Assembly: GCA_963827165.1 (NCBI GenBank)
Contig: CAWGZR010000003.1
Location: forward strand, 160,001 to 224,000
Length of the DNA stretch: 64,000 nucleotides
Source of the DNA: Candidatus Bathyarchaeota archaeon
GTDB taxonomy: Archaea; Thermoproteota; Bathyarchaeia; Bathyarchaeales; Bathycorpusculaceae
Direction of reading: 5' to 3'
Shown: positions 1 through 64,000 of the stretch, piece by piece
Layout of the letters: every line of letters begins with the position of its first letter
Position numbering within the stretch: the stretch's first letter is position 1
The notes under the pieces: generated by a model
The model's database searches: none
What the model saw: the letters and a program-made list of their open reading frames with translations, nothing else
Told to the model about the DNA's origin: nothing
Program-made: the position numbers and the translations under genes

Positions 1-505
1 CAAACGCTGAAACAAGCACAGTTCGCTGCTTTTCTGTCAAGTAGGTGAGAGGCGATTCGGGTGAAAACTTGGCGTCAATGAGTGAAACCACTTTGTAACG
101 AATGCCCGTTTTGTCTATGTTTTCTAGGAGATTTTTTACCTGCTTCTCGTCGCCAAGAAAGACAATTTTGAGTTTGCCCTCTCTTAATCCAAATGGCGGG
201 GATAGGTAAACGTCAAATGGCATGATGCCCTGCTCTTCGGTGTGCCTTCGCATTTTATCATTGATGAAATAAGTGAATACTCCGTTCTTATCTTGTTCAA
301 GAAGTTGTATTTTTGCCCCCTTGAGAAATAAGTCCTCGACTTTAACTGAGGGATCTTTGAATTCTACCTTGACTATGTAAGCGAACTCTTCATGGTCGAA
401 CCTGAGCATATACAGTACCTCGAAGGATTTTATCTTTTGAAGAGGCATGTCTTTTTCGATTTTGCTTAATTCTTCCTCTAAAATCTCCAAAACTAATCTG
501 CGCAT
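1..505 (-). CDS. Bacterio-opsin-activator-type (HTH_10) transcriptional regulator, 3' end outside window
   Basis: Manual translation from ATG at 505: MRRLVLEILEEEL...KIKSFEVLYMLRFD...DAKFSPESPLTYLTEKQRTVL. Clear paralogue of 1307-2172. Confidence 0.85.
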   Translation of the reverse strand, partial: MRRLVLEILEEELSKIEKDMPLQKIKSFEVLYMLRFDHEEFAYIVKVEFKDPSVKVEDLFLKGAKIQLLEQDKNGVFTYFINDKMRRHTEEQGIMPFDVYLSPPFGLREGKLKIVFLGDEKQVKNLLENIDKTGIRYKVVSLIDAKFSPESPLTYLTEKQRTVLVSAF

Positions 506-713
506 AAAAATGAGCCTGTTAAACATCAATAATAATTTTTTCCTAAAAAACTAAAGCCTATCCTGTGTGGTACAAAGTTAATCCGTGTCGGGAACATTTG
601 ATGTAGAAAACGGGAAGAGGAAAACACGATCAACAAAAGTCAAAATCACATTGGAAAAGCCAATGAACTTTACAGTATATCTCTAACAGTGAAGTTGGTG
701 GGTTAAGTACAGC

Positions 714-1193
714 ATGAAGTCTCTGATAGTTTGTTATTCTTTTCATCACAATAATACTCAGAAAGTAGCTCAATCTATGGCAAAAATTCTCGATGCACCA
801 GTCAATACTCCACAACAAACTAACCCAGTGGAGCTTCAACTGTTTGACTTAGTGGGGTTTGGGTCAGGAATATTTGGAGAAAAACACCACGAAATTCTGC
901 TTGAATTTGCCGATAAACTCCCACAAGTCACCAACAAGAAAGCATTCATTTTCTCAACGAGTTTCGTTGGTGTTGATTCACTGTTCTTTGGGAAAGTTAC
1001 AGGTAAATTTCACACAGCACTTAGAGAGAAACTGCAATCTAAAGGCTACACAGTTGTTGGGGAGTTTAATTGCAAGGGCTTTAACACTAATCGTATCTAT
1101 GGTCGGTTTGGTGGAATGAATAAAGGCAGACCTAACGCCGAAGACCTCAAACATGCAGAAGAGTTTGCCTTGAAAATTACGCAATCCACATAA
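714..1193 (+). CDS. Flavodoxin family protein
   Basis: N-terminal YSFHHNNT FMN loop, VGFGSGIF, C-terminal GRPNAEDL. Confidence 0.85.
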   Translation: MKSLIVCYSFHHNNTQKVAQSMAKILDAPVNTPQQTNPVELQLFDLVGFGSGIFGEKHHEILLEFADKLPQVTNKKAFIFSTSFVGVDSLFFGKVTGKFHTALREKLQSKGYTVVGEFNCKGFNTNRIYGRFGGMNKGRPNAEDLKHAEEFALKITQST

Positions 1194-1306
1194 TTTGTCG
1201 ACCAGCATCTTCCTACGTCTCAAATCTCTTTAAAAACTCATACGTCGACAAGAGCTTGACTCTCTTATTCCTTACATATAGCTATCAAAAGTAGTGAAGG
1301 CTGTTC

Positions 1307-2172
1307 TTACTCGTTTAACATTTCAGCGAGTAGTCGCCTCTCCGCTCGCCTCAAGTGAACAGCTAACGTGGAACTTGAAAGGCCAAGCTTTTGTGCAAGT
1401 TCGTCTGCGCTTATTTTTCGGGGCGTATCAAAGTAGCCGAGCCTAAACGCTAAGGAAATGGCTTCTTGCTGTTTTTCGGTCAAGCGACTAATCGGCGAAT
1501 TAGGCGAGAATTTAGCATCCGTTAACGATAGCACCTTATAGTTAACCCCTCGGTTTTCAAGCAACGCCTTGACCTGCTCGCTATCCCCGACAAGGGTAAC
1601 CCTAACTTTTCCATCCTTGACACCAAAAGGCAACATAGGGTACATCCCTCTTCTGCTCGCTGTTCCTGAACCTGACTGAAGCGTTTTTCCCTTGATAAAA
1701 TAGATGCAAGCGCCTCTATCCTGTTCTAAAAGCTGACATTCGAAGTTGAGGTTTTGAAGGAGTGATTTTAAAAGTTCTTCAACCTTCAAAGAGTTATCCT
1801 CGGGCTCTAATCTGAATATTGCTGCCGTTTCAGAGGAATCAAATCTTAAAATGTGAAGCACCTCAAATGATTTGATTTTTTTAATTGTCTCAAGCCTGTC
1901 TAATTCAGTAAATTCAGCTTTTTTGATTAGTTTTGAATCGTCCTGTTCTCCGGACTTTTTCGAGTTTCTAGATTTCTCTATCCTTAATTTGTTTGATTGC
2001 TTCGTTGATTGACATCTCACATAACTTCAAGCCTGTCTAATTCAGTAAATTCAGCTTTTTTGATTAGTTTTGAATCGTCCTGTTCTCCGGACTTTTTGAG
2101 TTTCTCGATTTCTCTATCCTTAATTTGTTTGATTGCTCCGTTGATTGACCACTCTACAACTAGCCTGCGCAT
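1307..2172 (-). CDS. HTH_10 transcriptional regulator with 5' end disrupted by a tandem duplication
   Basis: C-terminal LTEKQ..AFRLGYFDTPRKISADELA..LRRAE HTH_10 motif. The true N-terminus MRRLVVE starts at 2172 and matches the paralogue's MRRLVLE. Confidence 0.8.
1890..2161. repeat. ~137-bp imperfect tandem duplication (1890-2026 / 2027-2161)
   Basis: tcaagcctgtctaattcagtaaattcagc...gttgattgac occurs twice, offset by 137 bp, with a few indels and substitutions. Confidence 0.95.
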
Positions 2173-2282
2173 GTGATTACATTACAACTAATCAATAAAT
2201 AAATGTTGTAACGAATATGCTCGCTACAAGCTTAATCCGAAACCGCAACCATGTATCAGGAAATTACATGAAGTGAAAAATA

Positions 2283-3284
2283 ATGGAACCATTGGATATT
2301 ATTTCGGTCGAAAACCTCGTAGAGATCTATGCTGACGGCACAAGAGCACTTGAAGGGATCTCTTTTAATGTGAAAGAGGGCGAGTTTTTCGGGTTTCTGG
2401 GGCCGAATGGCGCAGGAAAAAGCACCACAATCAAAATCCTCACCACGCTCCTCAAAAAGACTTCAGGGCACGTGCAAGTAGCTGGTTACGATTTAGAAAA
2501 ATCGCCAAAAGAAATCCGAAAAGTCATCGGAGTCCTCACACAAGAAACCATAATAGACGTTGATCTAACAGGCAAAGAAAACCTCCGTCTTCAAGGTCGT
2601 CTCCAACAAATGCATGGTAGCGCCTTAGAGAAACAAGTGGATAAGTTGCTGAAAACTGTGCAGCTTGAGGAATTCGCAAACAAACCTGCTGGTCGATATT
2701 CAGGCGGCATGAAAAAAAGGCTTGACCTCGCCTCTGCTCTAATCCATAAGCCTAAATTACTTTTCCTTGATGAGCCGACGACTGGGCTTGATCCTCAAGC
2801 TCGTGCGTCAATATGGGATTACCTGGACGAGCTAAACAGAGAAGAAGGCATTACGATATTTTTGACGACTCAGTACTTGGAGGAGGCAGACAAACTCTGC
2901 CGGCGGCTCTCAATAATTGATCACGGGAAGATTGTTGCTGGTGGTTCGCCAGCAGAACTCAAGCAAGCAATCGGACATGACACCATAACTCTTTCACTAA
3001 AGAACCCAAAAGATTCCTTGTTGAGATCCGAAACAAAAAGGATTTTGCAAGAAATTCCGGGAGTAGTGGATGTTACTGATTCAGACGGCGGCATTGCTGC
3101 TCATGCTAAGAACGCAGACGAAATAATAGCTGACGTAGTTACAGCGTTGGACCGCAACAACATTCGCCCGACTTCTTTGAACATGTCCTCTCCAACACTT
3201 GATGATGTTTTCCTGCACCATACGGGCCGAAGAATAAGACCCGAAGAACTCGGCAGAAAAGTCACCGAACAAATATTAATGTGA
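2283..3284 (+). CDS. ABC-2 exporter ATP-binding subunit (DrrA-like)
   Basis: Walker A GPNGAGKST, signature YSGGMKKR, Walker B LLFLDEPT. Confidence 0.95.
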   Translation: MEPLDIISVENLVEIYADGTRALEGISFNVKEGEFFGFLGPNGAGKSTTIKILTTLLKKTSGHVQVAGYDLEKSPKEIRKVIGVLTQETIIDVDLTGKENLRLQGRLQQMHGSALEKQVDKLLKTVQLEEFANKPAGRYSGGMKKRLDLASALIHKPKLLFLDEPTTGLDPQARASIWDYLDELNREEGITIFLTTQYLEEADKLCRRLSIIDHGKIVAGGSPAELKQAIGHDTITLSLKNPKDSLLRSETKRILQEIPGVVDVTDSDGGIAAHAKNADEIIADVVTALDRNNIRPTSLNMSSPTLDDVFLHHTGRRIRPEELGRKVTEQILM

Positions 3285-3296
3285 GGTAAACTGAAA

Positions 3297-4058
3297 ATGA
3301 CTCTATTTTATGACATTCAATCCTTGTTCCAAAGAGCTTTAACAAAACTTCGGAGAAACCCTACTTTACTGTTTGTCCACCTCTTCACGCCATTACTGTT
3401 TCTGATCCTTTTCTCGCAGTTACTTCAAAAACTCGGCATTTTTCTAGGGCCCACTGGGAGTTACCTTGCTTACCTTACGCCTGGGATATTGGTATTGAAT
3501 TTAGTAATTGGTATGCCCTCGGGCCAGTCGATTGTGAGTGATCTTAACTCGGGGTTTCTTCAGAAAGTGCTTTTAACTCCCGCTAGCAGATCGGCCATTT
3601 TGCTTGGTCGCTTGATAAGCGACATACTCGTGCTCATGGCACAATCAGCCATAATAATAGGAGTCGCAGTGCTGCTGGGTCTTAGAATCGCGACCGGAGT
3701 CGGTGGACTTTTACTCATTTTCGTGACTTTTGCCTTCTTCGGACTTGCTTGGTTTGGGCTTTCACTTGCCTTAGGCTTGAAGACAAAGAACGCAGAAACT
3801 CTATCAGCAATGTCCAATATTATAGCCTTACCACTTTTGTTCATTAGCAGTGGTCTCTTTCCCACATCAATCATGCCTCTTTGGGCACGAACCATTTCTG
3901 ACTACAACCCATTAAGTTACGTCGCAAACGTAACAAGGAGCTTAGTCGAGGGAGGGTTGACGTGGAGTACATTTGCCTCTGCTTACGCTGTAATCGGACT
4001 GATTGCAATTGTGACTTTCAGCGCCACCTTGTACCTATTCAGGAAGGTGGTCAGCTAA
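3297..4058 (+). CDS. ABC-2 exporter permease (DrrB-like)
   Basis: Six hydrophobic segments, NPLSY motif, co-oriented with the ATPase. Confidence 0.9.
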   Translation: MTLFYDIQSLFQRALTKLRRNPTLLFVHLFTPLLFLILFSQLLQKLGIFLGPTGSYLAYLTPGILVLNLVIGMPSGQSIVSDLNSGFLQKVLLTPASRSAILLGRLISDILVLMAQSAIIIGVAVLLGLRIATGVGGLLLIFVTFAFFGLAWFGLSLALGLKTKNAETLSAMSNIIALPLLFISSGLFPTSIMPLWARTISDYNPLSYVANVTRSLVEGGLTWSTFASAYAVIGLIAIVTFSATLYLFRKVVS

Positions 4059-4216
4059 TAGGACTGAAAAATGACAACAGAAAACCTATTTCTATTTTAC
4101 CGCCGAAGCTGAATTGAGTTTTCGCAAATGCGATGAGGCTTTAGCGGTTGAATGCCCTATATATAGATGCTTTATATACCCCTGTGTATTTAAATACTCA
4201 AGCGTGTGAATTCACC

Positions 4217-4783
4217 ATGAGCAAACGAAAACCAATTATAAACATTCAAAATATCGTTGCTTCTGTTTCACTTAATCAGAAAATAGACTTGCAGAAAATC
4301 GTTGAAAAGTTTCCACAGACGGAGTACAACCCGAGCGTTTTCCCAGGCTTAGTTTTCCGACTGAAAAAACCTAAAACTGCAACTTTGATTTTCGGCACAG
4401 GCAAAATGGTTTGCACAGGCGCCAAATCTGAGAAAGAATCACGCAGCGCTGTAGAAAAAGTTGTGAAGGAACTTCGCGGCGAAGGCATCCAAATCACAGA
4501 GAAACCAATCGTTAACATCCAAAACATTGTTGCTTCCGCAGAATTGGGCGGCGAAATTGACCTCGAAAGCCTTGTCTATAAGTTAAGCCGCGTAATGTAT
4601 GAGCCCGAGCAGTTTCCAGGAGCGGTGTTCCGCATGGACGAACCCAAAGTTGTGTTCCTGATATTCTCAGCCGGCAAATTGGTCTGCGTGGGAGCCAAAA
4701 AAGAAGAGCAGGTTTACGAAGCGGTCGACAAAATCCAAGCGCTCCTCGAAGAAAAAGAACTCATCTACTACCCAACCGCCTAA
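4217..4783 (+). CDS. tbp: TATA-box binding protein
   Basis: Two direct repeats INIQNIVAS...YNPSVFPGLVFR / YEPEQFPGAVFR...GK(M/L)VC(T/V)GAK. ATG at 4217 preferred. Confidence 0.97.
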   Translation: MSKRKPIINIQNIVASVSLNQKIDLQKIVEKFPQTEYNPSVFPGLVFRLKKPKTATLIFGTGKMVCTGAKSEKESRSAVEKVVKELRGEGIQITEKPIVNIQNIVASAELGGEIDLESLVYKLSRVMYEPEQFPGAVFRMDEPKVVFLIFSAGKLVCVGAKKEEQVYEAVDKIQALLEEKELIYYPTA

Positions 4784-5118
4784 AATCGTCCTTTAATTTT
4801 TTTCTTTCCCTTGGCTGGCAGCTAAATCGATAATTGTTGCCATGACGCAAGGGTGAATAACTGGTTTTTTCGAAGAAATTTGTTTTTTTCGTGTTGAAAA
4901 CAGTTGATTTCATAATTGATTAATGAGGTATCGGTTGATTGGGCAAAACATTGCTAAGGTTCAGGGGAACCCATTTAGAAAAAACATTAAACTGGAAACA
5001 AAGCTTTCTTTAGACTTCTGATTGCTTATCCGCTTGCTGGCTGTTCCACCAGCGGAACAGTTTGTTCCATACGGAGAGCTAAATATCGCATCAACTTATG
5101 GCTTCTCGATGAACGGCG

Positions 5119-6000
5119 ATGGTTAACAAAACAAAAATCACATGTTTAGCTACTGTAAGCTTGATTGTTTTAGCTTTGGGGTCATTTCTCATTGTCCAAG
5201 GCGGCTTGTCATCTGCCCAGTCTTCAGAGCAGAATCAGGCATATTCTTGCTTAACGAAGGTTTTGAACATAGACCTAAGCCACTACCAAGTTCAAGCGGA
5301 ACCCATCTTGACGCTTCCTTCGGAACCAAACGACAATTCTGTGACCGAGCAAGTCAGCTACAACCTGACGTCAACCGACAGCAACCTCCTAGTCGTCTTC
5401 CTCTACAAAGACAGCGCCCTATACCAACTCGCTCTTACCACCCTGTCAGGTTCAGTCGTTACTGCACGCAACTACACAAACCTAAATGATGCAGCCGTAG
5501 ATTTCCTGTCAAGGTACGAAACGGTAAGCGCAGTGGATTTGGCACCGCTTATACGACTTGTTGCGACACTCAACAGCACCGAGGGTACGGCGCACGCAGG
5601 AAACCTGACGTTTTCCGCCAGCAGCGGTCCCCTCTTACCCGGCCACACTGTGGCAAGCTACCGTTGGTTTTACTCATCCGACAACGCCACTGTTAGCCTC
5701 GACTTCGACAACGGAGTTTTTCACGGCTTCGAGTACTTCGGCTTCACCTCTCAGGACAGCAAAGCAGCCATGAATGCACTGCCCTCGCCGACGCAGACCA
5801 TGTCGACAGCCGTGCCACCCAATTCAGCAGTTGAATCCCAGCCTTCAGCAATGCCGCCTCAGAACCAAGAGAATCAGTCAGAGAAAACCCTATTCTACAT
5901 CATTGCCCTTCTTAGCCGCCGTTATAGTTGCGGCAAGCATAGTAGCAGTTTATCAGCTGAGAAGCACCCGCAAAACAAAGGCAACCGGCTAAATTACTGA
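5119..6000 (+). CDS. Secreted/membrane-anchored hypothetical protein, frameshifted before the C-terminal anchor
   Basis: Signal-like N-terminus and Pro/Ser/Thr linker. The TM plus basic tail (LAAVIVAASIVAVYQLRSTRK) lies in another frame after ~5905. Confidence 0.65.
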   Translation: MVNKTKITCLATVSLIVLALGSFLIVQGGLSSAQSSEQNQAYSCLTKVLNIDLSHYQVQAEPILTLPSEPNDNSVTEQVSYNLTSTDSNLLVVFLYKDSALYQLALTTLSGSVVTARNYTNLNDAAVDFLSRYETVSAVDLAPLIRLVATLNSTEGTAHAGNLTFSASSGPLLPGHTVASYRWFYSSDNATVSLDFDNGVFHGFEYFGFTSQDSKAAMNALPSPTQTMSTAVPPNSAVESQPSAMPPQNQENQSEKTLFYIIALLSRRYSCGKHSSSLSAEKHPQNKGNRLNY

Positions 6001-6701
6001 GAATTAATTCTGCGGCGAACAGCCGGGTTTTGCTCAGACAGTTTTTTCAGAGCCAGCTCAAACGTTTCGTCGGGAGCTAATTCTCTTTTAACAAAAACCC
6101 CTGTCCGCCCAACCGTATCTCGCTTAATTAATGTGTGCACGCGGTCCAGCACAGTCTCAGCTGAGACGCCCAGAATTTTGGCGGCAACCTGTTCCCTGCC
6201 GATAACACTGCTTTCCACATGACCCGTCTCCGTCGGTTCAATAAGCATAAGCCGCTTATCCACACCTGGAAACCGTGCATCCGCTTTGAGCTGGGATAGG
6301 TTTGCTTCTCCTCCGAAGCGGTAAAACTCGCGTTCAACTCTGCGCATCTCCATCAAGGGGAACGAAACCGAGATTCGTTCGCTGACTTCGATATGAGCTT
6401 TCATGGCGTAAGTTGGGGTAGCTTGAACGATTAACCTGTTGTTGATGGGCACAGAGGCTTTTTCCATTGCGGTTTCAACGAGGAAGCTGTTCTGCACTTC
6501 GCTGATGAAAATGTCAACGTCGCTTCCCTTCTTGACATCGCCTCTTGCGATGCTTCCATGAGTAATCGATGACAAGTGAAACGCTTCTAAAGCTGTCATA
6601 ACCTTGACTGCTTCGCCTCTGAGTTCCTCAAGTAGAGCCCACCGTGCAGTGGTGTACGTTACTTCATTGTAGTCTGCAGGTTTAGTGGGCTTAACAGCCA
6701 T
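5994..6701 (-). CDS. Archaeal Pol-beta-superfamily nucleotidyltransferase domain protein
   Basis: HGSIARGD...SDVDI motif, conserved GVDKRL and GRTGVF. Confidence 0.85.
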   Translation of the reverse strand: MAVKPTKPADYNEVTYTTARWALLEELRGEAVKVMTALEAFHLSSITHGSIARGDVKKGSDVDIFISEVQNSFLVETAMEKASVPINNRLIVQATPTYAMKAHIEVSERISVSFPLMEMRRVEREFYRFGGEANLSQLKADARFPGVDKRLMLIEPTETGHVESSVIGREQVAAKILGVSAETVLDRVHTLIKRDTVGRTGVFVKRELAPDETFELALKKLSEQNPAVRRRINSQ

Positions 6702-6780
6702 GTTCTCGAGCCTTTCTAGTCTTTAAGACTGCACTCTTTATTTACCTTAACAGTCAATCAACATTTGATTGAGCTAAACC

Positions 6781-7731
6781 TTGGGAAAATCGTTGTCTGG
6801 TCCTTTGTGCAGTGCATGCAAAACTCGAGAAGCCTTCTTTCACAGGCAATACTCAGGGGAAACACTGTGCAGTAAATGCTTCACAGAATCCATCGAAGAT
6901 AAAGTACGGGCAACCATCACGCGTTACCATATGCTCAGCTTTAACGATCATTTGGCTGTGGCAGTTTCAGGCGGCAAAGACAGCTTGAGCTTGCTCCATA
7001 TCTTGGCGAAGATGAAGCATCACCGCCCCAAAACCATGCTTACCGCCGTGACCGTTGACGAAGGCATCGCAGGATACCGAAACGAAGCTTTAACGGTTGC
7101 AGCTGAAAGTTGCACAGCTCTTAAAATTCCCCATCACATCGTCTCCTTCAAAGATCTCTTCGGATTCACGCTTGACGAAATGATACAAAAAACCCGCGCT
7201 AAAGGCAACACGGAGCTCACAGCCTGCGCGTATTGCGGGGTTCTTCGGCGAAAAGCGATCAACATCGGCGCAAGACAAGTCAATGCAAACAAGGTTGCAA
7301 CAGCCCACACTCTTGACGACGAAGATCAAACCGTGTTGATGAACATTTTCCGCGGCGACATCTCGCGTCTCGCAAAAGAGAAACCCGTCACAAGCCAAGT
7401 GCATCCCCTATTGGTTCAGAGAATCAAGCCTTTCTGCGAGATTCCGGAGAACGAAAGCGCCCTTTACGCATACGTGAAAAAAATCAAATTCCAAGATACA
7501 CCATGCCCCTACGCATCTGAAGCATTACGCAACGACATGCGTTGGATGCTGAACCGCATGGAAGCGAAGCATGCAGGAACCAAATTCACATTGCAGCGAG
7601 CTATCGAGAGGTTGAGGCCAGCACTGGAGGAAACCGCGTCTAAAGAAGAATTCAAATTATGTGTTGAATGTGGCGAGCCGTCCTCTGGTAATTTGTGCAT
7701 GGCATGCAGCATGCTGCGTCAGATACGTTAG
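6781..7731 (+). CDS. tRNA 2-thiolation protein (TtuA/NcsA/Ctu1, TIGR00269 family)
   Basis: PP-loop SGGKDS, CxxC motifs (CAYCGVLRR), terminal Zn fingers. Confidence 0.9.
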   Translation: MGKSLSGPLCSACKTREAFFHRQYSGETLCSKCFTESIEDKVRATITRYHMLSFNDHLAVAVSGGKDSLSLLHILAKMKHHRPKTMLTAVTVDEGIAGYRNEALTVAAESCTALKIPHHIVSFKDLFGFTLDEMIQKTRAKGNTELTACAYCGVLRRKAINIGARQVNANKVATAHTLDDEDQTVLMNIFRGDISRLAKEKPVTSQVHPLLVQRIKPFCEIPENESALYAYVKKIKFQDTPCPYASEALRNDMRWMLNRMEAKHAGTKFTLQRAIERLRPALEETASKEEFKLCVECGEPSSGNLCMACSMLRQIR

Positions 7732-7934
7732 GGTGTTTTCGAGAATCCTTTTTCGCTTTTGAGCTTTCGAAGTAAGTTCGAAGCTTCGAAGGCGTTCTCT
7801 GCCGAAGCCACTTTTTTTGCTTTGGAGAGGTTTACATGTGCGCCACAGTATGGACAGATTTTGGTTTTCTGCAGTTTCGTGGTCAACATTAAGCCTTGAC
7901 ATTGGGTGCATTTGACGATTTGGGTAGGCTTCAT
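7728..7934 (-). CDS. Small zinc-ribbon protein (DUF1922-like)
   Basis: MKPTQIVKCTQC...KTKICPYCG, two CxxC. ATG at 7934. Confidence 0.7.
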   Translation of the reverse strand: MKPTQIVKCTQCQGLMLTTKLQKTKICPYCGAHVNLSKAKKVASAENAFEASNLLRKLKSEKGFSKTP

Positions 7935-8004
7935 TAATTTGGCATCCGAAAGCCTTTTCCCCACACGGGTTGATAAGGGTATGCAGGGAAAAGGGTGCGA
8001 GAGC

Positions 8005-8367
8005 ATGAGTGAGGATAAAGTAACGGTGAAGCCTAGGGCACACCTCATAGGGTTGGCTGTTAAGTATTTCAAAAAGGAAGGCTACAAAGTTAACAGAGAA
8101 GAAGCCACATTGGAAGGCTACAGCGGAGAAACCCGCCACTTCGATTTAATCGTTCAGAAAGGCCGTCAAGAACAGGGCGTCTGGGTTCGAGATTGGAACC
8201 GAACCGTCGGCGTCAACCTAATCATAGGATTGGACACCGCTTCAGAAGACGTCGGCTTAGGCAGCCCAATCATGATAGCGGACAAATTCAGCGACCACGC
8301 CAAAAGCTACAGCAACCGCCGAAAAATCACGCTGCTCACAAAGCAGAAAATGGGCAGCTTCATGTGA
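8005..8367 (+). CDS. Mrr-like PD-(D/E)XK-fold protein, probably degenerate
   Basis: GYKV...LEGYSGETRHFDLIV...FSDHAKSY..ITLL pattern of restriction-endonuclease-like domains. Confidence 0.6.
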   Translation: MSEDKVTVKPRAHLIGLAVKYFKKEGYKVNREEATLEGYSGETRHFDLIVQKGRQEQGVWVRDWNRTVGVNLIIGLDTASEDVGLGSPIMIADKFSDHAKSYSNRRKITLLTKQKMGSFM

Positions 8368-8393
8368 CGCTCATCGCTTACGGTCTTTGTTTA

Positions 8394-8801
8394 TCATTTT
8401 TCTGGTTGTTCAAGTAGTTCTATGTAGCCAAACACAGGCAGTTCCAAATCTTCCCGTCTATACCCTTTGAATTTAACATGTTTTTCCCGTTTGCCCGGTT
8501 CAACCATAACTGTTTGATGGTCAACGTAGATGAGTTTTTCAAAAGGAACAATTTTTTCAGAAACGGGTTTGTCGGGTAATTCTTCGCCAAGTTTACATCG
8601 TTCCATTGCCCAACTTTTGGCTTCTTCTTCAGTCAATTTAAAACCGCTAATAGTGTCAATTCCTATTTCCTCATTTAGTATCCAGCCTTTTATGGGTCCT
8701 TTAATCTGGTGTACATGCCCTGTTTTGGAGTATTCTTCAAGGTCAATGTCTCTACAGTCATCTATAACTAACAGTAGATAGATTTTATTCATAATTTCCA
8801 C
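8394..8801 (-). CDS. Hypothetical protein
   Basis: 135-aa ORF with normal composition and no recognised motif. Confidence 0.55.
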   Translation of the reverse strand: MEIMNKIYLLLVIDDCRDIDLEEYSKTGHVHQIKGPIKGWILNEEIGIDTISGFKLTEEEAKSWAMERCKLGEELPDKPVSEKIVPFEKLIYVDHQTVMVEPGKREKHVKFKGYRREDLELPVFGYIELLEQPEK

Positions 8802-8825
8802 TCTATCGCGGCATTTCTATATGCT

Positions 8826-9122
8826 TTAGTAGTGGAGTTTTTGCAGTTCCTCAAAGATTTTGGGCAGAATATCGAAGGATACTATTGGCTGTATGTCCAG
8901 TTTGGCAACGTCATAGAAAGGTGCTAACAACTTCCATAGCCCTTCGGCTGAATCTGACTCGATTATGAAGAACCCTTTTCGGTCGTCAATAAGGAGCCCC
9001 GATTCTTTGACTTTCCCCGTTTTCAGTATTTTTTGCACCGTGTCACCTATTCTATTTTGCACACTAGTTATTTCAGACAACGAAATTGATTCTCTTACAG
9101 TAAATGTTACAAGAAATTGCAT
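8826..9122 (-). CDS. DUF3303/muconolactone-isomerase-like small protein
   Basis: MQFLV...GKVKESG...KGFFIIESDSAEGL...IQPIV pattern. Confidence 0.65.
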   Translation of the reverse strand: MQFLVTFTVRESISLSEITSVQNRIGDTVQKILKTGKVKESGLLIDDRKGFFIIESDSAEGLWKLLAPFYDVAKLDIQPIVSFDILPKIFEELQKLHY

Positions 9123-9360
9123 GATGCTTACCTGTGTCCCTTAAACTAACTCAATCTAATAACGATATGTGACTGCAATAAGCTACAACGGTTTTTTACT
9201 AATTGACCTTTTTGCTTTTTTTTTTGATTCTTTCGAGTTTTGACTGATTCCGTTCGCCTCGTTTCACGTTTTCGGCAGGGGAAATTTTTTTGTTTGCATT
9301 TTGGATTGCTTTCTTGCGGGGAAGCTTGAATCATTGGCAGGTCGAGTCATAATAATACAA

Positions 9361-9440
9361 TAAAAGACACAAAAAGACAGCGTTATTCTCTCTTATACAC
9401 TTTCAGACAATCTGAGACACTCTCAGACAATATTTTACAA
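9361..9440. repeat. 10-bp-period degenerate array (AGACA core)
   Basis: taaaagacac|aaaaagacag|cgttattctc|tcttatacac|tttcagacaa|tctgagacac|tctcagacaa|tattttacaa. Confidence 0.6.
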
Positions 9441-9517
9441 TCCTAAAATTAATGGAAGGATCAACGCGCCGAACACAAAGCATAACTTAGGCGACAGCCC
9501 GACGGAAAAATGCAGAC

Positions 9518-10105
9518 TCAGACTTTGAGGTACTGGTCAGTTAAGCCTTCCCGCTCTAGCATGCCAAGCCAATCCACAATTCCCACGAAGCAGGTTTTGC
9601 GTTTCTCCAAAACATCCAAAATTTCGGCCACGACTTCCTCAACAGGTTTGCCCGTGACATCCAACTCGCAAACCCTTCCCGCATGCACCTCAACCGCCTC
9701 GCCCAAAACAACATCGATGATTTCAGCCTGCAAATTCTCCCAAAGCTTACTGCCCGTGTACCCACACTTCTCCATGAACTGCTTGAGCTCTCTGGGATCG
9801 CGACGCAGAACAAAGACTTGAGCGACATGCTCGGCTGGCGCAACGGCGCTGGCATAGTGTCCGTCGATGATGATGTTCTCGTTTTCCGACGCGTTTATGG
9901 TTTCGCCGAGTTTTTCCTGCATGCCTTCCTCGTTGATTATCAAGGTGTTGCGCTCTTTATCTTCACCTGAAATCAAGTTGTTGGTTTTTGCGTAGTCTGT
10001 GAGGTTGATGTATTGGCTGTTGGGGAGTTTGGCGGCTAAGGCCTTGGCGGTGGTTGTTTTTCCCGTGCAGGGCGTTCCTGTGATGAGTATGACTCTTTTG
10101 TTCAT
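9518..10105 (-). CDS. Adenylate kinase, Fap7/hCINAP (AK6) type
   Basis: ITGTPCTGKTT Walker A, IIDGH motif, ENLQAEI. Confidence 0.9.
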   Translation of the reverse strand: MNKRVILITGTPCTGKTTTAKALAAKLPNSQYINLTDYAKTNNLISGEDKERNTLIINEEGMQEKLGETINASENENIIIDGHYASAVAPAEHVAQVFVLRRDPRELKQFMEKCGYTGSKLWENLQAEIIDVVLGEAVEVHAGRVCELDVTGKPVEEVVAEILDVLEKRKTCFVGIVDWLGMLEREGLTDQYLKV

Positions 10106-10166
10106 GAGGATGTGTTGTTTGAGGAAAGTTTTATCCGTTCCGCTTAACTAAGCGCTTATTGCAACA

Positions 10167-11066
10167 ATGGAAAAGGCGGTTAAGATGAGCAGTTTAACGT
10201 TTTATTTGGTTGATGTTTTTGGGCAGGAAAAATACGCGGGCAACCAGCTGGCGGTCTTCGTAAACGCAGGTAACTTGTCGACGACGCAGATGCAGAAGTT
10301 AGCAAACGAGATGCATTTCTCTGAAACAACATTCATACTCGGAAATGATAAGTACATGGGAGGCTACGACGTTCGCATCTTCACACCCACCTCCGAAATC
10401 CCCTTCGCAGGTCACCCCACGTTGGGAACCGCATGGGTAATCAAAAATTTCGTTGCAGATGAAAAAGAAGACAAGGTAGTCTTGAACCTCAGGGTTGGGC
10501 AGATACCCGTAAGCTTCGAAAACGACGGTGATCAAGAGACGCTTTGGATGAAGCAGGTTCCCCCTGTTTTCGGAGAAATATTCGCTACTTCGCGCCTGGC
10601 TAAAGTTCTGCAGCTTAAAGAAGAGGATTTTGACCCTCGTTTCCCAATCCAAGAAGTCTCCACCGGCGTGCCATTCATAATTGTACCCCTGAAAACCTTG
10701 GATGCGGCCAAACGAGCGAATGTAAACATTGCTCATCTCCGCGAAATGGCGAGCCAAGTCCGCGGCGGCATTTTGATTTTTTGCGCCCAAACCATCAATG
10801 GCGGTACCGACCTGCATGTTCGCGTGTTCGTAAATCTGTTTGGTATCCCTGAGGATCCAGCAACAGGTTCAGGAAACGGTTGCCTTGCAGGTTACCTATC
10901 ACGCTACCGCTACTTCGGCAACGACGAGATCGACGCCACGGTTGAACAGGGCATTGAGCTGGGGCGTCCCTCGCTGCTCTTACTGAAAGCCCACAAATCG
11001 GGTGACTCCTTTCAAGTGGAAATCGGCGGCAGAGTATTCTTCGTCGCTGAGGGTAAACTTGCATAG
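10167..11066 (+). CDS. PhzF family isomerase
   Basis: DVF..GNQLAV, SETTF, EIPFAGHPT, EDPATGS. Confidence 0.95.
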   Translation: MEKAVKMSSLTFYLVDVFGQEKYAGNQLAVFVNAGNLSTTQMQKLANEMHFSETTFILGNDKYMGGYDVRIFTPTSEIPFAGHPTLGTAWVIKNFVADEKEDKVVLNLRVGQIPVSFENDGDQETLWMKQVPPVFGEIFATSRLAKVLQLKEEDFDPRFPIQEVSTGVPFIIVPLKTLDAAKRANVNIAHLREMASQVRGGILIFCAQTINGGTDLHVRVFVNLFGIPEDPATGSGNGCLAGYLSRYRYFGNDEIDATVEQGIELGRPSLLLLKAHKSGDSFQVEIGGRVFFVAEGKLA

Positions 11067-11112
11067 GGCTTTGTCGAAATTCTTATTGCCTGCCCATGTG
11101 CATTCATGTGTG

Positions 11113-11424
11113 GGCTGGCGAGTTGGTGTGTGGCTTTCGGACCCAAATTGATGGGTCTGAGGAAACTCCGCCCACGTGTAGAATTGCAGCTCCCCGAAGG
11201 GGCAACGCGAGAGCGTTGGCAACGGAGCAGAAACGAAACGTCCAGTTGGACTTGTCGATGACGCGTTTGTGACGCTGAGTGCGCCAACTTGGAAGCGGTG
11301 AAACGGCCGTCCTGCAAGTGGAAAGGGCAAACAGTCGCCGATGCGGAATCTACCCAAGGCGCGGGTAGCCCGATTAGCCGAATGCCACAATAACAGAAGG
11401 CGGGTTACAGCCAACACACCAGCC
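11113..11424 (+). ncRNA. rnpB: RNase P RNA
   Basis: Conserved regions GAGGAAACTCCGCCCA (P4 5'), GCAGAAACG, GTGAAACGG and AACAGAAGGCGGGTTA (P4 3'). Terminal GGCTGG/CCAGCC pairing. Ends approximate. Confidence 0.93.
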
Positions 11425-11466
11425 TATTTCACTAATACACCAGCCTTTTTGATTATTCAGTAGGTT

Positions 11467-12130
11467 TTTTTGCCTTCCTAAACATATTATTCCTTGAGGA
11501 GTTGTGCAGACATACTGTCAAGCCTGCTCGATCAATTCACCTGCTTCCTTTGCATCTTTGGCGGTTGCATGGTGATAGTTTTCAGCGTCATCATCAACTG
11601 GAACCAAGTGAGTGTAAACGAGGGTGATGTTTATGTTCCGATGGCCAAGAAGCTCCTTGACATTAAGAATGTTTCTTAGTCATAGCGTATTCTTTGGTAG
11701 CTTTGAAGTGCCTGAGCGAGTGAAACTTGATTTGCTTTAGTCGTGGATTCTGAATTCTCTGAGCGATGGAGGCTTTTTGTCGGTCATATTTCCAGCGAAA
11801 AGCAATCAGATTACTGTGGCCGAATATGTAGTCGTTTGTTTTCGGGAGCATTAGTAATCTGGCTGTCAGTTGGCTTGAGAGTTTTTCCTGTCTTGGGTTG
11901 CCATGCTTTTCTGCTACGCATTTCAGAGTGAAGTTCTCTTCATCAAGATCTGTCCACTTGCATTGCCATAGTTCGCTTATTCTGAATCCTGTTTCTTTGA
12001 AGGCTAAAACGCATGTTCCGACTTTTTTTGTGCTGGCGGCAACTAACGCATCAACTTCTTTTTCTGTCGGGATGAAGGGCAGCGATTTCTCTTGTTCTCG
12101 TAATATGCCGGTTCCCAAGGTATTTTTGGC
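11467..12130 (-). pseudogene. Tyrosine recombinase/integrase remnant
   Basis: ETGFRISE (R), FHSLRHFKAT (HxxR), then after a frameshift near 11675 LLGHRNINITLVYTHL (H, Y). N-terminal domain missing and a further in-frame stop. Boundaries approximate. Confidence 0.85.
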
Positions 12131-12298
12131 ATTTCAGCGAAAATATCATAGACGCTGACAAAATCCCGGTCTTACAAAAATTCACTAATGTTTCAAAATT
12201 CTGACTTGTTGTGTCTTCGTGTAATCACATACATAAATATAACAAAATCTAATCAATCTCAAACAAGCAAGCATGCAAAATTTTGGCGTGAAAGAAAA

Positions 12299-13073
12299 TT
12301 GTCAAAAACAACGAAGAATTTAAAGATTCTTGCATTGTTTCTGCTGACTTCGGGGCTTTTTATTGCAGCGTTAAATTCATGTGTGCCAAACGTGAAAGCT
12401 CAGGGAACGGACACTGTTGTTGTTTTTTCATCAATAGGTGGAACAACAGATCCAGATGTAGGCTCTTATAACTATAGTGATGGGTCTACTCAAACATTCA
12501 CAGCAACCGCAGGAGATGGCTTTATTTTCCAAAACTGGGAGATTGCCACTGCTTCAGGATCCTACTCAGACACAGATAACCCCCTCTCACTCACCCTTAA
12601 CGAAACTCAATACGCTATACAAGCAAACTTCCAAACTGTCGTATTTACCGGTCCGGTCAACGTTACATTGAACATGGCTACCGACGCAATCGTTGTTGTA
12701 TTAGGAGCTGTCGGAGGAACCGTAAGCCCCACACCGGGAACGTATGCATTAGCAAGTGCTACAACACTTAATTTGGTTGCGACTCCAGACTAGCGGATGG
12801 ATTTTTAGCCACTGGGTTATCGGTGGCTCTCCAATGAACCATGGCGCATATTCATTCACAGATACTCCGACAGACAACCCATACAACGTTAACCACGGGT
12901 ACGGAAACACTTACACTTACCAGGCTGTCTTCACTCCGGTCAGCTCATCGACTTCCCCAACACCAACATCTACAGTGCCTGAATATTCGTCTGCCGCCGC
13001 AGTTCTGGTCGCCGCCATACTACTCGTAGTTGCATTCGGGGTATTTTCCTACAGCAAGAAAGCAAGAAAATAA
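12299..13073 (+). CDS. Secreted surface protein with two beta-rich repeats and a VPEY-TM-basic C-terminal sorting signal; 1-nt insertion near 12791
   Basis: Signal peptide, repeats (GGTTDP..ATAGDGFIFQNW / GGTVSP..ATPD-SGWIFSHW), C-terminus VPEYSS + TM + KKARK. Confidence 0.7.
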
Positions 13074-13506
13074 AATCTCTTTTTCTTTTTTTTGGTGCGC
13101 GCTTAAAATTGCTTTTGTTACCGCATGCTGGGCAGGTTACTTTGGTCTGTGCGATTCGACATAATTGAGCGCTTTTTGGAGATAATTTTGCCGCAATGTG
13201 GGCAGTTGATGATGCAGTGGTCCAACCTTTCGTCTCCTCGGTTTCTGCCGGCTATGTGCCCGAACAAAAAAGATGGAAACTGTGGAAATTTGCCAATGTC
13301 GGTGTATTAGAGCCAATACACCAGCCCACAAATAACAGATTTTTGAAAAAAGTGAAAAGATGAATCTGGGTTTTGTATTAGAGCTTACAAATAAGACGAT
13401 GTTGTCTTCCCCGCCTCGCGGTCGCCTCAAGTTCCCCTTCCTTTGAAAAGCGTGGGATTTAAGAAGAAGGAGGGCGGTAAATAGTCTCAATGTCGGCCAC
13501 TTCGCA

Positions 13507-13755
13507 CTAGTCTTTGAGAGAGCGGAAAATTACGTTGCCGTCTTGTTCTTTTATGTACAGTTCATTTCTTTTTAGTACCCCGTTTAATGCTTCTTTTGAA
13601 GTGTTGTCTAATTCGCATTTTATCTTTATTTCGTATCCGCCAGTGGATACATGAGATACTTGTGAGCCGTCAAGGAAAACGCAGTTTAAGGCTTCCGATT
13701 TCTTTAAAGCGTCACGAATCTCATTCAACACCGCTAAGGCTTCTGATTTGTTCAT
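13507..13755 (-). CDS. Small hypothetical protein, paralogue of 19618-19863
   Basis: 82 aa with shared pattern A..L.EI...GY.I.IK...S...L. Confidence 0.7.
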   Translation of the reverse strand: MNKSEALAVLNEIRDALKKSEALNCVFLDGSQVSHVSTGGYEIKIKCELDNTSKEALNGVLKRNELYIKEQDGNVIFRSLKD

Positions 13756-14092
13756 AAAAATAGATGTGTAACAAGTAGTTTTAATAATTTATGCAAGCGT
13801 TATGACTGAAATTGCTTTGGCATCCAAGCAGCATCATATTTTACCAGACTAAACCGTTTTATTCGCGGAGCAGAAGCCCTAATTTGCTGCGAGGCGAAAT
13901 AGGAGAAATGGTCCCCAGATATGTTTCAATGAATGGCGGGTTACAACCAACACACCAAGCCTTTTTTACTAACAAACAAGCTTTCCGTTTACTATTTCAC
14001 TACTAAGTTAGGGGTCAAACTTGATTTTGGTAAAAAGATTTATTAAAAGAGCCTATTCTTAGTAAAATGTAAATTTTTTGGTGGTTGTTAAA

Positions 14093-14482
14093 ATGGAAGA
14101 CCGAAAAAACATAATTGCAGAGTATTTTAAGTTAATTGAGTCGGGAAAATTCAAGGAAGGTTTGCGTTTTTTTGCGCCGGAATGCAAAACGCACAACCCG
14201 TTCGTTTTTGGCGATATGAGTGCCCTAACTGACGCAATGATTGCTGCGAACAAAGAGTATTCTCCGAAATATCCGGAGGCTCAGTTTGCGGTGAGGTATT
14301 TGCTTGCAGATGGGGATTATGTTGTTGCCTACACTCAACTTATGGCTTCTCCAAGCAAACCAAGTGAAGGCGGGCTCCGCCAAATGCACCTGTTTCGTTT
14401 TGAAGGAGACAAAATTGTCGAGTCCTGGGATATCACTCAACAAATAATGCCAAATATGCCAAATGCTGCTGGCTCTTTCTAA
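14093..14482 (+). CDS. SnoaL/NTF2-like protein
   Basis: LLADGDYVV...MHLFRFEGDKIVESWDI. Confidence 0.85.
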   Translation: MEDRKNIIAEYFKLIESGKFKEGLRFFAPECKTHNPFVFGDMSALTDAMIAANKEYSPKYPEAQFAVRYLLADGDYVVAYTQLMASPSKPSEGGLRQMHLFRFEGDKIVESWDITQQIMPNMPNAAGSF

Positions 14483-14558
14483 AAGAGGCCAAGTTTTTCA
14501 CCAGATTTCAATCTTTTCTGAAAGCCAACAATGCAATCGAAGCTATAGTAATCGGAAG

Positions 14559-15178
14559 TCAACTTTTCTTGATTGGTTGCCTAATTATTGTTTTCATTTT
14601 TTCAGGAGTAGTTCTTGTTGCGTCAGTCAGGTAAATCTCGTGATGTTTTCCATTAAACTCGTAACCATTCTGTTTGATGAAAGTATGGATATTTTCTATT
14701 GTCGGCGACTCTGCGGAAAAGGGACCAACGTATAGAATCTGTGCGGCTAGAGCCTTCTTTGAAGTTCTGGAAGCGCAGTTTAGAGAGAGCGATAGGGCTT
14801 TTTTTCTTTTTAACTTGTTCTAAAGCTTCATTGACCAAGGCATCAGTGATAAACTTTGGTTGCATAATCAATTGCTGTCCAGTTCCAATTGGATTTGTTT
14901 TCTGAACTGAATCGCGTAGGCTCGTCTGCCCACCATAAGCTCTCAAGAGGCAAAACCCCATAATCTATCGCCATTTTCCCTTTCTTAATCATAAATTTTA
15001 GAGTGTATGAAGTGGAAAACAAACCTTCAATGGCATCTTTGTAATCCTGAGAAGTATTCGGGTCTCCTCTACCATCCGCCATCAGAAAATCGAATTCAGG
15101 AACATCAACAATACAGAACTCTTTCTTTGACGAGTTGTAAAAGTCCCTGAATTTTTTCTTAAGGTCCTCTTTCTCCAA
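14559..15178 (-). pseudogene. GyrI-like small-molecule-binding protein, frameshifted
   Basis: DLKKKFRDFY..FLMADGRGDPN..YTLKF..PLESLWW, continuing in other frames (MQPKFIT...; HHEIYL...RQPIKK). At least two shifts. Confidence 0.75.
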
Positions 15179-15306
15179 AACTGACCACAAAATGTCCGTA
15201 ACATACTCTGTTATTTGAAGTTAATGAATTATCAATCATTGTCTTTCGACAGGCAATTGCGTTTTGATATGTTCAAGTAATTTAGTAACTCGGCGAAGGT
15301 TAGAGA

Positions 15307-15813
15307 TCAAAGATTTCCGTTTTTATTTGGTCGCTTATTTGTCGGTAAGAGGGCTATTGAGATGTCTTGGCAGTTGCTTTGAAGGGTCGAAATTTCTATA
15401 TGAAGAACTTCAATCGCTTTTTTCTTGTTATATATTTCTTTTAACATTCTTGCTCGAAGGTCTTGCTCCATTGAAAGTAAGTCCTGTTTGTGGTCTTTGA
15501 GTTCTTGTTCCTCCGCCTTAACTTTCTGGTAAGACAAGTAAAGTTCTGAAACATCGATTGAATTCATTGTCTCACAAAGGGCTGATGGTTTTGTTTGATT
15601 GAATTCATCAGTTGATTCCAACTGTTCAGGCTCTTTGGTTATCTCAAAGTCAGCGTGCATTTTTCTTAATTGATCAATAACGGAGACATCTTTTTGGTCC
15701 ATTAGTTGGATGGTTTTTTCAGAAATGTCAATTCCCCCGTTTTGGGCCTGTTTGGTCGCTTTGTAATCCTGATCTATTATGTGTAAGAATATGTTTTTGT
15801 TTTCTTTTTTCAT
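15307..15813 (-). CDS. Hypothetical coiled-coil protein
   Basis: 168-aa ORF with a charged heptad-rich C-terminal half. Confidence 0.55.
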   Translation of the reverse strand: MKKENKNIFLHIIDQDYKATKQAQNGGIDISEKTIQLMDQKDVSVIDQLRKMHADFEITKEPEQLESTDEFNQTKPSALCETMNSIDVSELYLSYQKVKAEEQELKDHKQDLLSMEQDLRARMLKEIYNKKKAIEVLHIEISTLQSNCQDISIALLPTNKRPNKNGNL

Positions 15814-16037
15814 TCTTGTGCCCGATTTTGCTCTTTGTAGCTTTGTTCTCGAACTATATCTGCAGTATTAATACACCTCATATTGTTGTTGTGAAATATA
15901 AACTATAAGAAAAGGAAGTTTTGGCTTTAATGCCCCTTTGCACTTATGTTATCTCCAACAGGCGCCAGGTTACCACGAACCGCCGTCCAAAAAGCCTAAT
16001 AAGAAGACTTTTATCGAAAACCGGTTCTAGAGTAATT

Positions 16038-16615
16038 ATGAATAGTTTCAGTAAGGTTTTCGCTTTTGCTTTTGTCGTTTTTTCATCGCCTCTTTAGTTA
16101 TGGTGCCCGCTGTGAAAGTCAACGCAGATTCAAGTGAACCCCTGACGTTTTCTTCCGGATTGACTCTTTATTCGCCAGTAAACACAACTTACAGTTCTAA
16201 TACCCTGGAATGTAACGGCACATTTGTTGGCCCAAGCGAATACGAAGTCTCCTTAAACTACAGCGTCGATGGAAACTATCAAGGTTACGTACCTTGGACT
16301 CTCAATCAGAATTCAAGCAGCTTAGCAACTTACACGTTAGATTGGTCATTTCAGTTGCCTCATCTGGCTAATGGATCGCATCAATTAAGCATCGGAATCG
16401 AAAAACAACTATACAACAGTAATGCTACTCTAACCAGTCAAACGACATTGGTAAACATCGCTTACTTCACAATAAGCCCAAGTTTTCAATCGATCCCAAC
16501 AGCGATAGAGGTTTCTTTGTTAGCAGTTGTGCTCTTGATACTTGTAGCGATTCTTATCGTATTATATTTGAGGCATCGAAAACCCGTAACTAAGAAAAAG
16601 GGCAACAAAGTTTGA
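16038..16615 (+). CDS. Secreted Ig-like protein with C-terminal TM anchor; frameshift in a T-run within the signal peptide
   Basis: ATG 16038 gives MNSFSKVFAFAFVVF, which shifts near 16080 into ORF 16100-16615 (SPVNTTY..YSVDG..LANGSHQL, TM + RHRK). Confidence 0.65.
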
Positions 16616-16663
16616 CTGGGTTAATAGTTCGCCACAGCAAGCAAATTGCGATAAGAAAAGGTC

Positions 16664-17380
16664 CTATTTCTGCTTGCCTTTTAAGCTCTTACCTTCAGAA
16701 AAGCTTGTGACGTATTTCCAATCTATGTTCTTTTCCCAAAATTCTTTGAATGACTTTCTGTACTTTGGCAGTCGTGATCTTCCTCTCCAAGTGCTCTTGT
16801 CCGCGAATTTCTTTATCTCAGCGGACGGTTTGAAATAGGCAATTGCGTTTTTGGGGCTTAGAACGAAGGGTGGGTACCCATAGTACATGTTGATCCAACT
16901 GGCGATTAAGCTGCCTGCTCTGTGGTTACCTTCGATAAAGAGTTGAGGGTACCCCAGTATTGCGACGTAAATTTCAGCCGCCACCTTCAGTGGATGGGGC
17001 TCTTTTTCCATGTGGTTTTGGTACCATTTTATTATGGGATCGATGTTTCGAAAGTATTTTTCTTCATTGGCTCTAATTGCCTTAACGTATTCTTGGCGCA
17101 GCTTGAAGTCCAGGCCATAATGAACCAGATTATTCAGTTCACATATATCTTCGAGGCTTTCAATTGAGAATGGTTCAACGCCTTTTCCCAGTAATTCATC
17201 TAGCAGCCCGTAGGCGTTCATCATCCTCGATTTAACCACGGCGTTGAACGGAGTATCCTTTCTCCCAATCTTTTCTAAATCAAGTTCGTCGTCAATCTTT
17301 TCCCAGTTATTTTCAACCAGGGTCAAAGACTGTTCAACCTTTGGCAAATTTATTCTCAGTATGTCTTTTTGCTTAGGCAT
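16664..17380 (-). CDS. Fic/Doc-like protein with degenerate motif
   Basis: YPQLFIEGNHRAG resembles HPFxDGNGR. Confidence 0.65.
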   Translation of the reverse strand: MPKQKDILRINLPKVEQSLTLVENNWEKIDDELDLEKIGRKDTPFNAVVKSRMMNAYGLLDELLGKGVEPFSIESLEDICELNNLVHYGLDFKLRQEYVKAIRANEEKYFRNIDPIIKWYQNHMEKEPHPLKVAAEIYVAILGYPQLFIEGNHRAGSLIASWINMYYGYPPFVLSPKNAIAYFKPSAEIKKFADKSTWRGRSRLPKYRKSFKEFWEKNIDWKYVTSFSEGKSLKGKQK

Positions 17381-17585
17381 TTACCTAATTGTAACTCTCA
17401 AATCTAAAATAGATTACTTTATTCGTCTAGCAGATGGTTGGAGCACGACGCTGTTTGCTCGGGAAAAGGCGTTCCATAAATCTGAAAAATATCTCATAAA
17501 AAAGATTAGGCAGTTCACCAAAAGATTGTTGATGCTTTTTTACAGTCACATATCCTTAAGTGGCTGGAGTTATTGTGGTTTGTAG

Positions 17586-17996
17586 GTGATTTTGTTGAGG
17601 TTTTTAGTGATTGGTAGAGGTATTGACTATGGTGGTCCGATGGATCCCGCGGATTTTGTGGCCGCTGCGGAATACATTATTTTGCCGAGCATTCAGATGC
17701 TGAAGGATTGGGAAGACAAAAAAGTGATTGTCGGCGGATTATTCGCGGGTCAAAGAGCCGGAGTAATGATTATAGAATCCCCGTCTGCCGAAGAGCTAAG
17801 CAAGAAGATGAATAGCTTGCCGTTTTGGAGCCAAAATAGCTGGGAAGTTATTCCCCTTCAGACATTGCAGTCAGGAGTAGACGATGTTAAAGCGCAAATT
17901 GCTCGCGCGAAAAAGATGGCTGAAATGGCGCAGGCTGCCAACGTTTCTCCGATGCCCACTGAAAAAGAAACAGGCGGAGTTATGCCGCAATTTTGA
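17586..17996 (+). CDS. Muconolactone-isomerase/DUF3303-like protein
   Basis: GGLFAGQRAGVMIIESPSAEEL...SLPFW...EVIPL. Confidence 0.65.
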   Translation: MILLRFLVIGRGIDYGGPMDPADFVAAAEYIILPSIQMLKDWEDKKVIVGGLFAGQRAGVMIIESPSAEELSKKMNSLPFWSQNSWEVIPLQTLQSGVDDVKAQIARAKKMAEMAQAANVSPMPTEKETGGVMPQF

Positions 17997-18121
17997 AACT
18001 ACCGATTATCAGTCGCCTGCCTGAAATATTAGGCTACGATTAGGTCGGCTCCTTTTTTCTTTCGCAGATGCCTCACACATTTGGCCCGATTTTTCTCAGA
18101 AAAAGCGCAAAAACAGCGTAT

Positions 18122-18634
18122 CTATAATTGCAGGTTTGCCATTTCTATTTTTCTACGAAGTATTCTTGACCGAGTTTCAAAATGAACCCTCTTGTCACTT
18201 AATGGGAGGTCCATATCCTCAGCGGTTACCGCCAAGATTTTCTGCACCATAACTTGAGCGGCTTTCACGGTCTCCTTGTCAGGCGAGATTTCTGTTTTCT
18301 CACAACACCCGGCGCAGCAGCTTGAAAACGGAAAATTTAATTCCAGCTCAACTACGCTTTTCTCGTAATCGTAATCCGTGACGGTAAACGGCTCCAACCT
18401 GCAAACTGCGGGTCTGACGCTGTAGATAGCGCATCTATTATTCTTGTCTAAAAAATAGCAGCCACCGTCTTTTTTTCTGCGGATCCAAAGAATCCCTGTT
18501 TCATCAGGGGACTCCAAGAAATTCTTGAATCCCCGCGCTTCTATTCGTTTCCTTTCCGCATTATCTACGTCAGGCGGCTGCATGCGGCAACAAACTCCGC
18601 AGCCGCGGCATTGGAAAACCATAGGAACAGACAA
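18122..18634 (-). CDS. YkgJ family cysteine-cluster (CxxCxxCC) protein
   Basis: FQCRGCGVCC, CYFLD..RCAIYSVRPAVCRLEPF. Confidence 0.85.
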   Translation of the reverse strand: MSVPMVFQCRGCGVCCRMQPPDVDNAERKRIEARGFKNFLESPDETGILWIRRKKDGGCYFLDKNNRCAIYSVRPAVCRLEPFTVTDYDYEKSVVELELNFPFSSCCAGCCEKTEISPDKETVKAAQVMVQKILAVTAEDMDLPLSDKRVHFETRSRILRRKIEMANLQL

Positions 18635-19090
18635 TTATGCAATCCTCAAAGTTCAAGTTCATCGCTTGATTAGGGAAAATTAGTTTATTTAGGTTGTGCG
18701 AGAAACGTAAGGATTTGAGAGAAAATTAGTTGTTTATATGGGCGGTTTTTTGATTTTGAGGAGAATCAATATGAGAGTCGGTTGACATTTTCTTTTTTTG
18801 CTTACGCCTTATTGGAGTTTGAAGGTTTTGACGACTAAGACATTGCTTTGCGGTTGTGTTTATGAGGAAAACGAGTGGATGCTTGTCCGAATAAAAGAAT
18901 GCGAAAAGCACCATAAACAGCGAACCAAAAAAGTGGAATACCGGCCAAAAGCAGAGTGCAACAGAAACGACACACGTGGCGAATGAGCCGCTTATCCATT
19001 AATCAACGGATAGACTTTATAGCAAGTTCAACATTAGGCAAGAGTGCAAAGCGATTTGCAAAGTAACGTAATAGGAAGTGAAAAAACAAA

Positions 19091-19234
19091 ATGTCATACG
19101 GTAGCAAAGAGATGCACAAGGCAACCTGCGCTGACTGTGGAAAAGAATGTGAAGTTCCTTTCAAACCAGACGGAAGCAGGCCAGTATATTGCCGTGAGTG
19201 CTATTCAAAACGCAGACCACCAAGAAGATATTAA
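19091..19234 (+). CDS. 47-aa CxxC-x17-CxxC zinc-finger protein (below ORF-track cutoff)
   Basis: MSYGSKEMHKATCADCGKECEVPFKPDGSRPVYCRECYSKRRPPRRY*. Confidence 0.9.
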   Translation: MSYGSKEMHKATCADCGKECEVPFKPDGSRPVYCRECYSKRRPPRRY

Positions 19235-19374
19235 GCTAATCAGCTGAACATCTTAACCCAAATTAACAATTTTCTTTTTTCTTTATTTTAAACCCGAATT
19301 TTTTGCTAAAAGCAAATAGATACGAAAAATGTTTTAACCTGTACGTTATTCTTAACTTTATATTGGGTGACTTA

Positions 19375-19503
19375 ATGCCAAGTGTAGCAAAACGAAAAGC
19401 AAAAAATACTCAGAATGAACAAAGAAAGAAAATCGATCGCGAAAAAGAAGCGAAAAAGAAACAGATGAGGCAGCAGCTTCCGGCTAAGGGCCAAAAACGT
19501 TAA
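19375..19503 (+). CDS. 42-aa basic microprotein
   Basis: MPSVAKRKAKNTQNEQRKKIDREKEAKKKQMRQQLPAKGQKR*, with GGTGA RBS upstream. Confidence 0.6.
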   Translation: MPSVAKRKAKNTQNEQRKKIDREKEAKKKQMRQQLPAKGQKR

Positions 19504-19617
19504 AGCCTTAAGCCAAAGTTCGCAGCTGGTTTCGAATCCTTGAAAGAAATCATGTTTTTTCAGGGTGACTACTGAAAGTTTTTATTTAGTTGTTCCAGTA
19601 ATAGATAACGATCGTTT

Positions 19618-19863
19618 ATGAAGTTGGCTGAAATCGCTATATTGCTTAGAGAAATTGTTGACAGGTGTCCAAATCTAGAAGGAAGCACTTTTACTTTGAT
19701 TCCTCAGAAAGCCATGTACCCCTTGTACAATGGATACCACATAAACATCAAGACCAACATTTCGAAGGAAAGCATAGGCTGCTTGAGAAAAATAGTTGAA
19801 GGGCACGACTTGGTAATGCAGATTAAAGCTGACGCGGTAATAGTCTATGAAACCCGAGGTTAA
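19618..19863 (+). CDS. Small hypothetical protein, paralogue of 13507-13755
   Basis: 81 aa, with TTTATTTA TATA-like box upstream. Confidence 0.7.
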   Translation: MKLAEIAILLREIVDRCPNLEGSTFTLIPQKAMYPLYNGYHINIKTNISKESIGCLRKIVEGHDLVMQIKADAVIVYETRG

Positions 19864-20008
19864 CGCTTAAAATCCCTGAATTTATAATGAAACCACCAAA
19901 AAATCAAAAAAACTGCTTTTCAGGCCAAACACTTTTCCATGAATCCTTTGAAATACATAGTAAGGTTTTTGAGCGCCAAATCCAATGGGCTTGTAAGGTT
20001 GATCAACT

Positions 20009-20137
20009 TTGTCTAGACGAGATAAAAAAGCTGAGGGTTTAGAGCAACACAAGAAACTGCAACGCGAAAAAGATCAGAAACGAAAAGAGCGTAAGCAGGT
20101 ATCACTCCCAGCGAAACACCAGAAAGGCAAAAAATAA
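20009..20137 (+). CDS. 42-aa basic microprotein, paralogue of 19375-19503
   Basis: TTG start. MSRRDKKAEGLEQHKKLQREKDQKRKERKQVSLPAKHQKGKK* shares REK...LPAK.QK. Confidence 0.6.
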   Translation: MSRRDKKAEGLEQHKKLQREKDQKRKERKQVSLPAKHQKGKK

Positions 20138-20400
20138 CTGGACGCCCAAACAGCGTTTTTCCCTTTTTTAAGCAAATATAGCCGCGCTAAGATCCCGGTC
20201 GTACTCTTTTAGGAATATTAAATGCCGAATAGTTTGTACGTAATTCGGGGTCAACCCTGTGATTCTAAATGTTCTCTGATTTGCGCCCAACCAACAGCCA
20301 AACTGAGAGACAACCAACTGATTTTGGTTGTCAACCTGTCTATTTTTTCGAAAATTATTAAAGCGCTAACTTGCATTACATTACACTTGGAGAACAAAAA

Positions 20401-20490
20401 ATGCCGAAGAAAGATAAACCCTTAACTAAAAAAGAAAGAGACGAGAAAAGAAAAGCCCGTAAAGAAAAGAAGAGTAAAACACAGACTTAA
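20401..20490 (+). CDS. 29-aa Lys/Arg-rich microprotein
   Basis: MPKKDKPLTKKERDEKRKARKEKKSKTQT*, with GGAG RBS upstream and a T-rich tract downstream. Confidence 0.5.
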   Translation: MPKKDKPLTKKERDEKRKARKEKKSKTQT

Positions 20491-20766
20491 AACTTCGACC
20501 GAAAAAAATAGGGTCCTTTTTTTCACCCTTAATTTTATTTGATTCGACGCAGAAATCGTGTTTGCGTGTTTTACTTAAATGAGAATGAATTTTCACAGGT
20601 ATCCCTCTTTTCAATCAGCCGGCGGCATCGAACCTCAAGATTAAGACATAGAAAATATTGTAGGTGACAATCGGGCTGCTGAAAAAGAGTTTTTTCAACA
20701 AAATATAAAAAGAAATGTTGGTTTATATAGGCAGTGTGTGAGGCTTAGGTTAGAGGAGAAGTTTGT

Positions 20767-22587
20767 ATGGGTACTCATAAATTTGTAAGCAGGAAGACTG
20801 CTTTGGGCGTCATTGGTTTGTGCATTATTCTTTCGGTTGTTGTGATTGGTGTTTTGATGCAGAATTCAAATGCTAATCTTAAGAATCAAGCTGCATCGAA
20901 GGACTTGGTTATTCAATCCTTGAACTCGACTGTCGGCACCCTGAATGCGACTGTTAACAAGGATAATTCAACGATTGACGCCCTGAACGCCCAAATAGCA
21001 ACTCTCCAGAAACAAGTTAAATCTGAGAACCAAAACAACTCGGCCCTTCAGTCTGAATTTACAGCGACAACTTCTCAACTTACTTCCCAGCTTAGTACCG
21101 CAAATAATGAAGTAAGCTCGCTTCAAAATCAGATTAACTCAAATGCGCAGGCGATAGTTCTTCAAAATCAGCTGACAGCCGCACAGGCGCAAGTAACAAG
21201 CCTGCAAAACCAAATCGGTTCATATCAATCAACAATCACCTCGTTGAACTCAAAGGTGGTAAACTTGGATTCAACGATGGCAAACTGGGATAGCCCCGTC
21301 CAAAATGGGTTTAGTCTTATGCAAATCACAGATACTCAGTTTCTAAGTGAGTCTAACCCAAGCCTATTCAACACGTTGACCAGCTGGATAGTAAACAACA
21401 GTGAAGCCCTGAAAGTTGCAATGGTTATCCATACGGGCGACATTGTAAATGACCCGACTAACTTAACTGAATGGCAAGCCGCCAACACCTCCATGATGCA
21501 GCTCAAAAATAACGGAGTTCCTTACAGTTGGTGCGCAGGAAACCATGATATTTTAGGAGAAACCCTTCCGAACGGGAATGCTAATGGCGAATGGCTAGGC
21601 GGAGAAGGCTTCTCAGCCTTCGACGTAGGGGCTATGCAACAAGAACCTTATTGGGTTGCAAGCATTTTCAACGGAACAAGCACAGCGGTACAATTTAACT
21701 ACGGCATTTACCATTTCTTGGTCATTAATGTCGCTTATGATGCCAACCAAACTGTCATAGACTGGATGCAAGCGCTTATCAAGAGTAATCCCACAGCAAA
21801 CGTGATTGTCACAACTCACAACTTTCTCAATGGGGAAGGTGGATACGGATATCCGTACAGTCAAGCAGACGTCGACTGGGCAGCTGCTTTTAACAATACT
21901 TTATGCACCGACCCTAACGTGTTTTTGACCTTAAGCGGACACGCGATCGGCGAAGGTACAGCGTCCTGGGTGAGGAATGGAAACAGGACAGATATTTTCT
22001 TTAACAGACAGCAAGAAGACAATTTTCAGGGTGGCGCCAGTGTGAGGATCTACACTTTCAATATGACTAATGCAGCAAACCCCACCATAAACGTTTACAC
22101 ATATCTGACGTACCCAACCGGATCAGCAGCAACACCAATGTACCTAACTGATTCGTCCGATGAGTTCAGCTTCACCTCAAACCTTACTGCTTATTCACCA
22201 TCCACGGTTAGTTTCCCTAGCGGCACTAACTTCTGGGGGGCAAGCGGCTTTTCAACAAGCTTTACGAACCCAATAACTCTAACGAGCTACAACCAGACAG
22301 GAGACCTGCTTAGATTCTACAATTTAACATTCAACGGCTTAACTTCAAACCTGACTATGAGCTCCGTTGGCTCCAACATTGTAATAAGCAACTATAACTC
22401 CACAAGCATAACGTACGCGGTTGGCGGAGGAAACAGCACCCAAACATTCCTAACCAACGTAATTCCAACATCGGTAACCGTTGACGGTAATCCAGCAGAA
22501 ACATCTCAAGGCACCCACTGGAACTACATAAATGGAGTCATCACAGTCACAGGCGCCACCACATCAGTGACCATAAATTTCACCTAA
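20767..22587 (+). CDS. Membrane-anchored coiled-coil metallophosphoesterase
   Basis: N-terminal TM and long coiled coil. Calcineurin-like motifs TDTQ, TGDIVN, GNHD, TH, SGH. Confidence 0.85.
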   Translation: MGTHKFVSRKTALGVIGLCIILSVVVIGVLMQNSNANLKNQAASKDLVIQSLNSTVGTLNATVNKDNSTIDALNAQIATLQKQVKSENQNNSALQSEFTATTSQLTSQLSTANNEVSSLQNQINSNAQAIVLQNQLTAAQAQVTSLQNQIGSYQSTITSLNSKVVNLDSTMANWDSPVQNGFSLMQITDTQFLSESNPSLFNTLTSWIVNNSEALKVAMVIHTGDIVNDPTNLTEWQAANTSMMQLKNNGVPYSWCAGNHDILGETLPNGNANGEWLGGEGFSAFDVGAMQQEPYWVASIFNGTSTAVQFNYGIYHFLVINVAYDANQTVIDWMQALIKSNPTANVIVTTHNFLNGEGGYGYPYSQADVDWAAAFNNTLCTDPNVFLTLSGHAIGEGTASWVRNGNRTDIFFNRQQEDNFQGGASVRIYTFNMTNAANPTINVYTYLTYPTGSAATPMYLTDSSDEFSFTSNLTAYSPSTVSFPSGTNFWGASGFSTSFTNPITLTSYNQTGDLLRFYNLTFNGLTSNLTMSSVGSNIVISNYNSTSITYAVGGGNSTQTFLTNVIPTSVTVDGNPAETSQGTHWNYINGVITVTGATTSVTINFT

Positions 22588-23001
22588 CTCCCTATAAAAA
22601 ATCTAGGCCAAAAAAACATTTGGACAAAACGACAGGGAGAATCGCCCTACATCAGGGGTTTCTCCATTTGTTCCGCTCCTTGATTGCGAGCCAGTGCATG
22701 GCTGATGTAGGTTTTTTTTGAATTAAAAGATGCGTTGCACATCGTGCATGGAATTTGCCTTTCTCAAGCATTTTGGGCTCGAGGATATTCTGATTCTGCA
22801 TGCCGGGTGTTGTAGCGCGGAGGTCGTTGTGTCCGTTGCGTTTGAGCCGGGATTGATTTTACTCAAAAGTTTAACCTACACTTGAACCCTATGATAATTG
22901 ACACATTTTTCAAAGCTGCAATTCACATTTAAAGTTGTGTGACTGTGCAAAGCAAGCTACAAACAAACTGATCGAGAATGAATTGAGTGGAAAAGCGTCT
23001 T

Positions 23002-23343
23002 CTAAGAGTATTCTCGGAAGGTGTGACCGCATTTAGTGCAGCGCATGAATTGGGTTGATGCTTCGTCGCCGCCGCGGGTCTGAACTTGCCACACGAACAC
23101 TTCGTTGTTTTCGCATTTCTCGCATTTCATTCTGATGGTCTGCATGGTTTTGACGTTTTGTTCTTCTTCGCTTATGACGGTCATGAATGGCTGAGATGTA
23201 GGTTGAATAACCCTAACGACCTTTGCTTGCTCTCTGTTGGTGGAAGGTGCCTTAGTGAAACCGCATTTACAGCAGACAAGTGCCACTGTACCCTCTGATT
23301 TTTTGGGTTCGAGACGAACGCCGCAAGTTGGGCAAAACTCCAT
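23002..23343 (-). CDS. tfs: Transcription elongation factor S (TFS/RpoM)
   Basis: MEFCPTCG N-ribbon and C-ribbon QTRGGDE..TQFMRCTKCGH with intact DE dyad. Confidence 0.92.
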   Translation of the reverse strand: MEFCPTCGVRLEPKKSEGTVALVCCKCGFTKAPSTNREQAKVVRVIQPTSQPFMTVISEEEQNVKTMQTIRMKCEKCENNEVFVWQVQTRGGDEASTQFMRCTKCGHTFREYS

Positions 23344-23530
23344 TTACAAAAACCCCTCTCGATATTCCCCATTCAAAAGGAACATACCCAATATAAGTCT
23401 TGTTAGATTTCCACCGACAATTTCAGGCAAGAAGAATGAAGGGCTCAAAATTCGATCAAATCTTCAAAGTATTCAAACGCAAATTAAAAATATCTCGACG
23501 CTTGTAGAAGGCGATGGATGGAATTTAAAA

Positions 23531-24169
23531 ATGGAAGGAACGCCTAAGAGCGAATGGCAAACAATTGACCATGTACTTGCTTACCTGGCGAGAGCCGATA
23601 AGCTTCCGCATAGGACGGAAGGCGAACGAGTCTTGCTTGAACAGATCCCATCGCATACCAAACGTATTTTGGATTTAGGAACAGGCGATGGCAGACTGCT
23701 TTCACTGGTTAAAATGAGCCGACCAAATGCTGAAGGCGTAGCGGTGGATTTCTCTGACCCGATGCTTGAACGCGCAAGAAAACGTTTTGCAGACGACAAA
23801 AACGTAACCGTGGTTAAACACGATTTTGGTTCTCCGCTTCCAGCTAAGCAACTCGGCTGCTTCGACGCCGTTGTATCAAGTTTGGCAATTCACCATTTAA
23901 CCCATCCGAGAAAGAAGCAACTGTACACCGAAATATTCAACCTTCTAAACTCCGAAGGCGTATTCTGCAACCTGGAACGAGTGGCGTCCTCAACAGAAAA
24001 TCTCCATCACAAATTTGTTGTAGCCACAGGAACCGAAGTAGAGGACCCTTCGAATAAGCTTTTAGATGTTGAAACACAGCTTAAATGGCTGAGAGAGATA
24101 GGGTTCAGCGACGTTGATTGCTACTGGAAATGGTTGGAAATAGCGCTCTTGATAGGTTTCAAACCTTAA
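23531..24169 (+). CDS. Class I SAM-dependent methyltransferase
   Basis: ILDLGTGDG motif I, FDAVVSSLAIHHL. Confidence 0.9.
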   Translation: MEGTPKSEWQTIDHVLAYLARADKLPHRTEGERVLLEQIPSHTKRILDLGTGDGRLLSLVKMSRPNAEGVAVDFSDPMLERARKRFADDKNVTVVKHDFGSPLPAKQLGCFDAVVSSLAIHHLTHPRKKQLYTEIFNLLNSEGVFCNLERVASSTENLHHKFVVATGTEVEDPSNKLLDVETQLKWLREIGFSDVDCYWKWLEIALLIGFKP

Positions 24170-24262
24170 ACCTGCCTCTTTTTGGCATCTAATCACCAAA
24201 ACGGAAAATAGAAAACGATAATAATGCGCTTGTACAACATTCTAGTTAGAGGTTTTTATCAA

Positions 24263-24787
24263 ATGACAACTAGCAATAGTAGTGGACAGATTGACCTTAT
24301 GCATTGGCTAATTCGCTTAATCGCTTACATCATCGACGCAATAATAATCTTCGTGGTAACAACTATACTAGGCATCATAATAGCAATAATAGCTGTCGCA
24401 GCAATAGCCACCGGCTCCGTGCTTTTCTACGGCGGACTATGGCTAACTTTTGGGCTCTTTGGATTACTCTCGATACTATACTTCATCATCTTGGACGTCG
24501 TCTGGGGCGGAACAATTGGAAAAAGACTCATGGGCTTAGACGTGCAACTGGAAAAAGGCGGAAGAATATCAATTGGCAAATCATTCATCCGCAACATAAG
24601 CAAAATCTTCGCGCTTTTCCTATTTCTCGACTGGTTGATAGCCGTTGTAACTGCTGGAAACGACAGGCGCCAAAAATTGACCGACCGCTGGGCAGGAACC
24701 ACCGTTGTCCAAGTAAAGCAAGTATTCCAAACTAGCCAACCATCCCCAACACCAGCTCCACCGCCGCCTCCGCCACCAGCCGCTTAA
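24263..24787 (+). CDS. RDD family membrane protein
   Basis: RLIAYIID, GTIGKRLMGL, QKLTDRWAGT. Confidence 0.9.
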   Translation: MTTSNSSGQIDLMHWLIRLIAYIIDAIIIFVVTTILGIIIAIIAVAAIATGSVLFYGGLWLTFGLFGLLSILYFIILDVVWGGTIGKRLMGLDVQLEKGGRISIGKSFIRNISKIFALFLFLDWLIAVVTAGNDRRQKLTDRWAGTTVVQVKQVFQTSQPSPTPAPPPPPPPAA

Positions 24788-24882
24788 ATCAAAAAACCCT
24801 TTCTTTTTTTTGAATTAATTCTTCACCTAATAATGAACTTGCAATAATCATTGATAAAGTCAAACGGCTATTTCGATGGCTT

Positions 24883-25221
24883 TTAGGCGTTGAGTTCTTC
24901 AAGCCAAACTACGAGTTGCTTTTCACTTAACCCCACACCGAATTTTCCGTCGAGACGTTTGGCAATCTTGCCTTTTTCGAAGAGAATTACTGTTGGAACA
25001 GCATCTATTTCGTAGTCATCCCACATTGGATTATCGTAGTCGTCAATTACGACGTGAACAACTGCTCCGCCGCGAAAGCTGCCGGCTTTCTTTTTGAAAA
25101 CTGGGACAAACCTCATGCAATGAGGGCACCAAGTGGCATAGAACAAAGCGAGAACTTTTTCGTTCTTTTTTAATTCTTCAGTAAAGTTTTCTTTGTTGTC
25201 AACTTCGACCATAAGTATCAT
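24883..25221 (-). CDS. Thioredoxin
   Basis: FYATWCPHC and VPT motifs. Confidence 0.9.
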   Translation of the reverse strand: MILMVEVDNKENFTEELKKNEKVLALFYATWCPHCMRFVPVFKKKAGSFRGGAVVHVVIDDYDNPMWDDYEIDAVPTVILFEKGKIAKRLDGKFGVGLSEKQLVVWLEELNA

Positions 25222-25328
25222 TTAAAATCGACTTTTCGTTATTCATAAACATACCGTTCTAAACCCTTCAGACATGCATCCGAAAGGAAGCCTAAATAAA
25301 GCAAACCCAAATCAATAGCTGGGATACA

Positions 25329-26051
25329 ATGTCGCGGAAAGCTTATAGAAGAGGTTATCCGGTTGCAGTTTTGATTGGAATCGAGGTTGACCATGCTGCT
25401 TTATGGCAGATCTTTAGTCAAGTTGCAAAGCAACTGCAGATAATTCCACTTAATGGGAGCAGAAACGATGCAAAAGCCGTCTATAACTTTCATGAATCCT
25501 TAGTAAACGCGTTGCGGCCGACGCTAAAAGAAGGTCTGAGAAGCGTTATTGTTGCGTCTACCCCTAAGACCACTTACGCGCAAGAATTCACAAACCACAT
25601 AAAAGCGCATCACAGTTGGCTAATGCAAGGCGCAAACAGAGCAGCTATCTCAACCATAACGAGTTCCGCCAGTTCCCCTCAACAAGTCGCCGCCTTAACC
25701 AAAACAACGGCATTTAAAGAGCTAATCAACCAAACAACAGCGCAGGAAACAGAAAACCTGCTTGAAATCCTCGAAAAACGACTAAACGCTACCGACAACA
25801 TGGTGCTTTTCTCTTTGCAAGAAGCCGAAAACCTCATCCTTAATACCCAAGGCGAAGGCAAGCCAAAACCCGAATACCTTATGCTTACCGACGAATACCT
25901 TTCAAAAAGCCGGCAAAAATACCGCTTGCAAAGGCTTATGCAGGTTGCGGCAAATAGGGGCGTTAAAACACGTGTTATCAGTGCCGATTCAACTGCAGGA
26001 AAGCGCCTCACTCAGTTAGGCGGAATTGTCTGCTTGGCAAAACGCGACTAG
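25329..26051 (+). CDS. Pelota/eRF1-like protein with middle and C-terminal domains only
   Basis: C-terminus GVKTRVISADSTAGKRLTQLGGIVCL matches the eRF1/pelota domain-3 signature. 240 aa. Confidence 0.6.
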   Translation: MSRKAYRRGYPVAVLIGIEVDHAALWQIFSQVAKQLQIIPLNGSRNDAKAVYNFHESLVNALRPTLKEGLRSVIVASTPKTTYAQEFTNHIKAHHSWLMQGANRAAISTITSSASSPQQVAALTKTTAFKELINQTTAQETENLLEILEKRLNATDNMVLFSLQEAENLILNTQGEGKPKPEYLMLTDEYLSKSRQKYRLQRLMQVAANRGVKTRVISADSTAGKRLTQLGGIVCLAKRD

Positions 26052-26053
26052 GA

Positions 26054-26794
26054 TCATTTGAGTAGCTTTGCTTTTCTTAATTCTTCAACTGAAATCTTGC
26101 CAGAATGCAAAGCAGAAGCCACCAAAACACCTGAAACACCCAGATTTTTCAGCTCAACTAAATCGGAGATACCTCGAACTCCGCCGCCAACATAAACATT
26201 GAGGGTTAAGGATTTTTGGACTTTGCCCAGAAAATCAACGTTGACTCCTTCACCACTGCCCACCCTCGCCAAATCCAAAACAATCACCTGCGAAACACCC
26301 AAAGATTTGAATTCCCTCAGAAGGCACAAAGGATCCGCGCAGCCGTCGAACCCTGGCTTTGCAAGAACTTTATCGCCATTCAAATCTAAACTGACGATGA
26401 GGCGTTCACTCCCAAATCTCTTGACAGCTTCACCGACGAAGCCCTTGTTTTGAAGAGTCTCCGTTCCGACAACCAATTTCGAAACTCCTTTCGACAGCAA
26501 ACTCTCTGCCCTATCCATTGACGTTACGCCCGCATCAACCATCAAATTAAGACCCGATCCATCAGCAAGTCGTTTAAGTGCTTGAAAGTTCGAGGAGCAA
26601 TCGATAATTGCGTCTAAATCAGCCACGTACAACTCCCCGAAACCAAGTGCTTTGAATGCTTGAGCAACTTGCAAGGGGACTGAGGAATCGCACACAACAC
26701 TTTGGATGGGTCGATACTCGCTTCTTTTGCCCTTGACCGCATGCACCACAGCGCCGTTCAAAATGTCGATTACCGGAATAATTTTCAGGTTCAT
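26054..26794 (-). CDS. HisA/HisF-like TIM-barrel protein associated with C1-cofactor genes
   Basis: IIPVIDILNGAVVHAVKGKRSEYRP, LYVADLDAI, LDLARVGS. Divergent from mfnB. Confidence 0.8.
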   Translation of the reverse strand: MNLKIIPVIDILNGAVVHAVKGKRSEYRPIQSVVCDSSVPLQVAQAFKALGFGELYVADLDAIIDCSSNFQALKRLADGSGLNLMVDAGVTSMDRAESLLSKGVSKLVVGTETLQNKGFVGEAVKRFGSERLIVSLDLNGDKVLAKPGFDGCADPLCLLREFKSLGVSQVIVLDLARVGSGEGVNVDFLGKVQKSLTLNVYVGGGVRGISDLVELKNLGVSGVLVASALHSGKISVEELRKAKLLK

Positions 26795-26893
26795 TCACCA
26801 TCTTTGGAATGATTGTGAACAAATAGAAAAACATAGCCGTTACTGAGCAAAACTTTTAAAGCCTTCATTAATGCGCTTGATAATGACCCAAGA

Positions 26894-27634
26894 TTGAAGC
26901 TGCTAATTAGTCCCGCCAACGTAGAGGAAGCCTCTGAAGCCATTGCTGGAGGCGCTGACATTGTGGATGTAAAGAACCCACAGGAAGGCGCATTAGGTGC
27001 TAATTTTCCGTGGGTAATCAAGCAGATAAGAGATCTTGCACCGAAAAACGTTGAGGTAAGCTGCGCCCTTGGCGATGTTTCAAATTTTCCTGGTTCTGTG
27101 TCGTTGGCTGCTTTTGGCGCTGCAACGCTAGGTGTTGATTATGTTAAAGTTGGGTTGTACGGATTCAAAACCGAAGCAGAAGCGATTTACCTACTGCAGA
27201 ACGTTAAGAGAGCAGCTAAGGGATGCAACCCTACAATCAAGGTGGCAGCCGCCGGGTATGCGGACGCACAAAGAATCGACGCACTCGACCCGTTGTTGAT
27301 TCCTCAGATAGCGTTCAAAGCTCAAGTGGACGTTGCAATGCTTGACACAGGAGTCAAAGACGGCAAAAACCTCTTCAACTACCTGTCGGAGACGCAAATC
27401 AAAAAATTTGTTGATGACAGCCACCATTTTGGCCTTGAAGCGGCTTTGGCTGGGTCGCTACAGAAAGAAGATTTGCCAGTTATCTACCAGTTAGGTGCTG
27501 ACATCGCAGGTTTACGCGGTGCCGCCTGCACAAAAGGTGACCGCGTCAAAGGCAAAATGAAAAAAGCTCTCGTACAAGAACTTGCAAAAGTCATAAAGCG
27601 AGCTGAAGAGCAAGCTAAAAAGCCGAGGGCTTAA
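26894..27634 (+). CDS. mfnB: (5-formylfuran-3-yl)methyl phosphate synthase
   Basis: LLISP..EEA..GGADIVDVKNPQEGALGA, MLDT..KDG, LAGSL, GLRGAAC. Confidence 0.92.
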   Translation: MKLLISPANVEEASEAIAGGADIVDVKNPQEGALGANFPWVIKQIRDLAPKNVEVSCALGDVSNFPGSVSLAAFGAATLGVDYVKVGLYGFKTEAEAIYLLQNVKRAAKGCNPTIKVAAAGYADAQRIDALDPLLIPQIAFKAQVDVAMLDTGVKDGKNLFNYLSETQIKKFVDDSHHFGLEAALAGSLQKEDLPVIYQLGADIAGLRGAACTKGDRVKGKMKKALVQELAKVIKRAEEQAKKPRA

Positions 27635-27636
27635 AT

Positions 27637-28776
27637 GTGCTATCAAGCGGCTTAAGCAAAAGACAGGTGCTGGCTGAACTAAAAAAAATCCGATGCTTAG
27701 ACCAACAATACAATGACGGCAAAATTCTGTGTTCAATGTGCACCAAATCGCACCCGACAGCTGAAAAAGCGTACAGGCTGTTTTTAAACTCTAACTTAGG
27801 CGACCCAGGGCTCTTTCGAGGAAGCGTTCAACTGGAAAAAGAGGTCGTCAACGCTCTAACCAGGCTTCTTCACGGCGAAAACTGCGTTGGCCACATTGTT
27901 TCCGGAGGTACCGAGGCTAATTTGACGGCGCTCTTGGCGGCAATTAAAAAGGCGAGTGTTCGAGTTCCCGAGGTGGTTTTGCCTGAATCAGCTCATTTCT
28001 CGTTCACAAAAATCTGCAGCATCTTAAACCTCAAACCGGTTTATGCTGGCTTAGACGACTCTTTTAAGGCTGATCCAAAGCAGGTTGAAGAATGCATCGG
28101 AGAAAACACTGTCGCTTTAGTAGGGACGGCTGGGTCTTCTGAGCTAGGAATTGTCGATCCGATCGAGGCACTTTCTCAAATCGCAGCTCGGCATAATGTT
28201 TGGTTGCATGTCGATGCAGCCTTTGGCGGCTTGGTCATCCCGTTCCTCGCTGACGCTCAACGCCCCTTTGACTTCGGATTGGAGGCTGTGGAATCCATGA
28301 CTGTCGACCCACATAAGATGGGCATGGCGGCGATCCCAGCGGGCGGAATCCTTTTCAGGCACGCCGAAGCGTTGAATTCCCTCAAGACTGAAACGCCTTA
28401 CTTAACTGACCAGTTCCAAAACACTTTTACGGGAACAAGATCTGGCGCCGCCGTAGCTTCGACATGGGCAGCCTTCAGGTCGATCGGCTTTAATGGCTAC
28501 AGAAAAATCGTAGGCAAATGCATGAAGACTACAAGATTTTTTGCTGATGGGCTGACAGAGAGAGGTTGCGCTCTCGTCACGAAACCAACCCTAAATATAG
28601 TGGCATTTCGCAGCAACAACGGCAGCAAACGCTTAGCTGAGAAACTTCGGGAACAAGGCTGGTTCATCTCATACGTGCCACGCTACGACTGCTTAAGAAT
28701 AGTCGTCATGCCCCACGTCAAGAAACAGCATGCCATGGCTTTTTTAGAAGATGTAGCGAAAATCGAAAAGCTTTAA
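27637..28776 (+). CDS. mfnA: L-tyrosine/L-aspartate decarboxylase (PLP)
   Basis: SMCT, NLGDPGLF, SGGTEAN, HVDAAFGG, DPHKMG. Confidence 0.92.
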   Translation: MLSSGLSKRQVLAELKKIRCLDQQYNDGKILCSMCTKSHPTAEKAYRLFLNSNLGDPGLFRGSVQLEKEVVNALTRLLHGENCVGHIVSGGTEANLTALLAAIKKASVRVPEVVLPESAHFSFTKICSILNLKPVYAGLDDSFKADPKQVEECIGENTVALVGTAGSSELGIVDPIEALSQIAARHNVWLHVDAAFGGLVIPFLADAQRPFDFGLEAVESMTVDPHKMGMAAIPAGGILFRHAEALNSLKTETPYLTDQFQNTFTGTRSGAAVASTWAAFRSIGFNGYRKIVGKCMKTTRFFADGLTERGCALVTKPTLNIVAFRSNNGSKRLAEKLREQGWFISYVPRYDCLRIVVMPHVKKQHAMAFLEDVAKIEKL

Positions 28777-28816
28777 GGTCACGCGTTGTTTCCATCGACT
28801 CTAAAAGGACGATACT

Positions 28817-30049
28817 TTGAAAATTTTAGTTTATGAACATGTTTCAGGTGGCGGGTACGCAGGGCAACCCTTGGACCCAAGCGTTTTGTCAGAAGGATTT
28901 GCTATGCTTAGCTGTCTTGCCAAAGATTTTAAGGCGGCAGGGCACGAAGTAACCGTTTTACTTGACGCGCGCCTCTCAAAGTTCAATGCTTCTTTGGATA
29001 CTGATTGCATAGTACGGGTTTTTTACGCCAAGGAAAACGAAGAATTGTTTGAAGGCGCCGCCAAAATCAACGATGCTGTCTACGTTATTGCGCCTGAAAC
29101 GGAACAAATCCTTCAATCATTCGTTGATCTTGAGGGAAAGACGGGTAAGCTTTCGCTTAATTGCGAAGCCGGCGCCATCCACAAGATTACTGATAAAGCT
29201 GTTTTGTATAATTCACTTAAAAAAAACGGGTTACTTACACCTCAAACCTTAATTTTTAATGTAGACGACGAACACACAAACATCCATAGTGAAATCAAAA
29301 ACAAGCTGGGTTATCCCGTTGTTTTTAAGCCGGTAGAAAGCACAGGCTGTGGCGGATTAAGTGTTATCCAAGAAGACAGCCAAATAGAGGCAGCCGTAGC
29401 GAAGATAAAGATTGTGTCATCCCGCAAAAAATTCTTGGTGCAAGAGTTTATCCGCGGTGGGGCTGCAAGCGTTAGTTTACTATGTGCGAAGGATAAGGCG
29501 CTCGCAATTAGCCTAAATAAACAAAATGTTCAGCTTGCACCGCCTGATGCAGCTTCAAGTTATGAAGGCGGCGTAGTTCCCTTTTATCATCCATTAAGGC
29601 CTGAAACGTTCGCTACAGCAGAAAAAGTCGCCATGTCTTTACCCGGGTTACGCGGTTATATCGGCATTGACTTTGTTTTAACGGAGGGCAAGCCATTTGT
29701 GGTGGATGTCAATCCTCGCTTAACAACTTCGTTTGTTGGGTTACGCGGGGTTGCAGGGTTCAACGTAGCGGAGGCAATTGTAAACGCTGTGCTTAAGGAC
29801 AAACTTCCAGCACCACCAGAAAATAGAGATTTCAGTTACTTCTCGAAAGTGAAAACCGCAAACCCGTCACTTCAGGCCTTCCAAAAGACAACAAGAACCA
29901 AAGGGGTTATTTCGCCGCCGTTCCCTCTGGACGCCACTTCAGAAGCTGTTTCAATGGTTATTGGGCAGGGCGAATCCATGTCTGAGGCTCATCTGAGATT
30001 CGAAGAAGCTAAAAAGCGGCTGCTCAACATTATTCGCAGGGGAAAATAG
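28817..30049 (+). CDS. mfnD: ATP-grasp tyramine--glutamate ligase
   Basis: KILVYE, EGFAML, IAPET, DVNPRLTTS, plus operon context. Confidence 0.82.
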   Translation: MKILVYEHVSGGGYAGQPLDPSVLSEGFAMLSCLAKDFKAAGHEVTVLLDARLSKFNASLDTDCIVRVFYAKENEELFEGAAKINDAVYVIAPETEQILQSFVDLEGKTGKLSLNCEAGAIHKITDKAVLYNSLKKNGLLTPQTLIFNVDDEHTNIHSEIKNKLGYPVVFKPVESTGCGGLSVIQEDSQIEAAVAKIKIVSSRKKFLVQEFIRGGAASVSLLCAKDKALAISLNKQNVQLAPPDAASSYEGGVVPFYHPLRPETFATAEKVAMSLPGLRGYIGIDFVLTEGKPFVVDVNPRLTTSFVGLRGVAGFNVAEAIVNAVLKDKLPAPPENRDFSYFSKVKTANPSLQAFQKTTRTKGVISPPFPLDATSEAVSMVIGQGESMSEAHLRFEEAKKRLLNIIRRGK

Positions 30050-30050
30050 C

Positions 30051-31121
30051 TTGGCAAACGTGTTGGGACTCGACATTGGCGGCGCTAACACCAAAGCTGC
30101 GCTGCTGCGGACGAAAAAGGGCAAGCTGCAAGAAACAAAGTTGGAAGTCGTGTATTTTCCAGTTTGGAAGAACCCTGAAGGACTTGCTGAGGTCCTCTTA
30201 ACGCTGAGACACCGGTTGGTTGCCAACACTCTTGATGGTTTAGGTCTTACAATGACCGCCGAGCTGTCCGACGCTTACCAAACCAAGCGCGAAGGAGTAC
30301 GCAGGATTTTAATCAACGTAAAAAAATCGTTCCCGGACACACCTATTCAAGTTTTGAATAGCGACACCGAATTGGAATCCACTTCAGATGCAGAGCAGGA
30401 TCCGCTTGGGGTGGCTGCTGCTAACTGGGCTGCGACGGGTTGGTTAGTAGCCCAGCGAGTTGAGACTTGCGTGGTCCTTGACGTCGGAAGCACAAGCGCT
30501 AGTATAATCCCGGTTTCATCAGGTAGGGTGGCTCCTTTGGGCAAAACGGATTTGGACAAGCTCATATGCGGTGAATTGGTTTACACGGGAAGTTTAAGGA
30601 CGAATGTTGCAGCGATTGTCCAGTCGGTTCCAGTTAGGGGTGAAATGGCTGGGGTCGCGTCTGAATTGTTCGCGTTATCCGCTGATGTTCACCTCATCTT
30701 GGGAAACATCACCGAGGAGCAGTATACATGCGAGACAGCCGATGGAAGAGGCAAAACCAAGTCGGAATCGTTAGCACGCCTTGCCAGATTGGTCTGCGCA
30801 GACACGGAAATGTTGACTGAGAAGGAAATCACCCAAATTGCAAAGTATATCTACGGTAAGCAGGTTGCACAAGTAGCTGAAGGCTTAGCCAAAGTCTGTT
30901 CACACCTGCAAATGAAGACAACCAAAGATGTTCCCGTCGTAGTCACGGGTCTCGGGAAAGATTTTGTTGCTCGAAAAGCCGCTGAAAAAATCGGCGCAAA
31001 GACCGTTATCGATTTGGGAACGCTGATGCCGCTTAATGTTTCGATAGCCACGCCCGCTTTTGCCGTCGCCTTGATGACAGCCAATAAACTTGAAGGAGAA
31101 AAAATCAGTTGGATACAGTAG
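30051..31121 (+). CDS. mfnF: Methanofuran biosynthesis protein, hydantoinase-A-like
   Basis: GLDIGGANTK, TMTAELSD, AAANW, DVGSTS, ELVYTG, TADGRGK. Confidence 0.85.
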   Translation: MANVLGLDIGGANTKAALLRTKKGKLQETKLEVVYFPVWKNPEGLAEVLLTLRHRLVANTLDGLGLTMTAELSDAYQTKREGVRRILINVKKSFPDTPIQVLNSDTELESTSDAEQDPLGVAAANWAATGWLVAQRVETCVVLDVGSTSASIIPVSSGRVAPLGKTDLDKLICGELVYTGSLRTNVAAIVQSVPVRGEMAGVASELFALSADVHLILGNITEEQYTCETADGRGKTKSESLARLARLVCADTEMLTEKEITQIAKYIYGKQVAQVAEGLAKVCSHLQMKTTKDVPVVVTGLGKDFVARKAAEKIGAKTVIDLGTLMPLNVSIATPAFAVALMTANKLEGEKISWIQ

Positions 31122-31786
31122 TTGTTAAGGTAGGTGGCAGTCTTGCATTGTTTCCTGATAAATTGAGAAGTCTCTGCATAAAACTGGTTGAGTTGTCACG
31201 CTGTTACAGTTTGGTCGTGGTGCCCGGCGGCGGGGAATTTGCCGATATCGTCCGCAATCTGGATATGCGACTTCATTTGTCACGCAAAGCTACCCATCGC
31301 ATGGCCATTTTGGCGATGGATCAGTACGGTTTACTTCTAGCTGATTTGATGCCCGATTCAATTCCCGTTGATAATCTTGAAAATGTGCAAGGCGTCTTGG
31401 ATTCAGGCAGGTTGTCAGTTTTTTTGCCTGCGGCAGCCTTATCTTTTGAAGATGAGCTTGAGAGCTCGTGGGACGTAACTTCTGACTCCATCGCTATCTA
31501 CATCGCAGAAAAATTGCATGCGCCCAAGGTCATTTTAGTGACTGACGTAGACGGCATCTACACCTGCGACCCCAAAAAGTTTTCCGATGCCAAATTGATC
31601 AGTCAGTTGTCTGCCAGTCGACTTTTAGAAATGGACCAGCGAACAAGCGTTGACAAATTCTTGCCTAAACTGCTTTTGCAGTTGAAAATCGACTGCTTCG
31701 TCGTCAACGGACTCCATCCACAACGCGTCGAAGCGATAATAAAAGAGAAAGAGACGGTCAGCACCCTAATAACTCGCAGTCCATAG
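31109..31786 (+). CDS. mfnE: Amino-acid-kinase-family aminomethylfuran-phosphate kinase
   Basis: VKVGGSL, VPGGGEFAD, SWDVTSDSIA, TDVDGIY, plus operon context. Confidence 0.82.
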   Translation: MDTVVVKVGGSLALFPDKLRSLCIKLVELSRCYSLVVVPGGGEFADIVRNLDMRLHLSRKATHRMAILAMDQYGLLLADLMPDSIPVDNLENVQGVLDSGRLSVFLPAAALSFEDELESSWDVTSDSIAIYIAEKLHAPKVILVTDVDGIYTCDPKKFSDAKLISQLSASRLLEMDQRTSVDKFLPKLLLQLKIDCFVVNGLHPQRVEAIIKEKETVSTLITRSP

Positions 31787-31887
31787 AAATCAAAGTTACT
31801 TTCATCAAATCACAACTACTTGCATCGCCGAAACAACGGAAATAAGCAAAATAAAAAAAATAAAAAAAGAAAATTGGAAGCTATCGT

Positions 31888-32052
31888 TTAGATCTTTTTC
31901 TTATCGATGACTTCTCGGAAGGTTTTGTCGCAGCATTTGTAAAGTGCAATAGTGAGTTGTGTGCGTTTCCCTTTCTTGTCAGGTTTGCCGGCCATCTTCC
32001 AAGTTTTTGTTGCATTTTTAACTTCTTTTCCACAGGTTGGGCATTTTGCCAT
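31888..32052 (-). CDS. 54-aa Cren7-like zinc-ribbon protein (below ORF-track cutoff)
   Basis: MAKCPTCGKEVKNATKTWKMAGKPDKKGKRTQLTIALYKCCDKTFREVIDKKKI*, an intact 165-nt frame followed by a T-rich terminator on the minus strand. Confidence 0.75.
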   Translation of the reverse strand: MAKCPTCGKEVKNATKTWKMAGKPDKKGKRTQLTIALYKCCDKTFREVIDKKKI

Positions 32053-32305
32053 GATTATCCCTATTCTTTGATGTTACATCTCAATCAGCATAAAACACTT
32101 GCGGTCAATACACGCAAAAATACACAAAAAGGCATCTTTTGTCATTAAAAATATGGAGAATGTAATCGTTTTAGTTGAAAAAACGGGGCTAACTCGGTAC
32201 GTTGCGGGGCGCGAAAAAGTCACATTTGGCCAAATCAAAGCTTGAAAACAAAAAATACCCAACAAAATATTAATTTAAAACCAAAGTTCAATATTCAGGA
32301 GAAGA

Positions 32306-32899
32306 ATGAAAATCGTCGGTCTAGATTTGGCAGGCGTCGAACACAGACCCACCGGTTACTGCCTGCTTACAGGGAGGCAAGCGGAAACCTCTCTATTGTA
32401 TAAAGACGCTGAAATCTTGACAAAAATCGGCGAGGTTCAACCAGCCGTGGTGGCAATCGATGCGCCTTTAAGTTTGCCGCCTGGCAGAAAATCTATTGAA
32501 GAACGAACAGGGAATCACCTTAGAGAATGCGACAGGGAGCTCCTGAAAAGAGGTATAAAATTTTTTCCAGTTACATTGGGTCCGATGAGAAAACTCACTC
32601 AGCGCGGAATAAACCCGAGGCAGATACTAGACGGGAAAGGATTTGCAGCAAATAGAAGTTTACCCAGGCGGCGCTCAAGACGTTTTGGGAATACCTCGAA
32701 AACAAAGAGGCCTCGCCAAGCTGAGGCTGGTTTGGGGAAGTTAGGCATAAAGGATCTGAAAAACCAATTAAGCGACCATGAACTTGACACTGTAACGTGC
32801 GCCTATGTGGGTAAACTTTTTCTCGAAGATAAAGCCGTGACGTACGGAGCGCCAAACCAAGGAATAGTTATGCCGAACGGAGAAAAAGCCTCCAAATAA
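32306..32899 (+). CDS. DUF429 (RNase H-like) protein with two compensating frameshifts
   Basis: GLDLAG..TG, AIDAPL, RECDREL. The conserved IEVYPGGAQDVL lies in another frame between ~32652 and ~32725. Confidence 0.8.
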   Translation: MKIVGLDLAGVEHRPTGYCLLTGRQAETSLLYKDAEILTKIGEVQPAVVAIDAPLSLPPGRKSIEERTGNHLRECDRELLKRGIKFFPVTLGPMRKLTQRGINPRQILDGKGFAANRSLPRRRSRRFGNTSKTKRPRQAEAGLGKLGIKDLKNQLSDHELDTVTCAYVGKLFLEDKAVTYGAPNQGIVMPNGEKASK

Positions 32900-32930
32900 C
32901 CATGCGTTTCTCAACGACGAATAAAAAGAA

Positions 32931-35900
32931 TTAGATGGATTCTTGCGCCTTGCTTTTGATGTTTTCCATCTGTTTATCGACCTTTTTCTTCCGTGTGAAT
33001 CCAGCTGGCCACCAATTGAATTTTTGAGCTAACCCCATTAGGGAAGGCACGAAGAACAGGATGACAACTGTTACATCTATGAGGATAGCGGCGGCGACTG
33101 CTAGAGCGATTTCTTCGAGGACAGCGATGTTGGTGACCACCAGAGAGAGGAAGACAGTTGCGAGGACGAGACCTAAGCCGAGGATTGTTACCCAGACTTT
33201 GTCGATGGCTTCTACGATTGCTTCGTTATCTGTTTTTCCGTTGAGAACTTCCTCTCTTATACGCGTTATGAAGAATATGTCGTAATCTATTCCAACCCCA
33301 AGCATTGTCACCACAACAAAGAGCGGCGCGAAGTCAAGGATTGGTAGGTTTAGCATGTAGTAAAAGACGAAGGAAACGATAGCTAAAGAGAAAACGACGC
33401 TACAGAGAATCGTAACTATCAAACGAATTGGAGTAAAAGCGGATTTTAGTTGGAAGAATAGAATCAAGTAGACTGCAGCTGCAAGGATGACTACGACTTC
33501 AGGAATCAAGTTTGCCATGAATGTTTGGCTGTCATATGTTGACTGAGTTTCACCGCCATAGTAAATCTTCAACCCCGGCATAAGAGAGAGTTTGCTGATG
33601 TTATCCTCGACGCCTTTGAGCGAATTGATCGCGGCGGGGCTAGATCCTGAATCTGCCAAGTTAACAGTGATCAAGGCGGTTTTATTGTCTTTGCCGATGG
33701 TTGAGAACATTTGGCTTTCGTACTGCTGCTGAATTGGCACAGACATGTTATCGATCGAAGCGTAGTTGAAAGCATCACCGTATGGTCTTGTTGTGCCCGA
33801 GGCTGATTCGACGCCTTTGGAATCTGCAGCGGAGGCCGTGATGGCATCTATTTGGTTAAGTAGCGTCTGGTTAAACTGGTTCTCTCCGTAAGTTATCGGC
33901 GTAGCCGTCATGACGACGATTGATGTCGGCCCCAAGGTTCCGCTTCCAAAATCGTTGGCTAAAGCTGTCAATCCCTGGTTGCTTGGGAAGTTCGGAATCA
34001 GCTTCAGGAACTCCTCGTTCGTCGGAGTATTGTACACTACCATAAAAGCGCTAAACGCGATGATACTGATAATTATGACGACAGGCACTTTCCGCTTAAG
34101 CGTATTATGAGCCAAACGCTTAAGCACGTTTTTGTTTTGATCAGACTTTGCGTTGATTTTTCCCTGCAGCCCTGGCCAGAAGATCTTGTCGCCTAACGCA
34201 ATTTCCAAAGCAGGAAGCAACGTCAAAGATGCCACTAGCAAGATTGCGACTCCGAGAGCTATTGCTGTTCCAACATCGCTGAAAATGGGAACGTTTGCAA
34301 CCGCCATTACGATGTAGGCTACGATGACGGTTATGCCTGCTGTTAACACGGCTTGGCCCGCCCATTTGATGGAGATTCCTACGCTCTCTTCGATTGTTTT
34401 TCCTTTCAGCCGTTCTTCTCTTGTGCGTCTAAGCTGTAAAACCGAGTAGTCAACAGCTAAACCCAGCATCAGAAGTATAGTCAAGGTTGGCGTGAGGAAC
34501 GTGAGGTTTCCATGGCCAATTTTTACGAATCCCTCGTAAATTGAGGCTAGCGCGACCGATATCGAAACTCCGCCTAGAAGTACGGGGATGAGAGCAGCCA
34601 TTGGTGCCAGAAAGAGCAGACCGACTATCAAGAGTGAGATCGCTATTCCGGGACCTATGGTGACTTCTAACGCGGGTATGAATGCTTTCGCGACATCAGA
34701 CGTCAAAACTGCACCGCCCGTAACAAACACGGTTCCGTAACTCTGAAGCCCTGAGTTTCGCACGGCAGTCTTCACATGGGCAATAGTGTTGTCATCTGGA
34801 TTGGACCCGAAACTGAAGATTATCATCATGGTGTTGTTTTGTGAGTTAACAAAGTTGTGTGTCAACGCCGAGGTCAGCGTGAATGGGTAATCTATGTAGG
34901 GTTGGGTTGAAACTTCATTGTTAATTGCTTGGTTGATGTCGTTGGCTGTTGCGTTTGGCGAGAGTGATTCGATAAGGCTGGTGAATGAGGCGGAGTTTAC
35001 GGAGAATAGAGGTGAATTGGCCATGGCACTTTGGGTTGCGTTTGATGTTAATTCGCAGGCCAGCTTCCATGTCTGCGCGTTGGTCGGTAATGAGCCCAGG
35101 TCGTAGGCGGAGTGCATTAAGTCAGAAACTGAAAAGCCAGCTTCTGCGGTTGTCATGTTGCTGTAGTTTTTTTCTATGAGGGTAATAGAGTAATCTTCAA
35201 TGGTCGAGTTTGAAGGCGATCGTCCGAAACTGTACAATTCATTCACGACGCTTGATGGAGAAGCGCCAAGTGAGGATGCAAGATTCGCCGGAATACTATA
35301 AACCATACTTGTAATTGTCAAGTTCTCAAGCGCAGCAACTTGGTTCCAATTTGTCGAAGTTAAATCAGAAGACACAAGGCCAATCATCTGGCCCGTTTGG
35401 GTATTAATCTGAGGGCTACTTAAGAATCCGGCGACTGCTTGGCCTACAGCGTAGGCTTCCCTACCAGACACAGAGGCGCTCGCTGGAAGAGTCAAGAAGC
35501 TGGAGTTCCAAGCGCTGAAGAATGCGGTGTAATACCCGATTGATTGGGCGTTGCCTCCAAAATTGCTTGTCACACTAAAAGTTGTAGCGTTAGCTTGCGC
35601 GTTGGCGTCAAACGGGTTAGTGTCACCATATCCGCCCAGCTGCTGAGATACGCCCTGCCAAACACTAACAAATGCCGCGGGAACGCCCCACACCAGTTGC
35701 GCTGTTTGATTGATTCCATCCTGCATTTGAAACAGGTTTTGGCAAAGCAACGACAGATTTCCAGTCAATGAATACAACCCTTGGTTGATCAGGACTATAT
35801 TTGGTTGAAGGGCGGCTGTCTGATTAATTATCGTCGGGAGGGAGCCGTTGAGAACGTCGGCTTCACTTGAATAGAGAGTCTGTTCACCAGTGAAGTTGCC

Positions 35901-36230
35901 CACGTTTGAATCATCGGAGAGAGTTTGGTTCATTGCAAGAACAACCTGCTTTAAAGCATCCGAATACACTGAAGCATTTTGCACAAGAACAATAATGCTA
36001 GAGTCGCTACTGTTGCCGTCGGGAAATTCCGCTTGAATTATGTTGGCGGCTTTAGATGACATCGTGTTTGAGGGTGCTCCGAATCCGCCCGTGAGGTCGT
36101 AGGACACTGAAGAGAAGAAGCTGGGGATAAGAAAGAGCGAAAGTACAACTGCAATTACCCAAGCAACAATAACGAACCTGTAACGTCTTCGAATAAAATG
36201 ATTCAATGAATCAAAAAATGACCTTGCCAT
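32931..36230 (-). CDS. MMPL family (RND) transporter
   Basis: 1099 aa with two TM bundles carrying GLAVDY and GVGIDYDIF motifs and a large extracellular loop. Confidence 0.92.
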   Translation of the reverse strand: MARSFFDSLNHFIRRRYRFVIVAWVIAVVLSLFLIPSFFSSVSYDLTGGFGAPSNTMSSKAANIIQAEFPDGNSSDSSIIVLVQNASVYSDALKQVVLAMNQTLSDDSNVGNFTGEQTLYSSEADVLNGSLPTIINQTAALQPNIVLINQGLYSLTGNLSLLCQNLFQMQDGINQTAQLVWGVPAAFVSVWQGVSQQLGGYGDTNPFDANAQANATTFSVTSNFGGNAQSIGYYTAFFSAWNSSFLTLPASASVSGREAYAVGQAVAGFLSSPQINTQTGQMIGLVSSDLTSTNWNQVAALENLTITSMVYSIPANLASSLGASPSSVVNELYSFGRSPSNSTIEDYSITLIEKNYSNMTTAEAGFSVSDLMHSAYDLGSLPTNAQTWKLACELTSNATQSAMANSPLFSVNSASFTSLIESLSPNATANDINQAINNEVSTQPYIDYPFTLTSALTHNFVNSQNNTMMIIFSFGSNPDDNTIAHVKTAVRNSGLQSYGTVFVTGGAVLTSDVAKAFIPALEVTIGPGIAISLLIVGLLFLAPMAALIPVLLGGVSISVALASIYEGFVKIGHGNLTFLTPTLTILLMLGLAVDYSVLQLRRTREERLKGKTIEESVGISIKWAGQAVLTAGITVIVAYIVMAVANVPIFSDVGTAIALGVAILLVASLTLLPALEIALGDKIFWPGLQGKINAKSDQNKNVLKRLAHNTLKRKVPVVIIISIIAFSAFMVVYNTPTNEEFLKLIPNFPSNQGLTALANDFGSGTLGPTSIVVMTATPITYGENQFNQTLLNQIDAITASAADSKGVESASGTTRPYGDAFNYASIDNMSVPIQQQYESQMFSTIGKDNKTALITVNLADSGSSPAAINSLKGVEDNISKLSLMPGLKIYYGGETQSTYDSQTFMANLIPEVVVILAAAVYLILFFQLKSAFTPIRLIVTILCSVVFSLAIVSFVFYYMLNLPILDFAPLFVVVTMLGVGIDYDIFFITRIREEVLNGKTDNEAIVEAIDKVWVTILGLGLVLATVFLSLVVTNIAVLEEIALAVAAAILIDVTVVILFFVPSLMGLAQKFNWWPAGFTRKKKVDKQMENIKSKAQESI

Positions 36231-36888
36231 CTAATCAGCCCAGTTAACCTAACCGTCCAGAGTTACATCTCAAACGTTATCATAGCATTTGCCTTTTGCA
36301 GCCTCTCCCTTAAGGATTTCCCACAATCTTTCCGCAAACCAACGAAAGGTTACGCGACTTCAAACGCTTTAACCTAGCCCAGCCAAAGTTAAATTGAAGA
36401 AAGGCCTTATGATAAAAAATTGCTATTGCCTTTTCACTTTGAAATATCTTGATAAAAGGTCAATTTTGGCGAAAATTGCGGATAAGATCACGATGATCCA
36501 CTTGTTGGTTGAAGAAAAAGATAAAGCAAAATCGTCCATGTCGACAAAGTTGCGTTTCGTGTGGACTCGGGACACCGCTTACGGAAGTGACCGAAGGGTG
36601 TTATCGTTCCCTCGGCGGCGGCCGAAATCGTAGGTTTATGCAGCAGATTTGGCAACCTTAAACGTGGGTTCAAAATTAAGATCTTTCTTTTAATGTCCGA
36701 TATTGAACGGGCATGCCTCGGCTTTACTCATCTAGAACCAGATACTTCAGCGTCAACGATCTGGACGCCAATTTCCTATTCAAGAAACAACGATAAATTC
36801 GGTGAAATTGTCTGCTAAAACAATACGATGAACTCGTGGATTGCAGAAGAAAAAAATGTTGGAATTAGCCAAAAAAAGAACGGTTAGC

Positions 36889-37443
36889 TCACTTTAGCCA
36901 TTTGGTGATCTCTGACTTGTTTCGTTTTCCTGCGCCCTGCTTTGTTTTTGGGTGTCCTATTATGAATGGCACCATCATTTGGAGGTTGTCCGGAACCCCT
37001 ATTTTCTTTAGCACTTCTGGCTTGGAATTAAGCAAGTTAACGAATCCCATATAGCATGTTCCAAGCCCCAGCTCGTACGCTTTCAAAAACATGTTCTGTG
37101 CGGCAAGCACACAATCGAGCAGGTTGAGGTTTTCCCATTGTTTGTCTTTTTCTGCGCATACCAGTATCAACATGGGCGTGTCGTAGCAGATAACGTCCTG
37201 TTCGGTGTTGTACTGTTTAGCGAGCGGCGGCATGTTTTGTCTAACTAAAACTTTCGTTTCGTCAGACACAAGCTTGATTGCCTTCTTGTCCTCGACGATT
37301 ATGAATTTCCAAGGTTGCCTATTCATTCCTGAAGGTGCCCAGGTGCCCGCTTCCAAAACAGCCTGGACCTGTTCCTTTGAAACTGATTCTTCAGTAAAAC
37401 TCCTAACACTTCTTCTACCCTTAATACAAACATCAAGTTCCAA
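36889..37443 (-). CDS. Nitroreductase family protein
   Basis: RRSVRSF, APSGMNRQPWKF, AAQNMFL..LGLGTC. Confidence 0.93.
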   Translation of the reverse strand: MELDVCIKGRRSVRSFTEESVSKEQVQAVLEAGTWAPSGMNRQPWKFIIVEDKKAIKLVSDETKVLVRQNMPPLAKQYNTEQDVICYDTPMLILVCAEKDKQWENLNLLDCVLAAQNMFLKAYELGLGTCYMGFVNLLNSKPEVLKKIGVPDNLQMMVPFIIGHPKTKQGAGKRNKSEITKWLK

Positions 37444-37509
37444 AACAAAACCCCAAAGAAACAAATGAGAATCCAAATATAAACTTGACAGCAACGCTAA
37501 ATGAGATTT

Positions 37510-37586
37510 TGGTGCCGAGGGCAGGGTTTGAACCTGCGACGACTCGGTCTTCAGCCGAGCGCTCTCCCAGGCTGAGCTACCTCGGC
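37510..37586 (-). tRNA. tRNA-Phe (GAA), CCA encoded
   Basis: GCCGAGGTAGCTCAGCCTGGGAGAGCGCTCGG-CTGAAGA-CCGAGTCGTCGCAGGTTCAAACCCTGCCCTCGGCACCA cloverleaf. Confidence 0.97.
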
Positions 37587-37799
37587 ACCGTGCTTTGGGA
37601 GTGACACATCCAAGAATGAAAATAGGTGTTTTAAATGTTTCTGAATTTGATTTTGTATGTACACTTGGATTTTAGAGTCCCATTTCGTCGATCTTTTTCA
37701 AAAGAACAAATTATTTATAAATAAAGAAAAGTATAGTGAGACAAAAGTAACGGGTGCGTTTTCTTGCTGCGTTGGACACTTGCCGGTTTAATTCCGTTG

Positions 37800-38675
37800 A
37801 TGATGTCACAAAAATATTCAAGCTCTGCGAATGAATTTTACCAATCTCAGAAAGCAGATTTTGATAGAATCTTGAAAACCAAAAGTTATTTTTTGCTTCG
37901 AGATTTACCTACAAAACTTTCGTCTCAAATTCTCCTTCCTGAAATTCCAAACATTTTGTTGAAACAAAAAAATGACGGCTGCTGGAATAATTCGATGAGA
38001 GTGACTTTTGATATTTTGTCGGCGCTAAAACACATCAGCGCCCTTAATGATTTGGATTCAAACGGAAAAATGATAAATTTGAGAGAAGAAATAACCGATC
38101 GGCACGACTACGATTCTTTACTTTTGAAATTGAAGATATTCGGGCAGACGAATAGCGACGATATTAATGAAATAAGCAAGCTTATCAAACAAACACGAGA
38201 CATGCAAAATTCAAATGGTTCCTGGGAAGGAACAATCATTTCAACCGTTTATCATCTCGAGAAATTAGTAAATTTAGAAGTGCCAGGTCACGATAAATCT
38301 GTCACAAAAGCAACTGACTTTCTAATTAATCAACTAAACGCAAACTGGAAAAGACTGCAAAACTTCCGTGAAGCAACCGGATTAAAAAATCAAAATGATT
38401 TCTCGAGGCAAAATCGCATTCTGGATTTTGAGGCTGCAAGAAAATATAAAAAAGAATTTGATCCCAAGTCAGTATGCTATACGAGGTTAGGCATTATTCA
38501 GAACTCTTTGAGTTTAAAACTTCTAATACAGTTGGGGCTTGAAAAAGACGATAACGTGAAATCCGCACTCGACAGCACCTATTCCGTCTATATGAGATAC
38601 AATAGCCTTTGTTACTTTAGAATAAGGAAAAGAATTTCCGCTGGCAAAAGAAAACACTCGCCAAAAGTCCCGTAG
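37800..38675 (+). CDS. Hypothetical protein with QxxDGxW (prenyltransferase/terpene-cyclase-like) repeats
   Basis: KQKNDGCW and MQNSNGSW. AT-rich ORF next to the tRNA. Confidence 0.55.
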   Translation: MMSQKYSSSANEFYQSQKADFDRILKTKSYFLLRDLPTKLSSQILLPEIPNILLKQKNDGCWNNSMRVTFDILSALKHISALNDLDSNGKMINLREEITDRHDYDSLLLKLKIFGQTNSDDINEISKLIKQTRDMQNSNGSWEGTIISTVYHLEKLVNLEVPGHDKSVTKATDFLINQLNANWKRLQNFREATGLKNQNDFSRQNRILDFEAARKYKKEFDPKSVCYTRLGIIQNSLSLKLLIQLGLEKDDNVKSALDSTYSVYMRYNSLCYFRIRKRISAGKRKHSPKVP

Positions 38676-38768
38676 GCGTGGTTTTTGACAATTGCGTATA
38701 CGCGCATGTTTTCCTTCCTTGCAGGGGCTATTCGAGTTTGACTTTGCTTGCGTGGAGAATCACGGTTT

Positions 38769-39136
38769 CTATTTCTTCCATTTTCTTGCCTTTAACTTTA
38801 AGGAGGCTGCAAGTGAAAAAGCAAAGAAGGCTATGACCACGGTTAACGCTATTTCTTGGACCGAAAGGTCCGGCGTCCTCGTTGCAGTCAGCTGTTTGGT
38901 AGGCGTGGCAGTTGGGTTGGCTGAGTTGGTTACTAAATTTTGGGTTTGCGGAGTGGAGCTTACGAAAGGTGTAGATGTCGGGAGGGAGTTGGCGTTGCGG
39001 TTACTTGAGGCGGCGTCTACGAAATGAAGCCTGCGAAATGCATGAGGAAGTAACCTACAAGGCTGCTGGTTAGGAAACACGCGAAAATCAGGGTTCCTTC
39101 ATGGCGATCAATGAAATCATCCATCTTGTTCTGCAT
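38769..39136 (-). CDS. Small membrane protein with Ser/Thr linker, frameshifted near 39020
   Basis: MQNKMDDF..TM, then a shift into an STP-rich linker + TM + basic tail. Confidence 0.45.
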
Positions 39137-39225
39137 TTTTTTTGCACCTGCTTTCTATGTTACATTTGGAGGGGAAAGGTTTTATGAAGGGGAAATCTGT
39201 AGTTTGAATTCAGCAAGCAAATTTC

Positions 39226-39302
39226 GGGCCGTTAGTCTAGCTGGCTAGGACGTCGCCCTCACGCGGCGAAGATCACCGGTTCAAATCCGGTACGGCCCAC
39301 CA
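39226..39302 (+). tRNA. tRNA-Val (CAC), CCA encoded
   Basis: GGGCCGTTAGTCTAGCTGGCTAGGACGTCGCC-CTCACGC-GGCGAAGATCACCGGTTCAAATCCGGTACGGCCCACCA. Confidence 0.96.
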
Positions 39303-39339
39303 ATCTACTGTTTATTCGAATAAAAAAACTCGAACTCAT

Positions 39340-39609
39340 CTAATAAGGAACCGATGTTTTTCTTAGCTTTGTTTTGAACATGTGGTAGATTGGTTTCCCG
39401 CCGATGAGTAAAGCTGCCACTAGAGATATCACTCCAGCGCCATAATACACAAGCGTTATCAGGAAAATGGCAAAAAGAAATGAAACGTGGAAGGCGTAGG
39501 TTAGGAATAAGCCTACAGTTGGATAAATGAAGAGCTCATCTGGTGTTGGAAGGAAAATATACAAGGAAATCGCCAGCAGAAACGTTGACAATGCAACTTT
39601 TCTAAGCAT
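39340..39609 (-). CDS. Small membrane hypothetical protein
   Basis: 89 aa, strongly hydrophobic. Confidence 0.6.
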   Translation of the reverse strand: MLRKVALSTFLLAISLYIFLPTPDELFIYPTVGLFLTYAFHVSFLFAIFLITLVYYGAGVISLVAALLIGGKPIYHMFKTKLRKTSVPY

Positions 39610-39745
39610 GTTACGCTATATTAGAGGCTGCATAGATAATAAAATTTGTTGCAACCCCTTACTCGCCAGAACAAACATGCTTTGCCTGAAAGTCTACGCT
39701 TAAAACCTTATTACCTTGAAAAAGAATTACATTTAATGTGATTTT

Positions 39746-40033
39746 ATGCATCGAAAACGTGTTTTCACAATCGCCGCCGTATTTCTAATCATAGCGGTAG
39801 TTGTTCCTCCCGTCATCGTTATTTTATCGGCGAACAACTCAATATATAAATATATAATTCCAGGAACCAACCCTACGCAAGGGTCACCCACCATGTCAAT
39901 TACACTGACCAATCAGGAACGCACTAACTTCCAGAACGCAGTCATCATCGCAGCCGTAATCGAGGTTATATTTCTAGCTTCGTTCATCACTTCGATTTAC
40001 TATGGCATAAACCACACACATCCAAAACATTAG
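39746..40033 (+). CDS. Two-TM hypothetical protein
   Basis: 95 aa with two hydrophobic helices. Confidence 0.6.
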   Translation: MHRKRVFTIAAVFLIIAVVVPPVIVILSANNSIYKYIIPGTNPTQGSPTMSITLTNQERTNFQNAVIIAAVIEVIFLASFITSIYYGINHTHPKH

Positions 40034-40355
40034 ACAAAAAGACTCTTTCAACATGATGCCCAACCAAAGTGTCACTGGCGTTGCGGGAGAAAACAGTAAT
40101 GTCAACATCTACTGCTTCGTCACCGATATTTAGCCTTCGTAGGAAACTTGGAATCCCCAACTTAAATCTGCCAAAAAAGAGAACTTTCAAGAAAAATATT
40201 ATGAAATCTAAGGCATGATGAAGCTTCTAGGTTACTTCATCTTTCAGAAAACCGTCTTTTTTTCCAGTGTTGTAGCAACGCAACCACAAATTTTTAAAAG
40301 CGGTTTGCAGACAATGACTTTAGTAAAGACCTACTGTTTTTGGGAGGTGCAATTT

Positions 40356-40556
40356 ATGCCTGAAACATCAATTAACATAACCGAGAAACTACAGAAGATC
40401 GGTCAAACAGCCAACGATTACAAAGACGCCATAGTCAACCAATTCAAGGATATGGAAGTCGAAGTAAGAGACTGGAATTTCGCCGTTGGAAAAAGCGACA
40501 AAGAATACACAGTCGAGGTTAATCTCAAACTCGGAATCAAATCCAAAAAACCTTAA
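40356..40556 (+). CDS. Small hypothetical protein
   Basis: GGAGGTG RBS before ATG 40356. 66 aa. Confidence 0.7.
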   Translation: MPETSINITEKLQKIGQTANDYKDAIVNQFKDMEVEVRDWNFAVGKSDKEYTVEVNLKLGIKSKKP

Positions 40557-40690
40557 GCAAGACACCTTGCCTAAGCAAAACCCCCTTTCTTTAAGATCTT
40601 TGACCTTAGTTCTACATCTTGGCTGATTCCTAACCAAAACAGATAAAAACTTCCCTTTGCATCCTCAACGCTACTGTAGAGGAAACGCGT

Positions 40691-40891
40691 ATGCCAACTG
40701 AAATTACTGATGTGGATAAGTTTGTCGCAATGAGCGCGAAAGCAAAATACTGTTCTGTGCAAAGGCTCAAAGACAATGTTAAATTGAAACTGCGCACGTC
40801 CCGCCAACTATATACTCTAAAAATAGAACCCCTCAGAGTCGATGAAATCATAAAGAAACTCCAATGCGAAATCCAAGAAAAAGAAAAATAA
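40691..40891 (+). CDS. rpl38e: 50S ribosomal protein eL38
   Basis: MPTEITDVDKF...VKLKLRTSRQLYTLK matches the eL38 signature. Confidence 0.85.
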   Translation: MPTEITDVDKFVAMSAKAKYCSVQRLKDNVKLKLRTSRQLYTLKIEPLRVDEIIKKLQCEIQEKEK

Positions 40892-41700
40892 ATCCAATCT
40901 TTCTTAACTATTAGTTTTATGTTGTTCAGTTCGTTTTGAGGGCAGACCCTGTTCTTTGCCATCCAAGCACAGAACCGTATACGAAAGCATCACCAAAACC
41001 CAGTTTTTCACCCCTCACTCGTCAAAATTCCTGCTAAAACTGATTAATTGTTCGAAAACAAACGAACCTTAAATATTCATGACAGCCTAAAGGAGAAAAG
41101 CTGGAAAAATAACAAAAAAAGAGTTCAAATAGTCTTCCGAGGAAGAAATTTGCCCCAATATTATCTATAATGAGGGGAACTTTGCCTGAAAGCATTCAAT
41201 TTCACTGTAAGAAGACAAAAATACTAATCCATAGATAGAATTCTACCCCGCTAATTGGCCGAATTTGAATTTTTCATTTGTCTGTTCCCATTTTTCACTC
41301 GAAAATCAAGCGAATGGTCATTTTTTAAATGTAAAAGTTAAAATAGGCTCAGGTTTATCTCAGAAAAATGCATGAAATTGATGATTGCTCCGTACCGCGT
41401 ATTCCATTTATGCTCTTCGTTCGACGAAGGCTGGTTCAGTTTGGCATTTGAAGAATGTAACGAAGGTATTTCAGTGAGGTTAGGATAATTCTCCAGCAAA
41501 GGTCAAATGGGTGTGGGTGCAGACTTGAATGAGCAATGGGTTGATTCTTTAAGGCGCCTGAATTGGTTGGGAAGTTAAAAAGTGAGTTTCGTTGATGCTT
41601 TTGTATACCGATCCAGGAAGGACAGAGAGATTTTTTTGGCACCTTGGATGTAATTCACTCATAGTTGATGGTTTGTTGTTAATTTGGTTGCGGGTTCGTC

Positions 41701-42408
41701 ATGAGTGTTGAGCGTAATCTGTTAATTTCTCTGTTGAAATTAACAAAAAACGGGCCTGTTTTAACTGAACTTGTTAAAAGAGAAGCTCATCTATCTGCAG
41801 CCGTTATGTCAAAATTGCTAGCAAAATTGCAAAACGAGGATTTAGTTTATTTGAAACAAGGCTGCATTGAAGTCGAAAGCGAAAACAGGCTCACACTTGC
41901 AGTTCAAGCCCTCTCGTTAGGTGCAGACGTTGAAGACATCAGTAACTTGCTTTGCTGGCAAGAATTTGAAGAAATTGCAGGCTACGTGCTGAAAAATAAC
42001 GGTTTCACAGTTTCAAACAATGTTCGTTTCAAGCAGTCGGGTCGAAGATGGGAAATAGATGTTGTCGGCTGCAAGAAACCGTTGGTTATCTGCATCGACT
42101 GCAAACATTGGCAACATGCTATTCCCCCCTCTGCTCTGAGGAAAATCGTTGATTCGCAAATTGACCGAACACAGGCAATGGCAGATTCATTGCCGAACCC
42201 TTCGCTCAAATTGGGATGCACTCAATGGAACGACGCCAAGTTTATGCCTGCAATTCTGTCACTCATGCCCAGCGCGTTCAAATTCTACTATGAAGTCCCA
42301 ATCGTTCCCATACTACAACTGCAAGACTTCTTAAATCAACTATCCGCCTATACAGAAAACCTAAAGTTTTTCACTAAAACCTTCAACAAATTAACTCATA
42401 ATCTTTAG
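41701..42408 (+). CDS. wHTH + PD-(D/E)XK restriction-endonuclease-like protein
   Basis: N-terminal HTH-like region. WQEFEE..GF...WEIDVVG...IDCKHW nuclease motifs. Confidence 0.8.
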   Translation: MSVERNLLISLLKLTKNGPVLTELVKREAHLSAAVMSKLLAKLQNEDLVYLKQGCIEVESENRLTLAVQALSLGADVEDISNLLCWQEFEEIAGYVLKNNGFTVSNNVRFKQSGRRWEIDVVGCKKPLVICIDCKHWQHAIPPSALRKIVDSQIDRTQAMADSLPNPSLKLGCTQWNDAKFMPAILSLMPSAFKFYYEVPIVPILQLQDFLNQLSAYTENLKFFTKTFNKLTHNL

Positions 42409-44262
42409 AATTGAAGATCTTGCCACTTTAAACGCAGGATAGAGACTGCAAAGCAAGATTCCGGCTAAGGCAGCGAAAAGCAACCCGGCAATCTCAAATA
42501 TCGTGAAACCCGTTACCACGGGCTGGGGCAACAAGAACAAGTAAGTTAGCATCGTGCCAAGCGAAATTCCGATTCCAAAGCTTGAAAGCAGCAAAACTGC
42601 ACTTTGCGCCCCCAAAACCAAAACAACAAACCGAGGTTTCGCACCAATAGACCTCAAAACGCCGAATTCTTGATGCTGCTCATCTATCATAAGCATCATG
42701 TAGCTGACCATGCAAAGGGCTGCAGCGGCCAAAGTAAAGAAGGGCATAATCATTATTGTTTCCCAACTTGACCCTAGAAAACTTGTGTCTTTTTCCACGA
42801 CGCTGTTTATTTGGAAAACGTTCAAGTTTGGATCTATATTCTTTAGTAAGCTCTTGATTTGAACGATCGCGACTGACTGGTCAGCAGAGCTTTTAAGCGT
42901 TACCAAGAGAAGATTCGGGCTCAAAATTCCAGATGCATTTTCAAGAGTTTGGATAGGCACATATGTGACAAAGCCATTATTTATTGGGTCAACACAGACA
43001 CCGACGATGTTGTATTGGGTGTTTTTGAATAACATGTCTTCAACTAGCGGGTTTGCCTGAGATATTCCAAGACTTGAATCGGGCATGTAGATAGTTTGGG
43101 AAACTGAATCGCCAATTACAGCCTGATATTGATCTCTAGTGTTCAAGAATCTGCCCTGCACATTCCAGCTACTAGAGAGTTCCGCGGGGTTGACACCTAC
43201 CACCATGGCGGTTGTTGTCCTGTTACCACCTACATAACCAACCGAGCCGGTATCGCCGTTAAAACTGAAGTTTGCAACCTCCTGAATCTGCCCGTCTAAA
43301 ACCAAACGAGTATCAACCAAATCCACGCTTGACAAAGAGTTTAGTTGGGTTACGACTGAGTTGGAAATAGCCAGATTTGGGCTGGAATAGTCAAAACCGC
43401 TTGTATTAAGGGCGCCTGAAAACTTCGATAGAAGCTGTTCGTATTGGGTGCCCATGCCGGGTGAGGCAATAACTATGGAGTTTTTGCCCACGCTATTTTG
43501 AACCCAACTTGTAGTTGTGTCGCTTGCGATAACTCCGCCCCCGACACATACTGTAAGCAGGATGAAAACTATGGACAGCAAAATCAGCAGTCTAAAAGTT
43601 GCTGATTGACGACGAAGCAGGCTTCTGCTGGCTATGCTCCAGGTTAATCCAGATTTTGACAGCGGCTTATGTTTTCCCGTTTTTGCTAAGCCATGGTAGG
43701 TTACGGGCGAAAGAGCCTTAATCGGTGGCATTCTTGAGGCTTTAAGAAGGGGCCCAATACCGAAAACCAATGCCAAAACTAAGAAGACGACAAAAACTAT
43801 AGGTCCCGACCAAAGATTAGGCACCCTGTATTCCGAAAAAACATAGTTTGAGATGCCATAATCCATTATAAAACCGAGAATTAAGCCTAAGCCACATCCC
43901 ACCACGGTCGTCGCTAAAAGTTCCGTCATAAAATATCCGGCAACAAGGTTGTTTGGGCATCCAGCCGCCTTTATCAAACCGAAATCCCGCGTTCTTTGAG
44001 CCATCATTGAGAAAGCAATGAAGGATGTGAGGATTGCGCCTACGGCGAAGATGAGAATGCCAATGAATGAAATAAACTGGGAGAAAACCACGTTTATTCC
44101 CACCGTAAAAACGTTGGTGGCTGAGGTTAAACTGCTAAGTTGGCTACTGAATAGTAGCAGAAACATGGTGGAAGCAACACTAAATGCTAAAGTTGCTACT
44201 GTTAAGCTTGTTTGAAGTCTCCTTCGAAGCAAATCGTTTATTGGAAAACCTGCGCTACTCAT
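42391..44262 (-). CDS. FtsX/MacB-like ABC permease
   Basis: Two FtsX motifs (RTRDFGLIKAAG, EFGVLRSIGA) and a periplasmic domain. Confidence 0.88.
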   Translation of the reverse strand: MSSAGFPINDLLRRRLQTSLTVATLAFSVASTMFLLLFSSQLSSLTSATNVFTVGINVVFSQFISFIGILIFAVGAILTSFIAFSMMAQRTRDFGLIKAAGCPNNLVAGYFMTELLATTVVGCGLGLILGFIMDYGISNYVFSEYRVPNLWSGPIVFVVFLVLALVFGIGPLLKASRMPPIKALSPVTYHGLAKTGKHKPLSKSGLTWSIASRSLLRRQSATFRLLILLSIVFILLTVCVGGGVIASDTTTSWVQNSVGKNSIVIASPGMGTQYEQLLSKFSGALNTSGFDYSSPNLAISNSVVTQLNSLSSVDLVDTRLVLDGQIQEVANFSFNGDTGSVGYVGGNRTTTAMVVGVNPAELSSSWNVQGRFLNTRDQYQAVIGDSVSQTIYMPDSSLGISQANPLVEDMLFKNTQYNIVGVCVDPINNGFVTYVPIQTLENASGILSPNLLLVTLKSSADQSVAIVQIKSLLKNIDPNLNVFQINSVVEKDTSFLGSSWETIMIMPFFTLAAAALCMVSYMMLMIDEQHQEFGVLRSIGAKPRFVVLVLGAQSAVLLLSSFGIGISLGTMLTYLFLLPQPVVTGFTIFEIAGLLFAALAGILLCSLYPAFKVARSSILKIMS

Positions 44263-44947
44263 TTGTACTCGCCAAGACGCCTTCTTCAAGGCATAAAACT
44301 TGATCCGCCAACTGCTTTATTTGCGCGTCATGAGTCGCGACAATAACTGTTTTTCCTTTTTCCTTCAGAAGTTGAAGGACCTGCACAATTTTCTGGGCGT
44401 TTTTATCATCCAAATTACCTGTCGGCTCATCTGCGAGGATAAGCTGCGGATCATTAGCTAGGGCTCTTGCAAATGCGACACGTTGCTGCTCGCCTCCGCT
44501 CAATTGAGAAGGAAAATGATTAGCCCTGTTCAGCAAACCCACTGATTCAAGCAAATCATTTATGCGTTTTTCAATGTCTTCCTGAGGTTTAGCCGTCCAT
44601 TCCATGGGAAACGCAATGTTCTCAGCAACGGTTAAGGTGGAAACTAAATTGTAGGCTTGAAAAACGAAGCCGACGCTATTGCAGCGGTAATCTGACAATT
44701 GATCTTCATTTTGGTCTGTTAAGTCTTGACCATCGACAAAGATTTTTCCTGCGGTCGGCCTATCAATTCCGCCGATAATATTGAGAAGAGTGGTTTTTCC
44801 CGAACCTGAAGCCCCGCTCAAAACCACAAACCGTGCTTTATGAATAGAAAAGGTGATATCTTTTAAAACTTCAAGTTTCTCGTTACTTACATCATAGGCT
44901 TTTCCCAGCGTCTCTGCATGAACGAAAAACTCGTCTTGGGTTTGCAT
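44255..44947 (-). CDS. ABC ATP-binding protein (LolD/MacB type)
   Basis: [28 protein letters not shown]. Confidence 0.95.
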
Positions 44948-45023
44948 TCCTCTTGGCCTCTCCTAGCGAAAAAAGAGTTACGCGTTACTATAATATAGGT
45001 TGAGGTACAGTTGCTTTCTTTCT

Positions 45024-45473
45024 TCAGGGGTAGGTTGTGTCCAGATTTAGGTTTCCTCTATCGCGTTTGAGTATTCTTATTTTTTCAGGCAGTTTATTTT
45101 TCTCCCAATCTGACCATTCGACTTCTTTGAAAAGCCACCGCTTTCCCAAGTGCGCCGCCACCACGGCGTGTTTATGGGCGTTGTCTGCGGGGATTAATTC
45201 GTTTAGGAATCTGAAAAGTTTGTCGACTTGTTGTTTGGGGAAATATGCGTAGTATGTGGCGTTTTTGACTTCAAAAGCGTACATGTGAAGGTCGCGTCGG
45301 GCCATGACGTCAGGGAGCGGGTTTAGGCTTGGGTTACTTACTGGAACCCGAACGGCGTTGTAACCTTTTTTCTGCAAAAGCTTAACCAGTACAGTTTCAC
45401 TGTAGAAGCCTCTCTTGCGCCAACGCCTAAGTCTAACCCTGTCTATCTCTTTACTCAATCGATCGGACTCCAC
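45024..45473 (-). CDS. Hjc-like Holliday junction resolvase
   Basis: RGFYSE..L.KKGY.AVRVPVS....PDVMA....AFEVK, the Hjc-type PD-(D/E)XK signature. Confidence 0.78.
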   Translation of the reverse strand: MESDRLSKEIDRVRLRRWRKRGFYSETVLVKLLQKKGYNAVRVPVSNPSLNPLPDVMARRDLHMYAFEVKNATYYAYFPKQQVDKLFRFLNELIPADNAHKHAVVAAHLGKRWLFKEVEWSDWEKNKLPEKIRILKRDRGNLNLDTTYP

Positions 45474-48414
45474 TCGTCAACTGCTTATCAACGCTCAAAG
45501 AATAAAAATTGTTGCCTTTAGAGTTGGGCAAAACACGTTGGGGGATGCTTTTGTACACCTTGTACTGAATGGTGGCACGCTGGCGAAGTCTGGTGACGAA
45601 AACAAAAGCAAGTAATACGTATAACACCATTGTAACCAATCATGCAATCGTATCCATCCACACAGCAAAAATATTGCCAGTTTAGACTACATTAAGCAGT
45701 TCAAAGTTAGCGCTTGACCCAAAAACACACAGAACTCAACATCAACCGCACACAAAAAATTGCAGCCAAAACTCTGGTGAATATGAAGATCTACAGGTCC
45801 TTTTCAGAAACTCGGAAAAAACACAGTCTCACTTGCGAAAAGCTGCAAACAGAAAACAAAAAACGACAGCCTATTTCGGAGTTTTTTTCCGCATTTCTCG
45901 GTCATAGCGCCTTACAGTTCCAGGATCGCACACAATCTTAGCGGGTGAGTCCGAAGATAAAACTAGGAACTCCTCTCGGTTTAAGATTATTGGAAAGCAT
46001 TTTGGTCAAAACAGGTTCCTGAAGGGAAAACCTTCGTCTCCAATTTTTTTTGTCAAAAAACCGCAAAGTTTCGTTAACCACGAAAAAAACCACGTAAAAC
46101 CTCGAAGACCAACCGAAAAAACCGAGTTTGCCTTCGCATGGAGATTTTCGGGGGTACTTATATGAGGCCACGATATTCTCCATGCCACGTCTCTATGGGA
46201 ACACTTGAAAAGGCTGAAACAGGGGTTTTTTAGAATTTTAAGGTCAAACTAAGCCCCAAGATTCTCGTTTCCATACCAAAAAAATGGCAGCTTTTTTAAA
46301 TCAATTGTTACGAAGAAAAACAAGCCCCAATCAACAGTTTTAGAGTAAAATACCCCCTAATAATAGTCATTTTTACGAAACAAGGCGAACGGAACCACGT
46401 TAATTGGATCCCTGAAAAGACAACTCAAAACATTCAGCAAAAATTTTGAAATCAATCGTTGCCCCAGATTTCCACAGAATCTTTTGCTTGACCGTTTGAT
46501 AACCCCGGAAATTTGGTGCCACTATCATACCATATTTTTTTCATCGGAAGTTCGTTTGATTTTGTTTTGACCGCGAGAAATTATTCTTCTTTTTTTTGAG
46601 GGAAAGCAATTAGAAAATGCTGGCGCGAACATAGCAACTGTAAATCCAAAAAGCACAATTAGCTGTTTTTAAAGCTCACCACAGAAAGAAAAAATAAGCA
46701 CAAAAATTAGGCCACAAAGACACCGCAACTAAGGTAAACATCACGAAGGTCACTAGGCTCTCACGACCGTCAACCGCGCAAAAAATTGCCATCCACGCTC
46801 AACCAACACCTGAACGTCCGTTTCTAAAACCCAAATGACTGCTGCTTCTTCCCTTGCGATGTCTTCCTTAAAGTTTTTGAATAACGATTTTATCAAGCAC
46901 GGCTCCAGAGTCCTTAGCCTACGTGAAGGAATTTTAATAACTCACCCAAACCGACTGCTCTGCAGTCAACCAATTACAGGGCAGACTTCAATTATTTTGC
47001 CGAAGTCGTTTTCTTGAGCTTTCAAATCTATGCGAATCAACCACGCTTGCTCCAGAAACAAACTCGTGATTCCAATGCATTCATTTTCTTAAAAACTGTT
47101 TTTCGGTTGCTTCAAATTCCCTGAGATGTAAAAGATTCACGACCCATTCCTACTTGAACCATCACTATGATGCAAACGCCGGTTTTTGTTTACTGAAAAA
47201 GTGCAAATTGATCCATCATTTTTTCTCAACAAGCACCCTGCATAAGATTAGCTGGCGTAAGCAGCGCTATATTCGAGCGATTGCTTGATATGAAACTTCA
47301 CATACGTGAACTCAGTGACATAAGCAATACGCTTACGATTTACCATCACGGGGCACAACCAGCAAGATGAATAACAAACCATCGAAAACAACTTCAATTC
47401 GCGTAGGCGAACAAAACCGGCAGGTTGCACTTTTGTCGGGGAGTAAAGTGCTTACAGATGTTTAAGAAAATCACACTGACTGAGCAACCCCCTCAGTTTA
47501 CTTTGCCACAGCACCTATTCGATATCAAATTCTTTGCAGCTTAGGAAAAGCAGAAATCAGTTTCAAATACAACAGGCAACTGTCAAGCCGCGTCAACGCA
47601 CTATCAATAATCGGGAAGCCTCGTGTCATTAAAAGCCTGTACACTGCAAACAGGCGTTCATCTGTTTTTTTAGATAATTTCAGTGCCCTGCACTTGCCAC
47701 AGGAAAGATAACCGGGCTGTTTGCCAAAATAACTTTTGACAATGCGGATGTACTATCTTTTGGTCTTTGAAATAAGGAAGAGTTTTCCTCTGTTTTTTGT
47801 CGCACCAGGCATATGGGAAAATCGTGTTATCGCCGTCCCAGCCCGTATACAAAAGCATCAACGGCACACAGTTTATTTCAGGAGCCATTAACTAATTTTC
47901 AGCCGACTTGGCTAAACCAGTTTTCGAAGCCAGCCGAACCTTAAATATACATGCAACGCGTTAAGCTGAAACTGCAAAAATAATTCGATCAATCGCTGAT
48001 GCCAGCCTTTTCAACCCAAAAAACGGTAGCTTTGAAGAGCAAGAGGTTCAAAGGCAAGGAAAATCAGATAACTTAGGCTGAAGTGGAGGCTATTTGAAAC
48101 ATTTTTAGGATGATCTCTAACTTTTCATCCAATCTAATGGGAAAACGTGGGAATTTTCAGGGGCGAAAAAACAGCTAAATGGTTATTTTTTACAAATAAA
48201 TGTTAAAACAATATCAGTCATGGCTCGGAATAGCGCTTATTCTGCCGAATTATAGCAGCTTTCTTGAATTCTTTAAGCTTCGGATGCCGAAAACTCGAAA
48301 CTTTCTAGCCTATCAATCAAAAAATCAGCCAGCGTAAGGCGCCTGCGACCCCCAGAAAAAAGCAGGCATTTCGAAATATTTTTCAGCGCTAACTGACGTT
48401 ACAAGAATGAGAGC

Positions 48415-48832
48415 ATGTCAAACTTTAAGGTCGCTAACTACAGTTTCAGCTTTGCGACTAAGGGCGAAATAGATTTCGTAGATTTGTCCCAGAAGGTTCA
48501 GGAAGAGGTCTCTGCGTCAGGCGTAAGAAACGGAATTGTCCACGTGTTTGCGCCCCATGCAACAGGCATACTGGTTTTGACAGAAAATGATGACTCCCTG
48601 CTTAGAGGACATAAGGATGTTGCTTGAAGAGCTCGCACCAAAAAGATCAACTTATCAGCATCCTTCGAACGCCCACTCTCACCTGCGATCGATGCTTCTC
48701 CCGCCTGACAAGACTTTGCCAATAGTTAACGGGAAAGTCACTTTTGGAACTTGGCAGTCGTTGCTCTTCGTGGAAACTGATGTCTACCCGCGAAAACGAA
48801 CCATAATCATCCAAGTCCTGGGCGAACAGTGA
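48415..48832 (+). CDS. YjbQ/UPF0047 family protein, frameshifted near 48597
   Basis: PHATG..TENDD in one frame, NAHSHLRS...GTWQSLLFVE in the next. Confidence 0.85.
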
Positions 48833-49265
48833 AGTTGGAAGAAACAGGCACGTACTTATTCTTACGGCGCAATTGAGTAAATTTGGTTTTTTCGGTTGCT
48901 GTTACCGCAACATGTAAATCTGGTCCATTGTTTTCGCGCGTTTAATGACAATTTAAGGTGACCAAGTCTGCGTATTTAACTATTTATTGTAAAAATTGTC
49001 CATTCGATGTCATTTCGTGACAACCTTAGGAGGCAAAAACCTCGGATTAGATATGCAAATCGAATTTCAAGGCGCACAAGGCCAAAATTATGCCCACCTA
49101 GACGGCTCTAGACCCCATTTCAGAAACGGTCAAGCTCTTTTCAGGCTTAAATAAACCAAGGTTTCACCTATTTCAAGAGAAAACCGCCCAGCCATTGGCA
49201 GATTCAGCGCCTTTGCCTGAATTCGGTGGGATGATTATTTAAGGTTCGGCGCTTTTCGAAGAAGG

Positions 49266-49994
49266 TTAACCTTTTCGCTCAGTTGGGAGCCTCTTGGATG
49301 ATCCGCGTGGGCGCATCCGAGATTTCTTCCTATCCGTTGCTTTTTCATTGGGTTTGTCTTCAAAGGTGTCAGCTTCAACTTCACCCATCGGCAAGGTGTC
49401 AACAGCGTCAGGGAAATCAGCGGTTGTCGCCTGCACAGCTCCGCATTTAAGCATAGATTCTACTGCTTTATCGACATCTTCTGGCTGGGCGTCTATGCCC
49501 CGCGTGGCATCCATGAGAACAATGGTTTCGTATCCATGTTTCCGTGCGTCAAGAACCGAGTGTAGAACGCAGTAGTCAGTAGCCAATCCCCCCACGAAAA
49601 GCCGCCGGATGCTGCGCTCCTTCAACTCTTTAGCAAATGTGGTTTGGTCAAAAACTGAGTAGCTTTCCCGCATAGGGTCGGTAGCTTTAAAGACAACCAC
49701 CGCATCTTTTGGCAGTTTAAACTTGGGGCTGAACTCGGCGCCTTTAGTATCTTGGACACAATGCGGAGGCCAAGAACCACCCTGCTGCTTAAACGAGCAA
49801 TGGTTCCGAGGATGCCAATCACGGGAAGCAAAAATAGGGGCTTTAGCGTCCGCGAAAATTCTTGCGAACTCGTTTAAAAGAGGAATAATTTCGTCGCCGC
49901 CGGGAACAGGAAGCGCTCCTCCAGTTAGGAAATCATTTTGGATGTCAGTTATCAAAAGTGCATCGGAACTTGTCAAATTATAGGTTTTGTTCAA
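49266..49994 (-). CDS. pncA: Nicotinamidase/pyrazinamidase
   Basis: DIQNDF, DWHP, WPPHCVQ, GLATDYCV. Confidence 0.92.
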   Translation of the reverse strand: MNKTYNLTSSDALLITDIQNDFLTGGALPVPGGDEIIPLLNEFARIFADAKAPIFASRDWHPRNHCSFKQQGGSWPPHCVQDTKGAEFSPKFKLPKDAVVVFKATDPMRESYSVFDQTTFAKELKERSIRRLFVGGLATDYCVLHSVLDARKHGYETIVLMDATRGIDAQPEDVDKAVESMLKCGAVQATTADFPDAVDTLPMGEVEADTFEDKPNEKATDRKKSRMRPRGSSKRLPTERKG

Positions 49995-50222
49995 ACAGAT
50001 ACCTCATAAAATAGTCTTTAAATTTATGTTGTTTAAAATTCAAATTTACTAGCGCGAAACTATTGGATAAACCTTTTGTGGGTAACGCACGTTTGAAAAA
50101 TTGAAAAATGCAGGCGATAGCACAAAGACAACGGGGTTTTACTGTGTTTTGGTGATGCTTTTGTATACCGCTTAGCAACGCTTATCTTTTAAGGGACGCT
50201 CAATAAAATACGAGACGTCAAA

Positions 50223-51758
50223 ATGCTTGCCAAAAACAAACCAATCACAAACAGGGAAATGCGAGCCCTAGAAACTAACGCGGAATATTACGGCATGAGC
50301 CTACTTCAACTAATGGAAAACGCTGGAAGCCGCGTTGCCGAAGAAGTGGCTTCTCGCTTCCCCGAAGGCATGAAGGTTGCTGTTTTCTGTGGTTTAGGTG
50401 GAAACGGAGGCGACGGCTTTGTCGCCGCTAGGCATCTTTTGAACCTTGGCTTCAATGTTTCCGTGGTTGTTGTGGGCAAATACAGAGACATCGGTCACGA
50501 TGCGGCGCGTGCTAACTTTGCGATTCTCCAATCAATACAGAACAAGATTGCCTTGGTTGAAGTGACGGACAGCTCAGCAATACCAAAATTGACCATTGAA
50601 ATAGTTATCGATGCTTTGTTGGGAACGGGCACAAAAGGAAAAATCAAGCCGCCAGTAAGCCAAGTGGTAAACTGCATCAACACCTCAGATACTTTCAAAA
50701 TCGCAGTTGACGTTCCAACAGGAATAGATTCCGACACTGGCGATGTTCTAGGCACAGCGGTTAAAGCTGATTTAACCATAACTTTTCACAGATCAAAAGT
50801 CGGGCTGGAGAAAGCAACGGAGTACGTTGGTGAACTTGTAGTAAAGGACATTGGATTGCCTATAGAAATAGAGCGTTATGCGGGTCCAGGCGACGTTTAC
50901 CTTGCAAGGGTTCCGAGGAGGCCAACAGCGCACAAAGGCGATTTCGGACGACTCCTAGTCATCGGCGGAAGCGAAATTTATTCGGGAGCACCGACTTTGG
51001 TTTCGCTGGGTGCCATGCGAACGGGAGTTGACCTCGTTTATCTCGCTGCGCCCTCGAAAACAGCGAACGTGATTTCTTCTATGTCCCCTGACTTGATTAC
51101 GATTAAGCTTGAAGGCACCAACCTGAATCCAGCCAACATCGAAACGGTCAAACCGTACCTTGCGATGGTTGATGCAGTAGCATTAGGTCCGGGTTTAAGC
51201 TTGAATGCTGAAACCGTCGATTTCGTAAAGCTTTGCGTTGAAGAGGTTGAACGCGTGGGGAAACCTTTGCTTTTGGACGCCGATGGACTTAAAGCCTTTG
51301 CCAAGTTCAAAAGACCCCTCAGGACGCCGCTTGTTCTTACGCCTCACGCTGGCGAGTACTCGCTACTTACGGGTGAAACGCTGCCTGAAAACATGGAGGA
51401 ACGAGCCGTGGCAATACAGAAAACTGCGAAAAAACTCGATGCTGTAGTTCTTGTAAAGGGCAAAGTTGACTGCATCTGTAGTCCTGAACGCATCAAGCTG
51501 AATTTCTCTGGGAACCCCGGCATGACAGTGGGCGGCACAGGTGATGTTCTTAGCGGCATCGTCAGCGGCTTAATGGCTCAAGGAGTTGACCCGTTTGAAG
51601 CAGCAACGGCTGGAGCTTTCGTCAACGGCGCAGCAGGCGATTTCGCCGAGGCCGAGCTTGGCTTTCACATGGTTGCATCAGACATTATTGACTGGATCCC
51701 AAACGTCTTCGAGGAACCAATGAACCACTTAAAGGTACGCAACCAACTTGGAAAATAA
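50223..51758 (+). CDS. nnr: Bifunctional NAD(P)H-hydrate epimerase/dehydratase
   Basis: LMENAG, GNGGDG, DVPTG, HKGDFG, LTPHAGE, GGTGDVLSG. Confidence 0.95.
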   Translation: MLAKNKPITNREMRALETNAEYYGMSLLQLMENAGSRVAEEVASRFPEGMKVAVFCGLGGNGGDGFVAARHLLNLGFNVSVVVVGKYRDIGHDAARANFAILQSIQNKIALVEVTDSSAIPKLTIEIVIDALLGTGTKGKIKPPVSQVVNCINTSDTFKIAVDVPTGIDSDTGDVLGTAVKADLTITFHRSKVGLEKATEYVGELVVKDIGLPIEIERYAGPGDVYLARVPRRPTAHKGDFGRLLVIGGSEIYSGAPTLVSLGAMRTGVDLVYLAAPSKTANVISSMSPDLITIKLEGTNLNPANIETVKPYLAMVDAVALGPGLSLNAETVDFVKLCVEEVERVGKPLLLDADGLKAFAKFKRPLRTPLVLTPHAGEYSLLTGETLPENMEERAVAIQKTAKKLDAVVLVKGKVDCICSPERIKLNFSGNPGMTVGGTGDVLSGIVSGLMAQGVDPFEAATAGAFVNGAAGDFAEAELGFHMVASDIIDWIPNVFEEPMNHLKVRNQLGK

Positions 51759-52302
51759 CTCCGAAACGCCTAAACCAGTTTTGCCCGTGAGAATAACCAT
51801 TTATCACGCTGCCCAAGATGATCCTAAAAAGAACACTGCTCTTAGACTTAAACGGCGAGGATTCGCAAGGATAGTTACCAAAGTAAAGTTCTTGCCCAAA
51901 CGGGCTATTGTGCTTAACCCTTTTGGCGAAATCGCGTTTTCACCGGCTGATAGGGAAAGGATTTCGCAGTTTGGGTTAGCAGCGTTAGATTGCAGTTGGG
52001 AACATGCCCAGAAAGTTATGGGAAAACACGTCAAAGGTACCAGCCGATGCTTGCCGATTCTAATCGCAGGTAACCCAGTTAACTACGGCAAATTGACAAA
52101 GCTTACAACAGCTGAAGCCATCGCCGCCGCCCTATTCATAGCAGGTTTCAAAGAAGAGTCTGAGACTGTTTTGTCGGTTTTTAGTTGGGGTCACACGTTT
52201 TTTGAGCTAAACAGTATGTTGCTTGATAACTATGTATTGGCGAAGGATAGCGGCGAAATCGTAGAGATGCAAACAAGGCTTCTTGGAAAAAAACGTGAGT
52301 AA
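51748..52302 (+). CDS. tsr3: 16S rRNA aminocarboxypropyltransferase (DUF367)
   Basis: QDDPKKNT, LDCSW, RCLP.LIAGNPVNYG, WGHTFFELN. Confidence 0.93.
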   Translation: MENNSETPKPVLPVRITIYHAAQDDPKKNTALRLKRRGFARIVTKVKFLPKRAIVLNPFGEIAFSPADRERISQFGLAALDCSWEHAQKVMGKHVKGTSRCLPILIAGNPVNYGKLTKLTTAEAIAAALFIAGFKEESETVLSVFSWGHTFFELNSMLLDNYVLAKDSGEIVEMQTRLLGKKRE

Positions 52303-52450
52303 GAACTGTGTTTGGGTGATGCTTTCGTATACCGTCGGCGTTTAATTCTGAATATCTTGCTTGCACCTTGCGTGACTCAAATTTTTTTCCACAAAATTTT
52401 TTGTTTGTGTTTTGAGTTGGTTTTCTTGTTTGGGGCTTGGATAGGTTGTA

Positions 52451-52530
52451 ACTGTGAGCTAAAATAAGCTATCTTAAGCTAAAATACGCTATAATGAGCT
52501 GTTTTAAGCCAAAATACGCTATAAAAGGCT
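52451..52530. repeat. Eight-unit array with exact 10-bp period, units ending in (A/C/G)GC(T/C)
   Basis: actgtgagct|aaaataagct|atcttaagct|aaaatacgct|ataatgagct|gttttaagcc|aaaatacgct|ataaaaggct. Confidence 0.85.
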
Positions 52531-52807
52531 AAAAAAGACAATGTAATCGCCTGGTGTAAGAATTGGGCGTTTGTAGGGGTGGAAAATGAGAGTTTTCGTC
52601 TCAAGGTCATAAAATGTCTTAATAACACCAGATGCTTGATATAGACTATCCATTAACGATATTTTGACCGCATTTGAAGCAGAACATATTCTCATACGGG
52701 TTTACTGAGCAACGACAGCAAGTGTTTATTTTTTATGCACTTACCAAAATCAGTGCATAAGATTTTGGTAAAGTCTTATTAGATCAATAGAATTTCTCAT
52801 ATAAACA

Positions 52808-54112
52808 ATGAAGATAAGGCAACTCTCAGTTTTGCTCATTTTGTTGCTGATTTCTCCGCTTTTTCTGAGCTTTATCCAAACATCCAAAGCGGTCACCTCA
52901 TCGAATAAGTCTAACGTGTATATTGGAATCGATGTTGCCTTCCAAAGCGTAGCCGCAACTGAACAACAAGTCGATAATATCAGTTCTTACACAAACTTCT
53001 TTGTAATCGGATGCACCGGAAACTACAATCTAACGAGGCTTACTATCATAAGCGAATACGTATACGATAAGGGATTAACCTTCATAGTTTATTCCGATGA
53101 TCCTAGATATCCCTCAAGCGAATGGTTCCGAGAAGCAAAGAACAATTGGGGGGACAAATTTCTAGGAATATATTACCTTGATGAAGAGGGCGGCAAACAA
53201 CTTGACCAAGCCAAATACCCCATTGTTACAACATCAACTAACTATAGTGAGGCAGCTGCAACATACGTTAATGTGATGAATCAACTGCTGCGTAATGGGT
53301 CATTCTCAATTTCCCAAAGATTTGCTTATCCAACAGAATATCAATTATTCACCTCAGACTATGGGCTTTACTGGTACGATTACGAAGCAGGTTATAACAC
53401 GGTTTTCGATGAGTTCGGCTTGCGCACCGGTTGGGCAAATGATAGTCAACTACTGAATCTGGCGCTCTGCAGAGGGGCAGCCACCGCATTCAACCAAAGT
53501 TGGGGGGTAATGATAACTTGGGCGTACAATCAACCGCCCTACATGGAGAACGGTTCAGAACTCTACAAGGACATGGTTTTAGCATATAACAACGGCGCTA
53601 AATACATCGTAGTTTTTGACAGCAACGCAAACTATACTCAAAACGTTTTGACTCAAGGACAGCTCAATGGGATAAAGCAGTTCTGGCAGTATGTTCAAGC
53701 TAACCCAAGAACCATAAATACTGTTAGCGACAGAATGGCGTATGTACTCCCCCAGGATTATGGCTATGGTTTTCGCGGTCCAGATGACAAAATCTGGGGA
53801 TTATGGAATACAGATTCACTCACTATTGATATCGGTATGAGCGTCTCCACACTCTTGCAAATGGAAGGCGATAACTTAGACATAGTATACCCATCGCAAG
53901 CCCTTGATTCTGAAGGGTACAATAGCATCATCTATTGGAACGATACAACACTTATACCCACACAATCACTTAGCCCTCAACAAGCTCATTCCTCACCTTT
54001 GTATTCAGATAGGATTTACCTTTATGGGACCGTGGCAAGTATCATGGTTGCTGTTGCGACAGCCGCCGCATTGTTAAAGTTTCGAAAAAAATCATCTAAA
54101 GTTCTTAATTGA
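52808..54112 (+). CDS. Secreted hypothetical protein with C-terminal TM anchor (possible glycoside-hydrolase-like barrel)
   Basis: Signal peptide, aromatic-rich core (YYLDEEGG, TSDYGLYWYDY, WGVMITW), C-terminal TM + KFRKK. Confidence 0.7.
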   Translation: MKIRQLSVLLILLLISPLFLSFIQTSKAVTSSNKSNVYIGIDVAFQSVAATEQQVDNISSYTNFFVIGCTGNYNLTRLTIISEYVYDKGLTFIVYSDDPRYPSSEWFREAKNNWGDKFLGIYYLDEEGGKQLDQAKYPIVTTSTNYSEAAATYVNVMNQLLRNGSFSISQRFAYPTEYQLFTSDYGLYWYDYEAGYNTVFDEFGLRTGWANDSQLLNLALCRGAATAFNQSWGVMITWAYNQPPYMENGSELYKDMVLAYNNGAKYIVVFDSNANYTQNVLTQGQLNGIKQFWQYVQANPRTINTVSDRMAYVLPQDYGYGFRGPDDKIWGLWNTDSLTIDIGMSVSTLLQMEGDNLDIVYPSQALDSEGYNSIIYWNDTTLIPTQSLSPQQAHSSPLYSDRIYLYGTVASIMVAVATAAALLKFRKKSSKVLN

Positions 54113-54199
54113 AAGATGCAAATTATTCAATAATTTCAAGTACAGGAGTTCCTAAGTTAGGACAGCTTTAAAGAAATCAGCTAAAGTCCATTCATTCAA

Positions 54200-54600
54200 T
54201 TTCAGGATTGCAATGTTCACAAACTCTGATAGAACTCAAGTTTGTTCGATTACCTATCTTCAATTTTTCCGCCACTCTGATGACTACGAAAAATAGCTAC
54301 GATTCCACCATCTTTCACCTGTTGCAGCAAAGCATTTAGACTCACAGAAACACCAGTCTTTTTAATTACTAATTGCCCGATCCTTTTCTCTTGAACTCTC
54401 TTGCTTTGTCGTACATTCGCATTTCTTCAAAGCTTTCGCTGTATCTTGCGTTCTTCTGCATTTCTTGAGGGTCTTAGGCAGCGCCTTCGTCTAATTATTG
54501 TGGAACTTATTAAATTCTGGAAGAGCTATTCTATAGGATGTAATCCAAAAAAAAGCATTCTGAATTGGGGAAAGGGAGCGATTTCAGCCACCATGAGCGA
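54200..54600 (-). pseudogene. Heavily decayed ORF
   Basis: Protein-like fragments (FEEMRMYDKARE; VSLNALLQQVKDGGIVAIF) interrupted by stops and shifts. Boundaries approximate. Confidence 0.35.
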
Positions 54601-54767
54601 AGGGGGCTTTTAGAAGTATACCCCCAAACTGAGAAAAATAGGAATCAGACAAAAACTTGAAAAAGAGAGCTAAATACAGAATGCACACCGATTTTAAAAT
54701 AGGCTAATTAACAACGAGCGCTTAAGCATGCAGCGTATGCGTTCACGGCTGTTTAAGTGAAGATTCG

Positions 54768-55385
54768 ATGAAAACAAAACAGGAAAACGCGGATATAGAA
54801 CATTTTAACCGCAGAGCAGCAACCTATGAAACTGCAATCAGTCAAGGCTACTTCTTCGACAGAGTTCAGAGAAGGGTTTTGCAGTTGGCTAAAGACCAGC
54901 GTTCCCCGCAGGTCATTATGGACGTTGGTTGCGGGACAGGTCGATTACTTAGAAAAGCAAATCAGCAGTGGCCCAACGCAAAGCTTGTGGGTGTTGACGC
55001 GGCTGAGAAAATGATAGCTCAGGCGACTCAGCTGTTCCCTGGGGCAGAATTTCATGTTGCTATGGCTGAAGCTTTGCCTTTTCCTGAAGCCTCGGTTGAT
55101 ATTGCTTTTAGTACACTTTCATTTCATCATTGGGCTAATCAAGCCAAAGGAATAAGTGAAGTTGCCCGTGTTTTGCGGCCGCAGGGAAGGTTTGTGTTGG
55201 CAGACATTGTTGTTCCGCGTTGGATGTCAGTCTTTGTCGGGAACTTTAGGTACAACAGCCCTGCAACTATAAGAAACATGTTCACGAAGGCTGGGCTAAC
55301 TGTGGATCTTCAGCAGCAGCCGTGGAGTTGGTCACGGGTTCTTTTGGTAACAGTTGGTTCAAAGGGTAGCGGAGGGAGGGCTTAG
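54768..55385 (+). CDS. Class I SAM-dependent methyltransferase
   Basis: MDVGCGTG, LPFPEASVD, SFHHW. Confidence 0.92.
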   Translation: MKTKQENADIEHFNRRAATYETAISQGYFFDRVQRRVLQLAKDQRSPQVIMDVGCGTGRLLRKANQQWPNAKLVGVDAAEKMIAQATQLFPGAEFHVAMAEALPFPEASVDIAFSTLSFHHWANQAKGISEVARVLRPQGRFVLADIVVPRWMSVFVGNFRYNSPATIRNMFTKAGLTVDLQQQPWSWSRVLLVTVGSKGSGGRA

Positions 55386-55411
55386 CTACGGTTTTTATCA
55401 CTGACGAATAC

Positions 55412-56020
55412 TTGTTCTTCGCATCAGTTTTTATGATTTCTCTTTCAGGCGTTCTAATGCCTGGACCATTATTCGCCGCAACTATCCAGCAGGCAACCAA
55501 ACGCAAATCTGCAGGAGCATTAATCGCGGTTGGACACGCAATAGTAGAGGTCCCACTGATGTTCCTTATCTATTTCATACTAACCCAAGTCGCCATTCCC
55601 ACATTTGTCCAGCTTGCCGTGGGATTGATCGGCGGGCTCCTAATGGTTTTAATGGGGATTCAAACATTCAGAACCAGAAATAAAATCCAAGAAAACCAAG
55701 CCTCACAGAAAAAAGATTCGCTTTTTGCTGGAATCTACACCACTGCAGTTAACGCTGGCTTTATTCTTTGGTGGTTGACAATTGGAACCACGCTTATTCT
55801 AAATGCTCAATTGTTTGGGCTAATCGGCGTCTCAATTTTCGCAGGCATTCATTGGCTATGCGATCTTTCATGGTACACGGTAACTGCCTTAGTGATCTTC
55901 GGATCCCAACGTTTCTGGACGGCACGCGCTCGTGCAGGTATAACTCTTTTTTGTGCGGCAGTCTTCATCGGCTTTGGAGTTTACTTCATGAGTTCAGCGA
56001 TTTCGTCTTTATTGGCATAG
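55412..56020 (+). CDS. LysE family translocator
   Basis: SGVLMPGP, GHAIVE, LWWLTIG, HWLCD. Confidence 0.9.
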   Translation: MFFASVFMISLSGVLMPGPLFAATIQQATKRKSAGALIAVGHAIVEVPLMFLIYFILTQVAIPTFVQLAVGLIGGLLMVLMGIQTFRTRNKIQENQASQKKDSLFAGIYTTAVNAGFILWWLTIGTTLILNAQLFGLIGVSIFAGIHWLCDLSWYTVTALVIFGSQRFWTARARAGITLFCAAVFIGFGVYFMSSAISSLLA

Positions 56021-56050
56021 TTATATACCCCATTGGCGAGAGGTGATATT

Positions 56051-56614
56051 ATGGAGTTTAGAGTTGGAAACGCAGTTTTGCAGATAATCCAAGGTGACAT
56101 AACAGATGTTGAGGCAGACGCAATCGTGAACGCGGCGAACTCCTCGCTTATGGGAGGCGGCGGAGTGGACGGCGCAATACATCGGAAGGGAGGACCCACC
56201 ATCGATCGGGAATGCAGGCGAATAAGGGAGACTGAGTGGCCTGATGGTCTACCTACTGGGAAAGCGGTTATGACTTCAGGCGGAAATTTAAAGGCAAAAT
56301 ATGTGATACATACTGTTGGACCTGTTTGGCTCGGCGGCTTCCATGTTGAAGCAGAACTTCTCAAGCAAGCATACCGGAACTCAATGAAACTTGCCGCTGC
56401 AAAGGGACTTAAAGTGATTGCGTTTCCATCTATCAGCACGGGCGCCTACGGTTACCCTATCGAAGAGGCCAGCCGCATTGCAGTGAACACGGTGAAGGAT
56501 TTCTTGGAAAAGGAAGACAAGCTTGAAAGCGTTATTTTAGTTTTGTTTTCTGAAGGCGACTTCCAGATTTACATGCAAACTGCCAAGTCAATTCTCGGTA
56601 AATTAACTATTTAG
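56051..56614 (+). CDS. Macro-domain O-acetyl-ADP-ribose deacetylase (YmdB-like)
   Basis: GDIT, NAANSSLMGGGGVDGAIH, HTVGP, SISTGAYGYP. Confidence 0.95.
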   Translation: MEFRVGNAVLQIIQGDITDVEADAIVNAANSSLMGGGGVDGAIHRKGGPTIDRECRRIRETEWPDGLPTGKAVMTSGGNLKAKYVIHTVGPVWLGGFHVEAELLKQAYRNSMKLAAAKGLKVIAFPSISTGAYGYPIEEASRIAVNTVKDFLEKEDKLESVILVLFSEGDFQIYMQTAKSILGKLTI

Positions 56615-57298
56615 CGAGTTTTACTTCTTTGACTTTCATTATTGAAGTGAATGGAATATCTATTTTCTCCATAGCGCAAGAACTGCGTCTCTGCTTGCTG
56701 CCTCAAGAACGAAAGCGACTCTGACTTCGGCACGGCAGCAGTAACATGACTTCACTTGCATATCCTTGATTTTTCCTGAGGAAGCTGTTTTCACGCCCCT
56801 TTGGCGCAAGCCTTCGGATCTCCTTGCCGGACCGCAAAATTGCTGAGTTCACAATGTGGGCATAAAATCGAGTCCAATATTATAGTTAATGCGGCGTTTC
56901 ATAAACTACTGGTGGGATAACTTGTGGCGACCTTTGTTGTTGATTTGTTGTAGTCACATATTCATTTATCAATCAGTTAATCCGTGTTAAGGTCAAGGCG
57001 AGTGAAGATGAGAGAACCAACATTTGCTTGCCCATACTGCAACAAGCAGTACTGGCGAAGTCGGTACATGCTCTAGAAACATGTGCAAACAGGACATGAA
57101 ACGAAAAAAATACATCAATGACCAACTCCGAACATAAACATGAAGAAAACATTGGGAATTATCGGCGATAGCGGCTAAAGGATTGTTTTAATGTTTGTGT
57201 GTTCAACAATTGCAAGTGCAATTAGCCTCCTAAATACACTTAAATATTGAGTCTTGCGATATTCACAATAACTCGTGCTGAAAATGAGGAATGATAAT

Positions 57299-57676
57299 AT
57301 GGCCCAAACTGAAACATTAAGCCCTTGCTTTGAGTTTTCGCTAAAAAATGAGCATTCCGAAATGGATTTTGAAATTGCAATCGCAGAGGCAGTAAACGAT
57401 ATTCTCACCTCTTTAGGCGAAAACACAAAGCAGGCGGTCTACAGTCACCTCAAAAACGCCTACGGCATAAACAAAGACGATATTCCCTGCAAAATTGGAG
57501 GTTTCGCGAACGCAATCGAAGAAACATTCGGTTCAGTCGGCAAACTAATTGAGATAAAAATAATTGAAAAGCTACACTCTCAATACACTGATTTCCGCTT
57601 TGCTCCGAAAAACGGAACGCTAGACTTCGTCGAATACGTTAGTTGCCTGCAAAGTCGTCTTCAGCCAAAAGCATAA
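57299..57676 (+). CDS. DUF3227-like archaeal helical protein
   Basis: EAVNDIL..LGE..VYSHL...I...IP....F..AIEETFG pattern common in TACK signalling loci. Confidence 0.6.
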   Translation: MAQTETLSPCFEFSLKNEHSEMDFEIAIAEAVNDILTSLGENTKQAVYSHLKNAYGINKDDIPCKIGGFANAIEETFGSVGKLIEIKIIEKLHSQYTDFRFAPKNGTLDFVEYVSCLQSRLQPKA

Positions 57677-57855
57677 ACCGCTGACGCTTAAATTGATCTA
57701 GAACACCAACGCAAGATTCCTCAGATTCTACAGTTTTTTTCAAGGGTCGCCGATAGCTAGTAAGGTAATTGCAAGTGGAAGTAGGAACCTCAGAAATAGC
57801 ATGGTCGATTCTTCATCTGAGGTTAAGCTGCCGCTAAGAGAGAAGATGTTCGCTT

Positions 57856-58401
57856 TTAACCGTTTGTGGTTTCGATTTGAATCAGCGAGTATGCGTCATA
57901 TTTATCTTCGATTAGTTTTCTGCCTTGTAAATAGCTGAGTTCAATCAGGAACCCCAAGCCCACGACTTCGCCGCCCAATTTTTCGACTAAATCAATGTTG
58001 GCCTTCATTGTTCCACCAGTTGCGAGCAAATCGTCAATAAGCAGGATTCTTTGTCCCTTCTCTATTGCGTCTTCATGTATCTCGATGACGTCGGATTCGT
58101 ATTCTTTTTTGTAAATGAGCTCGACGCATTTGGAAGGTAACTTGCCTTTCTTCCGTATGGGCACGAAGCCTACGCCTAGCTCGTAAGCTACAGCAGCACC
58201 GATGATGAAGCCTCTAGCCTCGTTTGATACCACTAAGTCAACGGGGACATCTCGGAAATGATCCGCAAGCTGCTTAACGCTTTGATGAAGTGAATCTCCA
58301 TCTCTTAGAAGTGGCGTAATATCCCAGAATACGACTCCTTTAAACTGTGGTATGCGCCTGACTTTAGTTTTTAAGTCGATTTTCATTTTAGATTGGCTCA
58401 T
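57856..58401 (-). CDS. apt: Adenine phosphoribosyltransferase
   Basis: FWDITPLL, EARGF, IRKKGKLP, IDDLLATGGT. Confidence 0.95.
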   Translation of the reverse strand: MSQSKMKIDLKTKVRRIPQFKGVVFWDITPLLRDGDSLHQSVKQLADHFRDVPVDLVVSNEARGFIIGAAVAYELGVGFVPIRKKGKLPSKCVELIYKKEYESDVIEIHEDAIEKGQRILLIDDLLATGGTMKANIDLVEKLGGEVVGLGFLIELSYLQGRKLIEDKYDAYSLIQIETTNG

Positions 58402-58414
58402 GTTCAATTCGTCC

Positions 58415-59206
58415 TTAAACAAAGGCTCCTTTGAGAGCTTCTCTACATTCGCATGCGGGCTCGCTGGGCAGTTTGGCTACTGTCTGAGCGATTATGCGTT
58501 TGACATTTTCAATGTTGGTTTTCATTATTTTGATAACTTCGTCAACGCTGACCGGATGATCTTTCCAAACGTCGTAATCCGTCACGGTTGATATGGAAGC
58601 GTAGCATATTTCCGCTTCCCTTGCCAAGACACATTCAGGAACAAGTGTCATGCCGACAACGTCTGCGCCCCACTGCCGATACATTTTTGATTCAGCCTTA
58701 GTAGAAAAGCGCGGTCCCTCAATGCAAACGTAAGTTCCAGTTGGATGCATTTTGACCCCCAAGGTCTTGGCGACTGAAATTATATTTTCTCTCAGTTCAG
58801 GGCACATTGGCTCGGCAACGCCTATGTGGCAGACTTTGTCCTCTGTGTAGAATGATTGTTCCCGCCTGGTTGTGCGGTCGATGAATTGGTCGCAGAAAAC
58901 GATTTCGCCAGGATGAAAATCTTCTCGCAATGACCCGACAGTGCTTGGAGCTAATATGCGATTTACCCCGAGTTTTTTCAAGGCAAAGATGTTGGCTCTA
59001 ACATTGATGTCTGTGGGTCTAATCGTATGTTTTTTGCCGTGGCGAGGAAGAAAAGCCACACATTTACCGCCCAGTTCCCCGATCGTTATTGAGTCTGAGG
59101 GTTTTCCATAAGGTGTTTCTACCGTTATTTCCTGTATGTTCTTGAGGCGTCCAGGATCGTAGAGACCTGTTCCACCAATTATGCCTATTTCTGCTTGCAT
59201 GCCCAT
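58415..59206 (-). CDS. mtnP: S-methyl-5'-thioadenosine phosphorylase
   Basis: GIIGGTG, TPYGKPS, RHG, EGPRFSTKAES, VTDYD. Confidence 0.95.
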   Translation of the reverse strand: MGMQAEIGIIGGTGLYDPGRLKNIQEITVETPYGKPSDSITIGELGGKCVAFLPRHGKKHTIRPTDINVRANIFALKKLGVNRILAPSTVGSLREDFHPGEIVFCDQFIDRTTRREQSFYTEDKVCHIGVAEPMCPELRENIISVAKTLGVKMHPTGTYVCIEGPRFSTKAESKMYRQWGADVVGMTLVPECVLAREAEICYASISTVTDYDVWKDHPVSVDEVIKIMKTNIENVKRIIAQTVAKLPSEPACECREALKGAFV

Positions 59207-59479
59207 TAACTCTCAAACGATGAACTTATAAGAATAGCGTTAAGAATACGTGATGACGCAGAACTTTTTCCCAACCTTTTCGTGGGAGATTTTTTCTACA
59301 AAAAAATGTGGTTCCTCAAGGACTATGTTGCCAAGTCAAACATCACTGAAATTCCTATTTAACTGCATTTCCAAAAAAAACGCTTATTTTGTTTTGTCCG
59401 CTATATGGCGTTTATTATTCGATGTGCCATTTCAGTAAGTTTGAATCCTAAAAAAAGGATGTGGATGAAAAGAGTGTTT

Positions 59480-60972
59480 TTAGCTTGCGCTCTTTTCAAG
59501 AAAGCTATTGAGGATTTTTGTTCTTGACTCAATTAATTCTTGAAGGTCATTCTTTATTTTTTCAGTCGCCGCTGCTAATTCTGTCGCCTGTGTAACTACA
59601 GTATTTGAGTTCTTTCCCACTGTTTCTGCTTCTGCAAGTATTTCTTTAGTTGATTGCTCAATTTTCGTTGCATTGTCAGCCACATCCCACGCGAGTCTAG
59701 CCATTTCTTGAGCTTCACCGACGACACTTTTGGTTACTTCCTCAACTTTCTCAGCCGTTCCAGAGACATCTTTAGCTATCGCAGCCATTTCTTGTGAAGC
59801 GGCTGTTTGTTGCTGGATTGCTGCGGAGGCTTCCTCTGATGCTGAAGAACTTTCTTCGGCTATGCTTGCTACTTCCTCAATTGTTTTGACGACAGTGCTT
59901 AAAGCTTCAAGTCCGCGGTCAACTCCGTCGAGCTAGATTTGTTAACTTTGCCAGTCATTTCGCCCATTATCGACGAAATTCCCTCAGCTTCCTGAATTGC
60001 GCCTAAAACAACGTTTGCCCCTTCAACTGCTCCTGCCTGAGATTTTTGAGCTATATTGCTTGTTTGAAGCCCTGCCTCTTTGATTCCCTTAACTAAGTTA
60101 ATTGCCGACCCTGCCGCAACTTTTGACTGCCCCGCCAAGCCTTTAACCGCATCAGCGACTACCGCAAAGCCTCTGCCAGCTTCACCCGCTCGTGCGGCTT
60201 CAATTGCAGCGTTTAAGGCTAACATGTTTGTCTGACCTGCGATATCTGAAACAGAGTTAGCCATTTGGCCCACTTGCTCGACTGAATTAACCATTGAGGT
60301 GACCGCGTCTGAAACTTTGGTAATGTCACTCTTAATGTTCTCAATAGCTACTAGCCCTTTCTGCCCTTTCGCGTTGGCATCTTTAGATCGCTTTAATGCA
60401 TCATTAGTGACGGCTGAAGCTTCTCTTGCGATTGTTCCTGCTTCGTCCATAACTTTCTTTAATGACTCGGTGCTTCGTGCAGCACTTTGTGATAGACCCG
60501 CCAGTTTTTGTGCACCCATGGAGACCTGCTGTGAAGCATTGCTAACTTGTTGCATACCTGTTGCCATTTGGTTTGAAACATTGGCCGCTTGCTTGCCCAT
60601 CTCAACAACTTTAGCAGTTGATTTGGTTGCGCCGTCTGCACTTGAAGCAACTTTGTTCGCGACTTCTTCAACGCTCTTTGCAGTTACGCCTACTTTCCCA
60701 ACGATCTCCGCGGCACTCATTGCAAGCTCAGCAACTTTTCTCGCCGAGTTTTCTGCTTGAAAAGCCAGGTCTGCTGCTACCGCCGCTTTTTGAAGCGGTT
60801 CATCAACTTGAAGGTTCATTTTCTCGGCGCTTGCAATTGACTCTTGGAGAACTGTGATCAGTTGTTTCTTAAGTCCCTCATTTTCTTCTGCTAAGCGTTT
60901 GTTTTCCTTTTCAAGTTTTTCTAAAACTTTACCTTTCTCCAGATTAGGTTTTTCTTGAGATTCAGCGGTCAT
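59480..60972 (-). CDS. Soluble methyl-accepting chemotaxis protein, frameshifted near 59935
   Basis: [30 protein letters not shown] hairpin tip, no TM. The frame continues ([10 protein letters not shown]...) to the stop at 59480. Confidence 0.88.
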
Positions 60973-61075
60973 GTTGATTACTTTCCAGTTTAATTTATGC
61001 TGATTCGATTAGGTGCTTTGCTTATAATTAAATTATGAATGCCTTGTACAGATTCTAAATCAATGAAATTTAAAA

Positions 61076-62098
61076 CTAATTGCATGCACAGATGATTTCT
61101 TTCGAAATCAAATCCAAAGACGCAACCTTATCGATACAGCCAGTTTCAAAAGCAGTTTTAGGCATGCCGTACACAACGCTTGTTCTTTCGTCCTGCGCAA
61201 TGGTGAACCCACCTTTTTCTTTGATAGCTTTGATTCCTTTGGCACCGTCAACACCGATACCAGTTAAGATTACCCCTATGTTCTTGGAACCAAACGCTTC
61301 AGCAGAGGAAATCATCGTAACGTCGCCTGACGGTCGAACAAAGTTGACAGGATGTCCGGTGGTCAAAGCAATTCTTTTACCTTTTGTCACGATCATATGA
61401 AAACCTCCAGGAGCAATTAAAGCAAGCCCTCCTTGAATTTTATCGCCTTCTTCAGCTTCTTTCACCTGAAATTTGCAGACGTCACTTAATCTTTGAGCGA
61501 AGAATCTTGTTATCCCTTTAGGCATGTGTTGGACAATTAGTATAGGCGGCACATCTGCTGGAAGACCTCTTAGAATCTCGGTAATCGCGGGCGGACCCCC
61601 AGTTGAAGCAGTTAACGATATGATTTTATCATGATTTTTTATGTTCCTATTCAAGGTATCATGAACTATGGTTTTGACCCTGTTTACATTCGAGAAAGAA
61701 GCAATCTTGATTTTCGAAATCAGCTCATCCTTAACAATATCTATGTCTAACGATAAAGATCCTGATGGTTTATGCACGTAGTCAATCGCCCCGTATTCCA
61801 AGCCCTTCAAAGTTAGCTCTGCGTCTCTTTGTGTCAAAGCACTTACCATTACAATAGGGACCGGGTCCGCCTCCATAATTTTTTGAACTGCTGCTAACCC
61901 ATCCATCTTCGGCATTTCTATGTCCATTGTAACAATGTCAGGATGAAGATTTTCGATTTTTGAAAGCGCTTCTTCTCCGTTTCTTGCTGTGCCTACGACT
62001 TTTATTTGCGGGTCTGATTGAACCAGATCAACAAGAATTTTTTGCATGAATAGAGAATCATCGACAATAAGTAACTTGATTTGACCCATAGACCTCAT
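61076..62098 (-). CDS. cheB: Chemotaxis protein-glutamate methylesterase
   Basis: REC domain (IVDDS, DIEMP), ASTGGP, VQHMP, LTGIGVDG. Confidence 0.96.
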   Translation of the reverse strand: MRSMGQIKLLIVDDSLFMQKILVDLVQSDPQIKVVGTARNGEEALSKIENLHPDIVTMDIEMPKMDGLAAVQKIMEADPVPIVMVSALTQRDAELTLKGLEYGAIDYVHKPSGSLSLDIDIVKDELISKIKIASFSNVNRVKTIVHDTLNRNIKNHDKIISLTASTGGPPAITEILRGLPADVPPILIVQHMPKGITRFFAQRLSDVCKFQVKEAEEGDKIQGGLALIAPGGFHMIVTKGKRIALTTGHPVNFVRPSGDVTMISSAEAFGSKNIGVILTGIGVDGAKGIKAIKEKGGFTIAQDERTSVVYGMPKTAFETGCIDKVASLDLISKEIICACN

Positions 62099-62133
62099 CC
62101 GTGCATGAAAAAAGACAGAGGGAAAGTCAAGTC

Positions 62134-62649
62134 CTAAGGCTTAGGCATGGCCTGTGATTGAATTTGGAAACCTCGAGTGTCATCTTTCATATTTGTGGCG
62201 TCTTTTGACGCTATTTTGATGAAATCAAGCAAGATTATTAGATCTTTGTCATGTTTGGCTACGCCAACAACTGCCTCGGATTTATCTACGATCAAGCTGT
62301 CTGGATTTGACTCAATGTCTTTTTTCGAAAGCGTCAAAACTTCCATGACAGAATCAACCATTATACCAATCGGGTGCTTATCCTGCACTATAATCATGAT
62401 GTTAGTGTTTTCGTTTGTTTTACCTGTTATTCCGAAGCGTCTTCTAAGATCTATTACCGGTATTACTTCACCTCTGAGGTTTGTGACGCCCCTCACATAA
62501 TCAGGAGCATAGGGAACAGGAGTCACGCCTTCAAAGTTTTTTACTTCACGAACTTGATGCACATCAACGCCGTACAAGACGTTATCAAGCGAAAAGGTTA
62601 GCATTTGCATCTCCTCAAGAGCGCTCATTCTGTTGTTAACAATTGCCAC
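62134..62649 (-). CDS. cheW: Chemotaxis coupling protein
   Basis: TPVPYAPDYVRGVTNLRGEVIPVIDL. Confidence 0.96.
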   Translation of the reverse strand: MAIVNNRMSALEEMQMLTFSLDNVLYGVDVHQVREVKNFEGVTPVPYAPDYVRGVTNLRGEVIPVIDLRRRFGITGKTNENTNIMIIVQDKHPIGIMVDSVMEVLTLSKKDIESNPDSLIVDKSEAVVGVAKHDKDLIILLDFIKIASKDATNMKDDTRGFQIQSQAMPKP

Positions 62650-62778
62650 TTATGTTCACCTGTACTTGCCAGTTAGTTTTAGCTTATTCACTAAAACTGT
62701 TATTTGTCGGTTATGAAAAGAAAGTAAAGATTATGAATTCTGATTTCGAAACAAAACTCTCAAAATAAGCCTTAGAAT

Positions 62779-63129
62779 CTAAACTACGTAAGCTGAGCTG
62801 CCTGTCTTACCGTATGTCAAGTTGTTCTTTAACCAAGCCTCGCTTATCAAGCACCATTTTGAATTTGTTCCTTCGATCTGCAGTATCATTATCAAATCAA
62901 GTTTGTCTAACTTCGCATACTCCAGTAACATGTCGTAAGTTGACTTAGTGATTTCAATATCTAAGTCGTGAGGTGAATTATCGCCGGCTTGTTTGGCATG
63001 AAAAACAGCTTTTATTTTGTCTATACCATCTTGAATTTGAACCTTGACTTCGTTGACATAATATATTTTGTCGTTGTAACTAAGAATGACATTTCGCGCG
63101 TTGTCTGATTTGACTTCAGCATGCTCCAT
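62779..63129 (-). CDS. Hypothetical protein within the che operon
   Basis: 116-aa ORF with a GGAG RBS between cheA and cheW. Confidence 0.6.
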   Translation of the reverse strand: MEHAEVKSDNARNVILSYNDKIYYVNEVKVQIQDGIDKIKAVFHAKQAGDNSPHDLDIEITKSTYDMLLEYAKLDKLDLIMILQIEGTNSKWCLISEAWLKNNLTYGKTGSSAYVV

Positions 63130-63275
63130 TCTACAATCTCCACGCTGACAATGTCTAGTGAATTTGGATGATAAAGGCAGCATTCTAAAAACTGTAATAT
63201 TACGAATTTTGATATGTCAATAGAATTAACTAATAATTCTGTATGTCATCGATTTGAGGCTTGGGTCTTGTTGGT

Positions 63276-64000
63276 TCAAGATGAGTCTACATTCACTCCT
63301 TTTTTGAAGGCTTTGTTGACAAATTGCCCTACATCTAGAACCAGAACTACTTGTCCGTCGCCAAGGATTGTGGCACCGCTTATGCCTTTGATTCCTGAGC
63401 AAGCGCCATTCAAAGATTTAACCAGTATATCTTGTTGCTGCACTACAGAGTCAACCACTAAGCCTATTTTCGTGTTTTCGTCCGCAAGATACACAATGAG
63501 AAGCTCAAGTTCTGTCTCTTTTGAATCGGGTAACTTCAGAAGCTCGTGCAGATGAACCATCGGGACGACATGGTCTCTGACTATTATGGCGTTTGTCCGG
63601 CCCAGCGACTTGACGTCGCTTCTGTTAACTCTAACGATCTCTGAGACTTGGCTTGTCGGAATGGCGAACGTTTGAGCTGCATCTTTAACCAGGATTGCTT
63701 GGATAATTGCTAAGGTTATTGGAAGTTTAATAGTGGTTCTTGTTCCCTTCCCTATTTGACTTTCAATATGGACTGTGCCCCCCAAAGCGGTGATCTTGGT
63801 TTTGACTACGTCCATGCCTACGCCTCTGCCACTAGTATCAGTAACTTCTCTTGATGTTGAAAGGCCAGGTAAGAAAATTAAGTTAATCAATTGTTCTTTG
63901 CTCATTTTTTCCACCTCAGCTTGGGTTGCAAGACCTTTTTTGAGAGCTGCATCCTTAACGCTTTCAGGGTTTATTCCTGCCCCATCATCTCGCACTTCAA
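63276..64000 (-). CDS. cheA: Chemotaxis histidine kinase, C-terminal part (5' end outside window)
   Basis: DDGAGI, FLPGLST, SGRGVGMDVV, C-terminal CheW-like domain GATILGDG. Confidence 0.96.
   Translation of the reverse strand, partial: EVRDDGAGINPESVKDAALKKGLATQAEVEKMSKEQLINLIFLPGLSTSREVTDTSGRGVGMDVVKTKITALGGTVHIESQIGKGTRTTIKLPITLAIIQAILVKDAAQTFAIPTSQVSEIVRVNRSDVKSLGRTNAIIVRDHVVPMVHLHELLKLPDSKETELELLIVYLADENTKIGLVVDSVVQQQDILVKSLNGACSGIKGISGATILGDGQVVLVLDVGQFVNKAFKKGVNVDSS

Follow-up and report, generated by a model that had tools for sequence, protein, structure and literature searches.

That mobile elements insert at stable-RNA gene ends is textbook knowledge for tRNA and tmRNA genes. Other described systems come close to the locus analyzed here in one respect or another. 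The SSV-type ('suicidal', type I) archaeal integrases, represented by SSV1/2, pTN3 and pT26-2, have PF16795 (Phage_integr_3) as their hallmark domain, according to the part of the source that was available (PMC8371274). Phage phiEf11 has its attB within ffs, the 4.5S/SRP RNA gene, and its attP near the integrase gene's end; the available part of that report names tRNA/tmRNA and csRNA genes as known RNA-gene targets, without a word on rnpB, the RNase P RNA gene (PMC12540744). The term 'RNase P' is also absent from the available text of the archaeal integrase review on tRNA/tmRNA-gene integration, and rnpB was not found as an attachment site in that review or in the island-mapping resources searched. 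None of the papers searched, which were the main texts of freely accessible articles, describes rnpB as an attachment site; where those consulted mention the gene, it appears only as an annotated gene or typing marker.

The window, which here means the whole stretch of 64,000 nucleotides that was analyzed, comes from a Candidatus Bathyarchaeota archaeon and contains rnpB followed by a stretch of variable genes. The region behind rnpB is interpreted as an integration hot spot and the content of the window as decayed, stacked remnants, a reading given a probability of roughly 0.85. The window would hold dead composite scars, probably of two or three serial insertions rather than of one 2.5-kb element. 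From the paradigm of integration at stable-RNA ends, the locus displays a 3' end direct repeat bounding foreign DNA, an intact target, an adjacent integrase and variable occupancy among relatives.

A covariance-model scan matched rnpB to RF00373 over its full length, indicating that the gene is complete and intact, and revealed no second rnpB in the whole 3.13-Mb genome. Read from the sequence, the outer stem extends to ~11108 and ~11427, and the leader 11108-11117 pairs with 11420-11427. In the structure line of the cmscan alignment, the first copy of the attachment core takes in the 3' strand of the helix identified with P4, as well as those of the terminal stems. The 23-nt end of rnpB (11399-11421) recurs in direct orientation at 13935-13957 with 22 of 23 positions identical, and two matches with at most three mismatches arose in none of 100 window shuffles that preserved dinucleotides. 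The recurrence at ~13.93 kb described in the earlier note was thereby confirmed. The 52/54-nt alignment given for it was partly right: 13935-13993 match the core and integrase-side arm of a paralogous copy on contig C13 with 85% identity over 59 nt. A 32-nt core profile, built from 19 rnpB ends and run on both strands of the window, found three co-oriented core sites and no other match at E < 1 (Table 1).

Table 1 Features of the rnpB locus (positions in the window)
Feature	Position	Strand	Basis and remarks
rnpB, RNase P RNA gene	11118-11419	+	RF00373, 194.8 bits (cut-off 84), model positions 1-288
Attachment core copy 1 (attL)	11396-11427	+	Final ~24 nt of rnpB and 8 nt beyond; profile match, E 5e-11
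Element-derived right arm	11413-11454	+	Right half of the core twice in tandem (21-nt repeats, 81%); T-rich TTACTAA-like motif
Tyrosine-integrase pseudogene, 'type B'	~11518-12168	-	PF00589; PHROG integrase families; catalytic domain only
InlB-B-repeat protein gene, secreted or anchored (cargo)	12188-13073	+	PF18998, E 1.9e-8; hydrophobic C-terminal anchor
Core copy 2, left half decayed	13307-13333	+	Profile match 13307-13328, E 0.0039 in window, 0.016 in locus set
Small cargo ORF, 82 aa	13507-13755	-	Recurs in other rnpB islands
Core copy 3 and second type-B right arm	13935-13993	+	22/23 identical to rnpB; profile match 13935-13960, E 2.6e-7
Rest of variable island	13994-17585		SnoaL-like gene 14078-14482, small ORFs, second anchored protein

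The right half and tail (CCAGCCCACA) of core copy 2 complement the rnpB 5' leader. An inverted repeat of 81% connects 11106-11126 with 13313-13333 and includes the 10-nt tail of copy 2, which is complementary to the leader of the genome's own rnpB. Because of this complementarity of its tail, copy 2 probably represents the displaced original rnpB 3' end, the attR of the type-B remnant. The copy is statistically weak (E 0.004-0.016), so that the three-layer reading of the locus given below, in leaning on it, leans on a weak copy. Core copy 3 has an ATG adjoining its left side, a layout that appears to resemble the distal copy in the related genome G008, and this left side lacks the conserved left arm known from other genomes. 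Since another integrase-type arm comes after copy 3, this copy is taken as the junction between the inner remnant and an older one and not as the outer end of the island.

An integrase remnant abutting rnpB and oriented toward it had been claimed before, and the PF00589 match on the minus strand bears this out (E 4e-7, with a tail piece at E 0.007). The remnant ends ~100 nt from the core, lacks ~140 N-terminal residues and is frameshifted; a 151-aa piece scores 30.4 bits against the PF00589 cut-off of 27.1, and its relatives 55-62 bits. Its translations hold the motifs ETGFRISE, HSLRH and LVYTHL, presumably the catalytic R...HxxR...Y residues of tyrosine recombinases. It is 79% identical to the rnpB-adjacent integrase of relative G015 and shares 80% DNA identity over 810 nt with the copy on C13. 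The arm at 11413-11454 was found again after rnpB in G012, G015 and G014 and after the rnpB-like copy on C13; its tandem repeats are possible candidates for integrase binding sites.

Of the 27 loci scanned for type-B relatives at 35-47% identity, 18 have the integrase beside a tRNA gene, and the type-B paralogues of this genome adjoin tRNA-Ala and tRNA-Leu with the same geometry. The tRNA genes next to most relatives at 35-47% identity, together with the tRNA-Phe and tRNA-Val genes elsewhere in the window, would suit an origin of the remnant in a tRNA-targeting element that was moved beside rnpB by rearrangement, rnpB itself not being the target. However, the remnant has no tRNA gene within 25 kb, and the relatives at 63-89% identity (G015, G014, C13 and G162) are found beside rnpB or a 63-nt copy of it, the sole 63%-identical relative being adjacent to rnpB. 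Furthermore, an integrase at metagenome locus L186, with 92% identity to type B, follows directly after a core copy, and all these close relatives share the arm sequence after the core. Such a rearrangement is therefore considered extremely improbable.

Comparison with relatives was based on 19 oriented rnpB loci from 18 genomes of the same genus (259,768 nt, both strands). The survey for downstream copies of the rnpB 3' end that the earlier note had suggested yielded 14 extra core copies at E < 0.1, distributed over 10 of the 18 genomes and all located downstream of rnpB on the same strand; 11 of them, in 9 genomes, reach E < 0.001. Perfect copies occur in G003 (two of 25-26 nt) and G021 (one of 25 nt), and the extra copies in G003, G008, G013, G021 and G023 share variant bases specific to the rnpB of their own genome. 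An integrase or integrase remnant lies directly at the rnpB end in 8 of the 18 genomes: type B in the window, G015 and G014, same-strand types in G003, G008 and G010, and remnants in G019 and G021. Intact counterparts are present at this junction in G015, G003 and G008. Outside the genus an integrase was found at rnpB in G030 (another family) and G162 (another genus). Integrases adjacent to rnpB, the existence of which the earlier note had made a test of its proposal, thus occur in the same genus, in two other genera and in 17 of 27 Bathyarchaeia loci of the G008-type family, where rnpB lies directly in front of the integrase.

Genes upstream of rnpB are syntenic in 8-11 relatives, and the downstream gene order breaks exactly at the rnpB end. 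Backbone genes return at +3.9 to +11.6 kb downstream of rnpB among relatives, and the gene content behind rnpB is different in every genome compared. No clean empty site was found among the relatives, nor a genome in which rnpB abuts the SnoaL gene, the empty site that had been predicted. A seemingly truncated rnpB in G020 proved to be an artefact of masked N bases.

The repeats could also be local duplications, rnpB pseudogene fragments or a reused terminator or processing signal, with the integrase present by coincidence. Indeed, rnpB-like fragments occur away from rnpB on C13 and on contig C27 of G020. Yet the extra copies never take in more than the 3' end of rnpB. They lie downstream of the gene and in its orientation in every case, with variable foreign genes between them, and integrases of three lineages adjoin the core in many genomes. 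In addition, among 120 distinct-cluster homologues of one integrase family, 27 have public gene calls that open with translated rnpB sequence, 66 of the 120 being not judgeable, and 88 metagenome stretches have a conserved element-side arm in front of the core. An origin without integration is accordingly regarded as very improbable.

The earlier note had interpreted 11396-13984 as a single element. In such a 2.5-kb element the rnpB end would be attL and the copy at 13935 attR, with decayed element content in between and only a chance resemblance at 13307. Copies 1 and 3 match each other far better than any other pair (22/23, E 2.6e-7), and small islands bounded by two copies only occur in G021 (1.4 kb) and G013 (1 kb). 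This arrangement is nevertheless judged rather unlikely: the 64 kb contain no match at E < 1 besides these two and the site at 13307, which has their orientation, is placed between them and ends in the leader-complementary 10-nt tail, and a type-B arm comes after copy 3 (85%, 59 nt) where a simple attR would be expected to meet native flank. Tandem arrays with two extra copies, moreover, are found in G003, G008 and G002. A composite of two remnants, split by core copy 2, is more likely.

In the history proposed for this composite, the target segment would be the conserved P4 3' strand with the 3' strands of the terminal stems. The incoming element would carry its own copy of the rnpB end and displace the original end downstream as a direct repeat; rnpB would stay whole because the element supplies its own copy of the gene end. 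Repeated insertion would stack elements in tandem, with the newest beside rnpB, and decay would follow. The youngest layer would be a type-B element at 11422-13306, of which the catalytic half of the integrase and the surface-protein gene remain and whose distal end would be the decayed second core copy with its native rnpB tail. A second layer would consist of the short remnant 13334-13934 with the 82-aa ORF, its integrase gene having begun just left of copy 3. The third and oldest layer may be a type-B element of which only the arm 13958-13993 is recognisable, followed by accessory genes up to ~17.6 kb. We infer this order of insertion events, as well as a type-B crossover in the right half of the core, from the sequence arrangement. 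None of the remnants in the window is expected to be currently active.

Contigs of four soil metagenome runs were compared with window positions 10800-14300. The contigs leave the window sequence at 11421-11431, with six different continuations in the four runs, and both versions of the integrase, that of the window and that of the contigs, are broken. The genome is a metagenome assembly and shows indel differences from the read-derived contigs. At each of 11676, 11828 and 12789, public contigs from 2-3 runs of two studies are one base shorter than the window, so that some of the frameshifts in the window are assembly- or strain-level differences. A 354-nt skip (12068 to 12423) in one contig was disregarded, as its shorter side measures only 20 nt. 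No contig of the four runs joins core copies in an excised or empty form, although rare forms could escape contigs, and the attP junctions anticipated in the earlier note were likewise absent from them. The attachment core gave 0 matches among the viral contigs of IMG/VR, so that a free circular element with an intact attP did not come to light, and a search of viral contigs for integrases related to the G008 type or type B likewise gave none.

The cargo gene nearest to the integrase encodes the surface protein that the remnant had been said to carry, and its PF18998 match and C-terminal anchor confirm this description. In the window a 1-nt frameshift at 12789 interrupts the gene, which metagenome contigs show intact; without base 12789, which is missing from contigs of 3 runs, its frame is open for 306 codons. 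Homologues of this InlB-B-repeat protein are located inside the rnpB islands of G021 and G014. The 82-aa ORF resembles a 97-aa ORF in the island of G003 (pairwise BLASTP, E 4e-10, 34% identity) and has a near-identical counterpart in the island of G019. A tblastn search with it against metagenome loci, genus loci and the genome returned only the self-match, and the small ORFs, this one included, matched no Pfam or PHROG family. The SnoaL-like gene matches PF07366/PF12680. It had been proposed as the flank of rnpB at the empty site, and no SnoaL match was found in the loci of the 20 relatives searched; since none of them has SnoaL beside rnpB, the gene is not the native flank. The segment 13994-17585 lacks synteny to relatives and, in the profile search, any further core copy; the conserved backbone restarts at ~17586.

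On contig C13 a near-intact type-B integrase has two neighbours, the 63-nt copy of rnpB's 3' end and a gene for an MCM-type helicase, and this junction of integrase and rnpB copy recurs as a loose end in one metagenome run. Two rnpB-like copies on C13 adjoin a flavoprotein gene. This flank was rejected as a second native target, since the 3' flank of the gene lacks such sequence in 24 relatives. Core copies can therefore also come to lie elsewhere.

The sequences support the use of the rnpB 3' end by at least three integrase lineages. The proposal that one lineage uses this end as attB was thus upheld by the comparative data as regards the site and fell short as regards the single lineage, several being involved. 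The integrase phylogeny that had been called for was approached with a quick tree only, in which the rnpB-linked type-B pair is nested inside a tRNA-linked family (SH-aLRT 100) and the G003/G030 pair forms a clade of its own. In the two same-strand types (G003-like and G008-like) the reading frame appears to pass through the attachment core, a layout that type B of the window does not share. Among 64 distinct junctions of the same-strand types, 42 have an ATG in frame no more than 25 codons upstream of the core, compared to 0/64 and 6/64 for the other two frames, and at metagenome loci L149, L154, L163, L160 and L183 the frame runs on from the core into the integrase. With a frame that crosses the core, integration would part the first codons and the promoter from the gene body. 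No free element with a full-length, unsplit integrase gene of a same-strand type was found. The integrases of G008, G003 and G015 matched PF00589 and gave no PF16795 match at E up to 10. XerA/XerC-like recombinases are the nearest solved relatives of the same-strand integrases, with no SSV1 integrase among the solved-structure matches at E up to 0.01.

It is tentatively suggested, and held to be rather doubtful as a whole, that the G008-like lineage is an independently evolved self-splitting integrase and that rnpB is a major hot spot in Bathyarchaeia for at least three lineages. The attachment core would correspond to roughly codons 12-19 of the G008-like integrase gene, and insertion would strip off promoter and start and join the enzyme body directly behind rnpB. 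In some genomes rnpB would provide an in-frame ATG, and expression of the integrase, hence excision, would hinge on read-through from the rnpB promoter.

A single essential ribozyme gene emerges as a site of repeated insertion in an archaeal class that is abundant and for the most part uncultured. The integrase family has changed its target from tRNA genes to rnpB. A core inside the integrase gene would represent a second architecture, outside the SSV superfamily. Island-finding tools limited to tRNA/tmRNA genes would class rnpB islands as 'intergenic', and rnpB-targeting integrases could serve as markers for mobile elements in metagenome-assembled genomes. Genetic tools for Bathyarchaeia are scarce. 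The core is, to our knowledge, among the most conserved RNA-gene segments, and because of this high conservation such integrases could help to insert DNA into Bathyarchaeia.

Like the elements in tRNA and tmRNA genes, those at rnpB appear to carry the 3' end of the gene, so that the gene is rebuilt and the displaced end is left as a direct repeat; they likewise have the integrase gene beside attL and show tandem stacking and decay. The type found in the window is nested among tRNA-linked relatives of the same geometry. In contrast to those elements, the target is rnpB, with a core made up of the P4 3' strand and terminal-stem strands and devoid of a tRNA-like stem-loop. The phiEf11 system, as far as the available part of its description goes, also places a tyrosine-integrase element in a stable-RNA gene other than a tRNA gene, but belongs to a bacterial phage and a different RNA gene (PMC12540744). 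With the SSV-type integrases, as characterized in the available part of the source, the G003-like and G008-like types would have in common a frame that passes through the attachment core (PMC8371274). Unlike the SSV-type, however, the same-strand types would lose only 3-19 codons and not a domain, the enzymes are XerA/XerC-like, match PF00589 instead of PF16795 and target rnpB, and type B of the window itself has no core inside its reading frame. What appears to be new is the meeting of three integrase lineages at one archaeal rnpB site and the apparent position of the core inside an integrase reading frame.

The rnpB gene of the window, which encodes archaeal RNase P RNA, is the only one found in the genome (3.13 Mb, 14 contigs). 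The 23 nt at its end are repeated, with a single mismatch, at 13935-13957, and none of 100 shuffled windows (0/100) contained two matches to this end with three mismatches tolerated, which confirms the repeat of the rnpB 3' end described in the earlier note. A 32-nt profile of the attachment core (the last ~24 nt of rnpB plus 8 nt), derived from 19 rnpB ends in this genus, detected three co-oriented sites in the window and no further match at E < 1 on either strand.

Features behind rnpB in the window, in map order, and the related locus on contig C13 of the same genome
Feature	Position	Strand	Support
RNase P RNA gene (rnpB), archaeal	11118-11419	+	RF00373, 194.8 bits, full model matched
Core copy 1 (rnpB gene end)	11396-11427	+	profile E 5e-11
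Tyrosine integrase, catalytic half	directly behind rnpB	opposite to rnpB, reads toward it	PF00589 and PHROG integrase families
Surface-protein gene with InlB-B-repeat	after integrase remnant		PF18998
Core copy 2, decayed	13307-13328	+	profile E 0.0039
82-aa ORF	between core copies 2 and 3		
Core copy 3	13935-13960	+	profile E 2.6e-7
SnoaL-like gene	after core copy 3		
Type-B integrase, near-intact (341 + 76 aa), MCM-type helicase gene and two rnpB-like core copies	C13:53530-56502 (L051 9530-12503)		

The window integrase has a truncated N-terminus and a shifted frame. Four soil-metagenome runs of two studies provided contigs for alignment to window 10800-14300; relative to the window these lack one base each at 11676 and 11828 (in two of the runs) and one at 12789 (in three). 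The last of these indels causes an apparent frameshift in the surface-protein gene. Because removal of this base opens the frame for 306 codons, the natural form of the cargo gene is probably intact; the integrase frame stays broken after removal of bases 11676 and 11828, the break merely shifting its place, and the integrase is thus a remnant in all versions seen, window and metagenome contigs alike. Single-base indels between the window and contigs of 2-4 public soil runs also occur at 13436, 13933 and 13992. The indels point to assembly errors or strain differences of the window's genome. No joints between core copies were found in the contigs of the four soil runs over 10800-14300. The contigs depart from the window at 11421-11431 into six different continuations, one of which is the C13 junction.

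The left side of core copy 2 has decayed, whereas the right is nearly perfect. The tail of this copy, CCAGCCCACA, complements exactly the 10 nt preceding rnpB (an inverted repeat); the present rnpB tail forms the same terminal stem only by using two G-U pairs. The best reading of copy 2 is therefore as the rnpB end that was originally there and has been displaced. The present tail comes from an element, and copy 2 would then be the distal junction of a remnant, 11422-13306, of type B, the window's integrase type. An ATG abuts core copy 3 on the left, and another type-B arm, i.e. element-derived flanking sequence, follows it (85% over 59 nt); the 82-aa ORF immediately ahead of this copy has a homologue similarly placed behind rnpB in the relative G003. 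Together with the junction at copy 2, these features suggest three serial insertions behind rnpB, the newest nearest the gene, an order that we infer. The earlier note took 11396..13984 as one element bounded by attL and attR. Its rnpB-end repeats and integrase remnant stand, and a simpler two-repeat reading, a single element between copies 1 and 3, would account for them, but it leaves copy 2 and the second type-B arm aside and is considered unlikely. The element remains in the window are a dead scar of composite origin.

The rnpB loci of 17 same-genus genomes, with up to 12 kb downstream, were oriented and compared (18 genomes with the window's own). Applied to all 18, window's genome counted, the profile (E < 0.1) recovered 14 additional core copies from 10 genomes, all downstream of rnpB on the same strand; no upstream or inverted copies occurred in 259,768 nt of rnpB loci. 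Two copies in G003 are perfect (26 nt at +4.5 kb, 25 nt at +11 kb), two in G008 match at 30/32 each, and one in G021 at +1.4 kb, perfect over 25 nt, encloses little besides a homologue of the window's surface-protein gene. Variant bases of the genome's own rnpB are repeated in the extra copies of G003, G008, G013, G021 and G023. An integrase gene or remnant touches the rnpB end in 8/18 genomes. Gene order upstream of rnpB is syntenic in 8-11 genomes; synteny ends precisely where rnpB ends, with backbone genes returning at +3.9 to +11.6 kb. The rnpB-adjacent integrases and downstream core copies in relatives support the proposal that the rnpB 3' end is an integrase target. The SnoaL gene had been expected to flank rnpB in empty sites, an idea that must be dropped, as no relative's locus has SnoaL near rnpB.

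Several further observations were made at these loci. The end of an AAA_18 kinase-like gene lies ~60-260 nt before rnpB in about 9 of the 11 relatives where this gene was found; a PhzF-family gene between the two (window 10167-11066) is restricted to the window's genome and G014. PIN/VapC-like toxin and small antitoxin pairs are recurrent cargo behind rnpB (L039 of G002, +15..+620; L032 of G003, 14404-15032; L163, +1146..+1758), and in G002 nothing but such a pair separates rnpB from a 47-nt copy of the rnpB end. The closest relative, G012 (L031 3220-5148), has a type-B arm behind rnpB without an integrase, and a 642-codon open frame starts within rnpB and continues through this arm. In G023, rnpB and its upstream gene are present twice, at the end of its contig C4 and the start of its contig C13 (L049, L038); one contig ends 2 nt past the core, whereas 2.9 kb of island follow in the other. 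The assembly seems to fork at the core, which suggests a population polymorphic for the insertion. In L197, a Bathyarchaeota record, two inverted rnpB copies (176-473, 2861-2965) flank an integrase at the contig end, which may be a hairpin-type assembly artefact.

Type-B integrases lie behind rnpB in G015 (79% identity to the window integrase) and G014, both sharing the window's arm sequence behind the core. A 63%-identical pseudogene adjoins rnpB with the same geometry in G162, of another genus, and a 92%-identical copy immediately follows a core copy in metagenome locus L186. Distant relatives (35-47% identity) have matches in 142/201 genomes of the order and adjoin tRNA genes in 18 of the 27 loci scanned; paralogues in the window's genome abut tRNA-Ala and tRNA-Leu. 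Integrase phylogeny, put forward in the earlier note as a check, placed the rnpB-linked type-B pair on a long, fully supported branch within the tRNA-linked family, in a quick maximum-likelihood tree with few rows. We read this nesting as a probable switch of target, tRNA genes giving way to rnpB, inside an ordinary non-splitting integrase family. Beside a tRNA-linked integrase of a same-genus genome, L064 80-171 matches a group II intron domain (RF00029, 56.5 bits).

Next to the C13 integrase are 63 nt copied from the rnpB 3' end and a gene for an MCM-type helicase of 879 aa, a set of genes as in an integrative plasmid-like element. Both rnpB-like copies come after a conserved flavoprotein gene, the junction lying within its last codons, and no rnpB-like sequence was found in the 3' flank of this gene in 24 relatives. 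Transposition of a piece of an rnpB island, another recombination route and mis-assembly are candidate origins.

Two more integrase types occupy the rnpB end in other relatives, on the same strand as rnpB and with an open frame that passes through the core: G003 and G030 (another family) and, separately, G008, G010, G019 and G021. The distal core copy of these elements has an in-frame ATG upstream, three codons away in G008 and 19 in G003. A left-arm pattern common to seven distal copies of six genomes was found in 88 metagenome stretches. Upstream sequence was sufficient at 64 distinct junctions; 42 of these had an in-frame ATG within 25 codons upstream (25 of the 42 exactly at -11), against 0/64 and 6/64 for the other two frames. 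At five loci, all truncated copies within tandem arrays, the frame that starts at the upstream ATG crosses the core and enters the conserved N-terminal part of a G008-type integrase. This family comprises 260 proteins at E <= 1e-5, and 27 of the best 120 public gene calls start with translated rnpB sequence or core. In species-representative genomes, rnpB ends at the start of a same-strand G008-type integrase in 17/27 loci, and a further 5/27 have a core copy there without rnpB; the 27 loci, all labelled Bathyarchaeia, Bathyarchaeota, MCG-6 or Thermoproteota, may overlap genomes counted in other sets. Tandem 7-codon (21-nt) repeats lie between the core and the conserved start in the G008 integrase and in proteins P0006, P0010, P0015, P0029, P0039 and P0045, and are candidate arm-type binding sites inside the open frame.

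In the literature searched, rnpB is nowhere reported as an attachment site. The TIGER/Islander announcement gives tRNA/tmRNA, protein-coding and intergenic target classes, 'RNase P' does not occur in the text of an archaeal integrase review, and the RNA targets named in a 2025 paper on an ffs attachment site (PMC12540744) are only tRNA/tmRNA and csRNA genes. The same-strand integrases carry PF00589, gave no match to the SSV-type integrase domain PF16795, and have XerA/XerC-like nearest solved structures. Their layout, with the core in the integrase frame, resembles that of the 'suicidal' SSV-type integrases of PMC8371274, but they belong to another family and would have a mere handful of codons split off. 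The mechanism would be that of tRNA/tmRNA-targeted integration; new here are the target gene, rnpB, and the finding that in relatives the core lies within the frame of the integrase.

Follow-up and report, generated by a model that had tools for sequence, protein, structure and literature searches.

Why should a short asymmetric sequence occur six times within 11.4 kb of an archaeal chromosome and only once more in the rest of the genome? The question is raised by a 64,000-nt stretch of DNA (hereafter the window) from a Bathyarchaeia archaeon whose genome comprises 3.13 Mb in 14 contigs. The motif, here called M, has a 15-nt core, GATGCTTTYGTAYAC, with six copies in the window (m1 to m6) and seven in the genome; the seventh, C5:533610(+), is the sole copy outside the window. 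With up to one mismatch allowed, the core matches six times in the window against 0.04 expected, and none of 100 shuffles reaches six. The best explanation we can offer, held tentatively and at somewhat less than even confidence, is that M may mark the replication terminus as a polar landmark bound by a protein.

A rare motif at a conserved locus

An earlier note on this DNA had listed six non-coding copies, and all six were recovered at the same coordinates and on the same strands (Table 1), outside supported genes. It had also found no full copy elsewhere in the window, and this holds: the next-best PWM score there is 11, against 30–48 for the six. Genome-wide, the seven real copies score 30–48 and everything else at most 19. 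Scanning the genome and its relatives, as the note had proposed, reveals clustering at one locus; copies are neither evenly dispersed at a fixed distance from transcription start sites nor flanked by transposase genes. Their varied contexts were likewise described correctly (m2 and m5 lie upstream of genes, m1 and m6 after stop codons, m3 and m4 at the edges of a 2.3-kb gene desert). Short ORFs overlap some copies; those scanned against Pfam match no family.

Table 1. Features of the M locus, in window coordinates
Feature	Positions	Strand	Remarks or basis
m1 (M copy)	40975..41004	-	84 bp past L38e stop, pointing to L38e
B1 box, promoter-like	41051..41081	+	TTCGAA-N6-CGAACCTTAAATAT.CATG
B2 box	41300..41345	+	CTCGAAAAT..CGAATGGTCATTTTTTAAATGTAAAAGTTAAAATA; T-run and TATA-like; conserved in 51 aligned gaps
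m2 (M copy)	41581..41610	+	91 bp ahead of W start
W gene, wHTH and nuclease-like	41701..42408	+	Pfam, alignment, structure model
FtsX permease, ABC ATPase and Hjc genes (context)	42391..45473	-	Pfam
m3 (M copy)	45531..45560	+	58 bp from Hjc start, divergent; PWM 30, weakest of the six
blkA	45613..45735	.	moderately conserved interior of ancestral convergent unit M> ~250 bp <M
m3' relic, degenerate partner copy of m3	45790..45828	-	alignment
blkB core	46130..46187	.	near-invariant in 68 loci; TATA-like centre
m4 (M copy)	47843..47872	-	points into gene desert
Second B1...B2 unit	47923..48213	+	B1 47923-47953, B2 48170-48213
UPF0047 gene	48415..48832	+	Pfam; apparent frameshift
Third B1...B2 unit	48975..49263	-	B1 49263-49231, B2 49004-48975
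pncA-like isochorismatase (context)	49266..49994	-	Pfam
m5 (M copy)	50141..50170	+	52 bp ahead of nnr (YjeF); inversion partner of m1
nnr and tsr3 (context)	50223..52302	+	Pfam
m6 (M copy)	52305..52334	+	3 bp past tsr3 stop

The extent of M agrees with the ~30 asymmetric nucleotides originally reported: it is ~29 bp long, has no dyad symmetry (3–5 of 11 positions are complementary, against a random mean of 5.0) and ends sharply at GTATAC. The missing dyad does not fit a parS-like centromere, one of the chromosomal landmarks the earlier note had in mind. Across 392 copies, drawn from 79 loci, conservation extends to ~13 more positions upstream (aaA.TgtGTTTkGkt); the flanks carry ~0 bits, and the conserved stretch stops abruptly 3' of GTATAC. 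These copies were chosen by the 15-mer core with at most two mismatches, so the conservation of the core itself is partly circular.

Synteny places M at an equivalent position in 79 related loci. Its sequence hardly varies within a single order of uncultured archaea from soil and peat, to which it is confined among the 151 genomes examined. The exact 15-mer is present in 21/22 genomes of family f1, 6/6 of f7, 5/6 of f11 and 1/1 of f2; none of the six f6 and f10 genomes has it, 1 of the 109 from beyond the order does, and a reversed control pattern matches in 3 of the 151. The minimal form is one convergent pair, 240–590 bp apart (G025, G030, G034, G107, G148 and G157). The earlier note had also considered the ends of an unknown element. 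Taken as a mobile element, this is not supported: there is no transposase, the syntenic position is fixed throughout the order, and the M tail appears in 0 of 24 viral-contig matches examined.

Most window copies have counterparts beside the same genes. M(-) lies within 400 bp to the right of L38e in 38/58 loci (m1), M(+) within 250 bp of Hjc in 70/70 (m3), M(-) within 900 bp to the left of UPF0047 in 52/62 (m4) and M(+) within 250 bp to the left of nnr in 59/63 (m5); in several relatives the counterpart of m6 is just upstream of the homologue of the membrane protein gene at 55412–56020. Upstream of W, M(+) is found in 70/76 loci, 63–127 bp from core start to W start (median 106). The Hjc gene is the genome's only Hjc match, and the apparent frameshift in UPF0047 is probably an assembly error, contigs of two runs being one base shorter at 48602.

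The DNA between the copies is also distinctive. The 13-nt core of B1, CGAACCTTAAATA, has only three copies in the genome, all in the M cluster. blkA holds M-like half sites (CTGGTGAC), and m3', intact in 24 of 79 relatives' loci, survives in the window as a relic below PWM detection. The blkB core is unique in the genome and displays no covariation across 68 loci.

Such promoter-like vocabulary, specific to the locus (B1, B2, blkB), invites the reading that M is where a local transcription regulator acts, as its operator or upstream element and in concert with these boxes, to control W, the Hjc-ABC-FtsX operon, UPF0047, pncA and nnr-tsr3. M is always intergenic and mostly 50–150 bp from a gene start, its spacing to W is fixed, its core contains a TATA-like TTTTGTATA, and a GTTGATG half-site is conserved in the W promoter region. 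Yet m1, m6 and the C5 copy aim at gene 3' ends, distance and orientation to gene starts vary except at m2, and the neighbouring genes share no common pathway. The position of the cluster opposite the origin, described below, would be inherited synteny without meaning; its constancy and the polarity of distal copies are left unexplained. We consider this reading unlikely.

If M is a landmark, a sequence-specific DNA-binding protein would recognise it. W may be that protein, a candidacy suggested by its position 91 bp downstream of m2. It combines a winged helix with a PD-(D/E)XK nuclease-like domain (Mrr_cat/NERD), with invariant residues E88, E90, E118, D120, D133 and K135 and a structure model of pLDDT 91. 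W is single-copy and class-wide (133/151 genomes), far beyond the range of M; near W in 20 genomes of four other families, no shared repeated 12-mer was found.

Position and polarity relative to the origin

The origin is marked, next to cdc6-1, by three canonical ORBs around the 120 bp with the genome's highest AT content (87%), and the same ORB/DUE/cdc6-1 arrangement recurs in G003, G014, G040, G041, G042 and G043. In six of six single-contig genomes (2.15–3.05 Mb; one represents a different family), the centre of the M cluster lies 0.490, 0.484, 0.495, 0.499, 0.478 and 0.499 genome lengths from the origin. In the same genomes a second cdc6 gene sits at a varying 0.235–0.338 genome lengths, so that more than one origin is possible.

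Copies distal to the cluster point away from the origin in 16 of 16 cases, (-) on the left and (+) on the right, a count that omits as ambiguous a 17th copy (G014, ~4 kb from the antipode) and overstates the evidence because the copies are partly homologous between genomes (perhaps 7–8 independent sites). A cluster opposite the ORB origin, together with polar distal copies, fits a terminus organiser, and to this extent the chromosomal landmark of the earlier note is upheld. It is from the geometry that we infer a terminus here. Of the comparisons the note had suggested, that with cdc6 places the cluster antipodal to the cdc6-1 origin, but GC skew is weak and its signals disagree (near the cluster, the cumulative curve has its minimum in C3 and its maximum in G003). 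No tetramer skew separates the replichores (120 words, maximum |t| 2.8). Long ORFs of G003 pass from 59% plus-strand left of the cluster to 41.5% right of it; G040 has no switch in gene orientation there.

Could the cluster instead be a second origin, with M binding an initiator such as the second Orc1/Cdc6 paralogue or W? Divergent pairs (m1/m2, m4/m5) would then flank unwinding regions, and with an antipodal origin replication would take half the time. M is ORB-like in size and asymmetric, m1 and m2 flank ~600 bp much as ORBs surround a DUE, the second cdc6 gene has no oriC1-type ORBs nearby, and were both poles origins, every M arrow would point away from the nearest one; the skew minimum in C3 is also in keeping. 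However, the window holds no cdc6 or other initiator gene and the cluster neither an ORB nor a DUE, and the cluster therefore does not fit an origin: its AT content peaks at 74% over 120 bp, against 75–88% at oriC1 in seven genomes, and cdc6-2 is 0.5–0.8 Mb away at a variable genome fraction. Moreover, G003 genes tend to be oriented towards the cluster, not away from it, and the minimal pair of other families is convergent, not divergent. A second origin, which would match the origin part of the earlier proposal, is very improbable.

Under the terminus-landmark reading, M would mark the chromosome pole opposite the origin, and its action would be polar. The ancestral unit may have been a lone convergent pair (M> ~250 bp <M), antipodal to oriC, which the window's family would have enlarged to 6–7 sites arranged - + + (-) - + +. 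Distal copies pointing away from the origin would follow the logic of bacterial Ter sites, in which forks from the origin pass and wrong-way forks are faced. Protein binding at M might then affect fork progression or the organisation of the terminus.

The outermost sites of the cluster (m1; m5 and m6) face incoming forks in the 'blocking' direction, contrary to a strict fork trap, and the polarity set by the distal copies is met by only four of the 6–7 cluster sites. In G040, one of seven copies is a polarity misfit.

Rearrangements and recombinase-like genes

Over evolutionary time, M acts as a recombination breakpoint. The m1–m5 segment is inverted in locus L100 compared with its sister L124, and both breakpoints fall inside the 30-bp M. 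A quick W tree of 53 rows requires at least two arrangement changes, with gene order unchanged in 50 rows; the locus is further shuffled in L108 and L121.

In the sister family f7, an ORF of 231–248 aa lies within a convergent pair (M> [ORF] <M) in G040, G172 and G118, and G030 and G148 have a 197-aa ORF immediately adjoining M> 270 bp <M. Four of these five ORFs give weak PF00589 matches, all under the cut-off (E 3.6e-4 to 4e-3), and the recombinase-like ORFs display an R...HxxR...W...Y pattern. Relatives of the 197-aa protein number 214, and the 120 listed include proteins with PF00589 or with the source names 'integrase' or 'XerD'. Such genes inside or beside an M pair point to recombination, against the terminus reading.

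M may accordingly be the target of a tyrosine recombinase, sfx/fimS-like, with GTATAC as the crossover region and M-bounded segments invertible; we regard this as the main rival reading, possible if doubtful. The f7 ORFs and the inversion joints within M argue for it, the sharp conservation edge at the palindromic GTATAC suits a crossover site, and a distal copy in G040 lies at one end of an integrase-like frame of 192 aa. Homologous recombination, however, can also act on 30-bp repeats, and the f7 protein has a poor model (pLDDT 44) and XerD as best PDB profile match at only E 0.008. No f7-type recombinase was found in the window genome (tblastn at E <=1 gave one 35-residue chance match), in 79 f1 loci or beside M in the f11/f1 loci examined, yet M is strongly constrained there; under this reading the locus would have lost its recombinase gene in the window's family, or another recombinase would act in trans. 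Contigs of four DNA runs, which can hide rare variants, are collinear across m1–m5 without inversion joints. Active exchange among 6–7 sites of mixed orientation would delete housekeeping genes (Hjc, tsr3, nnr), and the polarity of distal copies relative to oriC is left unexplained. If M is instead a terminus landmark, the small f7 recombinases may exploit it or have been co-opted to it.

Comparison with known systems

Like M, the dif/XerA system of archaea and XerS-difSL and XerH-difH of bacteria belong to the terminus region. In f7 the recombinase gene adjoins its presumed site, as xerS-difSL modules are described to do (PMC2958812, PMC5357621). dif, though, is a single site with two 11-bp inverted arms and a 6-bp spacer, whereas M has no dyad and 6–13 copies per genome. 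ORBs (bound by Orc1/Cdc6) resemble M, itself a putative protein-binding repeat, in their asymmetry, similar length and arrangement as inverted pairs in non-coding DNA; those of these genomes differ in sequence and occur only beside cdc6-1, around the 87%-AT element.

In sfx (the shufflon, with Rci) and fimS (with FimB/FimE), the conserved parts are one arm and the crossover core. M shares with them an asymmetric form in which a short core closes the one conserved side, both orientations at the bounds of segments, genes for tyrosine recombinase-like proteins of ~200–250 aa in or by inverted pairs (f7) and inversions that break inside the site. Unlike them, M stands in a window genome without such a recombinase, its segments carry housekeeping genes in the same order in 50/53 rows, and no inversion is seen within the population in four runs; sfx and fimS have no counterpart to the terminus position or origin-related polarity. 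Among the terminus-organising protein-binding sites of bacteria are matS (MatP) and the XerD unloading sites for SMC. These families too are confined to the terminus region, but are palindromic or dif-like, non-polar and spread over hundreds of kilobases, whereas M is asymmetric and packed into ~10 kb.

In B. subtilis, TerI and TerII form a closely spaced inverted pair in the terminus. The Ter sites bound by Tus in E. coli and by RTP in B. subtilis are, like M, rare, asymmetric sites of ~23–30 bp concentrated opposite the origin, with close inverted pairs at the terminus and outer copies that origin-derived forks all meet the same way. They differ in that there is no sequence or protein homology (Tus was not found, and the sole match to the RTP model is a PadR-type regulator), and in that a strict trap would need the outermost sites of the M cluster turned the other way; fork arrest at M is conjectural. 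To our knowledge, no fork trap is known in archaea. Termination in Sulfolobus is described in PMC3020120 as random fork collision. According to PMC10331603, the promoters of tus and rtp each contain a ter site, and in the order, likewise, an M site lies upstream of a DNA-binding protein gene, m2 at a fixed distance from W. If the terminus reading is true, the M cluster may be the first example in archaea of a landmark dedicated to the end of replication.

A rare, clustered motif and its surroundings

A search of the window for the core of the motif (M), GATGCTTTYGTAYAC, with at most one mismatch returned six matches, against a mean of 0.04 in shuffled sequences, and none of 100 shuffles reached six. 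Their coordinates and strands agree exactly with those that the earlier note had claimed for six copies (here m1 to m6). The window covers positions 160001-224000 of contig C3, in an archaeal genome of 3.13 Mb and 14 contigs. A position weight matrix (PWM) built from the copies scores them at 30-48 and the next best place in the window at 11; genome-wide, it adds a single copy, on contig C5 at 533610(+), all other places scoring 19 or less. Given the core counts and the PWM scores in window and genome, M is real, rare and clustered. Six of its seven genome copies fall inside 11.4 kb, and for the window the claimed confinement to about 11 kb stands. Dyad symmetry is absent from M: 3-5 of 11 positions are complementary, versus a random mean of 5.0. 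The sites of the cluster run - + + (-) - + +, the bracketed one being m3', a degenerate partner of m3, and inverted copies bound segments. The hexamer GTATAC was considered as an avoided restriction site and rejected (324 observed versus 327 expected). A narrow literature search, which did not extend to the motif sequence itself, found no published description of M, and literature on complete Bathyarchaeia genomes and their origins of replication gave nothing relevant. In a preprint on the first closed Bathy-6 genome (10.1101/2024.09.16.613360), a term search shows replication, cdc6, terminus and repeat to be absent.

The surrounding genes were assigned by Pfam matches on open reading frames (ORFs).

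Sites of M and neighbouring features in the window (M sites by start position)
Feature	Position	Strand	Source
L38e	40691-40891	+	Pfam
m1	40975	-	motif search
gap, 576 bp	41005-41580		
m2	41581	+	motif search
W, 235 aa, winged-helix + Mrr_cat/NERD nuclease-like	41701-42408		Pfam
FtsX, ABC ATPase, Hjc	42391-45473	-	Pfam
m3	45531	+	motif search
gene desert, 2.3 kb	45561-47842		
m4	47843	-	motif search
UPF0047	48415-48832		Pfam
pncA-like	49266-49994	-	Pfam
m5	50141	+	motif search
nnr and tsr3	50223-52302		Pfam
m6	52305	+	motif search

The cluster holds further conserved non-coding boxes. B1 (TTCGAA-N6-CGAACCTTAAATA) has a 13-nt core that occurs three times in the genome, every time in the M cluster, and B2, which is AT-rich, follows each B1 about 230 bp further downstream. 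In the desert, blkB (46130-46187) is near-invariant in 68 loci and unique in the genome. By sequence, all three boxes have a promoter-like look. Neither RNA covariation nor compensatory changes were found in blkB, nor compensatory changes in the unit formed by two convergent M copies about 250 bp apart. Rfam gave no match within 40800-52800 even at E up to 1; in the whole window it recovers an archaeal RNase P RNA (11118-11419) and two tRNAs, and nothing else.

Some local details are recorded here in their own right. The UPF0047 gene consists of two overlapping frames (48415-48627 and 48587-48832). Because contigs of two independent runs have one base fewer at 48602, which would give a single frame, the frameshift is probably an assembly error and not a pseudogene. 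About eight 10-bp tandem units (GCTAAAATAA-like) occupy 52458-52537, between m6 and the gene of a 434-aa secreted protein. The stretch 52340-55400 is about 3 kb extra relative to several relatives, where the homologue of 55412-56020 lies directly 3' of tsr3 and m6; it contains a methyltransferase and the 434-aa signal-peptide protein, which has no family. Lastly, a truncated tyrosine-recombinase ORF (11663-12118, 151 aa), which stops just past its HSLRH box, lies some 250 bp away from the gene for RNase P RNA; it resembles what is left of an element that had integrated beside an RNA gene.

Conservation across relatives and the identities tested

M is present in 24 of 24 same-genus genomes and clustered alike; of the two outcomes that the earlier note set against each other, single-locus clustering and dispersal, the former is seen. 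We fetched 79 loci around homologues of W, the winged-helix gene downstream of m2. With arrows for orientation and blkA for a further conserved box, their map reads X40> L38e> M< gap M> W> FtsX< ABC< Hjc< M> blkA (M<) blkB M< UPF0047> pncA< M> nnr> tsr3> M>, and most loci carry 5-6 copies. When positions were counted per locus from the core with up to two mismatches, a (+) copy lay 63-127 bp (median 106) 5' of the W start in 70 of 76 loci, within 250 bp of Hjc in 70 of 70 and within 250 bp before nnr in 59 of 63. A (-) copy preceded UPF0047 by up to 900 bp in 52 of 62 and followed L38e by up to 400 bp in 38 of 58, and a convergent pair 150-700 bp apart occurred in 24 of 79. The logo of 392 copies reads aaA.TgtGTTTkGkt GATGCTTTTGTATAC, with flanks at about 0 bits and a sharp end of conservation after GTATAC. 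Because the core was used to pick the copies, its conservation in this logo is partly circular; independent evidence of conservation comes from the 13 positions upstream of it.

A search of 151 genomes from the class found the exact 15-mer in 21 of 22 genomes of the window's own family (f1), 6/6 of f7, 5/6 of f11 and the one genome of f2, in 0/4 of f6 and 0/2 of f10, and in one of 109 genomes outside the order. The reversed pattern, used as a control, matched 3 of 151. Several lineages with small genomes have a single convergent pair 240-590 bp apart as their entire system (G025, G030, G034, G107, G148, G157).

An ordinary regulon operator or promoter was rejected as the identity of M. The fixed distance holds for m2 and W only, M is not dispersed, and m1, m6 and the C5 copy face gene 3' ends. 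Even dispersal at a fixed distance from transcription starts, which the earlier note took as the mark of an ordinary regulon site, is not what is seen, six of the seven copies lying in one locus. That M acts as a local operator is, in our estimate, improbable.

The note had also proposed the ends of an unknown element. No transposase family appears among the window ORFs, whether flanking the copies or elsewhere, six of seven copies sit at one locus, and positions are syntenic in the 79 loci, so that ends of insertion sequences or MITEs were rejected. The exact 16-mer does occur in 25 viral contigs, one copy each. The M tail was in none of the 24 examined, on which ground a mobile-element origin was discarded, and the single partial viral look-alike of M lies inside a phage baseplate gene. 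A parS-type centromere, likewise among the earlier suggestions, was set aside because M is not palindromic and the cluster lies opposite the origin. A dif site occurs once and has 28 bp, made up of two inverted arms of 11 bp around a 6-bp spacer, whereas M has no dyad and seven genome copies. Screening for conserved 11-6-11 sites gave two candidates, neither convincing. One (41719-41746, one mismatch, conserved in relatives) falls within the opening codons of W, where conservation of the protein probably accounts for it; the other was rejected for its inconsistent places in relatives. By the tests applied, M is indeed none of ORB, dif or CRISPR repeat, as first stated.

W has a predicted structure (pLDDT 91) of a winged helix plus a PD-(D/E)XK domain, with invariant residues E88, E90, E118, D120, D133 and K135. 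Its fold weakly matches the nuclease domains of Can2/Card1, AF1548, FokI and the R2 endonuclease; against PDB sequences it has no match. W occurs once per genome throughout the class (133 of 151 genomes), and 20 genomes from four other families show no repeated 12-mer alongside it, which led us to reject W as an exclusive partner of M. Since the link is positional within the order, W class-wide and a repeat absent elsewhere, W is a weak candidate for the M binder.

The cluster lies opposite the replication origin

The window contains no orc1/cdc6; the two copies of the genome are on C5 and C10. Upstream of cdc6-1, at C5:483.79-484.24 kb, three canonical ORBs (TCCAG..GAAAC...GGGGTG), the only such ORBs in the genome, surround its most AT-rich 120 bp (87% AT). 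The same arrangement of ORBs and unwinding element beside cdc6-1 recurs in G003, G014, G040, G041, G042 and G043. In six of six single-contig genomes (2.15-3.05 Mb, G040 representing another family), the distance from this origin (oriC1) to the middle of the M cluster is 0.490, 0.484, 0.499, 0.495, 0.499 and 0.478 genome lengths, the fraction for G003 having been computed by hand; this puts the cluster 2-65 kb off the exact antipode. The second cdc6 gene, in contrast, varies in position (0.235-0.338). The terminus landmark, one of the possibilities first raised, is strengthened by this antipodal position in all six.

The cluster itself has neither an ORB nor an unwinding element, its AT content reaches at most 74% (versus 87% at oriC1), and the cdc6 genes are on other contigs. 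An archaeal origin of the ORB/Orc1 type was accordingly rejected, a second replication origin here is highly improbable, and the origin organiser once suggested does not fit the lack of ORB, unwinding element and cdc6 at a place opposite the origin.

Copies outside the cluster are few (one in our genome, two each in G003 and G014, three in G043, four each in G040 and G041). All 16 are (-) on the left side of the origin and (+) on its right side; a further copy in G014, some 4 kb off the antipode, is omitted from the 16 as ambiguous. Some sites are homologous between genomes, and the independent cases are therefore fewer, an estimated 7-8. The site beside gdh, for example, has MCM and further replication genes close by both in our genome and in G003.

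Evidence from gene orientation and base composition that forks end at the cluster is thin. Long ORFs of G003 go from 59% to 41.5% plus-strand across the cluster, and G040 has no switch in gene orientation or GC skew there; we count the former as support, with the latter as its counter-example. GC skew is weak, and our contigs and a 50% sample of G003 are opposite in sign at the cluster, and none of 120 tetramer-word skews tells the assumed replichores apart (max |t| 2.8). Skews are not counted as support for a terminus. Of the comparisons proposed in the earlier note, the one with cdc6/orc1 places the cluster opposite the cdc6-1 origin, and the one with GC skew is weak and contradictory in sign.

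Around these sites, a few observations stand apart. In our genome, cdc6-1 (C5:482383-483718) is split into two overlapping frames of 319 aa and 165 aa, which may be another single-base assembly error. The convergent 546-aa ORF adjacent to it we take, by eye from its sequence, to resemble the small subunit of DNA polymerase D. A 96-aa protein (C5:533812-534102; 2813-3103 of locus L189) with a match to the chromatin protein Sso10a under the cut-off lies 170 bp from the distal M, probably by coincidence, as the neighbour in G003 is a different one. Integrase-family matches occur within about 10-70 kb of the cluster in G003, G014, G040 and G041 (e.g. at 896-943 kb for a cluster at 963-971 kb in G003, and at 1.218 and 1.223 Mb for one at 1.203-1.208 Mb in G040), and integrated elements may land preferentially in this region.

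Recombination, fork polarity and known terminus systems

The segment from m1 to m5 is inverted as a whole in G014 (locus L040) and in loci L124 and L099. L124 and the collinear L100 are sisters in a quick W tree, at support 100; between the two, the homology of the flanks changes over inside the 30-bp M at both junctions. The 53 rows of that tree, which leaves out G014, comprise 50 collinear, two inverted and one with pncA in the gap, and require at least two changes. Two further loci carry rearrangements with M copies at their boundaries: L108 has an inverted blkB and relocated nnr-tsr3, and L121 has pncA shifted into the gap between m1 and m2.

In family f7, convergent M copies enclose an ORF of 231-248 aa (G040, G172, G118), and in G030 and G148 a 197-aa ORF adjoins a convergent pair 270 bp apart. 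Of these five ORFs, four match Phage_integrase weakly, below its cut-off, and the R...HxxR...W...Y motifs are present. For the 197-aa protein there are 214 relatives, with integrase or XerD as the name of some among the 120 listed, and a distal M of G040 abuts a 192-aa integrase-like frame. The predicted structure of the f7 recombinase-like protein is poor (pLDDT 44). In G030, an inverted partial copy of the recombinase (L048 4836-5081; residues 116-196, 68% identity) lies between the gene and the M pair.

From the M-internal breakpoints and the f7 ORFs, M appears to be recombinogenic and, in this one family, recombinase-associated. Whether it is a tyrosine-recombinase site of the sfx/fimS kind is another matter, and we consider this on the unlikely side: the window's own family maintains M although the f7-type enzyme is missing. 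No relative of it was found in the window's genome or next to M in those loci of f11, f2 and f1 that we examined. A dedicated recombinase gene in or beside the array is likewise lacking among the window ORFs and in the genome, being present in sister family f7 only; the seven PF00589 matches of the genome all lie outside the cluster. Contigs of four DNA runs cross m1-m5 collinearly and show no strand-switch joints at M, with the proviso that contigs drop rare variants. Even so read, a family of tyrosine-recombinase sites fixed at an archaeal terminus would still be unusual.

The most probable reading, to which we give somewhat less than an even chance, is that M is a polar, protein-bound landmark of the terminus that is also a recombination hotspot. 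If a fork travelling along the M arrow may pass, as would be required at origin-proximal copies, the convergent pair at the antipode would form a minimal fork trap and the outliers its back-stops. The inner sites fit this polarity (m2+ and m3+ facing m3'- and m4-). The outermost (m1-, m5+, m6+) meet incoming forks the wrong way round, and G040 has one misfit in seven; a strict trap is therefore unsupported, and a leaky barrier or a terminus-organising role is possible.

The specific proposal that M is the Ter site of a first archaeal fork trap, with the antipodal convergent pair as the minimal trap and permissive outlying copies as back-up, we judge clearly unlikely. Its terminator protein would have no homology to Tus or RTP, and could be W; the barrier would then be Fob1-like and would also provoke recombination at M sites. 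The Tus family (PF05472) gave no match, and an RTP match (PF02334, 27-28 bits) was rejected, the protein being a PadR (71.9 bits for PadR).

To our knowledge, site-specific handling of the terminus is known in some bacteria only (Tus-Ter, RTP-Ter, dif, matS), and Sulfolobus is the one archaeon in which fork termination has been studied directly. There, forks were found to meet at random (PMC3020120). Here, the DNA word that an archaeal order has retained opposite a canonical origin is dedicated, polar and near-invariant. If the terminus reading is true, archaeal termination or terminus organisation can be sequence-directed, having arisen independently of the bacterial systems. The M 30-mer, the candidate proteins (W and the small f7 recombinases) and closed genomes provide experimental handles.

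M was compared with the bacterial traps feature by feature. Ter sites of the Tus and RTP traps are asymmetric and about 20-30 bp long, as is M, which has no dyad, and they concentrate opposite oriC, as does the M cluster at 0.478-0.499 genome lengths from the origin. Ter traps keep one orientation per replichore and switch at the terminus; among M sites, 16 of 16 distal ones conform, six of seven do in G040, and within the cluster only four of the 6-7 do, m1, m5 and m6 facing the wrong way. Finally, under the assumption that forks pass along the arrow, M would share with Tus-Ter and RTP-Ter the logic of a convergent minimal trap with outlying back-stops.
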